This document shows, piece after piece, positions 1-64,000 of a stretch of 64,000 nt of DNA. Location of the stretch: NCBI GenBank assembly GCA_002269645.1, contig NIVC01003129.1, positions 1 through 64,000 of the forward strand, written 5' to 3'. This DNA comes from Macrostomum lignano (lineage: Eukaryota). The translations under genes and the position numbers were made by a program. Below the pieces are notes generated by a model. It was given only the letters and a program-made list of their open reading frames with translations. It was not told the origin of the DNA and searched no databases. Every line of letters starts with the position of its first letter. The first letter of the stretch is position 1.

Positions 1-811
1 CGTTATGCGTACTGTATAAGGGTGTTGCGTGGAGAATTTTCTAATTCATGGCAAAAGAATATGTTCTTGAAAGTTTTATAAAATTTTTAATATCTAAAAG
101 ATTCGGTGTCTATTCGACTATTTTTTTCTGATTGGTAGATGTGAAAGGCCGGATACCAATTTCTGGTTTATTTTTTGTGCATAATTGTTATCTACGTTAA
201 AAGCATCCCCCATATATTTCACTGATTGATTGATGACGAAGTATCCAGCATAACTAAATATTTGGTCACTTCGTCATATTATTTTTCAAAGCTACTTTGC
301 TCCTGGTCACTTCGTCATCCGTATGACGAAATGGAATATGACTATCTGACCAGTGACCATTTTCGCGACTTTTCAATATTGTTAATTTAAGTTCTTTATC
401 GATGAGCTGTTATCAGCGTTCAAAACGCTGATATGCTATTACAAACTTACCATAGATATTTAATGTTAGACCCACGCATTTGCCAGCACTAAAACAGCCA
501 CGCAGACCACGCAGTGCCCTCTCTGTGTTAATTCATCTAACTAGCTATCTATGCAAAAAAGCAAATAAGATGGGTGGGCGGAAAAATATCACGCCACCAC
601 CCCAACACTGCCCCGAGCACAATGCCGAGCGTTATAAATACAATTGCAATTGAAAGAGCCGAGGCTCTCCACTGCCGAGTTGAGTAAAGTTTAAGCAGAG
701 GGGTAGCAGGCAGGGTAGTAGCAGGTTACACGCCGGCAGAGGGGTAGCAGGCGTGTAAGGTAGTTGGCGTGAGAGGCCTTCAGAGACTACCGATAAACGA
801 CCTGTTACAGG

Positions 812-868
812 TGGTTCCCTGACCGCGGAAGTCGAACCCGGGCCGCCTGGGTGAGAGCCAGGAATCCT
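812..868 (-). pseudogene. 5'-truncated tRNA-Glu(CTC) copy with encoded CCA, in primer-binding-site position
   Basis: Minus strand reads AGGATT-CCTGG-CT-CTC-AC-CCAGG-CGG-CCCGGGTTCGACTTCCGCGGTCAGGGAA-CCA. The anticodon stem is perfect and a GTTCGA T-loop is present. The acceptor 5' half and most of the D-arm are missing. Confidence 0.85.
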
Positions 869-1000
869 GCGATATTTAATGCTTTACTGATGCTTGGATG
901 TACCGAATTTATAACCGTATTTATAACAAATAAAAACAGAACTGAAGAGAACACATTGTCATTAAAGGTTGACGTGAAATCCACGGAATTACATGGCTTA

Positions 1001-1261
1001 CTAAGCAGGCAGGCCCTGATACCGCCGGCGTAGAAGACAGATTAGGAGCAGTAGAAGCGCGACAAACAGTAGGAGGCCACCGCCCCCCACCCCGCTCAGC
1101 CAACCGCGAAGAGCGCGCAGCCCGCCATCCTGAACCGCCGACCGAGCCTCCAGATTGAGTAGCCAGCGTTCTAAACCAATAGAGCGATCTTCCATGGCCC
1201 GTAATCGCTGCTCCAGCTCACTAACAAGACGCACTATCTTCCGCACAGTAAACTCAGACAT
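1001..1261 (-). CDS. Putative 86-aa coiled-coil + C-terminal transmembrane protein
   Basis: ATG-started ORF with a heptad-like segment (VRLVSELEQRLRAMEDR...LERWLLNLEAR), a Gly linker, a TM (LLLFVALLLLLICLL) and RRR. Confidence 0.4.
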   Translation of the reverse strand: MSEFTVRKIVRLVSELEQRLRAMEDRSIGLERWLLNLEARSAVQDGGLRALRGWLSGVGGGGLLLFVALLLLLICLLRRRYQGLPA

Positions 1262-4200
1262 GATGAGATTAGATAGTATCTACGGCGCAGAAATCGGCCG
1301 AATAGTCAAATTGTGGGGGCACGCTTCCATGCGCCGCGTTTTGAAAGGAATCGAAAGATTAGGAAGGAAAGGACCCCTTCGTCAGACGCGGCACGGCTCC
1401 GAACCCAGCTTCTAAAAACCCACCCCTCACGTCCCGCCGCACTCGCCACACCATGTACGCAGAGGATAGAACCAATGTAAAGTAGGCCCACTAAGGAGGA
1501 TAGGCAGATGAGAACACACGCCAAACCCCCAGACGTGATAATCAATTTCTTATTTCTTTCCAGCACACACTCAGCACAAAGATGGCCGCCTACACACCAG
1601 AAAAGGCTTACACCCGGCGACCTGACCAGGCTTTTGTGGACGTAGACCTCCACGTTCGGAAGTGCGTCAAGAAAGACGCACAAACACAGGTCGCCGAGTG
1701 CGATATCGATGGCGGCCACTCCGTGGCTACACAAACGGCCGCCGACTATAACGACTGGGGGGTGATCCTGGCCCCCAGAAAGACTCCATGGGACGGGGGC
1801 CCATATGAGGCGGCCGCCACCATTAGGCCATGGCCCTCACCACAGGGGGCTACCGCCTATATCTATGGAAGATAGGCAACCGCCCGGTCAAGGACGAATA
1901 TTACTAAACGGCCTCGGCGCAACATACGAGCTATATAAAACAAACTATACGCTTGAAACTTTTGCTTGAAGTATAATCCATCCTCTGACACAATCACTTA
2001 TCTACCTCTGCTAGCACATCCTCTTCTACCCCTAATACAACGTTTACTACCTTTTGCAGATTTCTAACGTCTTATATTTGATGAAATACGCACCGACAAC
2101 GCGATTTAGTTCTAGCATAGAGGACCCAAATCCTTGTTATCACAAGGATTTCGAAAAAAGGGGAATCATATAAGAGTTAGACATCTGAAGTTTTAACCCT
2201 AAGTTAGAAGATAGGTAGAAATTTATGAAAGGCCCAGCCGCAGTGAAGGCCGAGGCAGAAAAAACACAATGGAACCCCTAGATAGCTATTAGAAGGGCAA
2301 ACAGAAGCAGTTCTAAGATAATTAATCAATTGTCAAGTCAATTTGAATAGCCGAATCTAATAAAGCCCCTTTCCATTCCAGTCAGTAGCGTCACCCTGCC
2401 GCAGGAACAATGGCACTCAAACCGGCTGGGAAAAGCAAACTGAGCAGCGACCTGACTTAAAGAACGACGCGGCACGCAGCAGAATCTGGCGCACCCTGAG
2501 GGAGAAAACGTGAGGCCCACCTACAGATTCCTACCCAACCTGAAGCGGCCCAAGAAGGCGAGATCAACCCCAAACAGCTTGACAACCGAGAGCTGAGAGA
2601 GAGACTGTTTAATCATCCATGGACAGAGTTAAGAGACGGAAAATTAAGCTCTTTTTCTATAATCGTTCTACGAGCGTATCCCAAATTTTATCCAACTCAA
2701 CACATAGATTTGCAAAACCCTGAATAATCTCTAACCCTCGCACTTAGCAACCTACTAGAACTAACTAAATTCGTGTACAACTAGGGGACTGAGTCCCAGA
2801 ATTTTATTGCTTAAAATTAATCCCCGCCTTTGCTAACCACGCGAAGACACCCCACCGGCGGCGGGGGGGGGGTCAAAATTGCCAATCGGTATAAAATAGA
2901 CGCCCATCTTAAACTGGAGCGGCGCTTCGTTTTTTCCTGCGCAGTTTTCAGATCTCAACTCGCTCCTTTTGTATTGATCTCTGGACTATCCAGTTGGCTC
3001 AAATTCAAGTCTTCAACCCAATTATTTGCCTTAAAGTTACGCAGAGCGAAATACTCGTGAGATTCAAATTCAGCCTAGATACTAGGAGATCCGTCAGTTT
3101 ATACGGTTTTCTCTGGCGGCCTGATAAAGGATATAAAGCTGAGCTGTTTATAGAACCCTAGACCGCGCGCTAGACCTATATTATCGAAAGTGATCGAGAA
3201 TACAACAAAAGGCCCCAGAGACAAACGCGTATAAGCTGCCAAAAGTGACAGAGACCAAGTTTTACGTTTACCCGGTCTTACTGTATTTTACAGTAGTAGA
3301 AGTCGAATATTCCATAAAGAATTAAGATTACCAATGCTTTTAAACCCACTGACGATTAGATCACGAAAAAAGTATAACTACGCTATTCAAAGCAAATCAA
3401 CCGATCAATAAGATTGCTGCAATAGCTGTCCACCCAAAATTGACACCCCTAGCTAATCAATAAAGCATGTCAGAATAATCATGTTAAATATCGTAATCCT
3501 GCTAAAATAGTTCCCCCCGGGGTTCGCTATGTACATGTACATGTATTATTTTGCTTTAAAGACCTTTAAATTAAGTTACAAAGTGTGTAGTTGCGCGCTA
3601 AGTGTTAGATTTGAAATTATCTACAACGCTGAAACGTGAACCCTGACCACCTTGCAGGAGCGGCAGCTGGATGCTGCGCACGCTGGTCTTTTGAGCGCTT
3701 GCTACACTTGCTAGCTTGCCACGATCGCAGCACCACTTTACTTTATACATATTTATACAACAATACTCTAGCTTAGCCTATCTGTTGCAAAACATGTGGT
3801 CTAATAAGGTTCCTATTTTTTTCTTTAATGCTTATAAATTTTCGTGACATCTAGGTATAGAAATAGTCTATTTTGTTTTATTTTGCGTTTGTTTCAAACC
3901 ACCGTCTTTTTAGAACAAAATGAAGCTGGTTGTGTCTGCAAGTCATTGTCGTACTATTTTCTAATATGTGGGTCACGAAATAGAACCACAGCACCCCTGT
4001 TGTACCAATTTGTCCTTTTAATTGCCTCGTTTTGCTTTTAAAGTTGTCCTTGTAATTTGTGTTCATTGACATTGATTATGAAACTGAACATGCTATGTTA
4101 TGTGGTCGTATGCCATTGCCACATCACATGTCATGACCTTGGCTACGCTACTCCACTGGGCTTGTTTCAAAATGGTTAAAAACGATAAATGTAGTTAAGT

Positions 4201-4675
4201 TAGCTAGGCTAGACCTAGCTTAGAGATACTAAGAGTAGATAATAATCTCAATTAAGAACTAGGTCATAGACTCATAGGTAGGTCTACATTGTCCATCTAG
4301 GCCTAAAATAGGTAGACGAAATGACTGCACACTGGCAGCATAGGCCTAGTAGTAGAAATCACTAGTAGGCGTTGACATATAGAAAGAGCCTATTGGCTAT
4401 TGGATATATATACAACTTTTTGTCGGTTTAATTACATTTTTTTAAATTGAAAGTGCCATGAATGAAGCCTTGCCCTTGGCTTTGGTATTTATCAACTATC
4501 AAGTATCAACTAGGCGGGCTAATTATTATTAAATATTTAGTGTTTATAAAAATTGTTTAGGCCTTTTTTATGGCCTAGGATAAATTTGTCACAAGCAAAT
4601 TTGTTATAGGGTTGAGCATAGAACATAAGATTGGTCAGATTCACCAACTTATTAATTATTTATAGTATTCATATT

Positions 4676-5682
4676 GGTGTAGGACCAAGACCGCCACACA
4701 CCAAGACCGCCACACTTGGGGGAGATAGGAGGGAGGAATTTGGCTCGCCATGTTATTAGATAGGGCTGAGGAGGGGTGAGATGGGGAGAGCCAGCAAGAC
4801 AAGGCCACGAGAGAGGAACTGGTAAGCAGGCTAGGCCTAGCCTGGCTAGGTAGGTGAGTGAGCCAGGCTCCTTGTTTTTTTCATTTAATTTGAATTGTTA
4901 AAATTGCCCTGGTTGACTTGCAATCATTTTGGGCCACTTATTCATCTTATTAGTGACCAATCTTAGGACACTTCCTCCTCAGTGGTGTGATTCAGGCGCG
5001 AATTCGCGCCAGGCGCGAAAATGGCGCGAATGCGCGAATCCTGGGGGTCTGGCGCAAAATTTTGTGGAACCATGGGCGCGAAAATTGCATTCTTATTTTC
5101 TGCTTTTTACACTTATTCTCTTGTCAGACAGTATGAAATACAAGAATGTCATAGCTTAGGAGATTAATCTAACTGCTGCTTCACGAGTTGACGGCAGCCA
5201 CCAAGAGCAAGGACGCCGAGATTGAAGAACTGAGGCGTCAGCAGCATAATGTGCAGAAGAAGAAGCAGAAGGAGGCAGAGAAGCTAGCTGAGCTCGTCTT
5301 GAAGCGCAAGGCTGCTGAGCTGCTGTCAACGTCGTCAATCACCAGCAGGAGCAGTCGTCTGCCTGCAGACATCGCCAACAAGAAGTTCAGGTGGGACACG
5401 GCTGGGACTTGAGAGACATGCTAATTGGTAGCCAGACGCATCTTCAAAAGTGTCATCAATTGACTTATTTGGCTGTCAGTAGAATGTTATTGGCATGGCG
5501 CGAAAATTTCCAGTCGGCGCGAAATTTGGCAAACTTTCCAATCACACCACTGTTCCTCCTCATCTAACTCCACAACCCATCATAACCAATAGCAATGCTG
5601 GAAGATTGGTAGCTTCCCCTCAATTCCAATAGTCAGTAAGAGCTGTGGCGGTCTTGGTATGTGGCGGTCTTGGTCATGCGCC
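4676..5682. mobile_element. Non-autonomous DNA transposon, Merlin-like (GG termini, 8-bp TSD)
   Basis: TIRs are GGTGTAGGACCAAGACCGCCACAC.. and revcomp GGCGCATGACCAAGACCGCCACAT... TSD TTCATATT lies at 4668-4675 and 5683-5690. The superfamily is inferred from GGNRM ends plus the 8-bp TSD. Confidence 0.8.
4980..5552. mobile_element. hAT-type MITE nested in the Merlin-like element
   Basis: Perfect 13-bp TIR CAGTGGTGTGATT/AATCACACCACTG, 8-bp TSD TTCCTCCT (4972-4979, 5553-5560), and subterminal GGCGCGAA repeats. Confidence 0.9.
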
Positions 5683-6846
5683 TTCATATTGATAGCTCTT
5701 TTTGATACTTGTGCTTTGTGGTAAGCCTACCTAGCATTTTGTTATCCAATTTGCTTTTTGGTACCAAAATTATCAATTAAAAACAGATAAAAATATAATT
5801 AGGTAGTAGGCCCTGGCCTAATCTAAAAATGCTTAACAGTAGTTTTGCTTTAAATAACTTATTGTATTGTAATTCATACTTAAAATCCATAGTCCAGAAG
5901 GTGGCCTTAATACTGGAATTTTCTAGCATATTTTTGGTCTTGCTGACAATCTTGGCATATATTTAGTATATAGAATTTTCTATTTCAACAGTAAGTGTAC
6001 ATAGTTGGCATACAAAAAAATAGCCAAGTTCAAGGCTAATGTAATTGACTAATTGTGTAGCTATTTAAATATCAACCAACATCAAAAGCTCTTTAAAAAT
6101 AATCAAAAACTAAAATAGAAAATAATAACACAATTACAAGAAACTCAAAATTAAAACCAAGAATATCAGTTTTAAAAAAATAGCCATTTTAAAGTTTAGT
6201 AAAAGTTTTAAATTCTTAAAAATGTATATGCTTTGAAAAAATGGCGTATAAAATTTTAGTCTTGGTGTAAAAAATTTATAAAAAAACAATTTTATTCACT
6301 AAACAATTTTAGTCTTGGTGTAAAAAAAGTAAAGGTAAACATAAAATGGAGTAAAATCATATAAAATTAGGATTTGAGGCAAAAATTTGATATTGTTGGC
6401 TGGGGTGCTGCACAGAATTTCAGGCAATATCTGTCTGACTCTAAAACATGTATTGGCAAACTCTGGCCTCTGCATTGGCTTCTCTCTATGTCCTTTGAAT
6501 CCTTTGAAACTTCTATCTTCTCTTCTATTTCCTTTCTTTTCTATTCTCTTATCTTTTCTTTTTTCCTCTTTCTCCTCTCCTTTCTTCTCTTGTATCTTTT
6601 CTCTTATCCCCTCTCTTGTCTCTCCTCTCTTTTTGAATTGTATATTCTTTCTTCTTTCTATTCTCATCTACCTTTGGCCATGAGCTGGATTCTTTATCTG
6701 GCCTTTGAGGTAAAAGTCTGCCCATCCCTGCTTGGAAAGCCAGTTTGTGGGACATAGTACTATCATAGTTGTTCTTATGCTTTATATGAATTTATATGAA
6801 TTTAAATTTTGAATCTTTATTTTAGCCTCTTCTACCCAACTATAAC

Positions 6847-7027
6847 CAGTGGTGGCTCCAGAATTTTTAAAGTAGGGGTAGTCCTGGGCAGATTGGTCCA
6901 ACTTTTTGGGTTGGCCCATAATAAGCCCTAAATAAGCCTAAAATTGCAATATTCTCCCTTATATGCAAGTTTAGCCACAGGAAAAAAGGGGGTGGTTGCT
7001 CCCTTCCTCCCTCTGGATCTGCCACTG
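6847..7027. mobile_element. Old hAT-type MITE
   Basis: Imperfect TIRs CAGTGGTGGCTCCAG / CTGGATCTGCCACTG. Flanks ACTATAAC vs ACTTTGAT match 5/8. Confidence 0.65.
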
Positions 7028-9954
7028 ACTTTGATGTGGACATGGCATTGAAAATCTATGTTAATGCTTGAGTCCTAAATTCCATAGACTTAAAAGTTCT
7101 CCTCATTTTAAAACTGGCAACATTAAGTTATTTTTATTACCCTACTCCCATCAAATCAACAGCCCCAAGCCCAATGATCTTTCAAGTCTTAGTTGAGTTG
7201 TATTACTAGATACAAGAACTAGAAATGGGAAATATATGTTCCTGTAACCATATCTGTATTCATATACTTTGCCAAAAAACCTCTGTATCTGTAACTTCCC
7301 ATAGCCATATCTGTAGCTATGGTGGAACTCTAATTTTGATCATTGAATACTACATGAGTTGAATCAATGCAATGTTTTTACAGTCTATCTAATAGTATAT
7401 AGCTAATAGAATTTAATAAAATGAGAGATTTTCTAAAATTAAAAAGTGGATTAAATTAATGAAAAGAATAACACTTTCATTAGATAAAGACAGAAGTGTT
7501 GTAAAGTATTTATTATATTTTTATGAAAAATTTTTGTATTTACACTAAGCTATGGTACTAAAATACCAGGTACCAAAAAAGCACAGGCACCAAAAAGCAT
7601 GGAAACTTTTATATTGATATGTTGTAGGGGAAAAGTTCTGCCCCCTAATGACATTCTCACTGTTTCCTAATGAAGCCACCAAAGTTATGCTAGGGCTAAC
7701 TTTTGTCTTGTCAAATTACCTTAAGTTGTCATAAGGCTCCTAATATTCCTATTACTTATATGCTTTTACTAATGTTTCATGTATACAAATATTACTGGTA
7801 GTGTATGAATGTACTTATTGATAGTATATGTACTTATCTACTAGTAGCAAGTAGCATATATACTATTTCTTGGCCTGGGTGGTCTATTGACACTAAACCC
7901 AATTTCTATACTTCTAATTACTCTTTCTAAAGTGGAATTCTCTTAGTCCAAGGCATTCCCGGGATCAGAGGGTCACAGCTTCTAGGTGTTTTATTGCTCT
8001 GAGGCAATTTTACTGCTCTATGGCAATATTCCTTATACTACACTACTGAGTAATTCTTGCTTTCAGTGGTTCTTAATGCTTCCAAATTGGGGCTATTAAT
8101 CCTTTAGAAATTTAATATTATTAGAATATTACTGGTATTTCGGGACATAACATTTAAACAAAAAGTTTATTTTCTAGTGTAAATTTGAATGTAGCCTATT
8201 CTAAGAAAAGTAATCATAGAAAATGAATATTAAAAAGAATATACTATACTATTAACAGAGCATACAGATATTGCTAGAAAAAGGAGGCACTATCACATAT
8301 AAATGCTATTTTTTTACCTATATTTTTTATTGTTATCATTAGTATTGTTTTTATATTTTATATGTAATGCAAATTGCAAAGTCTATTCAATTACTAAAAA
8401 GATAGAATTGAAAATTTTGTTTAATACAAAAGCCAAATTGGCAAATAAACTAGGCATGTATTAAATAATCTATTGTCCATGAAATATATAAAGTTTGAAA
8501 TACAATTAAAATAGTAATTTTTATTAGGCCTAGACTCTATATAACAAATCATGCATATATTGATAATGGCTTTGACTACAATAAATACCAATAACACAGA
8601 ATAATTGTTTGACTTCATAGATGATTTTCTATTTTAGACAAAATGATTAAAGTTAAACAAAGAACATTGGTTTAATAGCACTTGGCTTGGAACTTTAAAG
8701 TTAGTAAATTGTCTATAATATCATGTGATTATTTACTTTATGTGATAACATCTAAAGCTAATTTTTATGATGCCTATTAAATTATTGAGAGGCAACAGTT
8801 TAAATAAATAATAATATATCAGCAATGACATATTATTGTCAAAATGAAACATTATCTTTGTAGGAAAAAACTTGTTGTCTATAGCAAGAGATAGCTTACC
8901 TTATCTATATCTGATGCCCTTTGTACTAAATTGTGGGCTATGTAGAAGAATCTTGAAAAATCAGCATCTTATGACTTATATATAAATCTAGATGATGAAT
9001 TTATAGATGATGAAATATATATTTGATCTATTTCTACAAAATTTGTCTGGATACCCTATCAAGTTTGCAAGAATGTAAGGAAAAGGTATTCTTAGGTGCA
9101 TAACTATTTAGGATCATGGCAATATATATTTTGTTAACATTACTATATATTTTTTATTACTTTTAAATTATAGAATAGGATTTTTGCAATTTGAATTTCA
9201 AACTTGACAATTGATTTCCTTATTTATGTATCTGACTATCAATAAAGATCTCTATTTATTCCAATAGCAATAAAGATAGAAACATTTTTAATTTTGCTAT
9301 TAGGCAGGGTCCAAGCCAAGGCTTTAATATTTATGAAGTATTCATGAAAGAAAGTTGATAGGAAAAGACAAAAAAGGTCATTTATTATTGCACATGCATG
9401 TAAAGCCCCAAATTACACTAGCTAAAATGCAGCTTACTTTTGTTACTTACTTAAACAGAGTAAAAAGCATCAGAAAGTCATTATTAAGTACAATTAAATG
9501 GATTCAAAGTGTCTTAGGCTTGAAGGTATCATAGCTTTGCTTGAGTTTACCAAGCAACATAAATTTGAATTGTATTGATTTTTATTATTGACTATTATGA
9601 CTTCTTCAAAGTTGGTTCAATTTAAAAAATGGCTCTTAATATTTTAGTTTTACATTTGCCCAGTGAGAAAAATGCGATGTTTTACATTTTTTAAGAACTA
9701 GTATCGGAAGTTGGAAACTTGAGATAAACTTGAAATCGAAATACTAGTATCAGCATTGTAAGCAGAGGGCAGCAGCCCCCCTCTGCAGTGGTCCTGGGAG
9801 GTCAAAGTGGTCAGCGGTCCCTCCCTAGTAAAGTTCGATTCTTGTGTGTGATGCCAAATGGCGGGCCTAGACTTTCTCTTTTTGCGTAAAGCACTGCAGC
9901 TGTACAATATTTTAAATGAACAAATGCTTCAGCTGTGAAGCGGCTCAATCTGCG

Positions 9955-10548
9955 ATGCGCAACGAACCGACAGCAGCCGCGGCAGTGCCCAACTCTGCCT
10001 CATTGGCAGCCGCTGTTGGCATACGGAGGCGCTGGGCCATCGAATTCTCGTTGCTTCATCATCGCTCGCCAGCTTCCCAGTCGCGTCATTACGATTCGCT
10101 GAGCACAGCGACTGCTCAGCTGGCCGCCCCGGCCGGCTACATGGACCGGCCACCACCTCTGGCCGGCGGCCGGGAGCCGGACGGCGCCCTCATCAGCAAG
10201 AGAGGCTGGGACGCGGCCCTCGGCCCGCTGAAACAGTTGCCAATGAATCTGTTCATCATGTGGATGGCTGGGAATTCCGTATCGATATTCCCCATCATGA
10301 TGGTGCTGATGCTGTTCATGCGCCCCATCCAGGCCGTGTTCGCCATGCAGGCCACCTTCGCCCAGATCGAGGGCGGGCAGGCCTGCCTGCAGCGCTTCGT
10401 CTACCTGATTGGCAACCTGGCCGTGCTGGCGCTAGCGGTGTACAAGTGCCACACAATGGGCCTGCTGCCTACCTACGAGTCCGACTGGTTGTCCTTTGTT
10501 GACAGTCCCCGCCGGACGGAGGTGTCCGGTGGCGGCTTCCTGCTCTAG
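9955..10548 (+). CDS. EMC4: ER membrane protein complex subunit 4 (intronless)
   Basis: RRWAIEF, KRGWDAALGPLKQLPMNLFIMWMAGNSVSIFP, YLIGNL..LALAVYKCHTMGLLPT..SDWLSF and SGGGFLL match the EMC4/TMEM85 family. Start at ATG 9955 after the CAG acceptor at ~9932 is inferred. Confidence 0.95.
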   Translation: MRNEPTAAAAVPNSASLAAAVGIRRRWAIEFSLLHHRSPASQSRHYDSLSTATAQLAAPAGYMDRPPPLAGGREPDGALISKRGWDAALGPLKQLPMNLFIMWMAGNSVSIFPIMMVLMLFMRPIQAVFAMQATFAQIEGGQACLQRFVYLIGNLAVLALAVYKCHTMGLLPTYESDWLSFVDSPRRTEVSGGGFLL

Positions 10549-10689
10549 CGAACCGCTCATTTCAGTGGACACTCACTGTGCTGGCCTGGGAAAGTTACTA
10601 AAAAGACTTGGAATTTCCATATATGTTAAATGCAGCTGTTAGTTGCCATCAGTGTTTTGCTGCCGCACTCGAACGGTGGGCACACGCCT

Positions 10690-11095
10690 GACCCGTTGAG
10701 AACGATACCGTGACAAGAGTCGCTATAAAGTCGTTGCAAGCAACTGTCTAGTGGCGTCGCGTGAGCTGTAGAATCGTGAAAGATTCGTCCAAGAATCGTT
10801 GTGTTATCGCTTAACTTTCGTTAGAGATTTGACTCTGATTCATCAAGCGACGCAAATGGACTTCAAAGGCAAGTCAATGACTCTGCAGTGACTTTAGAAC
10901 GCCTCAGACGACGACTTTTTGGCCATTTGTACCGCGACATCTCGTCGTCTTAGAGTCGTTTAGAGTCACTTCTTTCCTGTTTTACCTGCGCTATCAGCAA
11001 CGACTGGGGCAGCGCAAGTGACTCCGGGACGCTTCTTGACGTAGGTACCGTTTTCATCGGGTGACGATTAAAAAGTCAGGGCGCTGTACACCCTG
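10690..11095. mobile_element. Dispersed repeat / DNA-transposon remnant
   Basis: Inverted repeat ACCCGTTGAGAACGATACC vs GGTACCGTTTTCATCGGGT. The end GCGCTGTACACCCTG also occurs in reverse at 53655, and an internal motif recurs at 19141-19186. Confidence 0.5.
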
Positions 11096-11570
11096 TGTGA
11101 GTGCTGCCTCGCTGTCTCAGGCTGATTGTTTATAACTAGGCAGGCGAAATCGTATCATTCTTTGGTCCTCCTGCATCCGTATTGCTTGATTCAGGTGCGA
11201 GCAAAAGCATTGTCGGCTTTTAAGTAGCGCTTTTATCGGGTTTTATATATGCTACTCTTAGTATCTAGTCACGTCTCGGTATTAATTTCATTTTTCTGTT
11301 GTCGTTTTGCACTCAGTAATCTCTAGTCTTGACCAGTTTTATGTGGTATCTGTTAGCGTTTGGAATGTGCGTTTTCAGCGTTAGTGTGAATTGTGTTCGC
11401 GTTCGAAATAAACTCTAGTTTTAGTTTAATTTTTCAATGCTGGTTGCTGATTTTGTGACCCGGCTATTATTGGTCACATTTTAGCTCATTGGCTGTTGTT
11501 ATTTAAGCGATCCCTTGTCCTCAACAGTTATTTGTCAAACTAATCGTTTTACTTCTGTTATGGAGATAAC

Positions 11571-12570
11571 AGCAGGGCAAAGCGCAGATTGGGAAGGTGG
11601 CAGCAGGGCAAGGCGCAGATTGAGAAGGTGGCAGCAGGACAAGGCGCAGATTGGGAAGGTGGCAGCAGGGCAAGGCGCAGATGAGGAAGGTGACAGCAGG
11701 GCAATGGGGCAGATTGAGAAGGTGGCAGCAGGGCAAGGCGCAGATTGGGAAGGTGGCAGCAGGGCAAGGCGCAGATGAGGAAGGTGACAGCAGGGCAATG
11801 GGGCAGATTGAGAAGGTGGCAGCAGGGCAAGGCGCAGATGAGGAAGGTGACAGCAGGGCAAGGCGCAGATGAGGAAGGTGACAGCAGGGCAAGGCGCAGA
11901 TGAGGAAGGTGACAGCAGGGCAATGGGGCAGATTGAGAAGGTGACAGCAGGGCAAGGCGCAGATTGAGAAGGTGGCAGCAGGGCAAGGCGCAGATTGAGA
12001 AGGTGGCAGCAGGGCAAAGTGCAGATTGAGAAGGTGGCAGCAGGGCAAGGCGCAGATTGGGAAGGTGGCAGCAGGGCAAGGCGCAGATGAGGAAGGTGAC
12101 AGCAGGGCAATGGGGCAGATTGAGAAGGTGGCAGCAGGGCAAGGCGCAGATGAGGAAGGTGACAGCAGGGCAAGGCGCAGATGAGGAAGGTGACAGCAGG
12201 GCAAGGCGCAGATGAGGAAGGTGACAGCAGGGCAATGGGGCAGATTGAGAAGGTGACAGCAGGGCAAGGCGCAGATTGAGAAGGTGGCAGCAGGGCAAGG
12301 CGCAGATTGAGAAGGTGGCAGCAGGGCAAAGCGCAGATTGAGAAGGTGGCAGCAGGGCAAGGCGCAGATTGAGAAGGTGGCAGCAGGGCAAGGCGCAGAT
12401 TGAGAAGGTGGCAGCAGGGCAAGGCGCAGATGAGGAAGGTGACAGCAGGGCAAGGCGCAGATGGGGAAGGTGACATCAGGGCAAGGCGCAGATGGGGAAG
12501 GTGACAGCAGGGCAAGGCGCAGATGGGGAAGGTGACAGCAGGGCAAGGCGCAGATGGGGAAGGCGGCAGC
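11571..12570. repeat. ~30-31-bp minisatellite upstream of DUSP22-like
   Basis: Unit GCAGGGCAAGGCGCAGATTGAGAAGGTGGCA and variants. Confidence 0.95.
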
Positions 12571-12650
12571 AGGTCAAGGCGCAGATAACGCACCCCAATG
12601 CCAATTCTCCCAATGCCAGTTGCAGCGCCCAGCACCTGTCTACAGCAACA

Positions 12651-13157
12651 ATGGGCGCTCAGATGAGTTTGATCGCGCCCAATCTGTACCTGGGCAGCTG
12701 GCAGGGCGCCAACAATGCTAAGCTGCTGGAGGAGAACGGCGTCCGGCACATCCTCACCATATTCGACGCCAGGTTCAGCATGCCGGCCTGCGTTAAGCAG
12801 CGAAACCATCTGCAGTTTCTGGCGGCGGACAGCTGCCAACAGGACATCCGGCAGTTCTTCCAGCAGTCCAATGACTTCATCCACTCTGGCCGGCTGGCTG
12901 GGGAGGCCGTCTTCGTCCATTGCATGGCGGGCGTGAGCAGGAGCGCCACTCTTATCATCGCCTACCTGGCCTCCGTCACCGACCTGCCCTGGGACACTGT
13001 GCTCAGCGCTGTGCGGGCCGCTAAGCACGATGTGGCGCCCAATTTTCACTTTCGAGCTCAGCTGCGACTCTGGCAAAATGATGGCGGACTGGAGGCTGAG
13101 CGAGCGCGCCTGCTAGAAAAGGTTGGAGGGGCTGTCAGGGAGTTGGGCGAAATGCTT

Positions 13158-13212
<55 letters not shown>

Positions 13213-13331
13213 CAGACACAGACAGACAGACAGACAGACACAGACAGACAGACAGACAGACACAGACAGACAGACAGACAGACAGACACAGACAGACAGA
13301 CAGACACAGACAGACAGACAGACAGACAGAC

Positions 13332-13382
<51 letters not shown>

Positions 13383-13727
13383 GTCCCACATTCCCCCACC
13401 CGTCTTCAGTTCGGGCCCTGGCAGGAGGACCGCGATCGCCTCCTGAAGCTGGCGGAGATCTGTGCTGAATTCGAGCGCACGGGCTATTGGCGCGGAGAGC
13501 CGAGCATCGAGCGGCGCGGTAACGCCTTCTTCGCGGTGCACCACCTGCCCGACGCCGAGGACGAGGTTGACGACGCTGCCGCTGGCGATGCTGAGCAGGC
13601 CGAGGCCCGGGAGGACGCCACCGAGCGGAATGGCCACGGGAAAGACGTGGAGGAGGCGGTTGAGGCTGTGGAGGCGGCCAAGCCCTCAGACGTGGCTGCT
13701 GCTGGAGACCGAGATTCCAATGAGTGA
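12651..13727 (+). CDS. DUSP22: Atypical dual-specificity phosphatase, DUSP22/DUSP15-like; exons 12651-13121, 13410-13727
   Basis: N-terminus [15 protein letters not shown] (Gly2, myristoylation-like) and catalytic HCMAGVSRS. The GT-AG intron 13122-13409 joins LLEK|FGPWQEDRD. Confidence 0.9.
13158..13383. repeat. (CAGA)n microsatellite in DUSP intron
   Basis: Direct inspection. Confidence 0.97.
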
Positions 13728-13896
13728 ATCTGTCCCAGCTGTTTGCGCAATCATCTTCATCTTTTCAAAGTTTTCGAACTTTGTAAGATTTTGATTTTTA
13801 GGCCTCTGTAGTTTAAGAAGTAGTTCAAGGACCCAGCAGTTTAAAGACCTGACAGTCTTGCTCCAGGATGCAGAGTCACGTGATAAATTGTTCCTG

Positions 13897-13965
13897 TGGG
13901 ACCGAGAATCGAACCCCCGACCTTCAATTCGTGAGTCCGGCGCTCTATATACTAGGCTACAATCC
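13897..13965 (-). mobile_element. tRNA-derived (SINE-head-like) sequence
   Basis: Minus strand GGATTGTAGCCTAGTATATAGAGCGCCGGACTCACGAATTGAAGGTCGGGGGTTCGATTCTCGGTCCC has A-box-like and GGTTCGATTC B-box motifs, but the cloverleaf is imperfect. Confidence 0.6.
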
Positions 13966-13994
13966 TTTCTAGTGGCCCAGTACGAGCTATTTTA

Positions 13995-14388
13995 AAGAAC
14001 CAAGCGGTTTGAGGACCCAGCGGTTTGTGGACCCAGCAGTTTTATGACCCAGCAGTTTGAGCACCCAGCAGTTTTAGGACCCAGCAGTTTGAGCACCCAG
14101 CAGTTTTAGGACCCAGCAGTTTGAGCACCCAGCAGTTTTATGACCCAGCAGTTTGAGGACCCAGCAGTTTTAGGACCCAGCAGTTTGAGCACCCAGCAGT
14201 TTGAGCACCCAGCAGTTTGAGCACCCAGCAGTTTGAGCACCCAGCAGTTTGAGGACCCAGCAGTTTGAGCACCCAGCAGTTTGAGCACCCAGCAGTTTGA
14301 GCACCCAGCAGTTTGAGCACCCAGCAGTTTGAGCACCCAGCAGTTTGAGCACCCAGCAGTTTGAGCACCCAGCAGTTTGAGCACCCAG
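13995..14388. repeat. 16-bp minisatellite
   Basis: Unit GAGCACCCAGCAGTTT. Confidence 0.95.
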
Positions 14389-15257
14389 TACTCTGAGTGC
14401 AGTGCAGCGGCAATGCATCGGTGCTAATCCCCAATATTTAAACTGTGCCTTGCCTTATTTCACCGTCCCTAAGTGTTATTGTGCACTGCATGACATTTTG
14501 TGGCCCTGTTTTGAGTTCTGGATGGTTAAAATCGATGTCTAAATTAGTATACTATTGGTGCACTGTTCAGAAGCCACTGTATACTGTGCAGATCTGATTG
14601 CTTGCTTTTCTGTTATTCCGGAGTAACTAAATGTTTTAGGCCTATGTTAAACTACTGAATTCAATATTTGCTAAGTAGTATATCAGTACATAGTTTTTGT
14701 TTTGCCTGGCATCTGTTAGAGTTTAGCAAAAAACAGGCTGTCGCGTCCATGCTCTAGACATGTTAGGCCTAACAAGCTCACCAACTTGACAGTCTTGTGA
14801 TTTTTATTCCTAAGGAACTTTTAATATTACACTAGCAAATTGCCTTAGCTAATACTTGAGAGAATTCTATGATAATTTATATATTATTTAGCACACATGC
14901 GAGCAGGCGTACAACATTTATCAATAATTTATTTTTCTTCTATTTTACTATTATATGAGTATGTACTCGAGCGAATGTTTTTTCAAGTTAGCACAATCTG
15001 TACTTTTAGTGTGCGGCTCGATTTAAAAAAATCTCACGGTTTTTATAGCTACTTGCGCTATAGATTTTATTCTGTATGCAGATGGCTGACTGCTCACTGA
15101 TTTGGACCTGCCCGACTGTAAGCGTTAACTGACTTCAATTTGCGCTCTATATTGCATGTTTGATAAATACACTTTTATCTTTGGAAACTTGAATATCTGT
15201 TAAACATTGTTTTATACATTTAATTTCTATCTCTTGCTTCATTTAAAGCATTATCTG

Positions 15258-15800
15258 ATCCAGCAAGCCCACCTGATCACTGATGCAGTTGGTTGCCAGA
15301 CCACCTGGTCACTGATGCAGTTGGTTGCCAGTCCACCTGGTCACTGATGCAGTTGGTTGCCAGCCCACCTGGTCACTGATGCAGTTGGTTGCCAGCCCAC
15401 CTGGTCACTGATGCAGTTGGTTCCCAGCCCACCTGGTCACTGATGCAGTTGGTTCCCAGCCCACCTGGTCACTGATGCAGTTGGTTGCCAGTCCACCTGG
15501 TCACTGATGCAGTTGGTTGCCAGCCCACCTGGTCACTGATGCAGTTGGTTGCCAGCCCACCTGGTCACTGATGCAGTTGGTTCCCAGCCCACCTGGTCAC
15601 TGATGCAGTTGGTTGCCAGTCCACCTGGTCACTGATGCAGTTGGTTGCCAGACCACCTGGTCACTGATGCAGTTGGTTGCCAGACCACCTGGTCACTGAT
15701 GCAGTTGGTTGCCAGACCACCTGGTCACTGATGCAGTTGGTTGCCAGACCACCTGGTCACTGATGCAGTTGGTTGCCAGCCTATCTGGTCACTGATAGAT
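15258..15800. repeat. 32-bp minisatellite upstream of WDR74
   Basis: Unit CCACCTGGTCACTGATGCAGTTGGTTGCCAGC. Confidence 0.95.
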
Positions 15801-15870
15801 CACCTAGTTATCAATTTTGTTGCCATGGTAACAGTCTTATAATTTGTCTACTATTCATGAATCCGTTGCA

Positions 15871-18775
15871 ATGCCGGATCCTGAGCCTCATCAGTCGCCG
15901 CAGCTTCTTCTGGCCTGCCGCACCGGGCACGTGAAGTCGGTCACATTCTCCGCAGTGTCTGATGATGCATCCCAGCCTCCCAGACTGTCGGCCGTGGCGG
16001 AGTTCGGCCAGCGGCACCCGGTGATCGGTCTGGCCTCCAGCCCGGACTGCGGCGGCCCGGCACGCGTCTACGCCGCCACCGCCACCGGCCTGTTGCGACG
16101 CCTGGACGACGACCTTCGACAGATGGATAGCGCTGAAAAAGCTGCGGCAGCTGAGATGACGTCACCAGCTGAGGTAAGTTCAGAAAGGGCATTAGCCATC
16201 ATTTCCGCATTCCGCAATCGAAAACATCATCTAGGTTTCTAGACCTGAAGCGTTTTAAACTCAAACCGGTCAGTAAAGAGGTTTAAGCCTTATGATTTCG
16301 GGTTTGATGTCATATGACCGAAAATTTTAACCTTAACCATAACCATAACCCTAACCATAACCATAACCATAGCCCTAACCATAACCATAGCCCTAACCAT
16401 AACCATAGCCCTAACCATAACCATAACCATAACCCTAACCATAACCATAACCCTAATCATAACCATAACCCTAATCATAACCATAACCCTAACCATAACC
16501 CTAATCATAATCATAACCATAACCCTAACCATTACCCTAACCACAACCATAACGCTAACCATAACCCTAACCATAACCATAACCCTAATCATAACCATAA
16601 CGCTAACCATAACCCTAATCATAACCCTAACCATTACCCTAACCATAACCATAACCCTAACCATAACGCTAACCATAACCCTAATCATAACCATAACCCT
16701 AACCATAACCATAACCATAACCCAACCCATAACTCTAACCATAACCCAACCCAAACTCGAACTGTAACCCTACCCTATTTCGAAACCCTAACCCTCACAC
16801 GAGAGTGAAAGCAGAGTCTGTGCAGGGAACAATGTACAAGGCGGTAGCACATGCATGTAGCTAAGCACCATTTACCGCCACAACAAGCCAAACATGCGAG
16901 GCCATCACACTGCCAGTCCGTGCAAATCCATCTCGCAGGTCCCAGCCGCCGCCACGACCTGTCTGACCTTCTGTTGTTCCTCGGCGGATTCCAGCGGCGA
17001 GCGGAGAGATTTGCTGGCAGTTGGTCACGAGGACGGCACCGTCAGGCTGGCCTCCTTCGCCGCCTCCGCCGCCAGCTGCACCGATGCGGCCCAGCTGCGC
17101 GCCGGCTGCCACGTTGGCGTCGTCCGCGCCTGGGGCGACAGCGACGCTCGTCTGGCTACCGGCGGTCGCGAGTCCGACCTTCGGGTCTGGGATGTGGCGG
17201 CCGAGTCCTGCGTGTTCCAGGTGAGCAGCTGTTTTTGATCCATGCGGATCTGATGAAATCAGATGAAGAATTCTCGGGTTCATTTTTTGTCAAGTTAGAC
17301 GCTACCGCTACAATTTTAACCTTTGTTTGTTCCCCCAAAATTTCCTAGGCCAAGAATCTGCCCAACGACCGGCTGAACCTTCGCCGTCCAGTCGACGTGC
17401 GCGACATCAGACCGATTGCTGGCGGCCAACTGCTGGCTGTGTGCACCGGCCACCGAGAGCTGCGGCTCTACTCGCCTGGCGAGCAGCGGCGGCCTGTTGT
17501 TAACTTGGCCTGGTCCGAGTATCCGATTCAGGTGAGCTGGGGCTGGGAGGCTGGGCTAGCAACTGAGGATCTGGGAGGCTGGGCTAGCAACTGGGGATCT
17601 GGGAGGCTGGCCCAGCAACTGAGGATCTGGGAGGCTGGGCTAGCAACTGGGGATCTGGGAGGCTGGCCCAGCAACTGAGGATCTGGGAGGCTGGGCTAGC
17701 AACTGAGGATCTGGGAGGCTGGCCCAGCAACTGAGGATTTAAGGGGCTGGCCCAGCAACTGAGGATCTGGGAGGCTGGCCCAGAAACTGAGGATCTGGGA
17801 GGCTGGGCTAGCAACTTAGGATCTGAGAGGCTGGCCCAGCAACTGAGGATCTGGGAGGCTGGGCTAGCAACTGAGGATCTGGGAGGCTGGCCCAGCAACT
17901 GAGGATTTAAGGGGCTGGCCCAGCAACTGGGGATCTGGGAGGCTGGCCCAGTAACTGAGGATGTGGGAGGCTGGCCCAGCAACTGAGGATCTGGGAGGCT
18001 GGCCCAGCAACTGAGGAGGATGTGGGAGGCTGGCCCAGCAACTGAGGAGGATGTGGGAGGCTGGCCAGCAACTGAGGATCTGGGAGCCTGGCCCAGCCTG
18101 AGGATTTGGGGGGCTTGCCCAGCAACTGAGGATGTGGGAGGCTGGCCCAGCAACTGAGGATGTGGGAGGCTGGCTTCATTTCTTCAGTTAGGATAAATTT
18201 TTCCTCTGATCCTGCAGTCCTGCTGCGCCATCGAGGCAGCATCGGCAGCCGCAGTCGCGGCGGGCAATTCAGCGGGCCATCTTGGCTTATTCGACCTTCG
18301 CCGCCCGCCAGCTGCCTCTTCAAAGTCGCCAGCCGCGGCCGCCGCGCAGCTGCTGGGCCACTTCAAGCCGAGCTGCTCCGGCGCTGTCACGGCCCTGGAC
18401 GCGGTCATCGACGCCGGCCTGCTGTTCGCAACGTCTGAGGACCGGCACCTGCGGGTGTTCGACCTTCGCGGCAGGCGGCTGCTGTGCCAGCTGTACGCCA
18501 AAAGCCGCCTGGCCGGCCTGCTGCCTCTCTCCGGCGTGTCCGAGCTGACCCGGTCGAGTGTCCGAGCCGCTGGGGATCGGGTGGTCAAGGGCCTGACGGC
18601 CTCCAGCAGCGAGGGCGTCAGCAAGCGCCGGCTGACGGACCAACTGTACCTGGCCACCCCCGCTGTGGAGGGCGACGCCGAGGCGAAGGCGGCGAAAATC
18701 GACAAGAAGAAGGCCGGAGCCGCGCCGGCTGCTGGCAGAGGGCCAATCAAGTTCAGCTTTACTGCCGATATGTAG
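15871..18775 (+). CDS. WDR74: WD repeat protein 74 / Nsa1 (60S biogenesis); exons 15871-16173, 16939-17220, 17349-17531, 18218-18775
   Basis: Spliced product contains LATGGRESDLRVWD, VFQ|AKNLPNDRLNLRRP, CTGHRELRLY..EQRRPV, EYPI and EDRHLRVFD..LYAKSRL. All introns are phase 0 GT-AG. Confidence 0.93.
16328..16790. repeat. Telomere-like hexamer array (AACCAT/AACCCT) in WDR74 intron 1
   Basis: CCCTAA units interleaved with CCATAA variants. Confidence 0.95.
17540..18175. repeat. 28-bp minisatellite in WDR74 intron 3
   Basis: Unit GCAACTGAGGATCTGGGAGGCTGGCCCA. Confidence 0.95.
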
Positions 18776-19195
18776 CGGCGGCTCGATTCAGTCTTAAATA
18801 AAGCAGATCCATTTGGTGCATTTGTACTCCCGGTCTCTCCGATCGATACCGATTGAATTGATAGCAACTGTTGGAACTTTTTGTACCTTATTTGGCATTT
18901 TTTATATCTCAACAGCGATTTCTGTTTGCAGTAGTATAATATATCGCTAATCTGGCTAGACAATCAGATGAAGGAATTAGAATGGATTGCTAGACTAGCC
19001 CACCCATTAAAAAATTTTACCGTGACTCTACGACCTCAGAGTTATTCTAAAAGCGCCCAGAGTCCACTTGCATCGCCCCAGAGTCGTTTTGTGGTCGCAA
19101 TAACAACGGGATCTCTCAGACAACGGGATCTAGAGTCCTATCTTACCTGTGCTGACCTGCAACGACTTTGGGGCGACGCAAGTGACAGTACCTAG

Positions 19196-21558
19196 GCCAA
19201 GAATGAATCCGTGTCCTCACTTTCCCACCCACTTCCAGGCGAAGCGGTCCGCAGCAAAAGCTTCAAATGGCACCGCTGGCCGTCCAGCCGCCGTCGTCAA
19301 AGGCGTTGCCAAGGCAGCCAAGGCCATCGCCGCCCGGGCCGCGGCGCCGCCCGCGGTCTGGCCAAACGGCGCCGCACGCTGGGCGCCGAACTGGGCCGGC
19401 GTTTTAAAAAAGGTGGCCTGCTGGACCGACGCCTCGGCGCTGCTGGCAGCGACGGCAATGCCGACGTGGCCGACGCCGCCGCCGAGGTGGCGCTGCGCCG
19501 TTTTGCCGCCCAGAAGCGTCGCGTTCTGGCGGCGGAAGCTGAGGCGGCGATGCGGCAGCCGTCGGAGGCGGAGGACTCCGGCCTGCTGTCGGCTGTCAAC
19601 AAGTTCGCTCCGCTGGCCACCGAGCTGGACGACGCCGAGTTTGACGACGACGACGCTTCCGGAGCCGGCCGCGGCCGCATGTCTTCCGAGGCGCTGTTCG
19701 ACGAAGGCGGCCTGCTGCGCAAGGGCACGGGGCTCAAGGACCGCATGGAGACGCTGATCGCCCAGACGCGCGCCGATCGCGCCGAGAAGCGCGAGCAGCT
19801 GGAGGAGACGCGCCGCCTCACCGACGCCATCGACGCCGAGTGGAAGTCTCGGGTTCGATTCCAGCTGGGTCCGCTGATGTCGGTGCCGACTTCGACGAAG
19901 GCGGCTCCGGAGTCCGGCGATCAGCTGTCCGCCTTCAAGCTGCTGTCTGACCAGCTGATGCAGTCGCAGCGTTTGGTTGCTAAGGACGCCGCTCCCACCG
20001 GCAATGGCGGCTCGGTTGCCAAGGCAAAGTTGAAGCCGTCAGAGCGGCGCTCTGCTGGCGAGCAGCTGGCGGGGCTGTGCAGCAAGCTTGATCGACTGCG
20101 CCGTGCGCGTCGTCAGCGAGTCGCCGCCGCTGATGACGGCCACTCTGCGTCTGGCGCGCTCGCTGCTCCGCCTGCCCCCTACCTGGAGACTGTGCGCCTC
20201 ATCCTGCGGCTGTGCAACCTCAGCGGATTCAAAGCGCGCCGCTTCTGCTGCCTCAGGCTGGGCGTGGCCTTCTGCGCCGAGGTGCTGGCAGACTGCTGCG
20301 TCCGGCGAAGACCCACGGGGCTCAAAGAGGTCTGAGCAGCTTGTGTAGACTGTGTCTGTTTCATCTGGGATATTAATAAATCGGTTGTAGGATAATTTTC
20401 TTGTTGTTCGATTTACCTAAGCAACTCCACCGAATCCTCAGATCTGCCGCATCCTGCTGCTGGTCTCGGCGTTGAAGCGCCTTCTGTCGGCCCTTCACTG
20501 GCCCCTGTGCCCGGAGCTCCTGGCCTGTCTGCACAGCCTCCTGCTCATGGCCTCGCCAGCTGACGCCAGTCGTTGGGACGGTGGCGGAGCTCCTCACGCG
20601 AACTTGGATACCGAGGAGGAGCAGGAGGAGGACAGCGGCGCCAGTTCAGCGCGTCGCCGGCGCCAGCAGCTGCTGCTGGCAACGCGACCCGTCCCAGCGG
20701 ACTGGCGGCCGGGACCGCTGCCGCTCAGCCTGTGCCAGCGGGCCAGCGGTCTGGCCAGCTCGCAGGCAGCCGGGCTCCGCCTGCTCTGCCTTGGCCGCGT
20801 GTTCGCCGACCTTGGCGAGCTGCTCACCGCCTGGCACGGCGTCGGCGCCACCGGCGGCCTGCCGTCGGCCGGACTGCGGGCGGCCTTCCTGCCGCTGGCT
20901 GAGGCTGCCGAGCGGGCCAAGGCCGCTGCGGGTGGCGGGCTGTGGCCGGCCGAGATTCTGAATGCAGCTGACAGGTAAATTCACAGGTCTCATGAAGGCC
21001 TGCTCGTATTTTGATCTCGGATATTTTGTATAGTGGACTAGCAGCTTGACCCTCTTTGGGGGGCTAATGCTACTGCTTGTCAATTTATAAAATGCTGTGT
21101 TTTGTCTGTGAAGTTATATAGGTATTCTAAATTTAGGAATTATCCATCAAGAACTTTTCTATTATCGATTACTCCTTAACTCTTCATCATCGCGCAGCTT
21201 CCTCAACTCATTCGCCGACTGCTCCGCCGAGGCGACCGGCGCCCGCCTCCTCCGCGAGCGCGAGCCGCCCCGCATGCTGGAGCTGCTGGAGCCGCAGGTC
21301 GAAGCCAATTTCGACCCCGGCCGGCGAAAGTCGGACAGCAGCGGCGGCGAGGAGCGAAAACGCCTGCTGCGGGCGCGCAAACGGGCGATGAAGGCGGCTG
21401 TGCGCGAGGTGGCCCGCGACCGCGACTTCTTGGCCGGCGAGCGGCTGGAGACGACGCTGCGGGCGGACGCGCAGCGCAAGCGGAAGGTGCGCGAGCTGAT
21501 GGGCGCGCTGGGCAACCAGGAGGGCGAGGTGAAGAAGCTCAGCAGGGGCAAGAAGTGA
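19196..21558 (+). CDS. NOP14: Nucleolar protein 14 (40S biogenesis); exons ~19196-20329, 20442-20974, 21198-21558; start codon not found
   Basis: PGRGAARGLAKRRRTL..E..R.K...LDRRLG, LIAQTRADRAEKREQ..ETRRLTDAIDAEW, and C-terminal KRLLRARKRAMKAAVREVARDRDFLA...RKRKVRELMGALGNQEGE match the NOP14 family. Confidence 0.9.
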
Positions 21559-22008
21559 AGCTGTGGACTGCGGCTGCACTTTGGCTTGAGCTGACCTGCC
21601 TGTCTCTCTGTAAATCGGTTCCATGCTTCTTATGCTTCACCGTATTCGAAGGCCTGTCCGATTTACCGATTGATTGACTTCTATTGTCTTTGCAACCCGC
21701 TCCCTGACTTTGCCTGTCCCAACTGTTGAAATGAATACAATGGCAGAATAGTTTATTCTGTGACCGTGTTTGCATTTGTCAGCAATTCGGAACTCACACT
21801 GAACACGTCTTTGGCCTTGGTGAATTTATTTTGCTTAGCTAATAACTCAATTTTAGCAGTGGAGAAGATAAAGCAGGCCTTGTCTGAGCAGCAGGGACAA
21901 CCCTTCAAGTATGCAGTTAATGCCAAAGCCTGACGGAGATTGAGCCAGCACTGCAGCTTATTCAGAGCGCCTAAATGGTTTTTTATGTTTAAATGAACTG
22001 CGAATGAA

Positions 22009-25000
22009 ATGGAAAACTATCGGCACCTGAAGAACCTGGACCAGGGCACCGCTGGCCGGGTGGCTCTGTACCTGAGGCGCCAGGCAAACTGTTCAACTCC
22101 TGAAAAGGTTCGTCCGTGTGTCCATGCAGCTCGCGTGTGTCTATGGAGTGATTTTTGAGACTGGCTGGCGGACAGACAACAAATTAAGGGCTGTCAGTGG
22201 CCTGTAGTGGTGACCTTCACAGCTGACCATCATTAATGAGACATCACTGCGGTCTCGAGTATGTTGAGGAATCCTGATACTGTAGTCTCAGGTGTGACAG
22301 TCCTTACAATCCTAGGTGTGACAGTCCTTACAATCCCAGGTGTGACAGTCCTTACAATCTCAGGTGTGACAGTCCTTACAATCCTAGGTGTGACAGTCCT
22401 TACAATCCCAGGTGTGACAGTCCTTACAATCTCAGGTGTGACAGTCCTTACAATCCTAGGTGTGACAGTCCTTACAATCTCAGGTGTGACAGTCCTTACA
22501 ATCCTAGGTGTGACAGTCCTTACAATCTCAGGTGTGACAGTCCTTACAATCTCAGGCGTGACAGTCCTTACAATCCTAGGTGTGACAGTCCTTACAATCC
22601 TAGGTGTGACAGTCCTTACAATCTCAGGTGTGACAGTCCTTACAATCTCAGGCGTGACAGTCCTTACAATCCTAGGTGTGACAGTCCTTACAATCTCAGG
22701 CGTGACAGTCCTTACAATCTCAGGTGTGACAGTCCTTACAATCTCAGGCGTGACAGTCCTTACAATCCTAGGTGTGACAGTCCTTACAATCCTAGGTGTG
22801 ACAGTCCTTACAATCTCAGGTGTGACAGTCCTTACAATCCTAGGTGTGACAGTCCTTACAATCCCATGTGTGACAGTCCTTACAATCTCAGGCGTGACAG
22901 TCCTTACAATCCAGGTGTGACAGTCCTTACAATCTCCGGTGTGACAGTCCTTACAATCCTAGGTGTGACAGTCCTTACAATCTCAGGTGTGACAGTCCTT
23001 ACAATCTCAGGTGTGACAGTCCTTACAATCTCAGGTGTGACAGTCCTTACAATCTCAGGTGTGACAGTCCTTACAATCTCAGGCGTGACAGTCCTTACAA
23101 TCTCAGGCGTGACAGTCCTTACAATCTCATGCGTGACAGTCCTTACAATCTCAGGTGTGACAGTCCTTACAATCTCAGGCGTGACAGTCCTTTCTCAGGT
23201 GTGACAATTTTACCTTCCGATGGTCTCAGGTGTGACAATTTTACCTTCCGATGGTCTCAGGTGTGACAATTTTACCTTCCGATGGTCTCAGGTGTGACAA
23301 TTTTACCTTCCGATGGTCTCAGGTGTGACAAGTTTTACCTTCCGATGGTCTCAGGTGTGACAAGTTTTACCTTCCGATGGTCTCAGGTGTGACAAGTCTA
23401 CCTGTAAACCCGTTCCTCCGCCGCGTCAGTCAGTAGTGACTTTCGCAAATTCAATCACTAAGAGCAATACATGGCGGTTCATATTCGGAGACGATAGTTC
23501 ACTAGCAAAGAAGTCCAACCTCCTTGTCCTCGCTGGACCTCGCCAGGTGGTGATCAAGCGAGTCGATCTGGGCGGCGCGGACCAGCTGCAGCGCGAGGCC
23601 TTCCTGAAGGAGGCCGAGATCCTGGCCGGCCTGCGGCACCCTAACATCGTCCGGCTGCTGGACAGCTTCTTGGACGAGTCCGCCGGCGGCAGGCAGCTCT
23701 GCCTGGTGATGGAGTACGCCTCAGGCGGCTCGCTCAGCAGCCTGCTTCATCAGCAGTCCGGCCTCGGCCTGTCCGAGTCTGCCGTGGCCAGATTCGCCTG
23801 CCAGCTGCTGCTGGCCCTGGAGGAGCTGCACAGCCGCCAGGTGCTGCACCGCGACCTCAAGCCGGACAACATCCTACTGGCCAGCACCGCCCGCGATGTC
23901 TGCAAGCTGGCAGACTTCGGGCTCGCTGCGCTGCGTCAGACCAGCCCTGCTAAAGGCGAGCCTGCGTCTGAGTTGTGGCGTTGGGGTTGGAATCGCCCTA
24001 TCCTATCCCCAAATCGCATGAGAATCGCCTCCAACCCTCCTGAAAATCGCCCCCAACCCTCCTGAGAACCGCCCCCAACCCTCCTGAGAATCGCCCCCAA
24101 CCCTCCTGAGAATCGCCCCCAACCCTCCTGAGAATCGCCCCCAACCCTCCTGAGAATCGCCCCCAACCCTCCTGAGAATCGCCCCCAACCCTCCTGAGAA
24201 TCGCCTCCAACCCTCCTGAGAACCGCCCCCAACCCCCACCGCCAATCCCGCAGACAGCCCTGCAGGCAGCTCCGCCAGCGGGCTGGTCGGCACTCCCGCC
24301 TACCTCAGCCCGGAGGTGTTCAGCTCGGACAAGCTGGCCACAGCTGGCCGGGAGCCCAGCGACATCTGGGCGCTCGGCTGCTGCCTGTACGAAATGTGCT
24401 GCCTGCGCAGGCCATTCGATGCGGACACCCTGCTGCTCCTGGTGGCCCAGATTGCCGCTGGCAGCTGGGCGCCCCTCGACCCGCGCAGGTGCGGCGCTGC
24501 TGGCTTGATGCGCTCTCGGGCTATGGGGTTCACAGATACCACAGCGCCATGTCGCACCTTACTAGTCACAATAGTTAGTGTCACACTAGTCAGAACTGGC
24601 ACAGTGTCACACTAGTCACAATAGTTAGTGCCACACTAGTCAGAACTGGCACAGTGTCACACTAGTCACAACTGGCACAGTGTCACACTAGTCAGAACTG
24701 GCACAGTGTCACACTAGTCAGAACTGGCACAGTGTCACACTAGTCAGAACTGGCACAGTGTCACACTAGTCACAATAGTTAGTGCCACACTAGTCAGAAC
24801 TGGCACAGTGTCACACTAGTCACAATAGTTAGTGCCACACTAGTCAGAACTGGCACAGTGTCACACTAGTCACAATAGTTAGTGCCACACTAGTCAGAAC
24901 TGGCACAGTGTCACACTAGTCAGAACTGGCACAGTGTCACACTAGTCAGAACTGGCACAGTGTCACACTAGTCAGAACTGGCACAGTGTCACACTAGTCA

Positions 25001-28000
25001 GAACTGGCACAGTGTCACACTAGTCAGAACTGGCACAGTGTCACACTAGTCAGAACTGGCACAGTGTCACACTAGTCACAACTGGCACAGTGTCACACTA
25101 GTCACAACTGGCACAGTGTCACACTAGTCACAACTGGCACAGTGTCACACTAGTCACAACTGGCACAGTGTCACACTAGTCACAACTGGCACAGTGTCAC
25201 ACTAGTCACAACTGGCACAGTGTCACACTAGTCACAACTGGCACAGTGTCACACTAATTAGAAATTCACGTGTAGTTCTGTTTTCAATTCTCTCAGATAT
25301 TCACCACTGATGTCGGACCTCATCGCCAAGATGCTGAAGGTGGACCCGCTCGAGCGGCCCTCGGCGGCGCAGCTGCTGTCGCACCCGCTCATCCTGAGCC
25401 ACCTGTTCCCGTTGCTCACCGACCTCGGCTGCGTTGGCTTGAAAAAGCAGCGCACCAAGAAGTCCAGCAGGGCCAAGCTGGCCACCACGGTGAAGCGACT
25501 GCGGTGCCGGGTGAGGCCTGGTCGGGCATTTAAGATTTGTGGCGCTTTGCGCTATTTTTGGTTATTCGTTTAATAAATTGTGTATAAAGACTAGCCTGAT
25601 TTTGCAAGGTAGCATGCGGCGTAGCAGACGCTAATAACGCTTAGGGCAAAACTCAAACCCATGAGGCCCAACCCCCAAGGCACAGGGAGTGTGCAGACCT
25701 TACGATTAGAAATTATGGGCCGCTGTGTGAGCGCGTGTACATGTGCGTACCTGCGTACAGTATTGGCGCGCTTGCATGTAGCCACACAGCTGCAATAAAA
25801 CAACACACAACAACACACAATACCACACCAACACAATACCACACCAACACCATAACACAACAACACAATACCACACCAACACAACACCACAACAACGCAC
25901 AATACCACAACACAATACCACACCAACACAATACCACAACAACGCACAATACCACAACAACACAATACCACACCAACACAATACCACAACAACGCACAAT
26001 ACCACAACAACACAATACCACAACAACACAATACCACAACAACACAATACCACAACAACGCACAATACCACAACACAATACCACACCAACACAATACCAC
26101 ACCAACACCATAACACAACAACACAATACCACACCAACACAACACCACAACAACGCACAATACCACAACACAATACCACACCAACACAATACCACAACAA
26201 CGCACAATACCACAACAACACAATACCACACCAACACAATACCACAACAACGCACAATACCACAACAACACAATACCACAACAACACAATACCACAACAA
26301 CACAATACCACAACAACGCACAATACCACAACACAATACCACAACAACGCACAATACCACAACACAATGCCACACCAACACAATACCACAACAACACAAT
26401 ACCACAACAACACAATACCACAACAACGCACAATACCACAACACAATACCACACCAACACAATACCACAACAACGCACAATACCACAACACAATGTCACA
26501 CCAACACAATACCACAACAACACAATACCACAACAACACAATACCAAACCAACACAATAACACACCAGCACAATACCACGAAGTAAGACCTCGCCGCCGA
26601 CTGAATCCGGGGTGCCAACGTCAGCCAGCAGGCAGTCGCCGAGTGCGCGCCTGTTGCCGCCAGTAGGGTGCCTGCAGCAGCACCTCCTGCACCTGCCTCT
26701 GCTGTGAGCAGTGCGTCTCGGCGCTAATGATGTGACCTCACACCTGGTTAATTTCAGTAGTAACCGATGCGCATATCTGCTTCCCCCCCCCCCCAGGAGA
26801 GCGGCAACAGGTCTTTGTACCTGTTCACCGCCGGGCCGGACCAAGACTCCCACCGGTTGTCGGAGATCGCCTACGATCTGCCGCACGAGGATCTGCGATG
26901 CGCGAAACTCTTCAGCGGCGACTGCCTGATCGGCCTGACCAAGCGCGACCGGCTGGTGCGCTGGGACCGGCCTGGCGGGGAGCTTGGCCAGCCTCCCTGC
27001 AGCTGGTTTATGTCGGACATTGTCGGCCTGGATAATTTCAGGGTTGTCCAGCTGGACTGCGGGGACCGCTTCGCTGCCTGCCTGACCGATGCAGGCGTTG
27101 TGCTCACCTTCGGCTGCGGCAGGGATGGCGCTCTGGGTGAGCAGCTCTGGGCTGACCCAGTGCGGGACTCTGGGCTGACCCAGTGCGGGACTCTGGGCTG
27201 ACCCAGTGCGGTACTCTGGGCTGACCCAGTGCGGGACTCTGGGCTGACCCAGTGCGGGACTCTGGGCTGACCCAGTGCGGGACTCTGGGCTGACCCAGTG
27301 CTGGACTCTGGGCTGACCCAGTGCGGGACTCTGGGCTGACCCAGTGCTGGACTCTGGGCTGACCCAGTGCGGGACTCTGGGCTGACCCAGTGCGGGACTC
27401 TGAGCTGACCCAGTGCGGGACTCCAGGTTCCTGGCGATCCTGAGATCCTGAAGATCCTAGTTTTTTCAGACAAGCAGATTTGAAACCCCAACCTCTCTCT
27501 CAGGCCACGGCGACGTCGCCGACCTCGAGCGACCCCGCGTTGTCGGCTCGCTCGCGCAGATCTCGGTGACTTCAGTCGCCTGCGGCCGCCGTTTCGCCGC
27601 CTGCGTCGCCTCCTCCGGTGAGGTGTTCGCCTGGGGCTGCCTGCCCGCAGCCGAGGCTGGCGCCGAAGTGTCGGCAACGTTCCCGACGCTGCTGCCGATG
27701 CCGTCTGGCCGGTGCCGAGCCCTGTCCGTCTTCGCCGGGCCTGAGGCGCTGCTGGTCGCGGCCGAGACCGAGGGCTTGCAGGCCGCTCTGCTGGGGACCG
27801 GCTGGAACCGGTTCGGCCGCCTGGGCCTACCGGAGTCCGCCAGGCCGCTGCTGCCGCAGCTGGAGCTCCTGCCGGTGCCGCTCGAGCAGCCGGAGGAGTC
27901 GGTGGCCGCGGCCTCCATCGCTGGCAATCGCTGCCTGCTGCTGCTGACCAGCGGCCGCCTCCTGGCTGCCGGCCGCGGCTGCGCTGCCGGCTTCGGTCCG

Positions 28001-28267
28001 CTGCGGCTGCCGAATTCCTCGCTGGCAGTCGGCGGCGTCTGCGCTGGCAGCGGCTGGGCGCTGGTGGCGACGAAGGCCGAGGCGGCAGACGATGATGGCG
28101 GTCGGTACGGCGAGCTGCTGACGCTGCTGCTGGAGGAGGCCGGTGGCGGCGACGGGGAGCTGCGGCCGCTGCTGGCCAACTGCCGGGTGCGCAGCCTCGC
28201 CGCTGATGCCGCCGGGGCTCGGGCGGCGATTCTGTGCCGCCGCTGCAGGGACGCCGGAGGCGACTGA
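22009..28267 (+). CDS. NEK8: NIMA-related kinase with RCC1 repeats; exons 22009-22107, 23547-23955, 24254-24488, 25297-25510, 26797-27136, 27504-28267
   Basis: VVIK, HRDLKPDNILL, KLADFG, LVGTPAYLSPE, SDIWALGC.LYEM and LFPLLTDLGCV, then RCC1 repeats (VLTFGCGRDGALG|HGD, VACGRRF...VFAWG). Phases are consistent if intron 2 is GC-AG. Confidence 0.88.
22288..23400. repeat. 24-bp then ~31-bp minisatellites in NEK8 intron 1
   Basis: CAGGTGTGACAGTCCTTACAATCT, switching near 23196 to CAGGTGTGACAATTTTACCTTCCGATGGTCT. Confidence 0.95.
24030..24235. repeat. 22-bp minisatellite in NEK8 intron 2
   Basis: CCCTCCTGAGAATCGCCCCCAA. Confidence 0.95.
24590..25257. repeat. 26-bp minisatellite in NEK8 intron 3
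   Basis: CTAGTCAGAACTGGCACAGTGTCACA. Confidence 0.95.
25800..26578. repeat. CA-rich ~13-bp compound repeat in NEK8 intron 4
   Basis: CAACACAATACCA variants. Confidence 0.95.
27145..27421. repeat. 23-bp minisatellite in NEK8 intron 5
   Basis: CTCTGGGCTGACCCAGTGCGGGA. Confidence 0.95.
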
Positions 28268-28303
28268 AGCTGCGGAAAGGCAGCAAAAAATCCTATACGT
28301 ACC

Positions 28304-28840
28304 CTCTCCCTCTCTCCCTCTTCTCTCCCTCTCCCTCCCCCTCTCCTCTCTCCCTCTCCTCTCCCTCTCCCTCCCCCTCTCCTCTCTCCCTCTCCTCTCT
28401 CCCTCTCCTCTCCCTCTCCCTCTCCTCTCTCCCTCTCTCTCTCCCTCTCCTCTCTCCCTCTCCTCTCTTCCTCTCCTCTCCCTCTCCTCTCTCCCTCTCC
28501 CTCTCTCCATCTCTCTCCCTCTCCTCTCCCTCTCCTTCTCCCTCTCCTCTCCCTCTCCCTCCCCCTCTCCTCTCTCCCTCTCTCTCCCTCTCTCTCTCCC
28601 TCTCCTCTCTCCCTCTCTCTCCCTCTCCTCTCCCTCTCTCTCCCTCCCTCTCCCCCTCTCCTCTCTCCCTCTCTCTCCCTCTCTCTCCCTCTCCTCTCTC
28701 CCTCTCTCTCCCTCTCCTCTCCCTCTCTCTCCCTCCTCTCTCCCTCTCCCTCTCTCCATCTCTCTCCCTCTCCTCTCTCCGTCTCCTCTCTCCCTTTCCT
28801 CGCTCCCTCTTCTCTCCATCTCTCTCCCTCTCTACCTCCT
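28304..28840. repeat. CT-rich polypyrimidine tract downstream of NEK8
   Basis: Direct inspection. Confidence 0.95.
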
Positions 28841-29517
28841 TTCTCCGCACCAGCTCCCATCTCGCCTCAAATAATCTGTATTTGGACTTTTTATACTCTA
28901 TGCGCTCCCAATAGGCATTTTCTGTATAAAGCAAACATTTTATAAACATATTGAAACTTGGTCCAGAATCTCTTTTGACTTTCCAACTGACTTGTGTAGC
29001 TGGTTGATTAGAGCAATTATCTTCGTTGCTTTTTGGCATCTTATTTAATTGAAGTTGCATATAAATGAGAGCTAGAGGGGTTTGATGGTGAACTCTGCAC
29101 AGATTTGCACTAACTTGCACCCGCCCTGCACCGCTGTGCTCGCTGGGCGAAATCTTTTGTTTTGAGATGCGGTATCCATGACACTCCAGAGGTGTGAAGG
29201 CTACTGCTGTGAGGGCGAGGAGGGTGGGGGCTGCCCCGTGAGACCCGGCGGCGAGGAGAGCGCCAGAGCTGCGCTGGACAGGCGCAACGCAGCTTTTATT
29301 GAGCAGAGTTTCTGAGAATTCTCTATCCAACCCTCCATGAGAAAGGAATGAAATTTAATTTTGAGCGAAGGCTGCCTGCCTTGGACAGCTAGACGCGAGA
29401 AGGCTTACTGGGGCCCTGAGGCCAGGGAGTTCTTAGTTTTTTGTTTTTTTAGTCTGTGTGTGACTACCTAGATAGATAGTCACACACAAACAAACCTTTT
29501 TTAGTATATGGATCTTT

Positions 29518-29800
29518 CGCATCTCCGACACCTCATATCTCCGACACTCCATATCTCCGACACCTCATATCTCCGACACTCCATATCTCCGACAGCTCAT
29601 ATCTCCGACATCTCATATCCCCAACACCTCATATCTCCGACACCTCATATTTCCGACACTTCATATTTCCGACACTTCATATCTCCGACACCTCATATTT
29701 CCGACACTTCATATCTCCGACACCTCGTATCTCCGACACTTCCTATCCCCGACACTCTCCGTTAGGCTTAGGCTTAGGGTTAAGTCGGAGATATGACAGC
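29518..29800. repeat. 16-bp minisatellite within a small TIR-type element carrying TTAGG(G) repeats
   Basis: ATCTCCGACACCTCAT units, ending GTTAGGCTTAGGCTTAGGGTTAAGTCGGAGATATG (inverted copy of the unit). Confidence 0.8.
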
Positions 29801-30076
29801 ACCCCTCCACTCCAGATGTCTGGATTGAGTTGTCCTTGCTCAGAGCGAAGGAGGCCGGCCAACCCCTCATCTTCTCAAAGTCTAAAAATGCAATAAATTT
29901 TTTTCTAAAACTTGTTTAAGCATCAAGCGGCCTCTTTTGCCCCCGCTATGCGAAGAGAAGGCAGAAAGACAAATTTCATGGCAGCTGCCAGCGGTGCATT
30001 GTTCTGCCGGGCTCAGAGCTCTACTTAAGCTGGGCACTCGCCAGTTAGCTTGTCCCCATTCGGCAGATGCTTCATC

Positions 30077-31429
30077 ATGATTCGCACTACGGCAGGCAGC
30101 AATCTCGGAGGCAAAGGCGCTGGGTAAGGAATTGATCGGACTCGATGTACTTTTAATTGCTACACGTACTGACCAAAGTTTCGGCAAAACTTCCGTTGAG
30201 TGGATTATTCTCCGAATTTTTTTCTATGGCAAACCGTTGAGTGGATTTGTCTCCGAATTTTTGTCTATGGCAAACCGTTGAGTGGATTTGTCTCCGAATT
30301 TTTGTCTATGGCAAACCGTTGAGTGGATTTGTCTCCGAATTTTTGTCTATGGCAAACCGTTGAGTGGATTTGTCTCCGAATTTTTGTCTATGGCAAACCG
30401 TTGAGTGGATTTGTCTCCGAATTTTTGTCTATGGCAAACCGTTGAGTGGATTTGTCTCCGAATTTTTGTCTATGGCAAACCGTTGAGTGGATTTGTCTCC
30501 GAATTTTTGTCTATGGCAAACCGCATTCAACGCTGTACAAAACATCAAATCTTGCTAAACTGTCTGGATGAAATATCTTTTACCCCGCACTGCACAGCTT
30601 CGATGCCGCCCCCCTGGCGCTGTGGACAACCCGGCAGCCCGGCGGAACCGGCCAGCAGCCGGCCCTCAACAGCAACTTCATCAGCAGCCGCAGCGGCCCG
30701 GCAGCGGCCAGCGGCCAGTTCCACCTGCCATTTCCAATGGCCGGTCGCCTACCGCACCGGCACAGACGCGGCGGCGGCCCGCCCGCTGGCAGGACGGTCG
30801 GAGAGCGGCAAGTCGAAGTGCTGACTCGGTTGCCCAGCCTGTACAGCAAGATCCACAGCAATGTGCTGCAGCAGCAGCAGCAACAGCAAAAGCAGCAACC
30901 CGAGCCGCTGCCTTTGCTTCACGGCAGCAAGCGGATGAAGAAGCAGATCCAGCAGCAGCAGCAACAGCAAAAGCAGAAAACTCCCACTGCACTGGACGCT
31001 GAGCCTGGCACTGCTGAGCCCGCATCCGAACCGTCAGACGCTCCGAGGTCCCGGTTTCGAATCTCAGTTGCTGACCAAGTGCCGCAGGAGCAGCGGTCCG
31101 TCGAGTCGCAGAAGCAGCAAAAGCAAAAGCAAAAGCAGCAGCAGCAGCAGCCCAGAAGCGTTCCCATGGCCTACTTCAGCCGCGGCTCCGCCAGCCTACA
31201 CTCGACCTGCTGCGACGACGTCGACACTCGCAGCTGCGACCGGCGCCACCCGGACCAGACGGTGGCCTACAGCCGGGCCGCGGTGTACATTCGCGACAAC
31301 GAGCTGATGCCTGCCGCCAAGGCCCGCCTTATCTGGCGCTGGATGGACGAGCTGGAGCACGCGACACCCTCGGCCAGCCGCCTATTCGTGTACGACCCCG
31401 GCAGCCGCTGGTTCAGCATGGCCGCCTAG
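30077..31429 (+). CDS. Hypothetical polyQ-containing protein; exons 30077-30123, 30598-31429
   Basis: Phase-2 GT-AG intron (GG|GTAAGG ... CACAG|C), GC-rich coding bias, two polyQ runs and an ordered-looking C-terminus. No family recognised. Confidence 0.65.
30190..30525. repeat. 41-bp minisatellite in the intron of the polyQ gene
   Basis: GGCAAACCGTTGAGTGGATTTGTCTCCGAATTTTTGTCTAT. Confidence 0.95.
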
Positions 31430-31502
31430 GGGCGCTTCGGCCCCCGTCAGGGCTGCTTTGCCTCCGTTTGTTAAACTGATTGCTCAGCTGGGGCTTCGGA
31501 AT

Positions 31503-31504
<2 letters not shown>

Positions 31505-31533
<29 letters not shown>

Positions 31534-31555
31534 GTCTGTCTGTCTGTCTGTCTGC

Positions 31556-31599
<44 letters not shown>

Positions 31600-31624
31600 G
31601 TCTGTCTGTCTGTCTGTCTGTCTG

Positions 31625-31675
<51 letters not shown>

Positions 31676-31736
31676 GTGTGTGACTCTGTCTGCCTGCCTG
31701 CCTGCCTGCCTGCCTGTCTGTCTGTCTGTCTGTCTA

Positions 31737-31797
<61 letters not shown>

Positions 31798-31806
31798 GTC
31801 TGTCTG

Positions 31807-31843
<37 letters not shown>

Positions 31844-31846
31844 TAG

Positions 31847-31893
<47 letters not shown>

Positions 31894-31906
31894 ATGTCTG
31901 TCTTAG

Positions 31907-31937
<31 letters not shown>

Positions 31938-31956
31938 GTGTGTGTGAGTCTGTCTA

Positions 31957-31991
<35 letters not shown>

Positions 31992-32080
31992 GTCTGTCTG
32001 TCTGTCTGTCTGTCTGTGTGTGTGTGTCTGTCTGCCTGCCTGTCTGCCTGCCTGTCTGTCTGTCTGTCTGCCTGCCTGCC
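31505..32080. repeat. (TCTG)n microsatellite
   Basis: Direct inspection. Confidence 0.97.
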
Positions 32081-32517
32081 TATACAGCCACTGGAGGCCA
32101 TTCAGTTAAGCCCCTCCCTTCTCAGTGCATTTCGCATCTGCAGCATTGAAAATGACTGCTAAATATACAATGTTGCTGTTCTGCTTGACCGTCTGTTAGA
32201 TTTTTGTTACCTGCTGAAAGGACCGCTTGCCAAGTAAAATAAATATTCGAGCTAGAATGTCCTCAGAGCGGACTGCAGCAGTTTTTGCTGGGCACAGAGT
32301 GACAGCGGGGTAAATTGATAGTAGTATAAAAGGCAAAGTGAATTTTCGCTTTGAATTTTTAATTCTCGATGCCCAATTAACATTCTGCATTCTGTATTTA
32401 CCGCCAGCGCAAGTAATGCATTTTATCTAGAAGCATTTGAAGATGTGTAGCGATCAGCTAATTTTATCCAGCAAGTCCAGGTCGGGCCAGGAGACACAGG
32501 CGACCCGGTGGCCTCAG

Positions 32518-33342
32518 TCAGCCTTGCTGGCCGGGTGCGTCTCGCCTTTTGTCACCGTCTTCGTTCAGGGTCCGGCGCAGAAATGCGAACAGCGGTGTGT
32601 AAACTCGCTTGACGGCTGCCCTGTCTGGGAGGGCATTGCGGGTATCATTGTTAGACACAGGTATCATTGTTGGACACAGTATCATTGTTGGACACGGGTA
32701 TCATTGTTGGACACAGGCATCATTGTTGGATACTGGCATCATTGTTGGACACAGGTATCATTGTTAGACACAGGCATCATTGTTGGACACAGGTATCATT
32801 GTTAGAAACGGGCATCATTACTGCTGTTATAGACACTGGCATCATTGTTAGACACTGGCATCATTACTGCTGTTAGACACTGGCATCATTGTTAGACACT
32901 GGCATCATTACTGCTGTTAGACACTGGCATCATTGTTAGACACTGGCATCATTACTGCTGTTAGACGCTGGCATCATTGTTAGACACTGGCATCATTACT
33001 GCTGTTAGACACTGGCATCATTACTGCTGTTAGACACTGGCATCATTACTGCTGTTAAACACTGGCATCATTGTTAGACACTGGCATCATTACTGCTGTT
33101 AAACACTGGCATCATTACTGCTGTTAGACACTGGCATCATTACTGCTGTTAAACACTGGCATCATTACTGCTGTTAAACACTATCATCCTGCAATACCTT
33201 CAGCAGCGGCGGGTGGCTCCATGGCGTCCTGCATGCCGCTGAGGGGGCGGTCCTCGTGCACCTCAGCGACAGTGTGTCGGTCGTCGCCAACCATGCTGCT
33301 GACCAGGAGCACCGCGGCAGTCAGTGCGAAACAGCTCGGCAT
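32518..33342 (-). CDS. Candidate neuropeptide precursor (83 aa); exons 33342-33198, 32624-32518
   Basis: MPSCFALTAAVLLVSSMVG (signal-like)-DDRHTVAEVHEDRPLSGMQDAMEPPAAAE|DRAAV-KR-VYTPLFAFL-RR-TLNEDGD-KR-RDAPGQQG*. The phase-1 GT-AG intron is consistent. Confidence 0.75.
32640..33185. repeat. 19/25-bp minisatellite in the precursor intron
   Basis: GACACTGGCATCATT(ACTGCT)GTTA. Confidence 0.93.
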
Positions 33343-33959
33343 CTTGGGACTGATCAGTGATGGGGCAGCCGGTGGGTTCGAATCGGTCTTGCGGTGAGTC
33401 TGCGCTGCTCACCTGCTCGGCTTGGCCTTAAATTCTTCATCTCAAAGAAAGGGATTAAACCGCGCTTCGCCGCAGTCTAAGTGGCTCAGACTGAGGAACC
33501 GAAATTCCCGAAGGAGCTGCCGCTGTCCGGGGGTGTCCGCGCTGCCCGGCCATCCTTGCCTCGGGTTTCCATGAAATGTTTTTGACGAGATTTTTTTTCA
33601 ACTTGTAAATAACATTTTCTAAAAACATCAATTTGAAGGATTTTAGCGGCTTCTAACGGGGAGGCCGGCTGATGGATCCTGTTTCACTGCCGCGCCGAAA
33701 TCTTAAGCCCCATGCTTTGTTCGAGCAGTTTCAGAGTGTTGCCAGGCCGTTTGGGTAATTTCTTTGCCCAGGTGGCGAAGTAAAAACATTTGCTGCTCAA
33801 GAAAGACGGACAGACAGTAACTTCGTTTTCTGGGAGCTAATTCTTTCTCGCGCAGAGATCCGAACCCATCATGTTTTGGTAGCGCCAGGGAATCGAACTC
33901 ACGTTACCGCTGCATCCTAATTAATAATAATTAATACTATATATATAGCATATAGTAGA

Positions 33960-34990
33960 GGCTAGCAGGGAAAGCCGTGGAATTTCCATGGAGCCTACTG
34001 AGAGTGCATAGATTGTGTTTACAGGTGGTGGGACTGCCGTAGGTGAATCCGCCGGAATTCCATATGGGTCGCAATGAACTTGACTTACTTGACTCTACGC
34101 GAGCAGGTGGTTGTGCACTCAAAGGCATGGGTCGCTGCTTAACTCTCTGAGTAAAGGGTAATCTCCACAGAATGTTCTGGGGGTAATTTCCTTCACCCAG
34201 GCGCACTGATTGTACAGCTCCATGGCGCAGAAGCTGATGGCCGTGCGGCCGGAGGTTCCGCTTTCTAAATGCTTCTGGATGGGGACACCGCGTCGAGCAG
34301 ACGGCGGGTAGTCTTCGTTGCCTCTCCTCTGACAAAGAGGTCAAGGGGGGGGGAATGTTTAGGAAGGAGTTCATGCCAGCAAAGGGCGTAGAGGGAGTCG
34401 CGCTCATGATAGCTTGAAAAGCGCGGCCTTGCACCCTGTTAAGAGCTTCAAGGACCCCTTTCACCTCTAGGGCATTGTTCCAAATGAAGCCGGCGAAGGA
34501 GATGGCCGGTCTCACGATGGCAGTGTAAATCCACCAGAGGCGGGGGTGGAGGCCCCACGTAGTGCCGAAAGTTCTGCGGATCTGCGAGAGCTTTGCAGGC
34601 TTTGGTTTGAACCTGTGGTCGAGGGTGACGCCCAGAAATCTGGTTTGTCTCTCCATGGCAACGGGTTTGCCATAGAGGGAGAGCGGTTCAATCCTCCAGT
34701 TACGGCGGCTGGTGAACATGATGGCCATGGTTTTAGACTCAGAGAACCTGAGACCGCAGCTATGTGCCCAGCGCTCGGCACGGTGGATGAAGGCTTGAAG
34801 GAGGTCTCTTAGGACCGCGGGTGTTGGTCCGGCCACAGTGGCGGTAACATCGTCGGCATAGCCGATTTTCTGAACCAGATCCGAGTAACGTCTGCACTCG
34901 TCCATGACCAAGTTCCAGAGAATCGGGCTGAGGACTTCACCTTTCTGGACCTCCACAGAGCGGGAGTGCCAGCAGGCAGTTGACGAAACT
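33960..34990 (-). mobile_element. Degenerate, internally deleted non-LTR retrotransposon (same family as 45656-49131)
   Basis: QKGEVLSPILWNLVMDE..KIGYADDVTA..LRDLLQAFIHRAERWA...TWGLHPRLWWIYTAIVRP aligns with the intact copy. Confidence 0.9.
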
Positions 34991-35842
34991 CCGATTGCAC
35001 ACCTGTTAGCAGCAGCAGCAACTCCTGCACTGGCGCTGACAGGCGCGGATGATGCAGCCTGCCAGCTGGAGTCGCCTACGACGCAGCGAGTCGCTTGTCT
35101 CATGGCCCGGGCCCCCGCTCGTAAGTCATTGTGTTATTCTGCTCTCTCTGGGGCCCAGGGCCCATTGGAGCCCTGCGCGCCGCGTCAACCTGCTCAGTGT
35201 AAGACATCCCATGAAACAGCATCTTAGGATGTCTTACACTGAGTAGTATTGAGTCGTCCCTGGGTCGCCGCAATCCCGGTTGCACTGCGACTCCGGAGCC
35301 TCACTGTACGTCCTTAGAGGTTGCCACAATGGCGGCCGATGCCAGCCTGCAGTCCCGTATAGGGAAAGCTGGCATTTGAGCACACGGCCAAGCACAGCTG
35401 CCAGATCATGCTGCTAGACACGTAGATCCATCCTGTCCCATCTTTGCTGTAGTCGCCAAGATGACGAGTGATCTTTAAAATTTCTACGTCTGGTTAGTCC
35501 GAGAAGCGAGCGTGAAGTCCAGTTTTTAGTTCGGTTAGAGTAGCACTTGGGTTCACATGGATCGCCTCCTCCAGAAAATCCAGCATCTCTTGATCCACGC
35601 TCACGTGCTTACGACCTGACCTCCCTTTGGCATCCTTGCAGACCTTCCCTCTTCACACTCGTGTATTCATTCGGTAGTTCGTTTGATTCCCATAGCACGA
35701 GCGAGGTTTACGTACAAAGCCGTTTTCATGTGTATATCAGATGTAAGTTCTGTGGTGTGTACGAGCATATACGAGTATGAGCCTTTTTCGATCATTATCG
35801 CTCATTCGTGCAGTCGGCATTCTCAAAGAAATAGCAGCTTGT

Positions 35843-35892
35843 GGTTAGGGTTAGTGTTAGGGTTAGGGCTAGGGTTAGGGTTAGAGTTAGGC
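35843..35892 (+). repeat. Short interstitial TTAGGG-like run
   Basis: GGTTAGGGTTAGTGTTAGGGTTAGGGCTAGGGTTAGGGTTAGAGTTAGG. Confidence 0.85.
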
Positions 35893-36797
35893 TTACTAAC
35901 AGCACTGTATATTATAGACGTAGGCACAAATGCTCACAATCATAGCATTGTTAAGGGACCTCCGCTTGGCACCTCCGCGAGGCAGAGGCTCTATACGACC
36001 GGTTGCGTTGAATTGTCAAACTATGTAAGTCACGGTTCTTCGTGAGATGCCCAACAGCCTATCGAAATCTTGCCAGTCCTCTCCATCCTGATAGGCTTGA
36101 ATCCTGTTATAAGGTCCACGCTGGGCCATTCTTTGATCTTGCTATGTATGTCTGTGGTGTTTTCTTTGCTATGGGCAAACTAGGTCGCAGTTTTGGCAAA
36201 ATTGATTGCAGTTTTGGCAAACTAGATCGCAAAAAGGTATAATATCCAGAGAAAGAATTTCGATCAATTGCACTTGTCGGAATTGATTGGACTCATGGTT
36301 TTATTCATCCATGATTGGACTTCTTGCAGTCTCGGCCATAGACAGAATAACAGGAATAGTCTTTTTAAAGCCCACTGCTTGAAATTGAATGCAACTGTCG
36401 CTTTCTTGTGGAAGTTTTTGTTGTATTTAAAAAGAGTCTCTTTTGAAAGCTTGGCATGGTTGTCGGAATTGAATGCACACCCTACCGACCGCTGCTATAA
36501 ACCTAACTCAGGCTCGTTACCGCTGCAACTTAAAACACACGCAAAGGCTACAGGCCTCGGAAGTGGTTTTAATTCAAAACTTGTACATACTGTATGTTTC
36601 CTCTGAAGGTGCACAACAATATTATGAGGTTCTCGCATTGACACGGCAACGAAATAGGCATGTAAATCAATTACTTGCTAGAATTGGGCTTACAAAGAAA
36701 ATTATTGTAAAATCATTCTAACTTCAGTTTCATGCACGAGTTGGACTGCAGTTTCCGACAGTCGAAAATCGAAAGCGCTGAATTTGAAGCAACAAGT

Positions 36798-39700
36798 TCA
36801 GGTATAGAAAATTGGGCCGCAGCCTCCTAGCTTCACCATCGCTGAGTCTGCAGGACAGCTGAAGGCTGACTGGAACTCAGGGATCAGCGACAGCACTCCG
36901 TTGACGCTGCAATTGAGCAGTGTTCATTAAACAATGCGAAGGTTAAAATTTGAAAAAATCAGCTTGAGTCATCGGCTTACTGAATATCCTCTGGCATGAG
37001 GCGGCCCAAGGCTCCCCGGATGTATGAGTACAGCGGATCCCGGGTGAAGCAGAATGTCTGCAATTTCAGTTCAGGCTTATGATACAGGTTCAAGTCCACA
37101 GTAAAGTTGTAACCCTCTCTTTACCTGTGCCCTTTCTTCACCTGTTCCCTCTCTTCACCTGTGCCCTCTCTTCACCTGTGCCCTCTCTTCACCTGTGCCC
37201 TCTCTTCACCTGTGCCCTCTCCACACCCGCCATTTCGGTACCCGTTTTTGACCCTCGGCCTCACCTGTGCCCAGGCAGTGAACAAAGACTGCATTTTGTT
37301 GAGATGGCCAAGCGGCAGCGGGAGCTCCGACCCACCCCCCTCGAAACCGGCGTAAGCCTTCGACACCAGCCGGAGCGCATCCGTCTCAGCAACTGCCGTG
37401 CGCAGAGTTCTCGAGATTATCGGGCTGATGTCCACCTGAGTGCGGGATGGTAATTATCACTTAATCAGTATGGGATTTCACACCGCTTGCCCCAGCTTGA
37501 TCACTCAGCCAGCAGCCCTGCCCCACAGAATCCCTCAGCATGTGCCCTCAGCCACCAGCCCTGCCCCACAGAATCACTCAGCCAGCAGCCCTGCCCCACA
37601 GAATCCCTCAGCCACCAGCCCTGCCCCACAGAATCCCTCAGCCAGCAGCCCTGCCCCACAGAATCCCTCAGCCACCAGCCCTGCCCCACAGAATCCCTCA
37701 GCCACCAGCCCTGCCCCACAGAATCCCTCAGCCACCAGCCCTGCCCCACAGAATCCCTCAGCCAGCAGCCCTGCCCCACAGAATCCCTCAGCCAGCAGCC
37801 CTGCCCCACAGAATCCCTCAGCCAGCAGCCCTGCCCCACAGAATCACCCTCAGCCACCAGCCCTGCCCCACAGAATCTCTCAGCCACCAGCCCTGCCCCA
37901 CAAAATCACTCAGCCAGCAGCCCTGCCCCACAGAATCACCCTCAGCCACCAGCCCTGCCCCACAGAATCCCTCAGCCACCAGCCCTGCCCCACAGAATCC
38001 CTCAGCCAGCAGCCCTGCCCCACAGAATCCCTCAGCCAGCAGCCCTGCCCCACAGAATCCCTCAGCCAGCAGCCCTGCCCCACAGAATCACCCTCAGCCA
38101 GCAGCCCTGCCCCACAAAATCCCTCAGCCACCAGCCCTGCCCCACAGAATCCCTCAGCCAGCAGCCCTGCCCCACAGAATCCCTCAGCCAGCAGCCCTGC
38201 CCCACAGAATCCCTCAGCCAGCAGCCCTGCCCCACAGAATCACCCTCAGCCACCAGCCCTGCCCCACAAAATCCCTCAGCCACCAGCCCTGCCCCACAGA
38301 ATCCCTCAGCCACCAGCCCTGCCCCACAAAATCCCTCAGCCACCAGCCCTGCCCCACAAAATCCTTCAGCCACCAGCCCTGCCCCACAAAATCCCTCAGC
38401 CAGCAGCCCTGCCCCACAGAATCCCTCAGCCAGCAGCCCTGCCCCACAAAATCACTCACATAGTAACTTCTGTTTCCAACCCAATACGGCCCTGCCGTCA
38501 AGTCCCAGTAGGTGAAGTTGACGCACTGCGCCTTCGCCAAATAGCTCTGCCTTGTCCGCTCCGACCACATGGGATTTGAGTTGCCCTGCTGGTCCGTGAG
38601 CTGGCCTTGAAAGAAGAGGTTGGGATTCGAATTTGTCAGAAAATCCCCTGTTCAATCGGCCGGTACCTAACTGGACTAAAATATAATCTCACAAGCACAA
38701 GGTGAATTTTAGGCCAATAGAATGCTCAATAGGAGTCCAATTAGAATCCCACTGGAGTCCAATTAGAATCCCACTGGAGTCCAATTAGAATCCCACTGGA
38801 GTCCAATTAGAATCCCACTGGAGCCCAATTAGAATCCCACTGGAGCCCAATTAGAATCCCACTGGAGTCCCATTAGAATCCCACTGGAGTCCAATTAGAA
38901 TCCCACTGGAGTCCAATTAGAATCCCACTGGAGTCCAATTAGAATCCCACTGGAGTCCAATTAGAATCCCACTGGAGCCCAATTAGAATCCCACTGGAGC
39001 CCAATTAGAATCCCACTGGAGTCCCATTAGAATCCCACTGGAGTCCAATTAGAATCCCACTGGAGTCCCATCGGAATCCCACTGGAGTCCCATCGGAATC
39101 CCACTGGAGTCCCATCGGAATCCCACTGGAGTCCCATCGGAATCCCACTGGAGTCCCATCGGAATCCCACTGGAGTCCCATCGGAATCCCACTGGAGTCC
39201 CATCGGAATCCCACTGGAGTCCCATCCGAATCCCATGTCCAGCAGCCGCAGCAGCTGCAGCAGCTCTGCAGTCACCAGTGGCATCCACAGCCTTGATCAG
39301 CTCAGCCGCCATGCGCTGCCCGATGGTGGCGAAATTGATGTAGCCCGGCAGCTGAGGGGAGAAGAACGGCCACTGCAGAATGCCGGCAGGAACTGTCAGC
39401 TGCGCTGTGGAAGTCATGGACAGCGCCACGTCGAAGGTGGCGCCGCTCCAAGCGGTGGCCTGTGGCACGGTGCCCAGCAGGGAGCCCTGCTTCAGGCGCT
39501 TGAAGTTCTGCCAGCTGATTGAGATGTCCATCATGGGGTAATCCGGGTCAACAGTGAGCTGTCGCGGCCGGGGTGCGTGAAAGTGCGAGAGTTTAGAGCT
39601 GACACACTCTAATCTAGAGTGACACATTTTAATCTGGAGTGACACATTCTAATCTAGAGTGACACATTCTAATCTGGAGAGACACATTCTAATCTAGAGT

Positions 39701-40343
39701 GACACATTTTAATCTAGATTGACACATTCTAATCTAGAGTGACACACTCTAATCTAGAGTGACACATTCTAATCTAGAGTGACACATTTTAATCTGGAGT
39801 GACACATTCTAATCTAGAGTGACACATTCTAATCTGGAGAGACACATTCTAATCTAGAGTGACACATTCTAATCTAGAGTGACACATTTTAATCTAGATT
39901 GACACACTCTAATCTAGAGTGACACATTCTAATCTAGAGTGACACATTCTAATCTAGAGTGACACATTCCAATCTGAAGTGACACACTAATCTAAGAGTA
40001 CTAAATCAAACATTCAGCATCATAATTTACGCTCACATCCTTGTAGTACTCGTCAAGAAACTCATCCCGGATCTCAGTCGGTGAGTAGCCGATCTTGTCC
40101 ACCACAGCCTGGATTTTCATCCTCATCTTGGCTCGTTCGGTGGACTCAATCCAGTCGAGCTTTTCAATGCCGCTGACGAACTCAGACTGGAGAGTTTTGT
40201 ACAGACTGTCCACCTGCGAAAGGGTTTTGTTAGAGTCAGCACTCGGAATGACTGCTTGGAGGCTGCTGGCCCCGAGGCTCATGGGCAAATCTGATTTCAC
40301 ATTCTAGAGGAAGAGAGATGAAAAGAGGGAGAGAGGCGAAGAG

Positions 40344-40397
<54 letters not shown>

Positions 40398-43300
40398 GGA
40401 GAGGGAGAGAGACGGAGAGGGAGAGAGATGAAGAGAAAAGGAGAGAGGCGGAGAGACGGAGAGGGAGAGAGAGGGAGAGAGGCGGAGAGGGAGAGAGATG
40501 AAGAGAAAAGGAGAGGGAGAGAGAGGGAGAGAGATGGAGAGAGATGGAGAGGGAGAGAGAGGGAGAGAGATGGAGAGGGAAAGAGAGGGAGAGAGGCGGA
40601 GAGGGAGAGAGAGGGAGAGAGAGGGAGAGAGAGGGAGAGAGATGGAGAGGGAGAGAGGCGGAGAGACGAAGAGGCAGAGAGAGGGAGAGAGGGGAGCAGG
40701 GCAGAGGTCAACTGCCAAATCGGAGGTGCTCCTTAGGCCCGAGCTCAACCGGGTACAAGTGCAGCCGGTGCAGGATTCATATCCGATATTTATCGCAATA
40801 AGAAATTTACTCTTACGCATGAAACATTTGACAAAACCGAAGTTTGCTAAATTATAACCAGTTTCGTACTAATTGGAGCTCATTACTTCCCATCAGAGGG
40901 AAAGGGGAGATATACCGGTCGAAGAATTATAATCAGAGATCAGAGAGAGCCTGGGGCGAGCTGTACAGAACAAACACAAGTCCCGACCCACAGCCTGCTT
41001 GCTGGAGTCCACCAGGTGGTCCGCAACGAAGAGACTGTTGAGCCCCAGCAACATGAAGGTCTTGGTGCGGTCCAAGCAGTAGTCCAGCCTGCTCTGGTAG
41101 ATGTAGCTGCTGCTGGACAGGCTGGACTCAAACTCGCGCTTGGCGTGAACGTAGGCGCTCGACAGGTCACCGCTGTAATTGCGGATCACCTGCCAATTCA
41201 GGTAGTTGGACAGCCTCCTGTGCGGGGGAGCATGGGTGTGGCATTAGCTGACGGTGACAGGTAAATCCTGTGTCTGTAGCGGGTAAATACTGTGTCTGTA
41301 GCGGGTAAATCCTGCGTCTGTAGCGGGTAAATACTGTGTCTGTAGCGGGTAAATCCTGTGTCTGTAGCGGGTAAATCCTGTGTCTGTAGCGGGTAAATCC
41401 TGTGTCTGTAGCGGGTAAATCCTGTGTCTGTAGCGGGTAAATCCTGTGTCTGTAGCGGGTAAATCCTGTGTCTGTAGCGGGTAAATCCTGTGTCTGTAGC
41501 GGGTAAATCCTGTGTCTGTAGCGGGTAAATCCTGTGTCTGTAGCGGGTAAATCCTGTGTCTGTAGCGGGTAAATAAGTTTATAGCTCATAAAACGTGACT
41601 CCTGCCTCTAACAAGAGGGACTCCCTGTCTGGCAATGAGAACTCGGTCTCAACGGGAATCCACCTGCCTGTTATAATCGACTGGGTGCAGCAACCTGATG
41701 GTCTCCCCAACGTAGGTCATCGCCCGCGTCAGGTAGTCAGCCGTCTGCACTGCCACCCTGGTGGAGCCCTGCACCCCGGACTCGAGGGTGCCGCTGAACA
41801 GCGCAGACCACCTGATTGGCTGGTAGCTCGAGTCCATCTCAGTCAGGCTGATTTGGTTGCCAGGGGCCAGCGGCGGCTTGTCGGGGTCCGGTCCAACGGC
41901 GTTCCTGCTGAACTGTTGGTATTGACAGTGGGACGGTGCTTTGGTAATTGGGAGAATTCTCCCCAACCATATTTCCCTGCTAGGTGAATTCTTCCACAGA
42001 GCTCACATTGGCGAGGGCCGTCTCGATCTCCATGACGTCGAGCACGAAGTTCTCGATGCGCGCCGTGACGCCGTTCGGATTATCGACCGTGCCGGGCTCG
42101 GCGTCGGCAACCAGGAGTTTCGCTGTTGCTCTCATGTACTCCTTGTAGGACTCGCGCTGCCTGTGATACTGGAAATAAAGTACTCTCTGACCCCGTGTAC
42201 TCTCTGACCCTGTGTACTCTCTGACCCTGTGTACTCTCTGACCCTGTGTACTCTCTGACCCTGTGTACTCTCTGACCCTGTGTACTCTCTGACCCTGTGT
42301 ACTCTCTGACCCTGTGTACTCTCTGACCCTGTGTACTCTCTGACCCTGTGTACTCTCTGACCCTGTGTACTCTCTGACCCTGTGTACTCTCTGACCCTGT
42401 GTACTCTCTGACCCCGTGTACTCTCTTACATCCCAAGTGATCTCTGCCCCACATGTACAGCCATTTCCCTGTGTCCTTTCTTCAGTCGCGCACCAGTGCA
42501 CAGACAGCTGCATCCAGTACTCACAAAGTCGAACAGGTACATGGCAGGTAGCATGCCGATCCCGCCGTTGTAAATCTGGAAATAAGGGCGAAATAAGCTG
42601 ACTTGCCGCACTCAGAGCAGAGCACCTGAGCTTCAGGACCTGAGCTTCAGGACAGGCAACACCCTCACCGAAATCGTGTACCGGCCTCCGTCAAGCGGGT
42701 TCGGCTCCACCCGGTACTCGAAGAAGGCCGAAGCTCCGTAGGTTTTCACGGCGGAGAGCAGCTCGCGGTCCAGGTCGAACTGGCCGACCACCGAGCCGTT
42801 GATCACGTAGAACTGACGCCGCAGCAGGTCGGCGAACAGGGCGCCGCGCACCCGTTCGATTCGAAAGTCGTCAATGCAGGTGCCGAAAATTGTTTTCAAC
42901 TTTCGTTCGTATGAGTCCGCCGAGTTGCGAACGATCGGCGAACGGAGGGCGGCCTCGAGCTTGTCGGCGTTCTGCCTGATCAGCTCGCCGCTGACCGTCC
43001 GCTCGCGGTAAGCCGGGTTTATCGGCATCACCTGCTCGGCAGCGCCGCAGGCGAAAGCGTAGAAATTATCGCATGGGCTGGCCGAGCGGTTGAGGAAACT
43101 CACCTGGGGAGAAATGGTGGCTTGAAGTTTAGAAGTACAGGGAAACTGCGAGCTGTGATTCCAACCGAGGGAATCGGTGGGGAATCGGTGGAGAATCGGT
43201 GGGGAATCGGTGGGGAATCGGTGGGGAATCGGTGGGTAATCGGTGGGGAATCGGTGGGGAATCGGTGGGTAATCGGTGGGGAATCGGTGGGTAATCGGTG

Positions 43301-43814
43301 GGGAATCGGTGGGGAATCGGTGGGTAATCGGTGGGTAATCGGTGGGTAATCGGTGGGTAATCGGTGGGGAATCGGTGGGTAATCGGTGGGTAATCGGTGG
43401 GGAATCGGTGGGGAATCGGTGGGGAATCGGTGGGTAATCGGTGGGTAATCGGTGGGGAATTGGTGGGGAATCGGTGGGGAATCGGTGGGGAATCGATGGG
43501 GAATCGGTGGGGAATCGGTGGGGAATCTGACTGCAGTGGTCCCTCACCAGGTAGCCGGAGCGGTACAGGCAGGCCTCACTCTGGCACGCAGTCTCGACCC
43601 CACCACCGCCGCCAGCACCGCCGCCGTGGGTGGCAGCCAGGGCGATGACCACAACCAGCAGCAAAACGACAATGCCAGCCAGGATGTTCTCAGCGATGGA
43701 GTGCCTGGCCGGGTTGAGCTGCTGCCGGACCCGCTCCCAGATCCTGGCGGTGACTGAGCTGGTCTCGGGCTCCGCGTACATCTCCATGTTGATGGACTCT
43801 GGATCGGCAGCCAT
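36798..43814 (-). CDS. Neprilysin/ECE (M13) homolog, predicted inactive; 12 exons: 43814-43548, 43103-42669, 42575-42525, 42168-42007, 41912-41695, 41217-40992, 40213-40037, 39558-39276, 38605-38460, 37435-37265, 37057-36981, 36906-36798 (~773 aa)
   Basis: Type II TM, C..EAC, SASPCDNFYAFACG, LSNYLNWQV, KIGY, PAGILQWPFF, INFATIG, HVNGVLSLIPEFQSAFSCP. Phases are consistent throughout. Confidence 0.9.
37120..37215. repeat. 17-bp repeat containing a copy of the adjacent donor site
   Basis: TTCACCTGTGCCCTCTC; its minus strand GGGCACAGGTGA equals the exon 10 junction. Confidence 0.9.
37490..38460. repeat. 30-bp minisatellite in neprilysin intron 9
   Basis: CCCTCAGCCAGCAGCCCTGCCCCACAGAAT. Confidence 0.95.
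38735..39235. repeat. 22-bp minisatellite in neprilysin intron 8
   Basis: GGAGTCCAATTAGAATCCCACT. Confidence 0.95.
39595..39990. repeat. 20-bp minisatellite in neprilysin intron 7
   Basis: GAGTGACACATTCTAATCTA. Confidence 0.95.
40305..40700. repeat. GA-rich tract in neprilysin intron 6
   Basis: Direct inspection. Confidence 0.95.
41260..41575. repeat. 22-bp minisatellite in neprilysin intron 5
   Basis: GGGTAAATCCTGTGTCTGTAGC. Confidence 0.95.
42180..42425. repeat. 17-bp minisatellite in neprilysin intron 3
   Basis: GTACTCTCTGACCCTGT. Confidence 0.95.
43165..43527. repeat. 11-bp minisatellite in neprilysin intron 1
   Basis: GAATCGGTGGG / TAATCGGTGGG. Confidence 0.95.
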
Positions 43815-44501
43815 TGGAGCAACTGTTTGGGGGCCAAGAGAGACAGGAGTTTGAGTTGAGCTCGGCGACAGTGCCTGCTGGATCAAAGTGTGCTTTAGAA
43901 CAGAGCAGAGCTGAGCACTTTTATTCTCCGCGCTCCTTTGAGTCGCTATCGCTCAGAGCTCAGATAAGGCGCCAGTGGCAGCAGCTCAATTGTTTCGATT
44001 GAGAGCAGGCGGCACACCAGCTGAGCACCTTCATGTCAGGCTTTTTTCATTTTCTAAGCAGAGTTTCCCTTGAGCAGTAAAGTTTTTGATAATGAAAAAA
44101 TGTTATGGGTCGAGCAGCAGCTTATCTTTTTCTTAACGAAACTGGGCAGAAAGGCGAGAGTCAAAGTGAAAGCTCAGGCTAATTCTTTCTGATTTCAGAT
44201 ATTTTATTTTTCTATACGTTTCAGCTCGCATATTGATTTGAATAGTCTGTATTCTTTGTGTAAATTATTTCAAAGATTACATCTGGCTAGCAATCCATGT
44301 AAAATACGGATCCAGATGCCAGTCTTAGTGCACCCCGGCTTCGACACTGGAATGCAATGCTTATCGAACGGGACTCTATGGTCGCAACCAAACGATTGCA
44401 TTTACAATGGAGCTGATGGATCCGCTGTTCCAAGTTGGCAATCATCAAAAACTTAATTCAGAGCGGTCGAAAAAGAATCAAAAAATAATATTATCGGAGA
44501 C

Positions 44502-47500
44502 ATGCACGGGTTCGGATATTTACTTGTCATGCTGGGGTCTCTGTCCATTGTGCTGCAGCTTCTGGCCGCATTTGGCTCCGCCGTCGATTTAGCGACGACT
44601 AAGAATCAGCAGAGCGGCGCCAGCGAAAATAGCCAAGAGGAGCTTGAGACTCAGGCCAATGCGGCCCAGCTGCAGGCGATGGAAGCCAACCCGGATCCCT
44701 ACAAGCACCATGCTGTGCACTTGTGCAACACTAACTTGGACTGTCTGGCTATGCACGGCGGCTGCAGCCACGACCAGTACATTGGGGACAGCGAGGCCAA
44801 GTGAGTGCTGGGCTGGATATTTTTATTGCTTGTGTTTGAGACCCCCCGCACACACGAACACAGCGGGGGAGGAGGGTGGAGGTTAGCCAGACCCCAGGCA
44901 CACGAGAACACACCGGGGAAAGTAGGGGTGGGGGTTAATAAGGCCCCAGGCACACAAGAACACAGCGGGGGAGGAGGGTGGAGGTTAGCCAGACCCCAGG
45001 CACACGAGAACACAGCGGGGAAAGGAGGGGTGGGGGTTAATAAGGCCCCAGGCACACGAGAACACAGCGGGGAAATAGGGGTGGAGGTTAATAAGGCCCC
45101 AGGCACACAAGAACACAGCGGGAGAGGAGGGGTGGAGGTTAGCCAGACCCCAGGCACACGAGAACACAGCGGGGAAAGGAGGGGTGGGGGTAAATAAGGC
45201 CCCAGGCACACACGAACACAGCGGGGGAGGAGGGTGGAGTTTAGCCAGACCCCAGGCACACGAGAACACAGCGGGGAAAGGAGGGGTGGAGGTTAATAAG
45301 GCCCCAGGCACACAAGAACACAGCGGGAGAGGAGGGGTGGAGGTTAATAAGGCCCCAGGCACACAAGAACACAGCGGGAGAGGAGGGGTGGAGGTTAATA
45401 AGGCCCCAGGCACACAAGAACACAGCGGGAGAGGAGGGGTGGAGGTTAATAAGGCCCCAGGCACACAAGAACACAGCGGGAGAGGAGGGGTGGGGGTTAA
45501 TAAGGCCACAGGCACACAAGAACACAGCGGGAGAGGAGGGGTGGGGGTTAATAAGGCCACAGGCACACAAGAACACAGCGGGAGAGGAGGGGTGGGGGTT
45601 AATAAGGCCCCAGGCACACAAGAACACAGCGGGAGAGGAGGGGTGGGGGTTAATACGGCGCGACGGCGAGATGATCCCAGTAGAGCTTGTCACACTGGTC
45701 GAGCTCTGCTCCACCAGAAACTATGAGCTGCTCGTGGCAGGTGACATCAATGCCCACCACACCCACTGGGGCAGTTCTGATATAAACCAGAGAGGTGAAG
45801 ACTTCCTGGCTTATATTGCTACTACAACCCTTGAGTTCTGTAACTCGGGTAGTACCCCTACCTTCAATAACGGACGCCGATCGGAGGTGCTGGATGCCAC
45901 CCTCGCCACGCCCAGGCTCTTCCAGAGCACTAGGGAATGGCGGGTGCTTCCTGAGGCGTCCCTCTCCGATCACAAGTTCATCTCTTTCACGCTGGCCAGC
46001 GCCCGTAACGCAGGCCAGCTTTACTGGAAACGGAATGCTAGGAATACCGACTGGACCGCCTTCAGGCTTGCCCTGGAGGAGACCTATCGTTGCACTAGCG
46101 CTCCAGTCTCCATCAACACCTGCGAAGAAGCAGATGAATTTGCGGCCGCACTTACGGACTCGCTCACTGCTGCCTTCGAAGCCTCATGCCCACTAAAGGC
46201 ATATAAAGGCAAACAGTCGGCCCCATGGTGGAACCCGCAGCTTGGCGACCTCCGTCGCAGAGCCAAAAGGCTTCACCGCAGGGCCCAAAAAACTAAAAAC
46301 CCGGCCGACCAAACCGCCTACCTGAACTCTATCCACGAGTTCAAGAGGCAGGTTAGGAACGCCAAAACCAACAAGTGGCGCGAATACTGTGAGGAACTTG
46401 AGGGCTCCCGCCCCACCTCCAGAATCGTTAAAGCCCTCACCCTGGACAAAATGTCCAAACTCTCCTCAGTCAAGAGAGCCGACGGCTCGCTCACTGAGAA
46501 CCCAGGAGAAACACTGGAAGCGATGCTAACAGCGTTTTTCCCGAACGAGCCAGCTAGGCCCGGCCCCCCTGACCACTCAGTGGGCGGACACGTACTGGCT
46601 GACTCAATCATCACGGAGGACCGCGTTACTAAAGCTGTCTCCTCCTTCAAACCCTTCAAATCCCCAGGACCGGACGGCGTTGTGCCAGCCTTCCTGCGGG
46701 AGGCGGTGAAATGCACCGGTTTCCTGCGGAACCTTTGCCGGCTTCTGAAAGCCTGCATTGTGCTCGGCTTTGTTCCGAAATCCTGGACCGAGGCCAAGGT
46801 GGTCTTTATCCCCAAGCCTGGCCGACCGGACTACCGGTCCATTAAATCCTTCAGACCAATTAGCCTCACCTCCTCATTGGTGAAGCTGTTAGAGAGACTG
46901 GTGCTCTGGCGCCTCCTCTCTGTGGAACTGAAGAACAAGCCGCTCAGTGAGAACCAGCATGCCTTTCGGGCAGGCAGGTCCACGGAGAGCGCGCTTCACG
47001 TTCTGGTTGACATGCTGGAGAAAGCCGTTCTTGGTAATGGCTACGCTCTCGCTGTCTTCCTCGACATTGTTGGAGCCTTCGATAATGTCCTCTTTGAGGC
47101 CTTTGACAGAGCTCTACGTGCTAGAGGAACCCACTCGCACCTCACCCGGTGGATCATGTATATGATCAGCCACCGTACTGCCACCGCACACCTGTTGGGC
47201 CACCAACGGACGGTAACCGTCTGCAAAGGCAGCCCCCAGGGCGGTGTCCTCTCTCCAGTTCTCTGGAACATGGTCATCGATGAGCTCCTCCAGGACAGCC
47301 ATCTTGACCCCATCCTCAAGGTCGGTTACGCCGATGATGTCACAGCCGTGGCATCCGGACCGTCACCTGAAACCCTTAGAGATCTTTTGCAAAACTTCAT
47401 TCGCTCTGCTGAACGTTGGGCGGACAGGTGCGGCCTCAGGCTCTCCGAGACCAAAACTGTCGCGATCATGTTCACCAGCAGGGTAAACTGGCGTATCCGC

Positions 47501-49610
47501 CCACTAAAGCTTTACGGGGTGGAAATTCCATCCTGCAAGCAAACCAAGTGTCTCGGCGTTACGCTGGACCACCGGCTGAGCTGGTCCACCCACGTCCAGG
47601 CCAAAACCAAAAAAGCCCTCGCGATTCTTGCGCAGCTGCGCAGAGCCGTCGGCACCACCTGGGGCCTCACCCCAAAGCGTCTCTGGTGGATCTATACCGC
47701 AATGGTCCGACCGGCCGTTACATACGCCGGCCTGGTCTGGACCAGCGCCTTGCAGATTAAAACCTGCCACGAAGCCCTCAAAAAGGTGCAGGGACGTGCG
47801 TGCCGCATGATCCTGAATGCCCCGCTCTCTGCTCCCTTTGACGGCCTCAACGCCTTTCTCTGCCTCCCGCCTCTGGACATCTTTGTCCGTCGCGAGGCTG
47901 CTAAAACCACCCGCCGGCTCATCGAGGCTGGTGTTAGCTTCAAGCCACAAAGAGCGATGGCGAAGCGCAAGCTCCTGCCGCACTCTGACCTGTGCCTTAA
48001 AGTTCTGGAGGAGAGTGGGAGTGCGGCTGTCCTTTCGGACGCTGAACCGCGCTCCCTCAACCTCTACCAACGCTTCAAGGTCACGATCCCCTCCAGGGAG
48101 AACGCCAACGACAGCTGGGCCCCTCAGGAGGTTCACTGCTTCACTGACGGATCCTCCAAAGACGGTTTATCCGGCTTTGGAGTCTGCATCCTTATCAACG
48201 GCCGCGTGATTGCTACTCACGCCCAACACACTGGCAGACTCTCCAGCGTCTTCCAGAATGAAGTCCTTGCCATCAGCTCCTGTGCAGCTGAGCTCCACCG
48301 CAAGGACTTCAAGGACAGAAGAATCTTCTTCCACTCTGACAGCCAGGCCGCTTTACAGGCCCTGTGTCACACCACTACGAACTCCCGAACAGTCCGCGAC
48401 TGTATCGGGCAGCTCAACAAGCTGGCTCGGAGGAACACCGTCCGGCTCACGTGGATCCCAGGACACGCCGGCTTCAAAGGTAACGAGCTCGCCGACTCCC
48501 TCGCTAAGGCGGGCTGTTCCGGCTCGCCCCTTGGCCCCGTGCCCCTGGCCCCCATCCCCGCCACAGTCATTAATCGTCAGATTAACGACTGGGCGGACAT
48601 CCTGCACTTGCGCAGATGGGATGGTATCTCCAACTGCCGCCAATCTCGTGCGGCAGTGCCCAATCCGTCCCTCAAGCTGCGGAGAATCCTTTTGAATCAA
48701 AATCGAAAAGATATCCGCGCTCTCACTATGACCTTCACAGGTCACGGTTGCTTTGCCAGGCACTGCTTCCTCCGATGTGTTCGCCGGAGTGAACTCTGCC
48801 CCTTCTGCAGCCTCGAGAATGAAGATGCCATGCACTTCGTCTGCTACTGCCCGGCCTTCAACCGAGACCGGCTCAACCACCTCGGGCCCAACCCGTCCCT
48901 GGACGACGTTTGCCGGCCCGAGAACATCCCACGGCTCATCCGGTTCCTCCGGGCCACCAAGCGAGCCTCCGTCTTCCCCACCGAAGACAACGCTGCAGAC
49001 AGGACCGGCAGACCTCCCTGACCGGCCCCGCGCCCTAGCCTATGCGGGTCTTTCAGGGATTAGCGGAATGGGCGACGCTCGCCTCCCCGCTGCGTCTTCG
49101 GACCGCCCTGCAGCTAAGTCAAGTAAGTCAAGGGGGTTAATAAGGCCCCAGGCACACAAGAACACAGCGGGAGAGGAGGGGTGGGGGTTAATAAGGCCCC
49201 AGGCACACAAGAACACAGTGGCAGTGGGAAACAAGAAACCGCGCTATTAATGCAAAGCTTCCAAAGAACCCCGCTCTTACCACCCTGGCAGGCAGGATAC
49301 GGAGCTGCTGCCCAAGTGCTACCAGCCGCACGGTCTATCAACCCGAGGAGTTTGCCTGTGCACCGAGTGCTCCAACGACCTGCACTGCCACCGCCAGTCC
49401 CGCTGTCCGCACTCGCTGACAGGCCAGTGCGTCAGCGAGCATTCAGTGAAGACCTGCCGCTGCGGGCAATTCCGCCATGACTACAGCAAGATGGGAGATA
49501 GCGGCAGCAGAGAGCGATCCAGTGTTGACTGGAACTCCCTGTTGGACTATTTGATCTGTCGCAACATTTTGCTGCGCAGGTTGCTGTCTGATTCCGTGCA
49601 GTGTAGCTGA
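44502..49610 (+). CDS. Secreted Cys-rich protein (205 aa); exons 44502-44800, 49292-49610
   Basis: Signal peptide MHGFGYLLVMLGSLSIVLQLLAAFGSA, acidic pro-like region, and two modules C-x5-C-x5/6-C...C...CxC. The phase-2 GT-AG intron is consistent. Confidence 0.8.
44845..49220. repeat. ~51-bp minisatellite (44845-45655 and 49132-49220), split by the LINE
   Basis: GGGGTGGAGGTTAATAAGGCCCCAGGCACACAAGAACACAGCGGGAGAGGA. Confidence 0.93.
45656..49131 (+). mobile_element. Young 5'-truncated non-LTR retrotransposon (partial APE + RT + RNase H, intact 1116-aa ORF 45671-49021)
   Basis: APE motifs VAGDINAHH..WGS and SDH; RT motifs PQGGVLSP..WN and GYADD; RNase H motifs FTDGS, EVLAI, SDSQAAL, WIPGHAG..GNELAD; C-terminal Cys/His. 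Tail AGTCAAGTAAGTCAA and TSD GGGGGTTAATA (45645-45655, 49132-49142). Architecture resembles the LOA/R1/I groups; clade not assigned. Confidence 0.97.
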
Positions 49611-49859
49611 ATGTGTTAGTAAATTTATAATGAAGATTGCTAAACTCACTCATTTTCAAAGTTCTAATATACATGAAATTTGACGAAGGGACATTTTTAT
49701 GGCTTTTTTAATTTATCCGCCTAACAGAGAGCATGCGGAGCTTTTTTCAACATTATAACAACCAAGGAAGAGACAGAAAGCTAATTCTGGAGACCAACCA
49801 TTCTACTCTGCACTCCAGTAGTCTGCAGCGCTTTTGTGACTATAATTCAAGGAAGGAGT

Positions 49860-50385
49860 AGACTGAATGAGAAAGGATTCGAATGGATGAGATCTAGAAG
49901 GGAGTAGAATGGATGAGAAGAGATCAGAATGGATGAGAAGAGATCAGAATGGATGAGAATGGAGTAGAATGGATTAAAAGAGATCAGAATGGATGAGAAG
50001 GGAGTAGAATGGATTAGAAGAGATCAGAATGGATGAGAAGGGAGTAGAATGGATTTGAATGAGTAGACTGGATGTGAATTGAGTAGACTGGATGTGAATT
50101 GAGTAGAATGGATTTTCATGGAGTAGACTGGATGTGAATTGAGTAGAATGGATTTTCATGGAGTAGACTGGATGTGAATGGAGTAGACTGGTTTTGAATG
50201 GAGTAAACTGGATGTGAATGCAGTAGACTGGTTGTGAATGGAGTAGACTGGATGTGAATGGAGTAGACTGGTTGTGAATGGAGTAGACTGGATGTGAATG
50301 GAGTAGACTGGTTGTGAATGGAGTAGACTGGATGTGAATGGAGTAGACTGGATGTGAATGGAGTAGAATGGATGAAAAGGGAGTA
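49860..50385. repeat. ~20-bp minisatellite
   Basis: GAATGGAGTAGACTGGATGT variants. Confidence 0.93.
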
Positions 50386-50556
50386 GAAAGTCTGAATGTC
50401 CCAAATGATTTTTTAGCTGTCATAACGCAAGCACTGCTTTCATTCAGTGTAGAATAGGTACAGAGGATAAGCACACATCGCCGCGGTGTTTGATTTGTAT
50501 TGTATTTACCATAACACAGCTTACACAAATAAAATAGTAAATGAACACTGCTTGGG

Positions 50557-50802
50557 TCACCAGAAGCAGCCGGTGCAGCAATACTTCTTGCTGGCCGGCT
50601 CCAGATGGCAGGGCTGGCTCCAGCCGTCAGGGCAGGCGGTCTCGCAGTCCTCCATTGTCGGCCTGCAGACCTGCGTGTAGATGCAGGAGAAGGTCAGCCT
50701 GCTGGGCTGCTTTGACTTTTCTTGCTGCTGCTTCTGCTGGTCAGCGGAAGAGACCAGGCTGCCAATGACAAACAGATAGGCCATAATTCTGCACATTTCC
50801 AT
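50557..50802 (-). CDS. Small secreted 8-Cys peptide precursor (81 aa)
   Basis: MEMCRIMAYLFVIGSLVSSA-DQQKQQQEKSKQPSR-LTFSCIYTQVCRPTMEDCETACPDGWSQPCHLEPASKKYCCTGCFW*. An AG acceptor lies just upstream of the ATG. Confidence 0.78.
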   Translation of the reverse strand: MEMCRIMAYLFVIGSLVSSADQQKQQQEKSKQPSRLTFSCIYTQVCRPTMEDCETACPDGWSQPCHLEPASKKYCCTGCFW

Positions 50803-50984
50803 GCTGATGAGAATTCTGCCCCAGAGCTGAGGGATATTCTATAGGTGTTGGCGTATAGACCGTTTTTGAAACTTTGCCATAGATGATTCTCGGCAGGACG
50901 GACGGGTGCCCAGGGTGAGAGCAAAACACTCAGGTGTTCCTAAGACTATGTATCAGTATATACCGTTTATTCACAGATTGTTTT

Positions 50985-52340
50985 CCTTGAGATTGCCTTG
51001 AGATTGCCTTTATATTGCCTTTATATTGCCTTGAGATTGCCTTTATATTGCCTTTATATTGCCTTGAGATTGCCTTGAGATTGCCTTTAAATTGCTTTGA
51101 GATTGCCTTGAGATTGCCTTGAGATTGTCTTAAGATTGCCAGGGCGTCTTGAGGTTGTGTGTCTGGACTTCTTGAGGTTGTGTGTCTGGACTTCTTGAGG
51201 TTGTGTGTCTGGACTTCTTGAGGTTGTGTGTCTGGACTTCTTGAGGTTGTGTGTCTGGACTTCTTGAGGTTGTGTGCCTGGACTTCTTGAGGTTGTGTGC
51301 CTGGACTTCTTGAGGTTGTGTGCCTGGACTTCTTGAGGTTGTGTGCCTGGATGTCTTGAGGTTGTGTGCCTGGGCGTCTTGAGGTTGTGTGCCAGGATGT
51401 CTTGAGGTTGTGTGTCTGGACTTCTTGAGGTTGTGTGCCTGGACGTCTTGAGGTTGTGTGTCTGGACTTCTTGAGGTTGTGTGTCTGGACTTCTTGAGGT
51501 TGTGTGCCTGGACTTCTTGAGGTTGTGTGCCAGGATGTCTTGAGGTTGTGTGTCTGGACTTCTTGAGGTTGTGTGTCTGGACTTCTTGAGGTTGTGTGCC
51601 TGGACTTCTTGAGGTTGTGTGCCTGGACTTCTTGAGGTTGTGTGCCAGGATGTCTTGAGGTTGTGTGCCTGGGCGTCTTGAGGTTGTGTGCCAGGATGTC
51701 TTGAGGTTGTGTGTCTGGACTTCTTGAGGTTGTGTGTCTGGACGTCTTGAGGTTGTGTGTCTGGGCGTCTTGAGGTTGTGTGCCAGGATGTCTTGAGGTT
51801 GTGTGTCTGGACTTCTTGAGGTTGTGTGCCTGGACTTCTTGAGGTTGTGTGCCTGGACTTCTTGAGGTTGTGTGCCAGGATGTCTTGAGGTTGTGTGCCT
51901 GGGCGTCTTGAGGTTGTGTGCCAGGATGTCTTGAGGTTGTGTGTCTGGACTTCTTGAGGTTGTGTGTCTGGACGTCTTGAGGTTGTGTGTCTGGGCGTCT
52001 TGAGGTTGTGTGCCAGGATGTCTTGAGGTTGTGTGTCTGGACTTCTTGAGGTTGTGTGCCTGGACGTCTTGAGGTTGTGTGCCAGGATGTCTTGAGGTTG
52101 TGTGTCTGGACTTCTTGAGGTTGTGTGCCTGGACTTCTTGAGGTTGTGTGCCAGGACGTCTTGAGGTTGTGTGCCAGGATGTCTTGAGGTTGTGTGCCAG
52201 GATGTCTTGAGGTTGTGTGCCAGGATGTCTTGAGGTTGTGTGCCAGGATGTCTTGTGGTTGTGTGCCTGGGTGTCTTGTGGTTGTGTGCCTGGGCGTCTT
52301 ATGCCTTTCATCCGTCCGTGTGTCTTGAGGTTGTGTGTCT
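50985..52340. repeat. 11-bp repeat followed by 23-bp minisatellite
   Basis: GAGATTGCCTT (to ~51140), then TTGAGGTTGTGTGTCTGGACTTC. Confidence 0.95.
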
Positions 52341-53076
52341 TTGTGATTTAAAGTTGCGTTCTCGAGTATCTGGAGACATTGTGTCTCGTGTCCTGAGGTT
52401 GGAGATTGATGGGGTTCCAAAATATTCCTTCTCTCGTAAGACAGTTTCGGCGTTGCTTCGGTTTTGAGAAATTATGAGTATTTTTCCTATATTTTTTGCG
52501 CTCCAGGTGAATAATAAAAAATATCCCAAGGCGAGAGACGGTGCCCATCAATTAAACAAATTGGCATCGCTCGGCCCAATCAATAACAGCCAAGCAACTA
52601 ATGCCAATTAATTATTAAAGAGAGCTGCAGCCCCCCTCATTCCACGGCTCATTGTTGTCCAGTTTGGGAAAAACTCAACTCAGCTTTGGCAGAAATAATT
52701 GGTTTTTCAGCAGCTGGAAAAGCTGGAAAAGTCTCTGAAAGCAAATCTGCTGGCTGCCTCTCAGTTCTATAATATTTATAAATAAATATAATAAATGTAT
52801 AAATGTATAAATATAATAAATATTTATATATATTTATAACAACATAATGCTTTATTAGAATGCATACTTTTAGCTCGTACTTATTATGAAATACGAGGCA
52901 GCGACGAAAAGTTTTAAGGAACAGCGCTTCTGGATTGGAAATTCTACGAGTTATGGATTTGTTTTTTCAATAGTCCAAACACAAACATCCAGAAGCAAAA
53001 GGACTGCGAGCACCCCGACGGAACGCCTTCGGAGACATTGTCCCCCTACCACAACCAGAGCTGAGGCAACTCTGCC

Positions 53077-53389
53077 CAGGGGCCCGTGCTATAGAATACT
53101 CTTAACTCCTAAATCCTTAAGAGTGTCCTAACTCCTAGCTCCTAGCTGGCTTTTCTGTGCTATAGAATCAATAGTAAATTTTAAGAGCTAGGAGGCTCCT
53201 TAAGGACGCTACGAGACTCCTGGGTGAATTTAGGAGAACTCATTGAGGTCCGTGGCATGCTATAGAATTCAATCCTTAAGGACCGTAAAGTTAGGATTGT
53301 GATATAGCACACAATTCTCTATCATCCTGAAACGATTGCGCAACACTCCTCCTAACTCCTAACTCCTGATTCTATAGCACGGGTCCCTG
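53077..53389. mobile_element. MITE with ~21-bp TIRs (Harbinger-like ends)
   Basis: CAGGGGCCCGTGCTATAGAAT / ATTCTATAGCACGGGTCCCTG, with internal copies of TGCTATAGAAT. No clean direct TSD. Confidence 0.75.
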
Positions 53390-53696
53390 CCCATTCCGTT
53401 GACCCCTGAGCACATACAAGCGCAGACATACGCACAGGCACACACTGCCACAGGAGTGGCGCTAATTTTATTTATCGTTAGGCATGTACGCTTTACTGTG
53501 CATTGGGGGTTGGCCTTCAAGGGCGTTGATTGCGCGAACAGAGCCAAACCGGCCTGGGCCGCTGGTACATCAAAGTGCCGCGCTAGACCACTGGGCTACG
53601 CCCCCCCCACACCAATACTTTGCGCACGAATATGCACTCATACACACGCTCACGCAGGGTGTACAGCGGCCCTGGCTTTCTAATCGTCAGCATGTA

Positions 53697-54035
53697 CGGC
53701 ATGTACACTCTCTGGTGTGGGGGCTGGCTCTCATGGGTGTGAATCGCCATGTACACTCTCTGGTGTGGGGGCTGGCTCTCATGGGTGTGAATCGCCATGT
53801 ACACTCTCTGGTGTGGGGGCTGGCTCTCATGGGTGTGAATCGCCATGTACACTCTCTGATGTGGGAGCTGGCTCTCACGGGTGTGAATTGCCATGTACAC
53901 TCTCTGGTGTGGGGGCTGGCTCTCATGGGTGTGAATCGCCATGTACACTCTCTGGTGTGGGGGCTGGCTCTCATGGGTGTGAATCGCCATGTACACTCTC
54001 TGGTGTGGGGGCTGGCTCTCATGGGTGTGAATCGC
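53697..54035. repeat. 48-bp minisatellite next to a CAGGGTGTACAGCG element end (53655)
   Basis: CATGTACACTCTCTGGTGTGGGGGCTGGCTCTCATGGGTGTGAATCGC. Confidence 0.95.
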
Positions 54036-54290
54036 ACGACAACGCCCCAACCAATTTTCGTGCGCAAGCTCCAAATGAATGCGGCATGCACGGATTCAAC
54101 CGTGGCGCAAGAGTCAGACAATTTTAACCATGAGCTGCTTTGACATCCTTAGCAGCAAAATTTTGACGGAATAAACGCTGGAAGCCAAACACGGTTGACT
54201 GACTGGATTGTGTAGCTGAATATGAATCAATATTTGCTAAACTGTCTCTCTAGCAGAACAATGGAGCGAATTCGTGAAAGCTGTGGAGTT

Positions 54291-56414
54291 TTACCAAGCT
54301 CTCAAAGCAAGCTTTGTGTGTCCCGTCAAGGTTGGGTGCACGGGGGGCTGCTGCTGACGTTGCAGGCTCCCTAACGGCGAGGACAATAGAGGACTTATCG
54401 TTTTGTCGATGACCTGCCGGCTGTCGCTGATGACGACGCAATGCTGCTCGTCAGAGGTGACTGACGGCATACTTTTATTGCTGCTGTCAAGCCATGGAAA
54501 GCATGCGGAAGACATCCTAACCTTCACCCACGATAAATAAGAAGAAATTTCGCAAACTTCGCACTCTAGTGTTCGGATCGAGCGTTTTGAACAGAGGCCA
54601 TAATACTGTCAGTAGTGCTTACATATATTTACTGTAGAGTAATAATAAGCTTTCAACTACGAGCTCTACAGTACGCGAGCATTTACACAGCAAAACGTAC
54701 ATTTAAATGTAACGTCTGCATTTCCTGTTTCGGTTCAAGATTGTAATATAATTTATCTGTTCGAGGGGATAAATACAAATTCAGGTAACTTATTGCACTG
54801 AAATACTTTACTGAATTTTTTAACTAAAATTAAGTAACATAGTTCACGCAATAAGGCAAAGCATTCTAATTACTTTCGGCGTGAACGCCTCCTCAGGGTT
54901 GGAGCTCCGGGACTTCGCCTGCGGCACAGCCACATGGCCGAGCCAAGCATGCTGCCCAGCTGGCTCACGGTGCGGTCCAGCCTGGCCGTGATAGACCGCA
55001 GCTGCCATTGCGTTGGCTGAGCTTCGAGCTTCAAGTTCAGATTACTCTGGTTGCGCGCCGGGCCCCGAGTGGCTTCTGGCTTCGCCGGCACCGGCTGCGA
55101 GGTCGGCCTTCGGCCTCGGTCTGAACGGTCCGATCGAGACTTTCTGCGGCTTGCGCTTTCGCCCCCGTTGTGGTCGGCGCTGAAGCTGCTGCAGCCGTCG
55201 CAATCTCGCTCCGACAGGTTCTTCTTGATGGCATCGATGCGGCTCTTCAAGCTGCTGAGAGTTGTCAATAGAACGGCATTCGAGCTGCCAACCTTCCGCG
55301 CTTGAGACCGATCTTCGGTACAGAGCACTCTCTGAAACACGATGTCCTCTCTGATCTTACTCGCTTTGTTTTTCTTATCTGAGTTGCTGCTCAGTTCCGG
55401 GACATCACTGTCGATAGTCGCGCTGCTGTCACTTCTGCTGTACGGAGACGACATGCTGTTGACGTTCTGCTCGACGAACTGCTGGTAGTTTTTCTTCAAT
55501 AATATTAGGTCGACGTCAATCAGCGGCTGTTCGTTCCCAGAAGCTTTGGCAGCCGTGTTGGCTTTGAACGGAGCTTGGGTCGCAGGTTTTGCTGACTCAA
55601 CAGCTGATTTTGCTGCTAAAGCCTTTGGCGCACTCCCGACTTTGCCAACACAGACAGTGGACGCGAAGCACACCTGCCTGTCAGCCGCAGCTGCGCATGC
55701 AAAACTCCACTCCGACATCGAGTTACTGCGCATAGACGTTGCGTTTAGTTTTTGGTGCGGCCTCGTCTCGAATATCGTCGTCGGACTGCCGGATGGCGTC
55801 TGCATGTTGTGGCACTCTTGATGCAGCGGGATCGACAGGAACCTCTGCTCTCCGAAGCCTATTCGCCGGCTGTCACCGCAGCATCGCACTTCGCTGCTAG
55901 TTGTGTCCAACTGCATCTCGATGGCGCTCAATGAGCGACACCTACTGGATTTGCGAGCACAGTCTGGCTTAGCGGACCGGTCTTCCCGAGCCTTGTCCAT
56001 ATCGATGAGGGCTAGCAGAAGTCGGTGAATCTCCCAGAGCTGACGGATAATGGCCGAGCGAAACATGCCAAGCCGTTGGTGCGGCGGTCGGTGATTTTTG
56101 CCGTGAAGACACCGACGATCTCGCTCAGTCCAGGTGGATGTCATCACGGCTGCTGCAGCGTTGCTGGCGTTGTGGCTCCGATGTCGCCTACAGAGCAGAC
56201 AGAAGCTCTGAATAGCAGTCAGGGCCTCCAGCTGCATGTCTGTTAGCCGGGAGAGTTTCCGGGCCCGCACGAGAGCACAGGCCGGTTCCGTGAGCCAGCA
56301 GTTGCAGCATTTGCCGTCTTTCTGGCTGGAGCTTTTGAGTGAGCTGCTTAGCAGTGTTCGACAGTCCGAGACACTGGCGAGCAGCCCAAGCAGCTGCTGC
56401 CACTGCGTCGCCAT
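54291..56414 (-). CDS. Hypothetical protein; long exon 56414-54874, possible last exon 54516-54291
   Basis: 514-codon non-repetitive ORF. The GTAATT donor and TTAG acceptor are phase-compatible; otherwise the ORF ends at 54870. No family recognised. Confidence 0.6.
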
Positions 56415-57104
56415 GCTTCAAGCAGCAGAGCTTTGCCCAAAGCAAAAACTTTCTCGTGGGGATTTTGTAAAACTGCAGATGCTATTATTTACAGCTGGGG
56501 TCTGCATTGCTCGAATGGAACCATTCCTGCAAAAATTTAGCTTTGCTCCTTACTACTGTGGCTTTAGCAGAGGCAAAAGCTGCAATGTGACCATAGAATA
56601 CGGTCTTTCGTTACGCCAAGGCACTTTTAAGCAAAACAGGATGTTTGCTTAACTATGAATGCTATGGCTATGGAAACCCTTATTACCGACATGAATCTGA
56701 AGGCACAAAAAATTGGGTAACCTAACACCCAAATAACCAAGCACAACTTGACAGGAAAGAGGAAACCCTTTATATAAACGCGGATGCGCATTTTTAAAGC
56801 AACCGGAACACCTCAACCCAAGACAAAGGTGGACAAAAAGGATTGGGAAGAGAGAGGGTCAGAGTAGAAAAGGCACGATGACTCGAAGCATTCCAAAAAG
56901 GTCGATCTCCGCAGTCTGGCATTGAAGATCCCTCAGCCGGAGCAGTTTGTCTCTTCTCGGGAGATCCTCTGGTCAAGGTCGTTGGTGCCCTGCAGGACAG
57001 GCGCTGGTGCCGTTCGGATTCCCTTCATGGTGCTCCATGCTGCTGCTGGTGCTGCCTTCATCGCTCTGACAAGCGTGTGTGAGTTGGCTTGGTTCTGTGA
57101 CAAA

Positions 57105-57506
57105 CTGGCCTAGTCCAGTCTGGTCTGCAACTCTCGCTTGCAACCGCCATTAAGCAGAGCCATGGCCTAGTCCAGTCTGGTCTGCAACTCTCGCTTGCAA
57201 CCGCCATTAAGCAGAGCCATGGCCTAGTCCAGTCTGGTCTGCAACTCTCGCTTGCAACCGCCATTAAGCAGAGCCATGGCCTAGTCCAGTCTGGTCTGCA
57301 ACTCTCGCTTGCAACCGCCATTAAGCAGAGCCATGGCCTAGTCCAGTCTGGTCTGCAACTCTCGCTTGCAACCGCCATTAAGCAGAGCCATGGCCTAGTC
57401 CAGTCTGGTCTGCAACTCTCGCTTGCAACCGCCATTAAGCAGAGCCATGGCCTAGTCCAGTCTGGTCTGCAACTCTCGCTTGCAACCGCCATTAAGCAGA
57501 GCCATG
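57105..57506. repeat. 57-bp minisatellite (7 near-identical units)
   Basis: GGCCTAGTCCAGTCTGGTCTGCAACTCTCGCTTGCAACCGCCATTAAGCAGAGCCAT. Confidence 0.95.
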
Positions 57507-58081
57507 CAGTTGTTGGTGTGGACGGTCGCAAATTCTCAAAGCTGTGCAGCCAGTGTAAATTAGCAGCATCAGCCATTACAGACTAGGCTGGTCAGGGCAG
57601 GTAGTCACGGACAGAGGAGTTAAAACCCCGGCCACGGAGGGGTGTAGGGCGCAGGGCAAAGGCGCTGTGTTAGGGTAGGTGTTTACAAACAGTCAGCACA
57701 CACCGATCGGACACTAAAGCCTTAGTTGGGCACCGTAAAGCGTCACTCGAGCTCGCACATCACTCGCCCTGGGGTCTATATCAACGGCACTTCATTTGTT
57801 AAAATTTGTCGAATTGTCGAGGTACGAGTTGGGGGATGAAGTTACCAACGTGGAATTATGCAAGGAAAACAGCGAAAGAGCGTCCGGCATCAACAAAGTG
57901 AAGCCAACGCTCGTGAATACGCTCGCGAATACGCTCGTGAAGCCAACAGTTTGATATATTTTTACAATCAAGAGTTTGTAGAACTTTCAACGTTTATTTT
58001 GCAATTTCAAGCAAAACTTGTAAACGGAAACGTTAAACTAAGCTGTCAGGTCAGCTGTCATATCTCATCTTGAAGGATCTT

Positions 58082-59640
58082 TTACAAGCCGCTCGAAACC
58101 GGTGACAGGCCAAACCACATAATGCAGTGCAGATGGATGGCGATGTACAGAGGAACTATAGCCATCAGAGTGATTAGATAGACGTCTTCCTTAAGGACTG
58201 AAACGTGATCGCACACTGGCGCTTTAGATCTTTTCAGAACCTTGCATGCAAAGAGCCGAGAGGCCAACAATTAAGAGACAATATTTTTCCTTTTTAATTT
58301 TTTTATCTCAAAGACCTGCTCAGGCTGACGATAAAAAGAAAGTCATCGCAGGAAAAGCAGAAACTAAGCGTCGAATACTGAAAATGGGAAAGCCCAGCAT
58401 GATTGCCAGAAACTCACACTTGTATCTCCAACCAGCGTAGTTTTTAAAATCCTCCTTCTGGATTTTCGCCCTGCTGTTGTTGATCCAGGACCGCAGGAAC
58501 AAATAGGAGTGCACTGCAATTCAAGCGAGTGTTGTCTACTCATTGGTTACAAGGTTTGTCTGCGATTCGACTCACTGAAAACATGGAAATTTGCCTGTTA
58601 CAAATGAAAAAGACAGTTGCTGTACTGCGCTCACTTTTGCTGTTGCACTGGACATCGCCGAAGCCCAGACGGGCAGGGCAGCGGTACACCCACAGGGTCA
58701 GCGGGTGCCAGTTTTTATTCAACAAAAGTTTTGCCGCGTCCAGCGACTTACTGCCGTGCAAATCCATAGGAATGCTTTTCTGAATCTGCTTGATCTCCTC
58801 GGCAGACGCAGAGAAGTCCATATTGATGTAGGAGCTTGTAGTTGGCAGTTCGTTGACCTCGGATCGGTTCATGAGCCGGGCGAATACATAGGTTGTGTCG
58901 CGAATCACAGAGGGAGATAAAAAGTTGGGGTTGGAGCAGTGCTGCTTAGCGTTTAGATCCACAAGCAGCTGCATGCCATTCGGCCTGCTTTCATAAACTT
59001 GGATAAGGTTTTGAAGTTTTTTCCATGATGCGCTGTCGACCTAAAGGTTCAACCATGATGACAAAATCATTATCTACGAGTCATTATCACAACTTTGCAG
59101 AAGTATGAAGCGGACTTTTTCTGACTGACAAAACGAGTAAAAATTATTTCTGAATACCAAAACACAATTGATAATTATTCATAAAATTCACTCACGAAAC
59201 CCGTCAGAAGCGATCGTGAGTTGCTGAATCTAAGAGGTAAAATTTGAGTAAATCAATGACTTAAATTGATGGATGGCAATGGATGACGACTGACAGTCCT
59301 TTCAAAAATAAACAATATCTTAATTGATTTCGAACCTGAGAAACTGGACGCGCCCGTCGGAGCTTACGATGGCCTCGATGTAGCAGTAGCCCGACCTGTC
59401 TTTCCAGTCCTTCTTCAATGCGTCGGCGTGCAGGCGCATGCTGATGCGATCGACCATCAGGCTCTGAGCAGTCACTGACAGCAGTGAGTGAAACTTGGAG
59501 ATAAAGCAGTCGCTTTTGTCAGACCCGTTGCAGTCGTAGAACGCATTGAGACAGTCTGGATTCTTTTTTTGACAGCACGCGAGAGGAACGAGGCTGATTA
59601 ACGCCGCTACTGAAATCACGCGATACGTTCGATTTAGCAT
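58082..59640 (-). CDS. Hypothetical secreted/membrane protein; exons 59640-59336, 59223-59196, 59040-~58570, later exons uncertain
   Basis: Signal peptide MLNRTYRVISVAALISLVPLACC. A 28-nt microexon with a perfect GTGAGT donor fixes the phase. The ORF at 58082-58270 contains a TM-like segment. Confidence 0.55.
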
Positions 59641-60211
59641 TTTTTCTAACGAACTGACGTAGACGTGTGTAAGATATCAGAATACTCATATCAGAATATT
59701 TGAGTTTTTTAAGAAGAAGACAGTTGATAAGAAGCAACTTCGTCTATGGACGTGGATTCTTGCTGTCTCTGTCGTACGAACTTGCTGTCACAGTAACCCC
59801 TGAGTGCCTATCGATCATTTTTTATTTTAAAAAAGCAAATGTCTACTTCTACATGTGTTCTGCAATACAAGTTATTCTCAAAGCCACTGTTTGTACTTGA
59901 CTGATAATATATTGTCTTTGGTTGCACAAGCATTTTACCGCTAGCCTACTATCTGAATACTGATCTAGATAGCAATTTTAAACAAATGAAGTACGAGTTA
60001 GCATCACCTTTTCATTTTTCGGACAAATTGTTAGCATGAAATGATATTTACGACATGAAGCACAGACAGTCTAAATTTACGTCAGCTTGGTAAACAACTA
60101 AATTTTTATCTTTTTAATAAAATATATATGTACTTAATATATACTGGAGGATTGAGTTCCTGGTTTCCCTCGACCGAAAAGAGCATTCTTAATGTAGAAA
60201 TTCAAGATTGC

Positions 60212-61025
60212 TTGACTTACCTGACTAACCGGGTGGCCCAAAGACGCAGCGGGGAGGCGAGCGTCGCTCATTCCGCTAATCCCTGAGAAACCCGCATAGG
60301 CTAGGGCGCTGGGCCAGTCAGGGAGGTCTGCCGAACCTGCCTGCAGCGCAGTCCTCGGTGGGGAGGACAGAGGCTCGTCTGGTGACCCGGAGGAACCGGA
60401 TGAGTCGTGGGATGTTCTCGGGCCGGCAGGCGTCATCCAGGGACGGGTTGGGCCCGAGGTAGTGTAGTCGGTCTTATTGGAAGGCCGGTCAGTGGCATAG
60501 GAAGTTCTTGGGATCTTCGTTTTCAAGGTTGAAGGAGGGGCAGAGCAGAAACTACTCGGGACGGGAAACGACAGAACTTGGAGGCCGATTTTAGTCCTCG
60601 ACAAGCATTACTTCGATAGTGAGTTGGTGTCTGTGGTAAAAACCTATCCAATTAATAGGCCTCCAAGTTTTGTCGTTTCCCGTCCCGAGTTTTGAATAGT
60701 CGCTGGGGGCAGAGTTCACTCCGGCTGTCACCCCGGAGGAAGCAGTGTCTGCGAAAACAACCGTGACCTGTGACGGTCACAGTGAGAACGCTATGATGTC
60801 TCTTCTATTCTGGTTTAGAAGAATTTTCCATAGCTTAGGGAACGGGTTTGGCACTGCCGCCCGGGATTGGCGACAGTTGAGAATGTCGTTCCATCTGCGT
60901 AGGGGCAGGGTATCCGTCTGTCAATAATGGCGAACTAAGGGGCCACGGGGCCGAGAATCCACTCACCTTGGCGAGGGAGTCAGCGAGCTCATTACCTCTG
61001 AAGCCGGCGTGTCCTGAGATCCTGG
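60212..61025 (-). mobile_element. Degenerate 3' fragment of the same LINE family
   Basis: The 3'UTR GCCCTAGCCTATGCGGG..GGGATTAGCGGAATG..CGACGCTCGCCTCCCCGCTGCGTCTT and the tail match 49030-49131. An RNase H remnant GHAGFRGNELADSLAK is present. Confidence 0.9.
60555..60689. mobile_element. Short fold-back MITE inside the LINE fragment
   Basis: CTCGGGACGGGAAACGACAGAACTTGGAGGCC / GGCCTCCAAGTTTTGTCGTTTCCCGTCCCGAG (32-bp IR, 1 mismatch). Confidence 0.75.
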
Positions 61026-61744
61026 GTTTCTCTTTTTCTTTCACTGTTTCTAAATTTTAATTGCATTGGGAAAATGATTCGCAAGAATTTTCAACGAAAT
61101 AGAAAGCAAACAGGACAATTCGGAGTCGACCCGAACAAAATCGAAGAGTGTCAGCGAATGATTAGAAATTCTATCCCATCTTCTGTCAGGAGCATCATAT
61201 AGTGCTCACCAGAGAATTAGACCGTGAGCAGCTGCAGAATTAAATACTCACATCAGCGCTCCTACGGGACGGTTGACTTTCTAACTGGGCTGAATTTGCC
61301 CGCGGATCGAAGCGTAAAAGAGGGGTAAGAGGAGAAAAACCCCGAGAACTGAGCCTATGTTGGAGGCATTATTTATTAAGAAGCATTGCTCTTCAGTGCC
61401 AGCTGGGCTGAGAGCAGAGTGAACGTCTTGTAAAACAGAGAGATAAAGCCGCTGGGCCGCGCCACACACTGCTCGGTGCGTTGGAGTGCGGGTGTCCCTT
61501 GAGGGACTCTGGCATCTACCATGTTTGAAATTATGTGCGCTAGCTCGATGATGCGACTAAGAGGGCTTTTTCTTTTAAATATTAGTCATTTCCTTCTGAC
61601 TGGCCAATGCTTGCAGGGAAAGCAAGCATTCAATTCCTATTCGATGCGTCTTTAATACATAGATGCACAGTAATGGCATTGGGTCTTGAAGTGTCTTCAA
61701 TCCAGTATTTGATAGCATCGCAAAAATTCTTTTTAGTCTAAATC

Positions 61745-64000
61745 ATGAATTTCTTATCCCCGAAAACCTCGTTATTCATACGTACCTTGTTATTAACAAT
61801 GGTTCTTTCGCTTGGCTCCTCTGCAGTTCCGGCCGTCTACCAAATGCACCACTTCTACGACAGTTCGAGCCCCCGAGGCACCGAGCTTGTGTTGGAACGG
61901 CTGGTCAAAATTATCACTGCATCGCGTCGCAGCTGGAAGCTGACTCTGGCCACGCACTTTCTACCGCCAGGCTCCAGTCAGAAGCTCTCAGAGCTGCTAT
62001 GCAACGCCTCCATGGCGGGCGGCACGGTCGCTCTGACATCCAGCGTGATGCCCGAATATGACACGATTATTGACAACTTTGCCCGCGTACATCGAATGCT
62101 GTACTTTACGTGGAACTACGAGAGACCGTCGCCGGTCGATGCCGGAGTCAACTTTCACTTTAACTTCCTACCGGACTTGTTTCCCGCTTTCACGCGCACA
62201 GTCGCTTTTCTTAACTGGACGAGATTCTCCTACCTGTATGCTACTCATGCAGGATTTCAGAGAGGCATTCGACTGGCTAGCGAGCTCCACCGGGTTCTGG
62301 GAGTTGCTGACGTTCAAGTAGACCTTCGACACGTTTCCCCATCGACTGAGCCTTCTAACCACAACACTCTGCGCTATCTCGATCTTCAACTGGTCCAGTT
62401 TCCGAGACGGCACATTGTTATTGATGTTGGCAGTGCGGTTAGCGCCAAGCTTATCTTGGAAGACTTGCTGGAGTTCGGCATGAACAGGGCTGAGTATCAC
62501 TACGTCCTCTATTCGTTTGGCATGCGGGAAATGACGCTATCTCGATTCATTCACAGCGGAAGCAATATCACCGGCTTTGAGTTTCTGAATTATGGCTCTC
62601 ACGATGCGAACTCTTTCGCAACGAAGCACATATTCACAATAGATCACGGCGCTCCAGAGAAGAACCCGCCTAACTATGAGATATTTGCTATGCATAATGC
62701 TGTGAAACTGATCGCTAGCGCGCTGGATAACCTTTGGCGTCTAGTGATACCAAACTCTCTTCGACTGCCCTGTCTCTATCGCGATAGTAAAAAAAATTCA
62801 CACCCACTTCCTCTGGGTACATTTCGAGCTGGTCAGCGCTTGCAGAATTTTGTCAGTGATCGAGGCCCTCACTTTGTCGAATATGGGCACGTCGCTTTCG
62901 ACAAAACAGGCATGCGAACCAACATGAGCATTCGCATCATGGATCTCATGGGACCAGTGGGCTCGCAGCCGATAGGCTACTGGTATAAGGGCCGCTTCAA
63001 CATCACCGCCAGCAAGTACGTCGGTAGGTTTGGACAGCACAAGACTAACAAGTTCCCAAACGACACTGTCGTGAAGGTGGTTACCATAATTGGGGAGCCA
63101 TTCGTCATGCACAAGATCCCGGGAAGCAATGCCACAAGTGGAAAGGCAAACTTTCAAGGCTTCTGCATCGACTTGGCGCACATGGTATTCGATAAACTGG
63201 GTGTTGACTGGGAGCTGCATCTAGTCAAGGATAAGAAGTTTGGAGCGAAAATTATTGACAACGAGACAAAACAGCCCGAGTGGAACGGAATGATGGGTAA
63301 GTGGTCGACGTTCTTTCCAGACTTTCCAAATTAACTTGCACCATACCAACTTTGTAAATCATGGTAAATTTTAAAGTAAAGATTTTTACGAAATAAACAT
63401 TAAACATCTATCGAAAAAGGTAACGTACTGTCTCCTATTCACATCAAACTAAGTAGTTGTAGTATTTTTCTTTCCCAATTGTCTGCTGCTTGTATACCAT
63501 TAACGCATTTACGCAACAAATATTTTTAGGCGAAGTAGTGCGAGGTGAGGCCGACGTCGCCATCGCATCGTTGACAATCACATCTGACCGCAGCGAGTTC
63601 GTGCTGTTCTCCGAACCGTTCATGAACTTCGGCCTCTCTGTCATCATTAAGAAGCCCCAGAAGACCAAGCCGGGAATGTTCAGCTTCACTCAACCGCTGG
63701 AGGACAATCTCTGGATTGCCATTCTGGCTGCCACCATTCTGCTGGCCGCCGTCATGACCTGCCTGGCCCGGATGAGCCCACTGGAGTGGCGCTACGACGA
63801 CACGCTTGTAAACGGGGACGAGCAGCAGCGAATGCGCCGCGTGCGCCACAACTTCAGCCTGATGAACAGCATGTGGTTCAGCTTTGCTGCCTTCGTTCGA
63901 CAGGGCGTCGACATCTCGCCGAGGTCGGCATCAACGCGAATGATGGGTTCGTTCTGGTGGGCGTTCTCCCTTATCATCATGGCGTACTACACCGCCAACT
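61745..64000 (+). CDS. Ionotropic glutamate receptor, AMPA/kainate type (3' partial); exons 61745-63296, 63530->64000
   Basis: Signal peptide, ATD, S1 (VVTIIGEPFV..FQGFCIDLA..WNGMMG|EVVRGEADVAIASLTIT..R..FSEPFM), M1, pore FAAFVRQGVDISPRS, M3 ..YYTAN. Confidence 0.96.

What the first reader, a model, noticed from the sequence alone, without database searches (positions are those of the whole stretch)
32518..33342. Candidate new neuropeptide: KR-VYTPLFAFL-RR
Seen: this two-exon gene is not in the supplied ORF track. It has a signal-like N-terminus, an acidic spacer, and dibasic sites flanking VYTPLFAFL and TLNEDGD, with no Gly for amidation. Established: prohormone convertases cut at KR/RR. Inference: a single-copy non-amidated peptide that I cannot match to a known family.
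Basis: partly seen in the sequence, partly recalled or inferred. Interest (0 to 1): 0.7.

Follow-up and report, generated by a model that had tools for sequence, protein, structure and literature searches.

The report
Unverified orphan secreted-peptide gene, Macrostomum
The two-exon reading frame is really there in this Macrostomum lignano flatworm sequence and looks more like a real small secreted-peptide gene than like chance, but nothing available here shows that it is transcribed, conserved in other species or made in neurons, so "new neuropeptide" remains only a candidate.

Summary
The window is Macrostomum lignano DNA. On the minus strand, ATG 33342 to 33198, a 573-nt GT..AG intron made almost wholly of a minisatellite, and 32624 to 32518 join in frame. 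The product is 83 aa: hydrophobic signal-like start, acidic spacer, KR-VYTPLFAFL-RR-TLNEDGD-KRR-DAPGQQG.

The bare pattern is not above chance: 8 such loci occur in the reversed window and 3-4 per simulated window. The candidate adds coding-like composition: best of six frames in both exons, and a score reached by 0 of 162 chance loci. It also has GC peaks on both exons, A at -3, a CTAAC branch site and a lone ATTAAA 155 nt past the stop.

It is low-copy. The only matches among 1.84 billion proteins are two chimeric M. lignano gene models from duplicated copies of this locus; one uses the same junction. There is no match to any family, paper or planarian prohormone.

Transcription and orthology could not be tested. 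Absence from the protein collections means little, because control genes from the window are absent too.

Verdict: a real orphan secreted-precursor gene about 0.5, a neuropeptide about 0.2, chance about 0.35.

The parts
33198..33342 (-). Exon 1: ATG at 33342, 48 codons plus the first base of codon 49. It encodes the signal-like segment and the acidic spacer.
   Evidence: It is a local GC peak, 0.63-0.69. The codon score of 0.28 bits/codon is the best of six frames and in the top 2.2% of open non-genic frames. 47 of 48 residues are identical in two duplicated copies.
33295..33342 (-). Signal-like N-terminus MPSCFALTAAVLLVSS (residues 1-16). Signal-peptidase cleavage is predicted after S15 or S16.
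   Evidence: Hydropathy core of 2.73, and the (-3,-1) rule is met. This is a heuristic only: no SignalP was run. The n-region has no basic residue.
32625..33197 (-). Putative intron, 573 nt: GTATTG...CTAAC(N25)CAG.
   Evidence: The donor lacks the usual G at +5. Branch-like CTAAC lies about 26 nt before the acceptor, followed by a pyrimidine run, CCCTCCCAG.
32644..33182 (.). Minisatellite with 19/25/44-bp units that fills the putative intron.
   Evidence: Tandem Repeats Finder. It contains stop codons in the gene's frame, so the ORF is continuous only if this stretch is spliced out.
32518..32624 (-). Exon 2: the last two bases of codon 49, codons 50-83 and TGA.
   Evidence: GC peak of 0.58-0.65. 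The codon score of 0.09 is the best of six frames and in the top 11.5% of the null. Residues 49-72 are identical in A0A1I8IUA3.
32578..32604 (-). Predicted peptide VYTPLFAFL, flanked by KR (32605..32610) and RR (32572..32577).
   Evidence: Monoisotopic [M+H]+ is 1070.592. That it is cleaved out is inferred, not shown.
32551..32571 (-). Predicted peptide TLNEDGD, between RR and KRR (32542..32550).
32521..32541 (-). C-terminal DAPGQQG. The terminal Gly could donate an amide, giving DAPGQQ-NH2.
32358..32363 (-). ATTAAA, a candidate poly(A) signal 155 nt after the stop.
   Evidence: it is the only AWTAAA on the minus strand between 30152 and 36300. The role is inferred.
33343..33640 (-). Putative 5' UTR (GC 0.53-0.64) below an A/T-rich stretch at about 33550..33640 (GC 0.33) that could hold the promoter. 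There is an A at -3 of the ATG.
   Evidence: This is inference only.

Best explanation
This is a genuine but so far unverified two-exon gene of Macrostomum lignano, known only from that species. It lies in the 4.5-kb gap between the 3' end of an M13 peptidase gene and the 3' end of a convergent NEK-kinase/RCC1 gene.

Proposed mechanism, every step inferred:
1. An mRNA of roughly 0.6 kb is made. Transcription starts below the A/T-rich stretch near 33600, the minisatellite intron is spliced out, and polyadenylation follows ATTAAA at 32363.
2. The mRNA encodes an 83-aa pre-propeptide.
3. The N-terminal 15-16 residues direct it into the secretory pathway and are removed.
4. If it enters the regulated pathway, prohormone convertase and carboxypeptidase cut at KR, RR and KRR. 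This releases an acidic spacer peptide, VYTPLFAFL, TLNEDGD and DAPGQQ(-amide).

What is shown is the sequence anatomy, the coding-like composition, the low copy number and the conservation in duplicated copies. Whether the product signals in the nervous system is a further, weaker inference, at about 0.2 overall.
For: - The frame is kept across a GT..AG intron with a CTAAC branch site and a pyrimidine tract.
- The annotated frame has the best codon score of six frames in both exons. GC1/GC2/GC3 are 0.73/0.48/0.72 against 0.63/0.49/0.73 in the window's confident genes.
- None of 162 chance pattern matches in 40 simulated windows, and none of 8 in the reversed window, reaches its codon score. 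The only other locus in the real window that does lies in a true coding exon.
- Exons that the same UniProt models placed on the antisense of a real gene score 0.01 or less.
- Both exons are GC peaks between AT-richer flanks.
- There is an A at -3, and a lone ATTAAA 155 nt after the stop. It faces an AATAAA of the convergent plus-strand gene at 32238.
- The sequence is low-copy, not a dispersed repeat. There are two hits among 1.84 billion representatives, both from collinear copies of this locus.
- There is no similarity to the neighbouring LINE below 34091.
- Exon 1 differs at 1 of 48 residues from the more diverged copy. The non-coding translations around it are about 89% identical, giving p of about 0.03, tested post hoc.
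- It meets the sequence criteria used for planarian prohormone genes: a signal sequence, basic sites flanking peptides, and under 200 aa (PMC2953531).
Against: - There is no evidence of transcription, splicing or translation.
- There is no homologue outside M. lignano.
- The donor GTATTG lacks G at +5.
- The signal-like n-region has no basic residue, and no trained signal-peptide predictor was run.
- The synonymous-codon signal alone is weak: 0.069 bits/codon, and 16% of null frames do as well.
- The codon model was trained on only about 2,000 codons. True coding chunks scored leave-one-out overlap the null.
- My 'strict' null criteria were shaped after seeing the candidate.
- In the more diverged duplicate, the gene model skips exon 2.
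- The peptide is single-copy and not amidated, which is atypical for well-studied flatworm neuropeptides.
Confidence: 0.5

Rival explanations
1. There is no gene. Two short open frames in GC-rich islands of repeat-rich intergenic DNA happen to be joinable by one of many GT..AG pairs, and the pattern was picked by eye, and by an ab initio predictor, from a very large search space.
For: - The same pattern occurs 8 times in the reversed window and 3-4 times per simulated window. That implies on the order of 10^4 to 10^5 chance matches in the 764-Mb genome (PMC5730564).
- Two of the three 'strict' hits in the real window are demonstrably not prohormones. They are EMC4 and NEK exons.
- The UniProt models that contain the junction are plainly wrong elsewhere.
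- There is no homologue, and no expression evidence.
- The synonymous-codon signal is weak.
Against: - Chance matches do not reach the candidate's codon score: 0 of 162 and 0 of 8.
- The frame is the best of six in both exons independently.
- The GC peaks coincide with the exons.
- ATTAAA, A at -3 and the branch site are all in place.
- Exon 1 is better conserved between duplicates than the neighbouring junk.
Confidence: 0.35
2. The sequence is coding-like because it is a remnant or a part of something else. It could be a decaying duplicate of a once-functional gene, an exon pair of an unrecognised longer or alternative transcript, or a transcribed but untranslated RNA. In that case the 83-aa product is not made or not functional.
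For: - M. lignano underwent a recent whole-genome duplication and carries 180 Mb of duplicated blocks at 95% identity or more, so redundant copies are free to decay (PMC5730564, PMC10468722).
- The window's copy differs from both other copies at residue 30, E against K.
- The gene model for the diverged copy does not use exon 2.
- There is an alternative donor inside exon 2, used in A0A1I8IUA3.
Against: - The ORF in the window is intact from the ATG to the stop.
- No longer gene can be built. Downstream 'exons' are antisense to a real gene and score as non-coding. Upstream lies a dead LINE, then the stop of the M13 peptidase gene.
- No protein anywhere resembles it, so no parent gene is known.
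Confidence: 0.15

Closest known systems
Flatworm peptide prohormone genes (npp/spp/ppp genes of Schmidtea mediterranea; Collins et al. 2010, PMC2953531)
   Same: - A small precursor of under 200 aa.
- An N-terminal signal-like sequence.
- Short peptides bracketed by KR/RR/KRR, with an acidic spacer.
- Orphan, lineage-restricted sequence is common in that set.
   Different: - There is no sequence similarity to any of the 51 planarian prohormones. No shared 3-5-mer motif was found in their sequence tables.
- The peptide is single-copy.
- The main peptide has no amidation Gly.
- Those genes were all verified by cDNA and mostly by mass spectrometry. This one has neither.
Amidated flatworm neuropeptides (FMRFamide-like peptides, NPF/NPY family)
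   Same: The general precursor logic: a signal peptide followed by dibasic cleavage.
   Different: - There is no RFamide or RYamide C-terminus.
- There is no Gly-dibasic amidation signal after VYTPLFAFL or TLNEDGD. Only the terminal DAPGQQG could be amidated.
- There is no Pfam hit.
Ab initio false-positive exons in the M. lignano ML2-derived UniProt proteome (A0A1I8IUA3, A0A1I8IWM6)
   Same: The candidate's exons appear in these models, and one model uses the identical junction.
   Different: The clearly spurious exons of those models are antisense to a real gene and score as non-coding, at 0.01 bits/codon or less. The candidate's exons score like coding sequence.

Membership tests
Flatworm prohormone gene, by the criteria of Collins et al. 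2010 (PMC2953531) | The gene prediction is verified by cDNA. | not testable with these tools
   No M. lignano transcript or read data can be reached. Exact look-ups for the spliced product fail, but they fail for control genes too.
Flatworm prohormone gene, by the criteria of Collins et al. 2010 (PMC2953531) | Possesses a signal sequence. | tested here: inconclusive
   The hydrophobic core (mean KD 2.73 over 10 uncharged residues) and the (-3,-1) rule are satisfied after S15 or S16. However, 4% of chance ATG ORFs pass the same core test, and no trained predictor was available.
Flatworm prohormone gene, by the criteria of Collins et al. 2010 (PMC2953531) | Basic cleavage sites flank predicted or MS-confirmed peptides. 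| tested here: met
   KR, RR and KRR bracket VYTPLFAFL and TLNEDGD. Cleavage itself was not shown.
Flatworm prohormone gene, by the criteria of Collins et al. 2010 (PMC2953531) | Shorter than 200 aa, and not similar to genes annotated as something else. | tested here: met
   The product is 83 aa. It has no Pfam family. Its only protein matches are two chimeric M. lignano models.
Neuropeptide in the functional sense | Expression in neurons or neurosecretory cells, and release of the processed peptide. | not testable with these tools
   This needs in situ hybridisation, single-cell data and peptidomics.
Conserved neuropeptide family | Orthologues in related species that conserve the peptide and its cleavage sites. 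| tested here: inconclusive
   There are no hits outside M. lignano. Coverage of Macrostomum in the collections is evidently poor: EMC4, DSP and iGluR from the same window have no exact or close entry.
Dispersed repeat or LINE-derived sequence | Many copies, or similarity to the neighbouring LINE. | tested here: not met
   There is no second copy in the window. Only two collinear copies exist in the protein library. LINE similarity stops at 34091.

The most novel reading that the evidence does not exclude
The locus encodes a previously undescribed, Macrostomum-restricted family of non-amidated hydrophobic signalling peptide (VYTPLFAFL), plus a small amidated C-terminal peptide (DAPGQQ-NH2). 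It would be expressed in neurons or neurosecretory cells, and would have been missed by annotation because its intron is a minisatellite and its exons were swallowed into chimeric gene models.
Probability: 0.15. Interest if true: 0.5.

Novelty: new member of a known kind. Interest (0 to 1): 0.3.

Why it matters
If real, it adds one orphan secreted-peptide or prohormone gene to a regeneration and reproduction model organism whose peptide signalling is poorly catalogued. It would also show that such genes hide in repeat-rich gaps and inside chimeric gene models.

That is useful for annotation and for peptidomics search databases. It would not change how prohormones are thought to work.

If it is not real, it is a worked example of how easily 'signal peptide + dibasic sites + GT..AG' arises by chance, at about 8 loci per 64 kb here. 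It also shows that such candidates need composition, copy-number and transcript checks.

Tried and rejected
- **Word-indexed protein search with the 83-aa product:** nothing at E of 10 or less. This search even missed the two M. lignano models later found by full HMMER, so its negative result carries little weight.
- **iGluR ORF search to identify the organism:** nothing at 1e-20. It was a wasted search, but it serves as a coverage control.
- **Exact look-ups:** the spliced product, its K30 variant and both single-exon ORFs are absent. EMC4, DSP and other control ORFs are absent too, so the absence is uninformative.
- **JGI metagenome scan:** 386 pattern matches, none a relative.
- **'Exon 1 is the tail of the upstream LINE':** rejected. 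Protein and DNA similarity to LINEs stops at 34091. No similarity to the 3' region of the related Logan element L001 was found.
- **tRNA/SINE-like look of 33370..33390 and 33880..33918:** no ARAGORN or Rfam support.
- **'3' exons of the M13 peptidase gene', as in the UniProt models:** rejected. That gene reaches its own stop near 36800, with AWTAAA hexamers at 36573 and 36305.
- **Deriving M. lignano splice-site consensus from the M13 introns:** my quick mapper was unreliable, so it was not used.
- **Paper searches for the peptide and for M. lignano neuropeptide catalogues:** nothing relevant. Koziol et al. 2016 is not in the library.

Full report
**What is there.**
The finding lies on the minus strand. 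Reading 33342 downward, an ATG opens a 48-codon stretch, MPSCFALTAAVLLVSSMVGDDRHTVAEVHEDRPLSGMQDAMEPPAAAE. It ends at a donor, GAAG|GTATTG, whose last exon base is 33198.

The next 573 nt (33197..32625) are almost wholly a minisatellite with 19/25/44-bp units at 32644..33182. This array carries stop codons in the gene's frame. After a CTAAC about 26 nt upstream and the run CCCTCCCAG, the frame resumes at 32624 in phase 1. It continues DRAAV-KR-VYTPLFAFL-RR-TLNEDGD-KRR-DAPGQQG and stops at 32520..32518.

The mechanical ORF list shows the two halves as separate ORFs of 52 and 55 aa. One detail was missed: the last residue is Gly, so a C-terminal DAPGQQ-amide is possible.

**Organism and neighbourhood.**
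- The intact LINE ORF at 45671..49021 is 100% identical to part of a UniRef protein of Macrostomum lignano.
- On the minus strand an M13 peptidase gene runs from about 43886 to its own stop near 36800.
- A dead LINE fragment occupies 34968..34091.
- On the plus strand a NEK-type kinase/RCC1 gene runs from 23436 to an ORF that ends at 31429. It is followed by (TCTG)146 and an AATAAA at 32238.
- The candidate therefore sits alone in a 4.5-kb gap between two gene ends, tail to tail with the plus-strand gene.

**Is the pattern more than chance?**
On its own, no.
- 8 of 187 first-ATG ORFs of at least 45 aa in the window have an equally hydrophobic uncharged core.
- 2.8% of open 35-aa stretches have three dibasic runs.
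- A scan for 'signal-like ATG ORF, G|GT donor, YAG acceptor within 1 kb, frame kept, at least 3 dibasic runs' finds 9 loci in the window, 8 in the reversed (uncomplemented) window and 3-4 per Markov-simulated window.
- With criteria tightened to the candidate's own splice-site quality, three loci remain. Two of them are inside EMC4 and the NEK kinase, so they are not prohormones.
- Scaled to a 764-Mb genome (PMC5730564), chance matches outnumber any plausible set of real prohormone genes by far. A planarian has 51 of them (PMC2953531).

**What lifts this one above the chance matches.**
1. *Composition.*
   - With a codon table built from the window's confident genes, the proposed frame is the best of six in both exons, at 0.28 and 0.09 bits/codon.
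   - GC by codon position is 0.73/0.48/0.72, against 0.63/0.49/0.73 in the training genes.
   - None of 162 chance loci from 40 simulated windows, and none of the 8 in the reversed window, reaches its score.
   - The only other locus in the real window that does is a true coding exon.
   - Exons that UniProt models placed on the antisense of the NEK gene score 0.01 or less, while their opposite (true) strand scores 0.09 to 0.25.
   - Caveats: the table rests on about 2,000 codons. Leave-one-out scores of true genes overlap the null. The synonymous-only signal is weak, and 16% of null frames do as well.
2. *Gene-like layout.* Both exons are GC peaks (0.58-0.69) between an AT-richer intron and flanks. 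There is an A at -3 of the ATG. A single ATTAAA lies 155 nt after the stop, the only AWTAAA on that strand for 6 kb.
3. *Copy number.*
   - A full HMMER search of 1.84 billion representative proteins found only two real matches, UniProt A0A1I8IUA3 and A0A1I8IWM6. Both are M. lignano proteins, and both are collinear with the window from the M13 peptidase down past the candidate.
   - The sequence is therefore present in a few duplicated copies of one locus. That fits the species' recent genome duplication and its 180 Mb of near-identical blocks. It is not a dispersed repeat.
4. *Conservation.* Exon 1 differs at one residue (E30K) from both copies. The non-coding translations around it are about 89% identical in the more diverged copy, giving p of about 0.03 in a post hoc test.

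**What the UniProt models do and do not show.**
Both models fuse the M13 peptidase C-terminus, LINE reverse transcriptase, the candidate and antisense junk. Their database names are unrelated to this segment. They show that a predictor found the same splice sites attractive. They do not show that an mRNA exists.

**What could not be tested.**
No M. lignano reads, transcripts or sister-species genomes are reachable with these tools. The candidate is absent from the word-indexed search, the exact look-ups and the metagenome scan. This is uninformative, because bona fide genes of the same window (EMC4, DSP phosphatase, iGluR, LINE) also lack exact or close entries. No paper holds the peptide, and no planarian prohormone shares even a tripeptide-level motif in a comparable context.

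**Weighing.**
- A rough count gives about 0.02 chance loci per window that show both the pattern and the codon score.
- The expected number of real prohormone-like genes per window is similar, about 0.02-0.03.
- The poly(A) hexamer, the start context, the low copy number and the conservation between duplicates tilt this towards a real gene.
- The post hoc nature of my criteria, the small training set and the possibility of a decaying duplicate tilt it back.

| Reading | Probability |
|---|---|
| Real gene for a secreted 83-aa precursor | about 0.5 |
| Chance ORF pair | about 0.35 |
| Remnant, or part of something else | about 0.15 |

Given a real secreted precursor, dibasic processing is plausible, but neuronal signalling is only one option. 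M. lignano also has many lineage-specific gland and reproductive secretions (my own background knowledge). 'Neuropeptide' therefore stands near 0.2.

**Comparison with known systems.**
It works like a flatworm prohormone gene. It meets the sequence criteria of Collins et al. 2010: a signal sequence (by heuristic), basic sites flanking peptides, a length under 200 aa, and no similarity to other annotated genes. It lacks their first criterion, cDNA verification, and has no peptide evidence. It belongs to no described peptide family. If real, it is a new member of a known kind.

Noticed in passing
window 26575..43028 (minus), versus UniProt A0A1I8IUA3 and A0A1I8IWM6: Two M. lignano UniProt gene models are chimeras. 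They fuse the M13 peptidase, a dead LINE, the candidate exons and stretches antisense to a NEK/RCC1 gene. Their database names do not describe the aligned parts.
   Followed up: yes
window 45671..49021 (+): An intact non-LTR retrotransposon ORF2 with endonuclease, reverse transcriptase and RNase H. It is 100% identical to part of a UniRef M. lignano 'serine/threonine kinase' model, which is another chimeric annotation.
   Followed up: partly
window 34968..34091 (-): A dead LINE fragment directly upstream of the candidate. It is 71% identical in DNA to Logan contig L001 (run ERR14788467) and has an internal deletion of about 315 nt.
   Followed up: partly
window 31503..32078: A (TCTG)n microsatellite of 146 copies, lying between the plus-strand gene's last ORF and its likely AATAAA at 32238.
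   Followed up: no
window 35843..35895: A short interstitial telomere-like array, (GGTTAG) x 8.8.
   Followed up: no
window 30193..30523: A 41-bp tandem repeat, 8 copies at 98% identity.
   Followed up: no
window 59320..59640 (-): A 106-aa ATG ORF with a signal-like N-terminus and a Cys-rich start (MLNRTYRVISVAALISLVPLACCQKKNPDC...). It has no Pfam hit, and in the pattern scan its best spliced form (ATG 59640) had a low codon score, -0.38.
   Followed up: partly
window 22261..22920, 25591..26886, 27466..29330: Long coding-looking ORFs that are really translated tandem repeats: GVTVLTI units, Cys/Val/Leu units, and Glu/Arg/Gly units. They inflate any ORF-based scan of this window.
   Followed up: no
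window 9916..10548 (+), 12492..13727 (+), 19211..20335 (+), 61745..63334 (+): Long single ORFs with clear Pfam domains: EMC4, dual-specificity phosphatase, Nop14-like, and an ionotropic glutamate receptor N-terminal half. None has an exact entry in the protein collection.
   Followed up: partly

What the first reader, a model, noticed from the sequence alone, without database searches (positions are those of the whole stretch)
37265..39320. Neprilysin pseudo-peptidase: all three zinc ligands lost in an intact gene
Seen: INFATIGQRMA-AELIK-AVDATG aligns to NYGAIG.VIG-HEITH-GFDDQG, so both His are lost and the Glu is kept (39292-39306). TL-RTAVAE aligns to TL-GENIAD, so the third ligand Glu is lost. 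The ~773-aa frame, TM and Cys scaffold are intact. Established: M13 activity needs HExxH plus GENIAD; inactive M13 members are known in insects. Inference: a non-catalytic peptide-binding decoy or receptor, or a structural surface protein.
Basis: partly seen in the sequence, partly recalled or inferred. Interest (0 to 1): 0.7.

Follow-up and report, generated by a model that had tools for sequence, protein, structure and literature searches.

The report
Flatworm neprilysin-like protein without catalytic site
This is an intact, selectively maintained gene of the flatworm Macrostomum lignano for a membrane-anchored neprilysin-family protein that has lost its zinc site and most other catalytic residues. 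It belongs to an old group of such "dead" peptidases shared with annelids, molluscs, brachiopods, nemerteans and amphioxus, so it is a new member of a known kind.

Summary
On the minus strand, codons 39306-39292 read A-E-L-I-K where M13 peptidases have H-E-x-x-H. Codons 37402-37385 read R-T-A-V-A-E where they have G-E-N-I-A-D.

The full gene runs 43814-36798 (minus) and encodes 782 aa. It has one N-terminal transmembrane helix, ten cysteines matching the five conserved neprilysin disulfides, and six N-glycosylation sequons. Its predicted fold matches neprilysin and ECE-1 (TM 0.83-0.88).

Other catalytic and substrate-docking residues are also replaced: N542 to A, D650 to E, W693 to F, H711 to L, R717 to H. 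Only the E584 and D590 equivalents remain.

The organism is Macrostomum lignano. A second genomic copy differs by 41 synonymous and 14 non-synonymous changes (dN/dS 0.10). A 54%-identical spliced transcript from an unidentified organism and a 44%-identical paralogue both keep A-E-x-x-K.

The nearest relatives outside Macrostomum all have degenerate sites too. They form one clade (NJ bootstrap 98) with Owenia, Lingula, Tubulanus, molluscs and Branchiostoma, and none retains H711.

It is therefore a non-catalytic M13 homologue, comparable to Drosophila Goe and the Nepl proteins, but from a lineage that looks much older. Its function is unknown. A decoy that binds peptides in the normal substrate mode is weakened, because the docking residues are lost too.

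The parts
36798..43814 (-). Complete coding region of the M13 pseudo-peptidase gene: 12 exons, 2349 nt CDS, 782 aa, ATG at 43814, stop at 36800-36798.
   Evidence: A spliced model was built against P0001 and P0002. All junctions are GT-AG except one GC-AG, and there is no internal stop. Pfam gives Peptidase_M13_N 1.2e-54 and Peptidase_M13 3.6e-23.
43548..43814 (-). Exon 1: cytoplasmic N-terminus (residues 1-43), TM helix (residues 44-62, coordinates 43685-43629), Gly-rich stalk, and the first cysteine pair C77/C82.
   Evidence: The Kyte-Doolittle 19-residue maximum is 3.1 at residue 44, and there is only one such segment.
42669..43103 (-). Exon 2. Holds C100, C108, C165 and R124, the equivalent of neprilysin R102.
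42525..42575 (-). Exon 3 (17 codons, IYNGGIGMLPAMYLFDF).
42007..42168 (-). Exon 4.
41668..41912 (-). Exon 5. It ends in a GC donor (GCAGGT). An alternative GT donor about 27 nt upstream would remove 9 codons, as in model P0002.
   Evidence: The GC donor is conserved as GCAAGT in the second copy L002. The long form matches P0003 and P0005 in length.
40992..41217 (-). Exon 6. Contains the clade-specific motif Y409-V-H411-A-K-R414-E-F (41153-41130) and C434.
   Evidence: Residues 403-417 are the most conserved 15-residue stretch among the three Macrostomum-type proteins, 87% invariant. In the clade, Y409 is kept in 100% of members and H411 and R414 in 83%. Outside the clade each is found in 20% of sequences or fewer.
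40037..40213 (-). Exon 7.
39276..39558 (-). Exon 8. Holds A566 in place of N542 (39426-39424), PAGILQWP, and the former zinc-binding helix.
39292..39306 (-). A606-E607-L608-I609-K610 in place of H583-E584-x-x-H587.
   Evidence: DNA read. Alignments. The motif is invariant in P0001, P0003 and P0005.
38460..38605 (-). Exon 9 (holds C643).
37265..37435 (-). Exon 10, the former GENIAD helix.
37385..37402 (-). R676-T677-A678-V679-A680-E681 in place of G-E646-N-I-A-D650.
   Evidence: DNA read. Alignment.
36981..37057 (-). Exon 11. Holds F723 in place of W693, C724, and L741 (37000-36998) in place of H711, followed by P-E-D.
36798..36906 (-). Exon 12. Holds VNGVLSLIPEF, C764 and C776. The C-terminus is C-G-P-I-F-Y-T-stop instead of C-x-x-W.
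37545..38458 (.). Intron 9 minisatellite (30-nt unit, about 30 copies).
38732..39235 (.). Intron 8 minisatellite (22-nt unit, about 23 copies).

Best explanation
**Shown**
- The gene encodes a type II membrane-anchored, neprilysin-fold ectodomain protein of Macrostomum lignano. It lacks the residues neprilysin uses to hold zinc and to catalyse peptide-bond hydrolysis.
- It is intact and selectively maintained.
- It belongs to a lineage of M13 homologues shared by flatworms, annelids, brachiopods, nemerteans, molluscs and amphioxus. In that lineage the transition-state histidine (H711) and most other catalytic and docking residues are gone in every sampled member.

**Inferred**
- Catalysis was already crippled in the common ancestor of this lineage. 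The three zinc ligands then decayed lineage by lineage, and all three are gone in Macrostomum.
- Lys610, at the position of H587, probably fills the empty metal site and pairs with the retained acidic residues E607 or E681. That would keep the two former zinc-binding helices together.
- The protein sits on the cell surface and works by binding, not cleaving. The most likely model is a non-enzymatic partner or regulator of cell-surface signalling, like Drosophila Gone early. A decoy holding peptides in the normal substrate register is less likely.
- The newly conserved Y409/H411/R414 segment is the best candidate for the surface that matters.
For: **Gene and protein**
- 12-exon model with no stops.
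- Both Pfam M13 domains match.
- HMMER matches ECE-1 at 5.6e-45 and neprilysin at about 1e-39, with residue-level alignment of the motifs.
- The AlphaFold model has pLDDT 79 and pTM 0.77. Foldseek matches neprilysin and ECE-1 at E about 1e-31, target-normalised TM 0.83-0.88.
- One hydrophobic helix at residues 44-62, ten cysteines aligned to the five conserved neprilysin disulfides, and six sequons.

**Loss of the catalytic apparatus**
- A606, K610, T677, E681, L741, A566, F723 and H747 stand opposite H583, H587, E646, D650, H711, N542, W693 and R717.
- Those residues are 84-100% conserved in 86 canonical M13 proteins.

**Selection**
- Against the second copy (L002, encoding P0001) there are 41 synonymous and 14 non-synonymous differences. 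dS is 0.078, dN is 0.0079, ratio 0.10, p = 2.5e-15.
- Introns show about 6% mismatches and the flanks 6-12% divergence, against 2.3% in exons.
- P0003, a spliced 2.5-kb transcript 54% identical, and P0005, a paralogue 44% identical, both keep A-E-x-x-K.
- The former HExxH segment is the second most conserved stretch among these three proteins.

**Clade**
- An exhaustive HMMER search ranks only degenerate-site proteins directly after Macrostomum.
- They come from Owenia, Lingula, Branchiostoma, Tubulanus and many molluscs.
- The NJ clade of 24 has bootstrap 98.
- With 88 diagnostic columns removed, or using the non-catalytic domain alone, Macrostomum plus the 16 core members still sit in a group of 20-28 taxa in about 85-89% of replicates. 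Support for the exact 24-member clade falls to 49 and 39.
- Amphioxus P0025 hits Owenia better (498 bits) than an amphioxus canonical M13 (369 bits).
- H711 is kept in 0 of 23 clade members.
- By my count from the columns, a Lys or Arg sits at a former zinc-ligand position in 14 of 23 clade members. Arginines at those positions are reported for Nepl15 (PMC7822871).
Against: - No expression data for the M. lignano gene itself could be obtained here.
- No biochemical test of zinc binding or activity exists.
- The tree is neighbour-joining on the 150 best hits only. Relationships inside the clade and its sister group are unresolved (bootstraps 3-40). Fast-evolving inactive proteins can attract each other artificially.
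- Model coordinates could not be inspected, so the Lys610 salt-bridge idea is untested.
- R124, the equivalent of R102 that binds a substrate's free carboxylate, is invariant in Macrostomum, along with R132 and E129. So some form of peptide binding is not excluded.
- A few clade members still have H-E-x-x-H or H..H..D. The timing of the loss of zinc binding is therefore uncertain.
Confidence: 0.72

Rival explanations
1. Peptide-sequestering decoy. The closed M13 cavity still binds neuropeptides that active M13 enzymes would cleave, and so protects or buffers them. This has been proposed for Drosophila Nepl15.
For: - The fold and the disulfide scaffold are intact.
- The PAGxLQ strand and D613 (D590) are kept, and R124, E129 and R132 (R102, D107, R110) are invariant in Macrostomum.
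- The former active-site helix is strongly conserved among the paralogues.
- The idea is published for Nepl15 (PMC7822871, PMC8223033).
Against: - N542 to A, R717 to H, W693 to F and H711 to L remove the main backbone-docking and S1' contacts.
- R102-type residues vary across the clade.
- The protein is membrane-anchored, whereas most proposed decoys are secreted (PMC8223033).
Confidence: 0.2
2. A decaying duplicate, that is a young pseudogene that merely has not yet acquired a stop codon. M. lignano carries several copies of most genes.
For: - The genome holds at least two near-identical copies.
- Introns are swollen with minisatellites and LINE elements flank the gene.
Against: - dN/dS is 0.10, with 41 synonymous and 14 non-synonymous changes.
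- All 11 splice sites are conserved in both copies.
- The same substitutions occur in proteins 44-54% identical, and degenerate sites occur across phyla.
- A relative is transcribed and spliced.
Confidence: 0.03
3. Still an enzyme. A different set of residues, for example E607, D613 and E681, or the newly conserved H411, binds a metal and supports hydrolysis or another reaction.
For: - E584 and D590 equivalents are kept, and D650 is conservatively replaced by Glu.
- A new conserved His and Arg (H411, R414) appear in the clade.
Against: - No histidine remains at any ligand position.
- H711 is absent in all clade members.
- The general base Glu is not conserved across the clade.
- Mutating H583, H587 or E646 abolishes neprilysin activity (work cited in PMC7822871).
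Confidence: 0.04
4. Assembly or alignment artefact. The motifs are misread because of sequencing errors, a wrong frame or a wrong exon.
For: Public models of this gene (P0002, P0004) are visibly faulty.
Against: - The codons were read directly.
- The exons are colinear and gap-free with an independent locus whose product equals P0001 exactly.
- HMMER columns at the motifs have top posterior confidence.
Confidence: 0.01

Closest known systems
Drosophila Gone early (Goe, CG9634, Nepl2)
   Same: A type II transmembrane M13 homologue with all zinc-ligand positions substituted (EAxxD ... V). It acts on the cell surface without peptidase activity (PMC4242634, PMC11266112).
   Different: Orthology was not tested here. 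Goe has a 129-residue cytoplasmic tail against about 43 residues here. Published inactive Drosophila M13 genes are described as Drosophila-specific expansions about 35 My old (PMC2259306). This gene's clade spans several phyla.
Drosophila Nepl15 and the other Neprilysin-like (Nepl) proteins
   Same: [quoted passage not shown] Basic residues replace zinc ligands. They are conserved and expressed (PMC8223033, PMC7822871).
   Different: Most Nepl proteins are secreted, whereas this one keeps the membrane anchor. Nepl15 loses the general-base Glu, which is kept here. No phenotype or expression data exist for the flatworm gene.
Human neprilysin and ECE-1 (structures 1dmt, 6sh1, 3dwb)
   Same: Same two-domain fold (TM 0.83-0.88), same five disulfides and same topology.
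   Different: About 20% identity. H583, H587, E646, D650, H711, N542, W693, R717 and the C-terminal Trp are all replaced.
ECEL1 / DINE subfamily
   Same: In the NJ tree the pseudo-peptidase clade sits near fish ECEL1 and invertebrate 'ECE homologs'. ECEL1 also has no known substrate (PMC2259306).
   Different: ECEL1 keeps HExxH and the other catalytic motifs. Support for the grouping is weak, with bootstraps 35-40.
Unnamed spiralian and amphioxus 'endothelin-converting enzyme 1-like / homolog' proteins (for example Owenia CAH1786331, Lingula XP_013399075, Branchiostoma XP_019617448)
   Same: They are the closest relatives outside Macrostomum (27-32% identity). They share the loss of H711, N542 and W693, the P-E-D-x-x-V-N segment and the Y409/H411/R414 signature.
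   Different: They keep different remnants of the zinc site, often the second His. Macrostomum has lost all three ligands and, unlike most of them, also R717. These proteins carry automatic enzyme names, and the searches here found no paper describing them.

Membership tests
Peptidase family M13 (homology and fold) | Peptidase_M13_N plus Peptidase_M13 domains | tested here: met
   Pfam E-values are 1.2e-54 and 3.6e-23, both above the gathering scores.
Peptidase family M13 (homology and fold) | Two-domain neprilysin fold | tested here: met
   AlphaFold model pLDDT 79.4. Foldseek against neprilysin and ECE-1 gives E about 1e-31 and TM 0.83-0.88.
Peptidase family M13 (homology and fold) | Type II membrane topology with a short cytoplasmic N-terminus | tested here: met
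   A single hydrophobic segment at residues 44-62 and no other. Sequons and all cysteines lie C-terminal to it. Topology is inferred from sequence, not measured.
Peptidase family M13 (homology and fold) | Conserved cysteine scaffold (neprilysin C56-C61, C79-C734, C87-C694, C142-C410, C620-C746) | tested here: met
   There are exactly ten cysteines (77, 82, 100, 108, 165, 434, 643, 724, 764, 776). Nine are aligned to their neprilysin counterparts. The tenth, C776 opposite C746, is aligned.
Catalytically active M13 peptidase (Nep class as defined in PMC8223033) | HExxH zinc-binding and catalytic motif | tested here: not met
   The motif reads A-E-L-I-K.
Catalytically active M13 peptidase (Nep class as defined in PMC8223033) | ENIAD motif (third zinc ligand E646, and D650) | tested here: not met
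   T-A-V-A-E: E646 becomes T and D650 becomes E.
Catalytically active M13 peptidase (Nep class as defined in PMC8223033) | NAY/FY substrate-binding motif (N542) | tested here: not met
   D-V-A-L-S-M: N542 becomes A.
Catalytically active M13 peptidase (Nep class as defined in PMC8223033) | C-terminal CxxW | tested here: not met
   The Cys is kept but the tail is C-G-P-I-F-Y-T with no Trp.
Catalytically active M13 peptidase (Nep class as defined in PMC8223033) | Transition-state His711 and Arg717 | tested here: not met
   L741 and H747.
Catalytically active M13 peptidase (Nep class as defined in PMC8223033) | Zinc content and peptidase activity | not testable with these tools
   Needs recombinant protein.
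M13 non-peptidase homologues (Nepl/Goe-type, by definition rather than by descent) | Clear neprilysin similarity but lacking one or more of the four catalytic motifs | tested here: met
   All four motifs are lacking (rows above).
M13 non-peptidase homologues (Nepl/Goe-type, by definition rather than by descent) | Maintained by selection and expressed | tested here: inconclusive
   Selection is shown by dN/dS 0.10. Expression is shown only for the related transcript P0003/L001, not for the M. lignano gene.
M13 non-peptidase homologues (Nepl/Goe-type, by definition rather than by descent) | Orthology with Drosophila Goe or any Nepl gene | not tested
   No Drosophila sequence could be brought into the tree. 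The second word-indexed search returned nothing useful.
Spiralian plus amphioxus pseudo-M13 clade (defined here) | Groups with Owenia, Lingula, mollusc, Tubulanus and Branchiostoma degenerate-site proteins | tested here: met
   NJ bootstrap 98. The grouping of Macrostomum with the core members persists in about 85-89% of replicates after removing diagnostic columns, although support for the exact 24-member clade falls to 39-49. BLAST ranking agrees.
Spiralian plus amphioxus pseudo-M13 clade (defined here) | Shared derived states: no H711, P-E-D-x-x-V-N, Y409/H411/R414, Y637, F292 | tested here: met
   All are present in the window protein.

The most novel reading that the evidence does not exclude
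The window gene represents an undescribed lineage of M13 pseudo-peptidases that predates the protostome-deuterostome split. It is found in flatworms, annelids, brachiopods, nemerteans, molluscs, possibly rotifers, and amphioxus, and is apparently absent from vertebrates. The lineage lost catalysis once and then acquired its own conserved surface (Y409-x-H411-x-x-R414, P-E-D-x-x-V-N). This implies an old, conserved non-enzymatic function at the cell surface. It would be far older than the roughly 35-My Drosophila-specific inactive M13 expansions known so far.
Probability: 0.5. Interest if true: 0.5.

Novelty: new member of a known kind. Interest (0 to 1): 0.35.

Why it matters
Inactive neprilysin homologues are known mainly from Drosophila, and only Goe, Frma and Nepl15 have any assigned role. 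The 2024 review of pseudo-metallopeptidases lists Goe alone for family M13 (PMC11266112).

If the clade found here is real, catalytically dead M13 proteins are not just recent lineage-specific by-products of gene expansion. They would include a lineage kept for hundreds of millions of years in many marine phyla. It is currently mis-labelled by automatic annotation as 'endothelin-converting enzyme'.

Macrostomum lignano is transparent, regenerating, and open to RNAi and transgenesis. It would be a practical place to find out what such a protein does.

For this genome scan the practical lesson is more modest. The gene should be annotated as an M13 non-peptidase homologue, not as neprilysin.

Tried and rejected
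**Steps that failed or gave nothing**
I built the spliced model by hand instead.
I used the 98%-identical P0001 in its place. As a result, transcripts encoding exactly the window protein could not be looked up.
- A second word-indexed protein search with a 19-sequence clade profile returned only Macrostomum and bacterial M13 proteins. It did not even return the alignment's own members, so it said nothing about Drosophila Goe or the Nepl genes.
- Literature searches for the locus tag and for flatworm neprilysins found nothing relevant.

**Hypotheses rejected**
- Pseudogene: rejected on dN/dS, conserved splice sites and deep conservation.
- Artefact: rejected by the direct DNA reading and the second locus.

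**A worry that was resolved**
- The three shortest introns diverge by only about 2% against dS 0.078. This raised the concern that dS was inflated.
- Longer introns and the flanks show 5-12% divergence, so dS is in line with non-coding DNA.

**Limits**
- The apparent sister position next to ECEL1-like proteins has bootstrap 35-40 and is not claimed.
- I could not read the coordinates of the AlphaFold model. Cavity geometry and the proposed Lys610 salt bridge are untested.
Full report
**What is in the sequence**

The window is eukaryotic. The region holds short exons separated by introns packed with minisatellites. The neprilysin-like reading frames all lie on the minus strand.

A first protein search identified the organism as the free-living flatworm Macrostomum lignano:
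- P0001 (BOX15_Mlig014428g3, 782 aa) is 98% identical to the window product.
- P0002 (UniProt A0A1I8GZR8, auto-named 'Neprilysin') is a faulty model of the window copy itself.

I used P0001 as a guide and searched for splice-site pairs that reproduce it. This gave a 12-exon model:
- Exons: 43814-43548, 43103-42669, 42575-42525, 42168-42007, 41912-41668, 41217-40992, 40213-40037, 39558-39276, 38605-38460, 37435-37265, 37057-36981 and 36906-36798.
- The CDS is 2349 nt and encodes 782 aa with no internal stop.
- Ten introns are GT-AG. Intron 5 has a GC donor, which the second genomic copy also has (as GCAAGT). An alternative GT donor would delete nine codons, as in P0002. The long form matches the length of the relatives.

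Those minisatellites create long spurious plus-strand ORFs.

**Checking the observation**

Read directly from the minus strand:
- 39306-39292 is gct gag ctg atc aag, which is A-E-L-I-K.
- 37402-37385 is cgc acg gca gtt gct gag, which is R-T-A-V-A-E.

The product matches both Pfam M13 domains (1.2e-54 and 3.6e-23). It also matches solved ECE-1 and neprilysin sequences (5.6e-45 and about 1e-39). In those alignments A-E-L-I-K lies opposite H-E-x-x-H, and T-A-V-A-E lies opposite E-N-I-A-D.

I took a profile alignment of the best 150 relatives plus 19 earlier hits. Of these, 112 near-full-length single-domain proteins were used for the table and tree, and 86 of those are canonical:

| Neprilysin residue | Window residue | Kept in 86 canonical M13 proteins |
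|---|---|---|
| N542 | A566 | 84% |
| H583 | A606 | 98% |
| E584 | E607 (kept) | 100% |
| H587 | K610 | 100% |
| D590 | D613 (kept) | 100% |
| E646 | T677 | 97% |
| D650 | E681 | 99% |
| W693 | F723 | 85% |
| H711 | L741 | 91% |
| R717 | H747 | 100% |

The C-terminal C-x-x-W is C-G-P-I-F-Y-T. So the zinc site, the transition-state histidine, the main substrate-docking residues and part of the S1' pocket are all gone.

**What is kept**
- There is a single strongly hydrophobic segment at residues 44-62, after a 43-residue N-terminus.
- There are exactly ten cysteines, aligned to the five conserved neprilysin disulfides.
- There are six N-x-S/T sequons in the ectodomain.
- An AlphaFold model of the 98%-identical P0001 has pLDDT 79 and pTM 0.77. 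It superposes on neprilysin and ECE-1 with target-normalised TM 0.83-0.88.

The protein is therefore a folded, probably glycosylated, type II surface protein of the M13 fold. Topology and glycosylation are inferred from sequence.

**Is it a live gene?**

A second locus in the public M. lignano assembly (L002, NIVC01000099.1) carries the same 12 exons with no gaps. Its product equals P0001 exactly.
- The two coding sequences differ at 55 sites: 41 synonymous and 14 non-synonymous. dS is 0.078, dN is 0.0079 and dN/dS is 0.10.
- Under neutrality about 76% of changes would be non-synonymous. The binomial p is 2.5e-15.
- Aligned intron sequence differs by about 6% mismatches and the flanks by 6-12%, against 2.3% in exons.
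- None of the 14 amino-acid differences touches the sites above.

Two more distant proteins keep A-E-L-[IV]-K and lack the GENIAD glutamate:
- P0005 is an M. lignano paralogue, 44% identical.
- P0003 is 54% identical and comes from a 2533-nt Logan contig. That contig has an uninterrupted ORF and a 170-nt 3' UTR, so it is a spliced mRNA from an unidentified, probably related species.

Among these three proteins 35% of ectodomain positions are invariant. The former HExxH segment (residues 606-620) reaches 67%, the second highest 15-residue window.

The gene is not a pseudogene. I could not obtain transcript evidence for the M. lignano gene itself.

**Where it belongs**

An exhaustive HMMER search of 1.84 billion representatives found 9269 M13 relatives. 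I used a profile of P0001, P0003 and P0005.

Directly after the Macrostomum sequences come proteins scoring 490-326 bits, and every one has a degenerate HExxH. Examples are RMxxH, AQxxL, QNxxH, RExxN, QExxN, HExxN and KYxxF. Their sources are:
- Owenia fusiformis (annelid)
- Lingula anatina (brachiopod)
- Tubulanus polymorphus (nemertean)
- Nucella, Patella, Haliotis, Physella, Aplysia, Littorina, Dreissena and Gigantopelta (molluscs)
- Branchiostoma belcheri and B. lanceolatum (amphioxus)

NCBI's automatic names for them are 'endothelin-converting enzyme 1-like' or 'homolog'.

A neighbour-joining tree gave the following (112 proteins, 667 columns, 100 bootstraps):
- One clade of 24 with bootstrap 98. 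It unites these proteins with the Macrostomum group, two Seison (rotifer) proteins and another M. lignano protein (P0052, HExxQ).
- The result does not depend on the catalytic columns. I repeated it with 88 clade-diagnostic columns removed, and again with the non-catalytic N-domain alone. Macrostomum plus the 16 core members still fell in a group of 20-28 taxa in about 85-89 of 100 replicates. Support for the exact 24-member clade fell to 49 and 39.
- Amphioxus P0025 is more similar to Owenia P0021 (498 bits, 39% identity) than to an amphioxus canonical M13 (369 bits).

Within the clade:
- H711 is kept in 0 of 23 members.
- W693 is kept in 1, N542 in 4, H583 in 4 and E646 in 4.
- New residues are conserved instead: F292 (96%), Y409 (100%), H411 (83%), R414 (83%) and Y637 (96%). 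A P-E-D-x-x-V-N segment replaces H-S-P-x-x-F-R-V-x-G.
- The stretch holding Y409, H411 and R414 (residues 403-417) is the most conserved part of the Macrostomum proteins, 87% invariant.

The simplest reading is that catalysis was disabled once, before these phyla diverged. The zinc ligands then decayed independently, and completely in Macrostomum. This is inference. NJ on a biased sample cannot exclude attraction among fast-evolving inactive proteins. The internal branches and the sister group (weakly ECEL1-like, bootstrap 35-40) are unresolved.

**How it most likely works**

Shown: it lacks the residues neprilysin uses to hold zinc and to catalyse hydrolysis, it keeps the fold, and it is under selection.

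Inferred:
- Lys610 at the H587 position probably occupies the vacated metal site and pairs with E607 or E681. By my count from the columns, 14 of 23 clade members have Lys or Arg at one of the three former ligand positions. Arginines do the same in Drosophila Nepl15 (PMC7822871).
- The protein probably acts at the cell surface by binding. The docking residues N542 and R717 and the S1' residue W693 are lost along with the catalytic ones. I therefore rate a classical substrate-mode decoy (proposed for Nepl15) below a Goe-like role as a non-enzymatic surface partner or regulator (PMC4242634).
- The invariant R124, E129 and R132 (R102, D107 and R110 equivalents) in Macrostomum keep some peptide binding possible.

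**Comparison with what is known**
- Inactive M13 homologues are established. Bland et al. 2008 described them as Drosophila-specific expansions conserved for about 35 My, with no known role (PMC2259306).
- FlyBase now lists 21 Nepl genes, defined by the lack of one or more of HExxH, ENIAD, NAY/FY and CxxW (PMC8223033).
- Goe is a type II membrane pseudo-peptidase acting in germ-cell signalling (PMC4242634). Nepl15 affects lipid and glycogen storage (PMC7822871).
- The 2024 review of pseudo-metallopeptidases lists only Goe for M13 (PMC11266112).
- Searches found no paper on flatworm or spiralian inactive M13 proteins.

By definition the window gene is an M13 non-peptidase homologue. Descent from the same ancestor as any Drosophila Nepl gene was not tested.

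**Verdict**

Its function is unknown. The kind is known, so the finding itself is of modest interest. The added result is a well-supported cross-phylum clade of degenerate-site M13 proteins with its own conserved signature. That is the part worth following up.

Noticed in passing
window 45671-49021 (+): An intact 1116-aa ORF of a non-LTR (LINE) retrotransposon lies about 1.9 kb upstream of the M13 gene's start, on the opposite strand. It has endonuclease, reverse transcriptase and RNase H domains.
   Followed up: partly
window 33937-35103 (-): A reverse-transcriptase fragment (RVT_1, C-terminal half only) lies about 1.7 kb downstream of the M13 gene. It is probably a truncated LINE copy.
   Followed up: partly
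window 37113-43527, introns of the M13 gene: Nearly every intron longer than 200 nt is filled by a different minisatellite. Units are 10-30 nt with up to 38 copies and 89-99% matches. Intron lengths differ up to five-fold between the two genomic copies (for example 450 vs 2319 nt and 1024 vs 193 nt), while the exons are colinear.
   Followed up: partly
window 41668 (intron 5 donor) and L002 12147: A GC-AG intron is conserved in both gene copies (GCAGGT in the window, GCAAGT in L002). A nearby GT donor would give a 9-codon shorter product, as in the public model P0002. This could be alternative splicing.
   Followed up: partly
window 61745-63334 (+): A 529-aa open frame has ANF_receptor and Lig_chan-Glu_bd domains. 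It is the N-terminal part of an ionotropic glutamate receptor-like gene.
   Followed up: no
window 9916-10548 (+), 12492-13727 (+), 19211-20335 (+), 23436-24065 (+): Other coding pieces in the window are EMC4 (ER membrane complex subunit 4), a dual-specificity phosphatase domain, a Nop14-like fragment and a protein-kinase domain exon.
   Followed up: no
window 50930-52471 and 53484-54148; 30150-30550; 31416-32105: Further large tandem arrays give long repeat-encoded ORFs in several frames. They include a 41-nt unit array at about 30150-30550 and a GACA-type array at 31416-32105. No Pfam match was found for the one such ORF tested (30737-31426).
   Followed up: no
protein P0052 (BOX15_Mlig004184g1), not in the window: M. 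lignano has at least one further M13 protein with a partly degenerate site (HExxQ, E646 to W, H711 to W). It falls in the same clade on a long branch.
   Followed up: no
window exons vs L002; introns 2, 4 and 11: The three shortest introns (74-94 nt) differ by only about 2% between the two gene copies. Synonymous sites and longer introns and flanks differ by 6-8% or more. Short introns may be constrained, or this may be a small-sample effect.
   Followed up: partly

What the first reader, a model, noticed from the sequence alone, without database searches (positions are those of the whole stretch)
63886..63920. AMPA-type receptor with Arg hard-wired at the Q/R site
Seen: AAFV-R-QGVDISPRS (CGA at 63898-63900) aligns with GluA2 GAFM-(Q/R)-QGCDISPRS. 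Established: in mammals this Arg is made by ADAR2 editing and abolishes Ca2+ permeability; most invertebrate AMPA-like subunits encode Gln. The codon is CGA, not the CGG produced by editing CAG, so a retrocopied edit is unlikely. Inference: an independently evolved Ca2+-impermeable or modulatory subunit.
Basis: partly seen in the sequence, partly recalled or inferred. Interest (0 to 1): 0.7.

Follow-up and report, generated by a model that had tools for sequence, protein, structure and literature searches.

The report
Flatworm AMPA receptor with built-in pore arginine
The window ends in a flatworm (almost certainly Macrostomum lignano) AMPA-type glutamate receptor gene whose DNA directly encodes the pore arginine that mammals make in GluA2 only by RNA editing. 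It is a real and probably functional case, but one of several lineages that have hard-wired this residue.

Summary
Window 63886-63927 (+) reads AAFVRQGVDISPRS, CGA at 63898-63900 is Arg, and it aligns without gaps to the GluA2 Q/R site (E 2.5e-45).

The gene model is ATG 61745, exon 1 to 63296, a 233-nt intron, and exon 2 from 63530, cut by the window end inside M3. A database protein that matches 100% supplies the missing C-terminus, giving 936 aa. The nearest relatives are Macrostomum lignano proteins.

All 60 PDB matches listed (the display limit) are GluA1-4 (6e-144). An NJ tree puts the gene in a flatworm-specific AMPA clade (bootstrap 96-100). Its two closest M. lignano paralogs carry Gln-Gln, and three others carry Asn. 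The sister group carries Arg (one unidentified flatworm-like protein) or His (cestodes).

Among 59 AMPA-clade representatives, 41 are QQ and 4 are RQ: this gene, that flatworm-like protein, locusts and hagfish. The Arg is therefore independent of vertebrate editing but not unique.

CGA is one transition from CAA and is one of this gene's two commonest Arg codons.

The most likely function is a GluA2(R)-like subunit that makes heteromers Ca2+-impermeable and non-rectifying. This is inferred, not tested.

Verdict: a new member of a known kind, of moderate interest.

The parts
61745..63296 (+). Exon 1 of the iGluR gene: start codon, signal peptide (about aa 1-27), whole amino-terminal domain and first part of ligand-binding lobe S1. 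It covers 517 codons plus 1 base and ends at the donor G|GTAAGT.
   Evidence: There is an in-frame stop at 61739-61741 directly before the ATG. The reading frame is open from 61742 to 63331. It aligns at 55% identity over aa 5-883 with the full-length M. lignano paralog P0205.
62000..62947 (+). Amino-terminal domain (aa 86-401).
   Evidence: Pfam ANF_receptor PF01094, E 1.5e-18.
63297..63529 (+). The only intron in the visible part of the gene: 233 nt, GT...TTTTTAG, phase 1, inside the Gly518 codon (NGMMG|EVVRG).
   Evidence: Reading through hits a stop at 63332. The spliced product matches the paralogs' WNGMMGEVIRG(K/E)ADVAIA with no indel. The intron lies 14 nt upstream of the conserved spiralian phase-0 intron.
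63530..64000 (+). Exon 2 (partial): rest of S1, M1, M2 pore loop and start of M3. It is cut by the window end after ...AYYTAN.
   Evidence: Database protein P0004 is 100% identical over window aa 549-674 and continues the protein for another 262 aa.
63068..63660 (+). Ligand-binding lobe S1 (aa 442-561, interrupted by the intron).
   Evidence: Pfam Lig_chan-Glu_bd PF10613, E 5e-33, and SBP_bac_3.
63589..63591 (+). CGC = Arg538, equivalent to GluA2 Arg485, which binds the agonist alpha-carboxylate.
   Evidence: Alignment to GluA1/GluA2. Invariant in the subclade alignment.
63709..63774 (+). M1 transmembrane helix (LWIAILAATILLAAVMTCLARM, aa 578-599).
   Evidence: Gap-free alignment to GluA2 M1. 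Pfam Lig_chan starts at aa 577.
63865..63927 (+). M2 re-entrant pore loop (NSMWFSFAAFVRQGVDISPRS, aa 630-650).
63898..63900 (+). CGA = Arg641 at the Q/R site (Q1). This is the feature in question.
63901..63903 (+). CAG = Gln642 at Q2, the position that carries the genomic Arg in acoel AMPARs.
   Evidence: PMC13520880.
63910..63912 (+). GAC = Asp645, the conserved '+4' acidic residue of the selectivity filter and polyamine site.
   Evidence: PMC6307864.
63940..63999 (+). Start of M3, ending in the gate motif. It reads YYTAN(LTAC) here instead of SYTAN(LAAF).

Best explanation
The last 2.3 kb of the window hold the 5' two-thirds of an intact AMPA-type ionotropic glutamate receptor subunit gene of the flatworm Macrostomum lignano. 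The tip of its M2 pore loop carries a genomically encoded arginine (CGA) at the Q/R site, which is the position ADAR2 editing converts from Gln to Arg in mammalian GluA2. The gene belongs to a flatworm-specific AMPA-receptor radiation in which duplicated subunits differ at this one pore position: Gln, Arg and Asn in M. lignano, and Arg or His in parasitic relatives. The most likely mechanism is inferred by homology, not measured. The subunit co-assembles with Gln-bearing paralogs. Its positive side chain in the narrowest part of the channel repels Ca2+ and intracellular polyamines. Heteromers that contain it should therefore have low Ca2+ permeability, a linear current-voltage relation and low unitary conductance, and receptors made of this subunit alone should conduct poorly or not at all. 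The animal would thus obtain by gene duplication plus a fixed substitution the subunit-dependent choice that mammals obtain by RNA editing.
For: Shown by the sequence: the Arg codon and its gap-free alignment to GluA2(R). The ORF is intact, with a signal peptide, ANF_receptor, Lig_chan-Glu_bd and Lig_chan domains, and a correctly spliced junction. Retained in the window part are the agonist-binding Arg485 and Thr480 equivalents, the Q2 Gln and the +4 Asp. Retained in the database continuation are Ser654/Thr655, Glu705 and the Cys718-Cys773 pair. AMPA identity: all 60 PDB matches listed are GluA1-4 at E 6e-144 to 1e-132. NJ bootstraps are 100 for the AMPA clade against GRIK1/kainate-like sequences, 96-100 for the flatworm clade, 89-98 for the subclade and 100 for the M. 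lignano trio. Organism: the nearest hits are UniRef M. lignano proteins A0A1I8HA92 and A0A1I8IS65. Paralogs with QQ (P0001, P0205) and NQ (P0002, P0013, P0084) exist as candidate partners. From the literature: Arg at Q1 gives loss of Ca2+ permeation, loss of polyamine block and small currents. An engineered Q1R in either subunit of a protostome (Lingula) AMPAR heteromer abolished rectification and the Ca2+ effect. A natural genomic Arg one residue away does the same in acoels (PMC13520880). All-Arg homomers conduct cations poorly (PMC12226733).
Against: There are no functional or expression data for this protein. In Hofstenia, Q1R on an R2Q background did not restore a linear I-V, so the effect of Arg at Q1 depends on context. 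The subunit is divergent: the M3 gate reads YYTANLTAC instead of SYTANLAAF, and two agonist-contact positions are changed (Tyr450 to Phe, Pro478 to Ser). Gating or ligand could therefore differ. The Arg rests on one assembly. The matching database protein may come from the same assembly, so it is not independent confirmation. The window ends 100 nt after the site, so everything from mid-M3 onward is taken from a database protein, not from the window.
Confidence: 0.65

Rival explanations
1. The Arg is real, but the subunit does something other than GluA2(R)-like tuning. It might form homomers with altered (for example partly anionic or very low) conductance, act as a non-conducting or trafficking-limiting subunit, or respond to a ligand other than glutamate. 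Ca2+ impermeability of heteromers would then not be its role.
For: The M3 gate motif is divergent (YYTANLTAC) and the LBD carries Y450F and P478S substitutions. The effect of Q1R depends on context in Hofstenia. All-Arg channels conduct poorly.
Against: The core agonist-binding residues and the +4 Asp are conserved. The same M3 variant is present in the QQ paralogs, so it is not linked to the Arg. Q1R behaved as expected in rat, Saccoglossus and Lingula receptors.
Confidence: 0.17
2. The Arg is a fossil of RNA editing. An ancestral flatworm AMPAR transcript edited at the Q/R site was reverse-transcribed and inserted, founding this intron-poor subclade with G already fixed in the codon.
For: Subclade-A genes are intronless in two cestodes: Spirometra 2886 nt and Anoplocephala 2781 nt. 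The window gene lacks all of the roughly 11 introns that mollusc and annelid AMPAR genes have in the matching region. Its single intron is at a non-conserved position. The subclade carries Arg in two deep branches and His (CAC/CAT, one transition from CGC/CGT) in cestodes. Planarian ADAR2 edits mRNA (PMC9479739). CGA is what an edited CAA would give.
Against: There is no evidence that any flatworm edits this site. Two of the three M. lignano members are QQ, so Arg-ancestral and Gln-ancestral scenarios need the same number of changes. A subclade-C cestode gene is also intron-poor, with 3 introns, so intron loss may be general in flatworm AMPAR genes. A plain A-to-G mutation explains the codon equally well.
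Confidence: 0.06
3. Artefact or dead gene: the G is a sequencing or assembly error or a rare allele of a CAA codon, or the locus is a decaying duplicate in the repeat-rich, partly polyploid M. lignano genome.
For: Only one assembly was seen. The surrounding window is packed with minisatellites and a LINE. The 90% cluster of the matching protein has a single member.
Against: The window holds 674 codons without a stop or frameshift. The splice junction is exact. Every column that is invariant across the subclade is kept. The window protein differs from the paralogs at 34-45% of residues, so it is an old, maintained gene and not a recent decaying copy. Arg recurs at this site in other lineages.
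Confidence: 0.07

Closest known systems
Mammalian GluA2 (GRIA2), Q/R-edited subunit
   Same: AMPA-type subunit. Arg at exactly the same M2 position (Q1), followed by Gln and the +4 Asp. The flanking motif WFS..AF.(R)QG.DISPRS is nearly identical. The expected effect is low Ca2+ permeability, no polyamine block and small conductance.
   Different: Here the Arg is in the DNA (CGA), not produced by ADAR2 from CAG. The conserved intron just after the site, which holds the editing-complementary sequence in GRIA2, is absent: the exon reads on through DISPRS into M3. The gene is not orthologous and sits in a flatworm-specific radiation.
Hagfish and some fish GluA2-type genes with chromosomal Arg at Q1 (Kung et al. 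2001, as cited in PMC13520880; hagfish cluster P0020/P0156/P0157)
   Same: Genomically encoded Arg at Q1 in an AMPA-clade subunit.
   Different: Those are vertebrate GluA genes and group with lamprey GluA at bootstrap 100. This is a separate, protostome origin.
Acoel AMPAR subunit Hofstenia-98014323 and orthologues (Wang et al. 2026, PMC13520880)
   Same: A lineage-specific AMPAR duplicate with a chromosomally encoded pore Arg. In acoels it was shown experimentally to give linear, Ca2+-insensitive heteromers, and it has Gln-Gln paralogs as alternatives.
   Different: The acoel Arg is at Q2 (Q-R). Here it is at Q1 (R-Q), as in edited GluA2. The animal lineages differ (Xenacoelomorpha against Platyhelminthes). 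The flatworm protein has not been tested.
Locust 'glutamate receptor 1-like' (Schistocerca spp., e.g. XP_049813861.1) and barnacle Glutamate receptor 1 (Lys at Q1)
   Same: Protostome AMPA-clade subunits whose genome-derived models carry a positive residue at Q1. RQ is present in all six Schistocerca cluster members.
   Different: These belong to the arthropod Glu-RI clade and are sister to Drosophila Glu-RI, which is QQ. They are known only as database predictions, and I found no functional description.
M. lignano paralogs A0A1I8HA92 (P0001) and A0A1I8IS65 (P0205)
   Same: 66% and 55% identical to the window protein, with the same domain order, the same unusual YYTANLTAC gate motif and the same species.
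   Different: They carry Gln-Gln at the pore (ASFVQQG). They are the obvious candidate partners or ancestral state.

Membership tests
AMPA-type ionotropic glutamate receptor subunit | Domain order: signal peptide, amino-terminal domain, bipartite ligand-binding domain, M1-M2 loop-M3-M4 channel. | tested here: met
   Pfam ANF_receptor, Lig_chan-Glu_bd/SBP_bac_3 and Lig_chan on the window-encoded 674 aa. S2, M4 and the C-tail are seen only in the 100%-matching database protein P0004.
AMPA-type ionotropic glutamate receptor subunit | Phylogenetic placement inside the bilaterian AMPA clade rather than the kainate, delta or NMDA clades. | tested here: met
   All 60 PDB matches listed are GluA1-4. 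On the NJ tree of 413 LBD+TMD columns, the AMPA clade (lamprey/hagfish GluA, Drosophila Glu-RI, Trichinella, molluscs, annelid, flatworms) is separated from human GRIK1 and kainate-like sequences with bootstrap 100. Only distance trees were possible, and delta, phi and NMDA sequences were not in the set.
AMPA-type ionotropic glutamate receptor subunit | Amino-acid agonist-binding residues (GluA2 Arg485, Thr480, Ser654/Thr655, Glu705; Tyr450, Pro478). | tested here: met
   Arg485, Thr480, Ser654/Thr655 and Glu705 equivalents are conserved. Tyr450 is Phe and Pro478 is Ser. The S2 residues lie outside the window.
AMPA-type ionotropic glutamate receptor subunit | SYTANLAAF gating motif in M3. | tested here: inconclusive
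   The motif reads YYTANLTAC, with 6 of 9 positions kept, including the best-conserved Y, A and N. The same variant is in both QQ paralogs. Only YYTAN lies inside the window.
AMPA-type ionotropic glutamate receptor subunit | Fast cation current gated by glutamate and AMPA. | not testable with these tools
   This needs heterologous expression.
Q/R-edited subunits (GluA2, GluK1, GluK2) | Genomic Gln codon (CAG) converted to Arg by ADAR2 on an exon-intron hairpin. | tested here: not met
   The genomic codon is already CGA. There is no significant hairpin around the site (inverted repeats of 25 nt or less at 72-91% complementarity; fold z -1.27). No intron follows the site within the window.
Subunits with chromosomally encoded pore Arg at Q1 (hagfish/fish GluA2 type) | Arg codon in genomic DNA at the Q1 column. 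| tested here: met
Subunits with chromosomally encoded pore Arg at Q1 (hagfish/fish GluA2 type) | Orthology to vertebrate GluA2. | tested here: not met
   The gene falls in the flatworm-specific clade, bootstrap 96-100, far from the hagfish/lamprey pair.
Acoel Q2-Arg AMPAR subunits (Hofstenia-98014323 type) | Gln at Q1 and Arg at Q2. | tested here: not met
   The order is Arg-Gln, not Gln-Arg, and both flanks align without gaps.

The most novel reading that the evidence does not exclude
The intron-less or intron-poor flatworm subclade that contains this gene was founded by retroposition of an AMPAR mRNA that had been A-to-I edited at the Q/R site. On this reading the hard-wired Arg (and the cestode His derived from it) is a genomic fossil showing that Q/R-site editing existed outside vertebrates. 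A milder version is more likely, at roughly 0.35. In that version flatworms have an old, dedicated Arg/His-type modulatory AMPAR subunit lineage, and M. lignano carries a fully hard-wired Gln/Arg/Asn pore toolkit.
Probability: 0.06. Interest if true: 0.8.

Novelty: new member of a known kind. Interest (0 to 1): 0.4.

Why it matters
AMPA receptors that do or do not pass Ca2+ are central to synaptic plasticity and excitotoxicity. Vertebrates make that choice through one edited codon. A 2026 study (PMC13520880) showed that acoels reach the same end with a genomic Arg one residue away, and called convergent evolution of this property an open possibility. It cited only early vertebrates and fishes for a genomic Arg at Q1.

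This gene gives a protostome example at exactly the GluA2 position. Gln and Asn paralogs are present in the same animal, and Arg or His relatives are present in parasitic flatworms. The idea of recurrent, hard-wired tuning of AMPAR pores can therefore be tested directly in a tractable flatworm model.

The gene also corrects a truncated database model. The window supplies the missing 548 N-terminal residues.

Tried and rejected
- **Word-indexed protein search.** Exon 2 as query found nothing. A profile of the subclade returned only one M. lignano paralog. Dense flatworm sampling was therefore not possible, and ancestral states stay unresolved.
- **Look-ups of encoding DNA.** P0205, P0004 and P0003 were not on record. 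As a result the paralogs' Gln codons, the downstream part of this gene and the organism of UPI0006108251 could not be obtained.
- **Kainate-type identity.** Rejected by the tree and by the PDB ranking.
- **Arg at Q2, as in acoels.** Rejected by the gap-free alignment.
- **Codon argument (CGA against CGG) against a retrocopied edit.** Rejected. CGA is one transition from CAA and is one of the gene's two commonest Arg codons. Both Gln codons are used, CAA 5 and CAG 12.
- **Intron as proof against retroposition.** Weakened. The intron is at a non-conserved position 14 nt from the conserved spiralian one, and cestode relatives are intronless.
- **Intron poverty as proof of retroposition.** Also weakened. 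A subclade-C cestode gene has only 3 introns.
- **Editing hairpin around the site.** None found.
- **Second iGluR copy in the window.** None found.
- **Rfam families and tRNAs.** None found.
- **Supplements of PMC13520880.** Not held.
- **Literature searches.** No description of pore residues in flatworm AMPARs turned up.
- **Structure prediction.** Not run. The gap-free alignment to solved GluA2(R) structures already fixes the residue's position.

Full report
**1. The observation**

Window 63886-63927 (+) translates to AAFVRQGVDISPRS. CGA at 63898-63900 is Arg, followed by CAG (Gln) and, four residues on, GAC (Asp). The stated end coordinate, 63920, stops 7 nt before the end of the quoted peptide. 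Everything else is exact.

phmmer of the 156-residue exon translation against all PDB chains gives GluA2 as the best match (E 2.5e-45). The alignment has no gap from M1 through M3 and places this Arg on the Arg of GluA2(R) structures...slgafmRqgcdisprs.... The Arg is therefore at the Q/R site proper ('Q1'), not at the adjacent Q2.

**2. The gene**

A 530-codon open frame (61742-63331) lies just upstream.

- Its first ATG (61745) follows an in-frame stop and opens a signal-peptide-like segment.
- The frame leaves at G|GTAAGT (63296/63297) and re-enters after ...TTTTTAG at 63530.
- The spliced junction reads WNGMMG-EVVRGEADVAIA, matching the paralogs residue for residue.
- Reading through the intron instead hits a stop at 63332.

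The window therefore encodes 674 residues of an iGluR: signal peptide, ANF_receptor domain, Lig_chan-Glu_bd and the start of Lig_chan. The window end cuts the gene inside the M3 gate motif. No second iGluR copy is present in the window.

**3. Relatives and organism**

An exhaustive phmmer search of 1.84 billion cluster representatives found 4225 homologues.

- P0004 (388 aa) is 100% identical to window residues 549-674. It supplies the missing M3-S2-M4-C-tail, giving a 936-aa composite. Its name is masked because the window encodes it.
- The next hits are UniRef proteins of Macrostomum lignano: A0A1I8HA92 (P0001) at 66% identity and A0A1I8IHC4 (P0002).
- A profile search added A0A1I8IS65 (P0205), 55% identical over nearly the full length.
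- I therefore take the window to be M. lignano. This is very likely but not proven by a named record.

P0004 starts at an internal Met, so the database model is truncated. The window supplies its missing 548 N-terminal residues.

**4. Family**

With the 936-aa composite, all 60 PDB matches listed (the display limit) are GluA1-4 (E 6e-144 to 1e-132).

- Conserved: equivalents of the agonist-binding Arg485, Thr480, Ser654/Thr655 and Glu705, the Cys718-Cys773 pair, the Q2 Gln and the +4 Asp.
- Changed: Tyr450 is Phe and Pro478 is Ser.

NJ trees were built on about 400 LBD+TMD columns:

| Grouping | Bootstrap |
|---|---|
| AMPA clade against human GRIK1 and kainate-like sequences | 100 |
| All flatworm AMPA-like sequences as one clade | 96-100 |
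| Subclade A | 89-98 |
| M. lignano trio (window gene, P0001, P0205) | 100 |
| Order within the trio | unresolved (47) |

Subclade A consists of the M. lignano trio and a sister group. The sister group holds UPI0006108251 (P0003, organism unknown) and the cestodes Anoplocephala, Spirometra and a Logan transcript.

Only distance trees were possible. Delta and NMDA sequences were too distant to appear among the hits.

**5. The Q1 column across relatives**

- Of 134 aligned hits, 103 have Gln and 8 have Arg.
- In the AMPA clade of 59 representatives: QQ 41, RQ 4, KQ 1 (barnacle), NQ 3 (all M. lignano), HQ 1, and nine with L, F, G or M.
- The four RQ sequences are the window gene, P0003, Schistocerca 'glutamate receptor 1-like' and hagfish GluA.
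- Every member of the locust cluster (six sequences) and of the hagfish cluster (three sequences, two species) keeps RQ.
- Arg also occurs in kainate-type genes of a tick, a barnacle and a killifish.
- In subclade A, the window gene is RQ, both M. lignano paralogs are QQ, P0003 is RQ, and the cestodes are HQ or HE with codons CAC/CAT.

Counting changes on the tree, an Arg-ancestral and a Gln-ancestral subclade cost about the same. The Arg is clearly independent of vertebrates, locusts and acoels. Whether it arose once or twice within flatworms cannot be told.

**6. The codon argument**

This does not follow.

- Editing of CAA gives CIA, which is read as CGA.
- This gene uses both Gln codons (CAA 5, CAG 12).
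- CGA is, with CGC, its commonest Arg codon (13 of 41). Synonymous drift would erase any signal in any case.

**7. Gene structure**

- Mollusc (Patella, 66.7 kb) and annelid (Lamellibrachia, 52.9 kb) AMPAR genes have at least 14 exons, with about 11 introns in the part matching window residues 1-674.
- Those introns include a shared phase-0 intron at GELxx(G/H)|(E/K)AD and one at D(I/V)SPR|S just after the Q/R site.
- The window gene has neither. Its single intron is phase 1 and lies 14 nt upstream of the first of these.
- Its exon reads straight through DISPRS into M3.
- The subclade-A genes of Spirometra and Anoplocephala are completely intronless.
- A subclade-C gene of Hymenolepis has three short introns, one at VQQ|GVD.

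Flatworm AMPAR genes are thus intron-poor, and a retrogene origin of subclade A is possible. That keeps the 'fossil of editing' idea alive, but nothing positive supports it. I rate it at about 6%.

No editing-type hairpin surrounds the site in the available sequence.

**8. Mechanism**

The following is established in the literature:

- Arg at Q1 lowers cation conductance, abolishes Ca2+ permeation and removes polyamine block.
- A natural chromosomal Arg at Q2 does the same in acoel heteromers.
- Chromosomal Arg at Q1 was previously reported only for early-branching vertebrates and fishes (PMC13520880).
- Channels with four Arg conduct cations poorly (PMC12226733).

By homology, the M. lignano subunit most likely acts as a GluA2(R)-like partner of the QQ paralogs. 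It would give Ca2+-impermeable, non-rectifying heteromers.

This step is inferred. Three points weaken it:

- Q1R did not linearise one Hofstenia background.
- The M3 gate is unusual.
- Two ligand-contact residues are changed.

**9. Novelty**

The protein, in truncated form, is already in UniRef. Hard-wired pore Arg is a known phenomenon. I found no paper discussing pore residues of flatworm AMPARs.

The finding is a new, protostome member of a known kind. It is useful mainly as a further independent case for the 'recurrent evolution' picture, and because one animal carries Gln, Arg and Asn versions side by side.

Noticed in passing
window 63979-63999 (continues beyond the window in P0004): The M3 gate motif reads YYTANLTAC instead of the near-universal SYTANLAAF. 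Only the three M. lignano subclade-A paralogs share it. The changes fall at and next to the bundle-crossing and Lurcher region, so gating may differ.
   Followed up: partly
M. lignano proteins P0002, P0013, P0084 (not in the window): Three further M. lignano AMPA-clade subunits carry Asn at the Q/R site (VVNQG / IVNQS), which is the NMDA-receptor residue. This species therefore has Gln, Arg and Asn pore variants hard-wired.
   Followed up: partly
window 61745-63296 against database protein P0004: The public protein model for this gene starts at an internal Met (residue 549). The window shows a 1552-nt first exon with signal peptide, ATD and S1 that the model lacks. An acceptor-like TTCTTTTTAG sits 8 nt before the ATG and is a possible trans-splice site.
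   Followed up: partly
L002 1001-3886 (Spirometra), L006 501-3281 (Anoplocephala), L005 196-6433 (Hymenolepis): Cestode orthologues of the subclade are intronless genes with His at the Q/R site. A Hymenolepis AMPAR gene of another subclade has a 62-nt intron exactly at VQQ|GVD.
   Followed up: partly
window 45245-49018 (+); also 33940-35133 (-): A 1258-codon open frame of a non-LTR (LINE) retrotransposon with endonuclease, reverse transcriptase and RNase H domains. Its 5' end runs into a 51-bp minisatellite (44848-45659). A second reverse-transcriptase fragment lies on the other strand.
   Followed up: partly
window 23361-28264 (+): A multi-exon gene for a protein kinase domain followed by RCC1 repeats (NEK8/9-like architecture). 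Minisatellites interrupt it in the apparent introns.
   Followed up: partly
window 19196-20332 (+) and 42636-43952 (-): Open frames matching Nop14 (ribosome biogenesis) and the N-terminal domain of an M13 (neprilysin-like) peptidase.
   Followed up: no
window 11569-57506, about 30 arrays: Minisatellites are unusually dense: periods of 11-57 bp, up to 50 copies, many at 90-100% identity. Examples are 22286-23206, 37545-38458 and 51137-52300. They generate long spurious ORFs on both strands.
   Followed up: no
window 16328-16777: An interstitial array of TAACCC/TAACCA hexamers (about 75 copies at 79% match). This is a degenerate reverse-complement TTAGGG telomere-type repeat inside the window.
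   Followed up: no
window 6001-10000: An AT-rich block (GC 0.30-0.33) in a window that otherwise runs at 0.45-0.62 GC.
   Followed up: no
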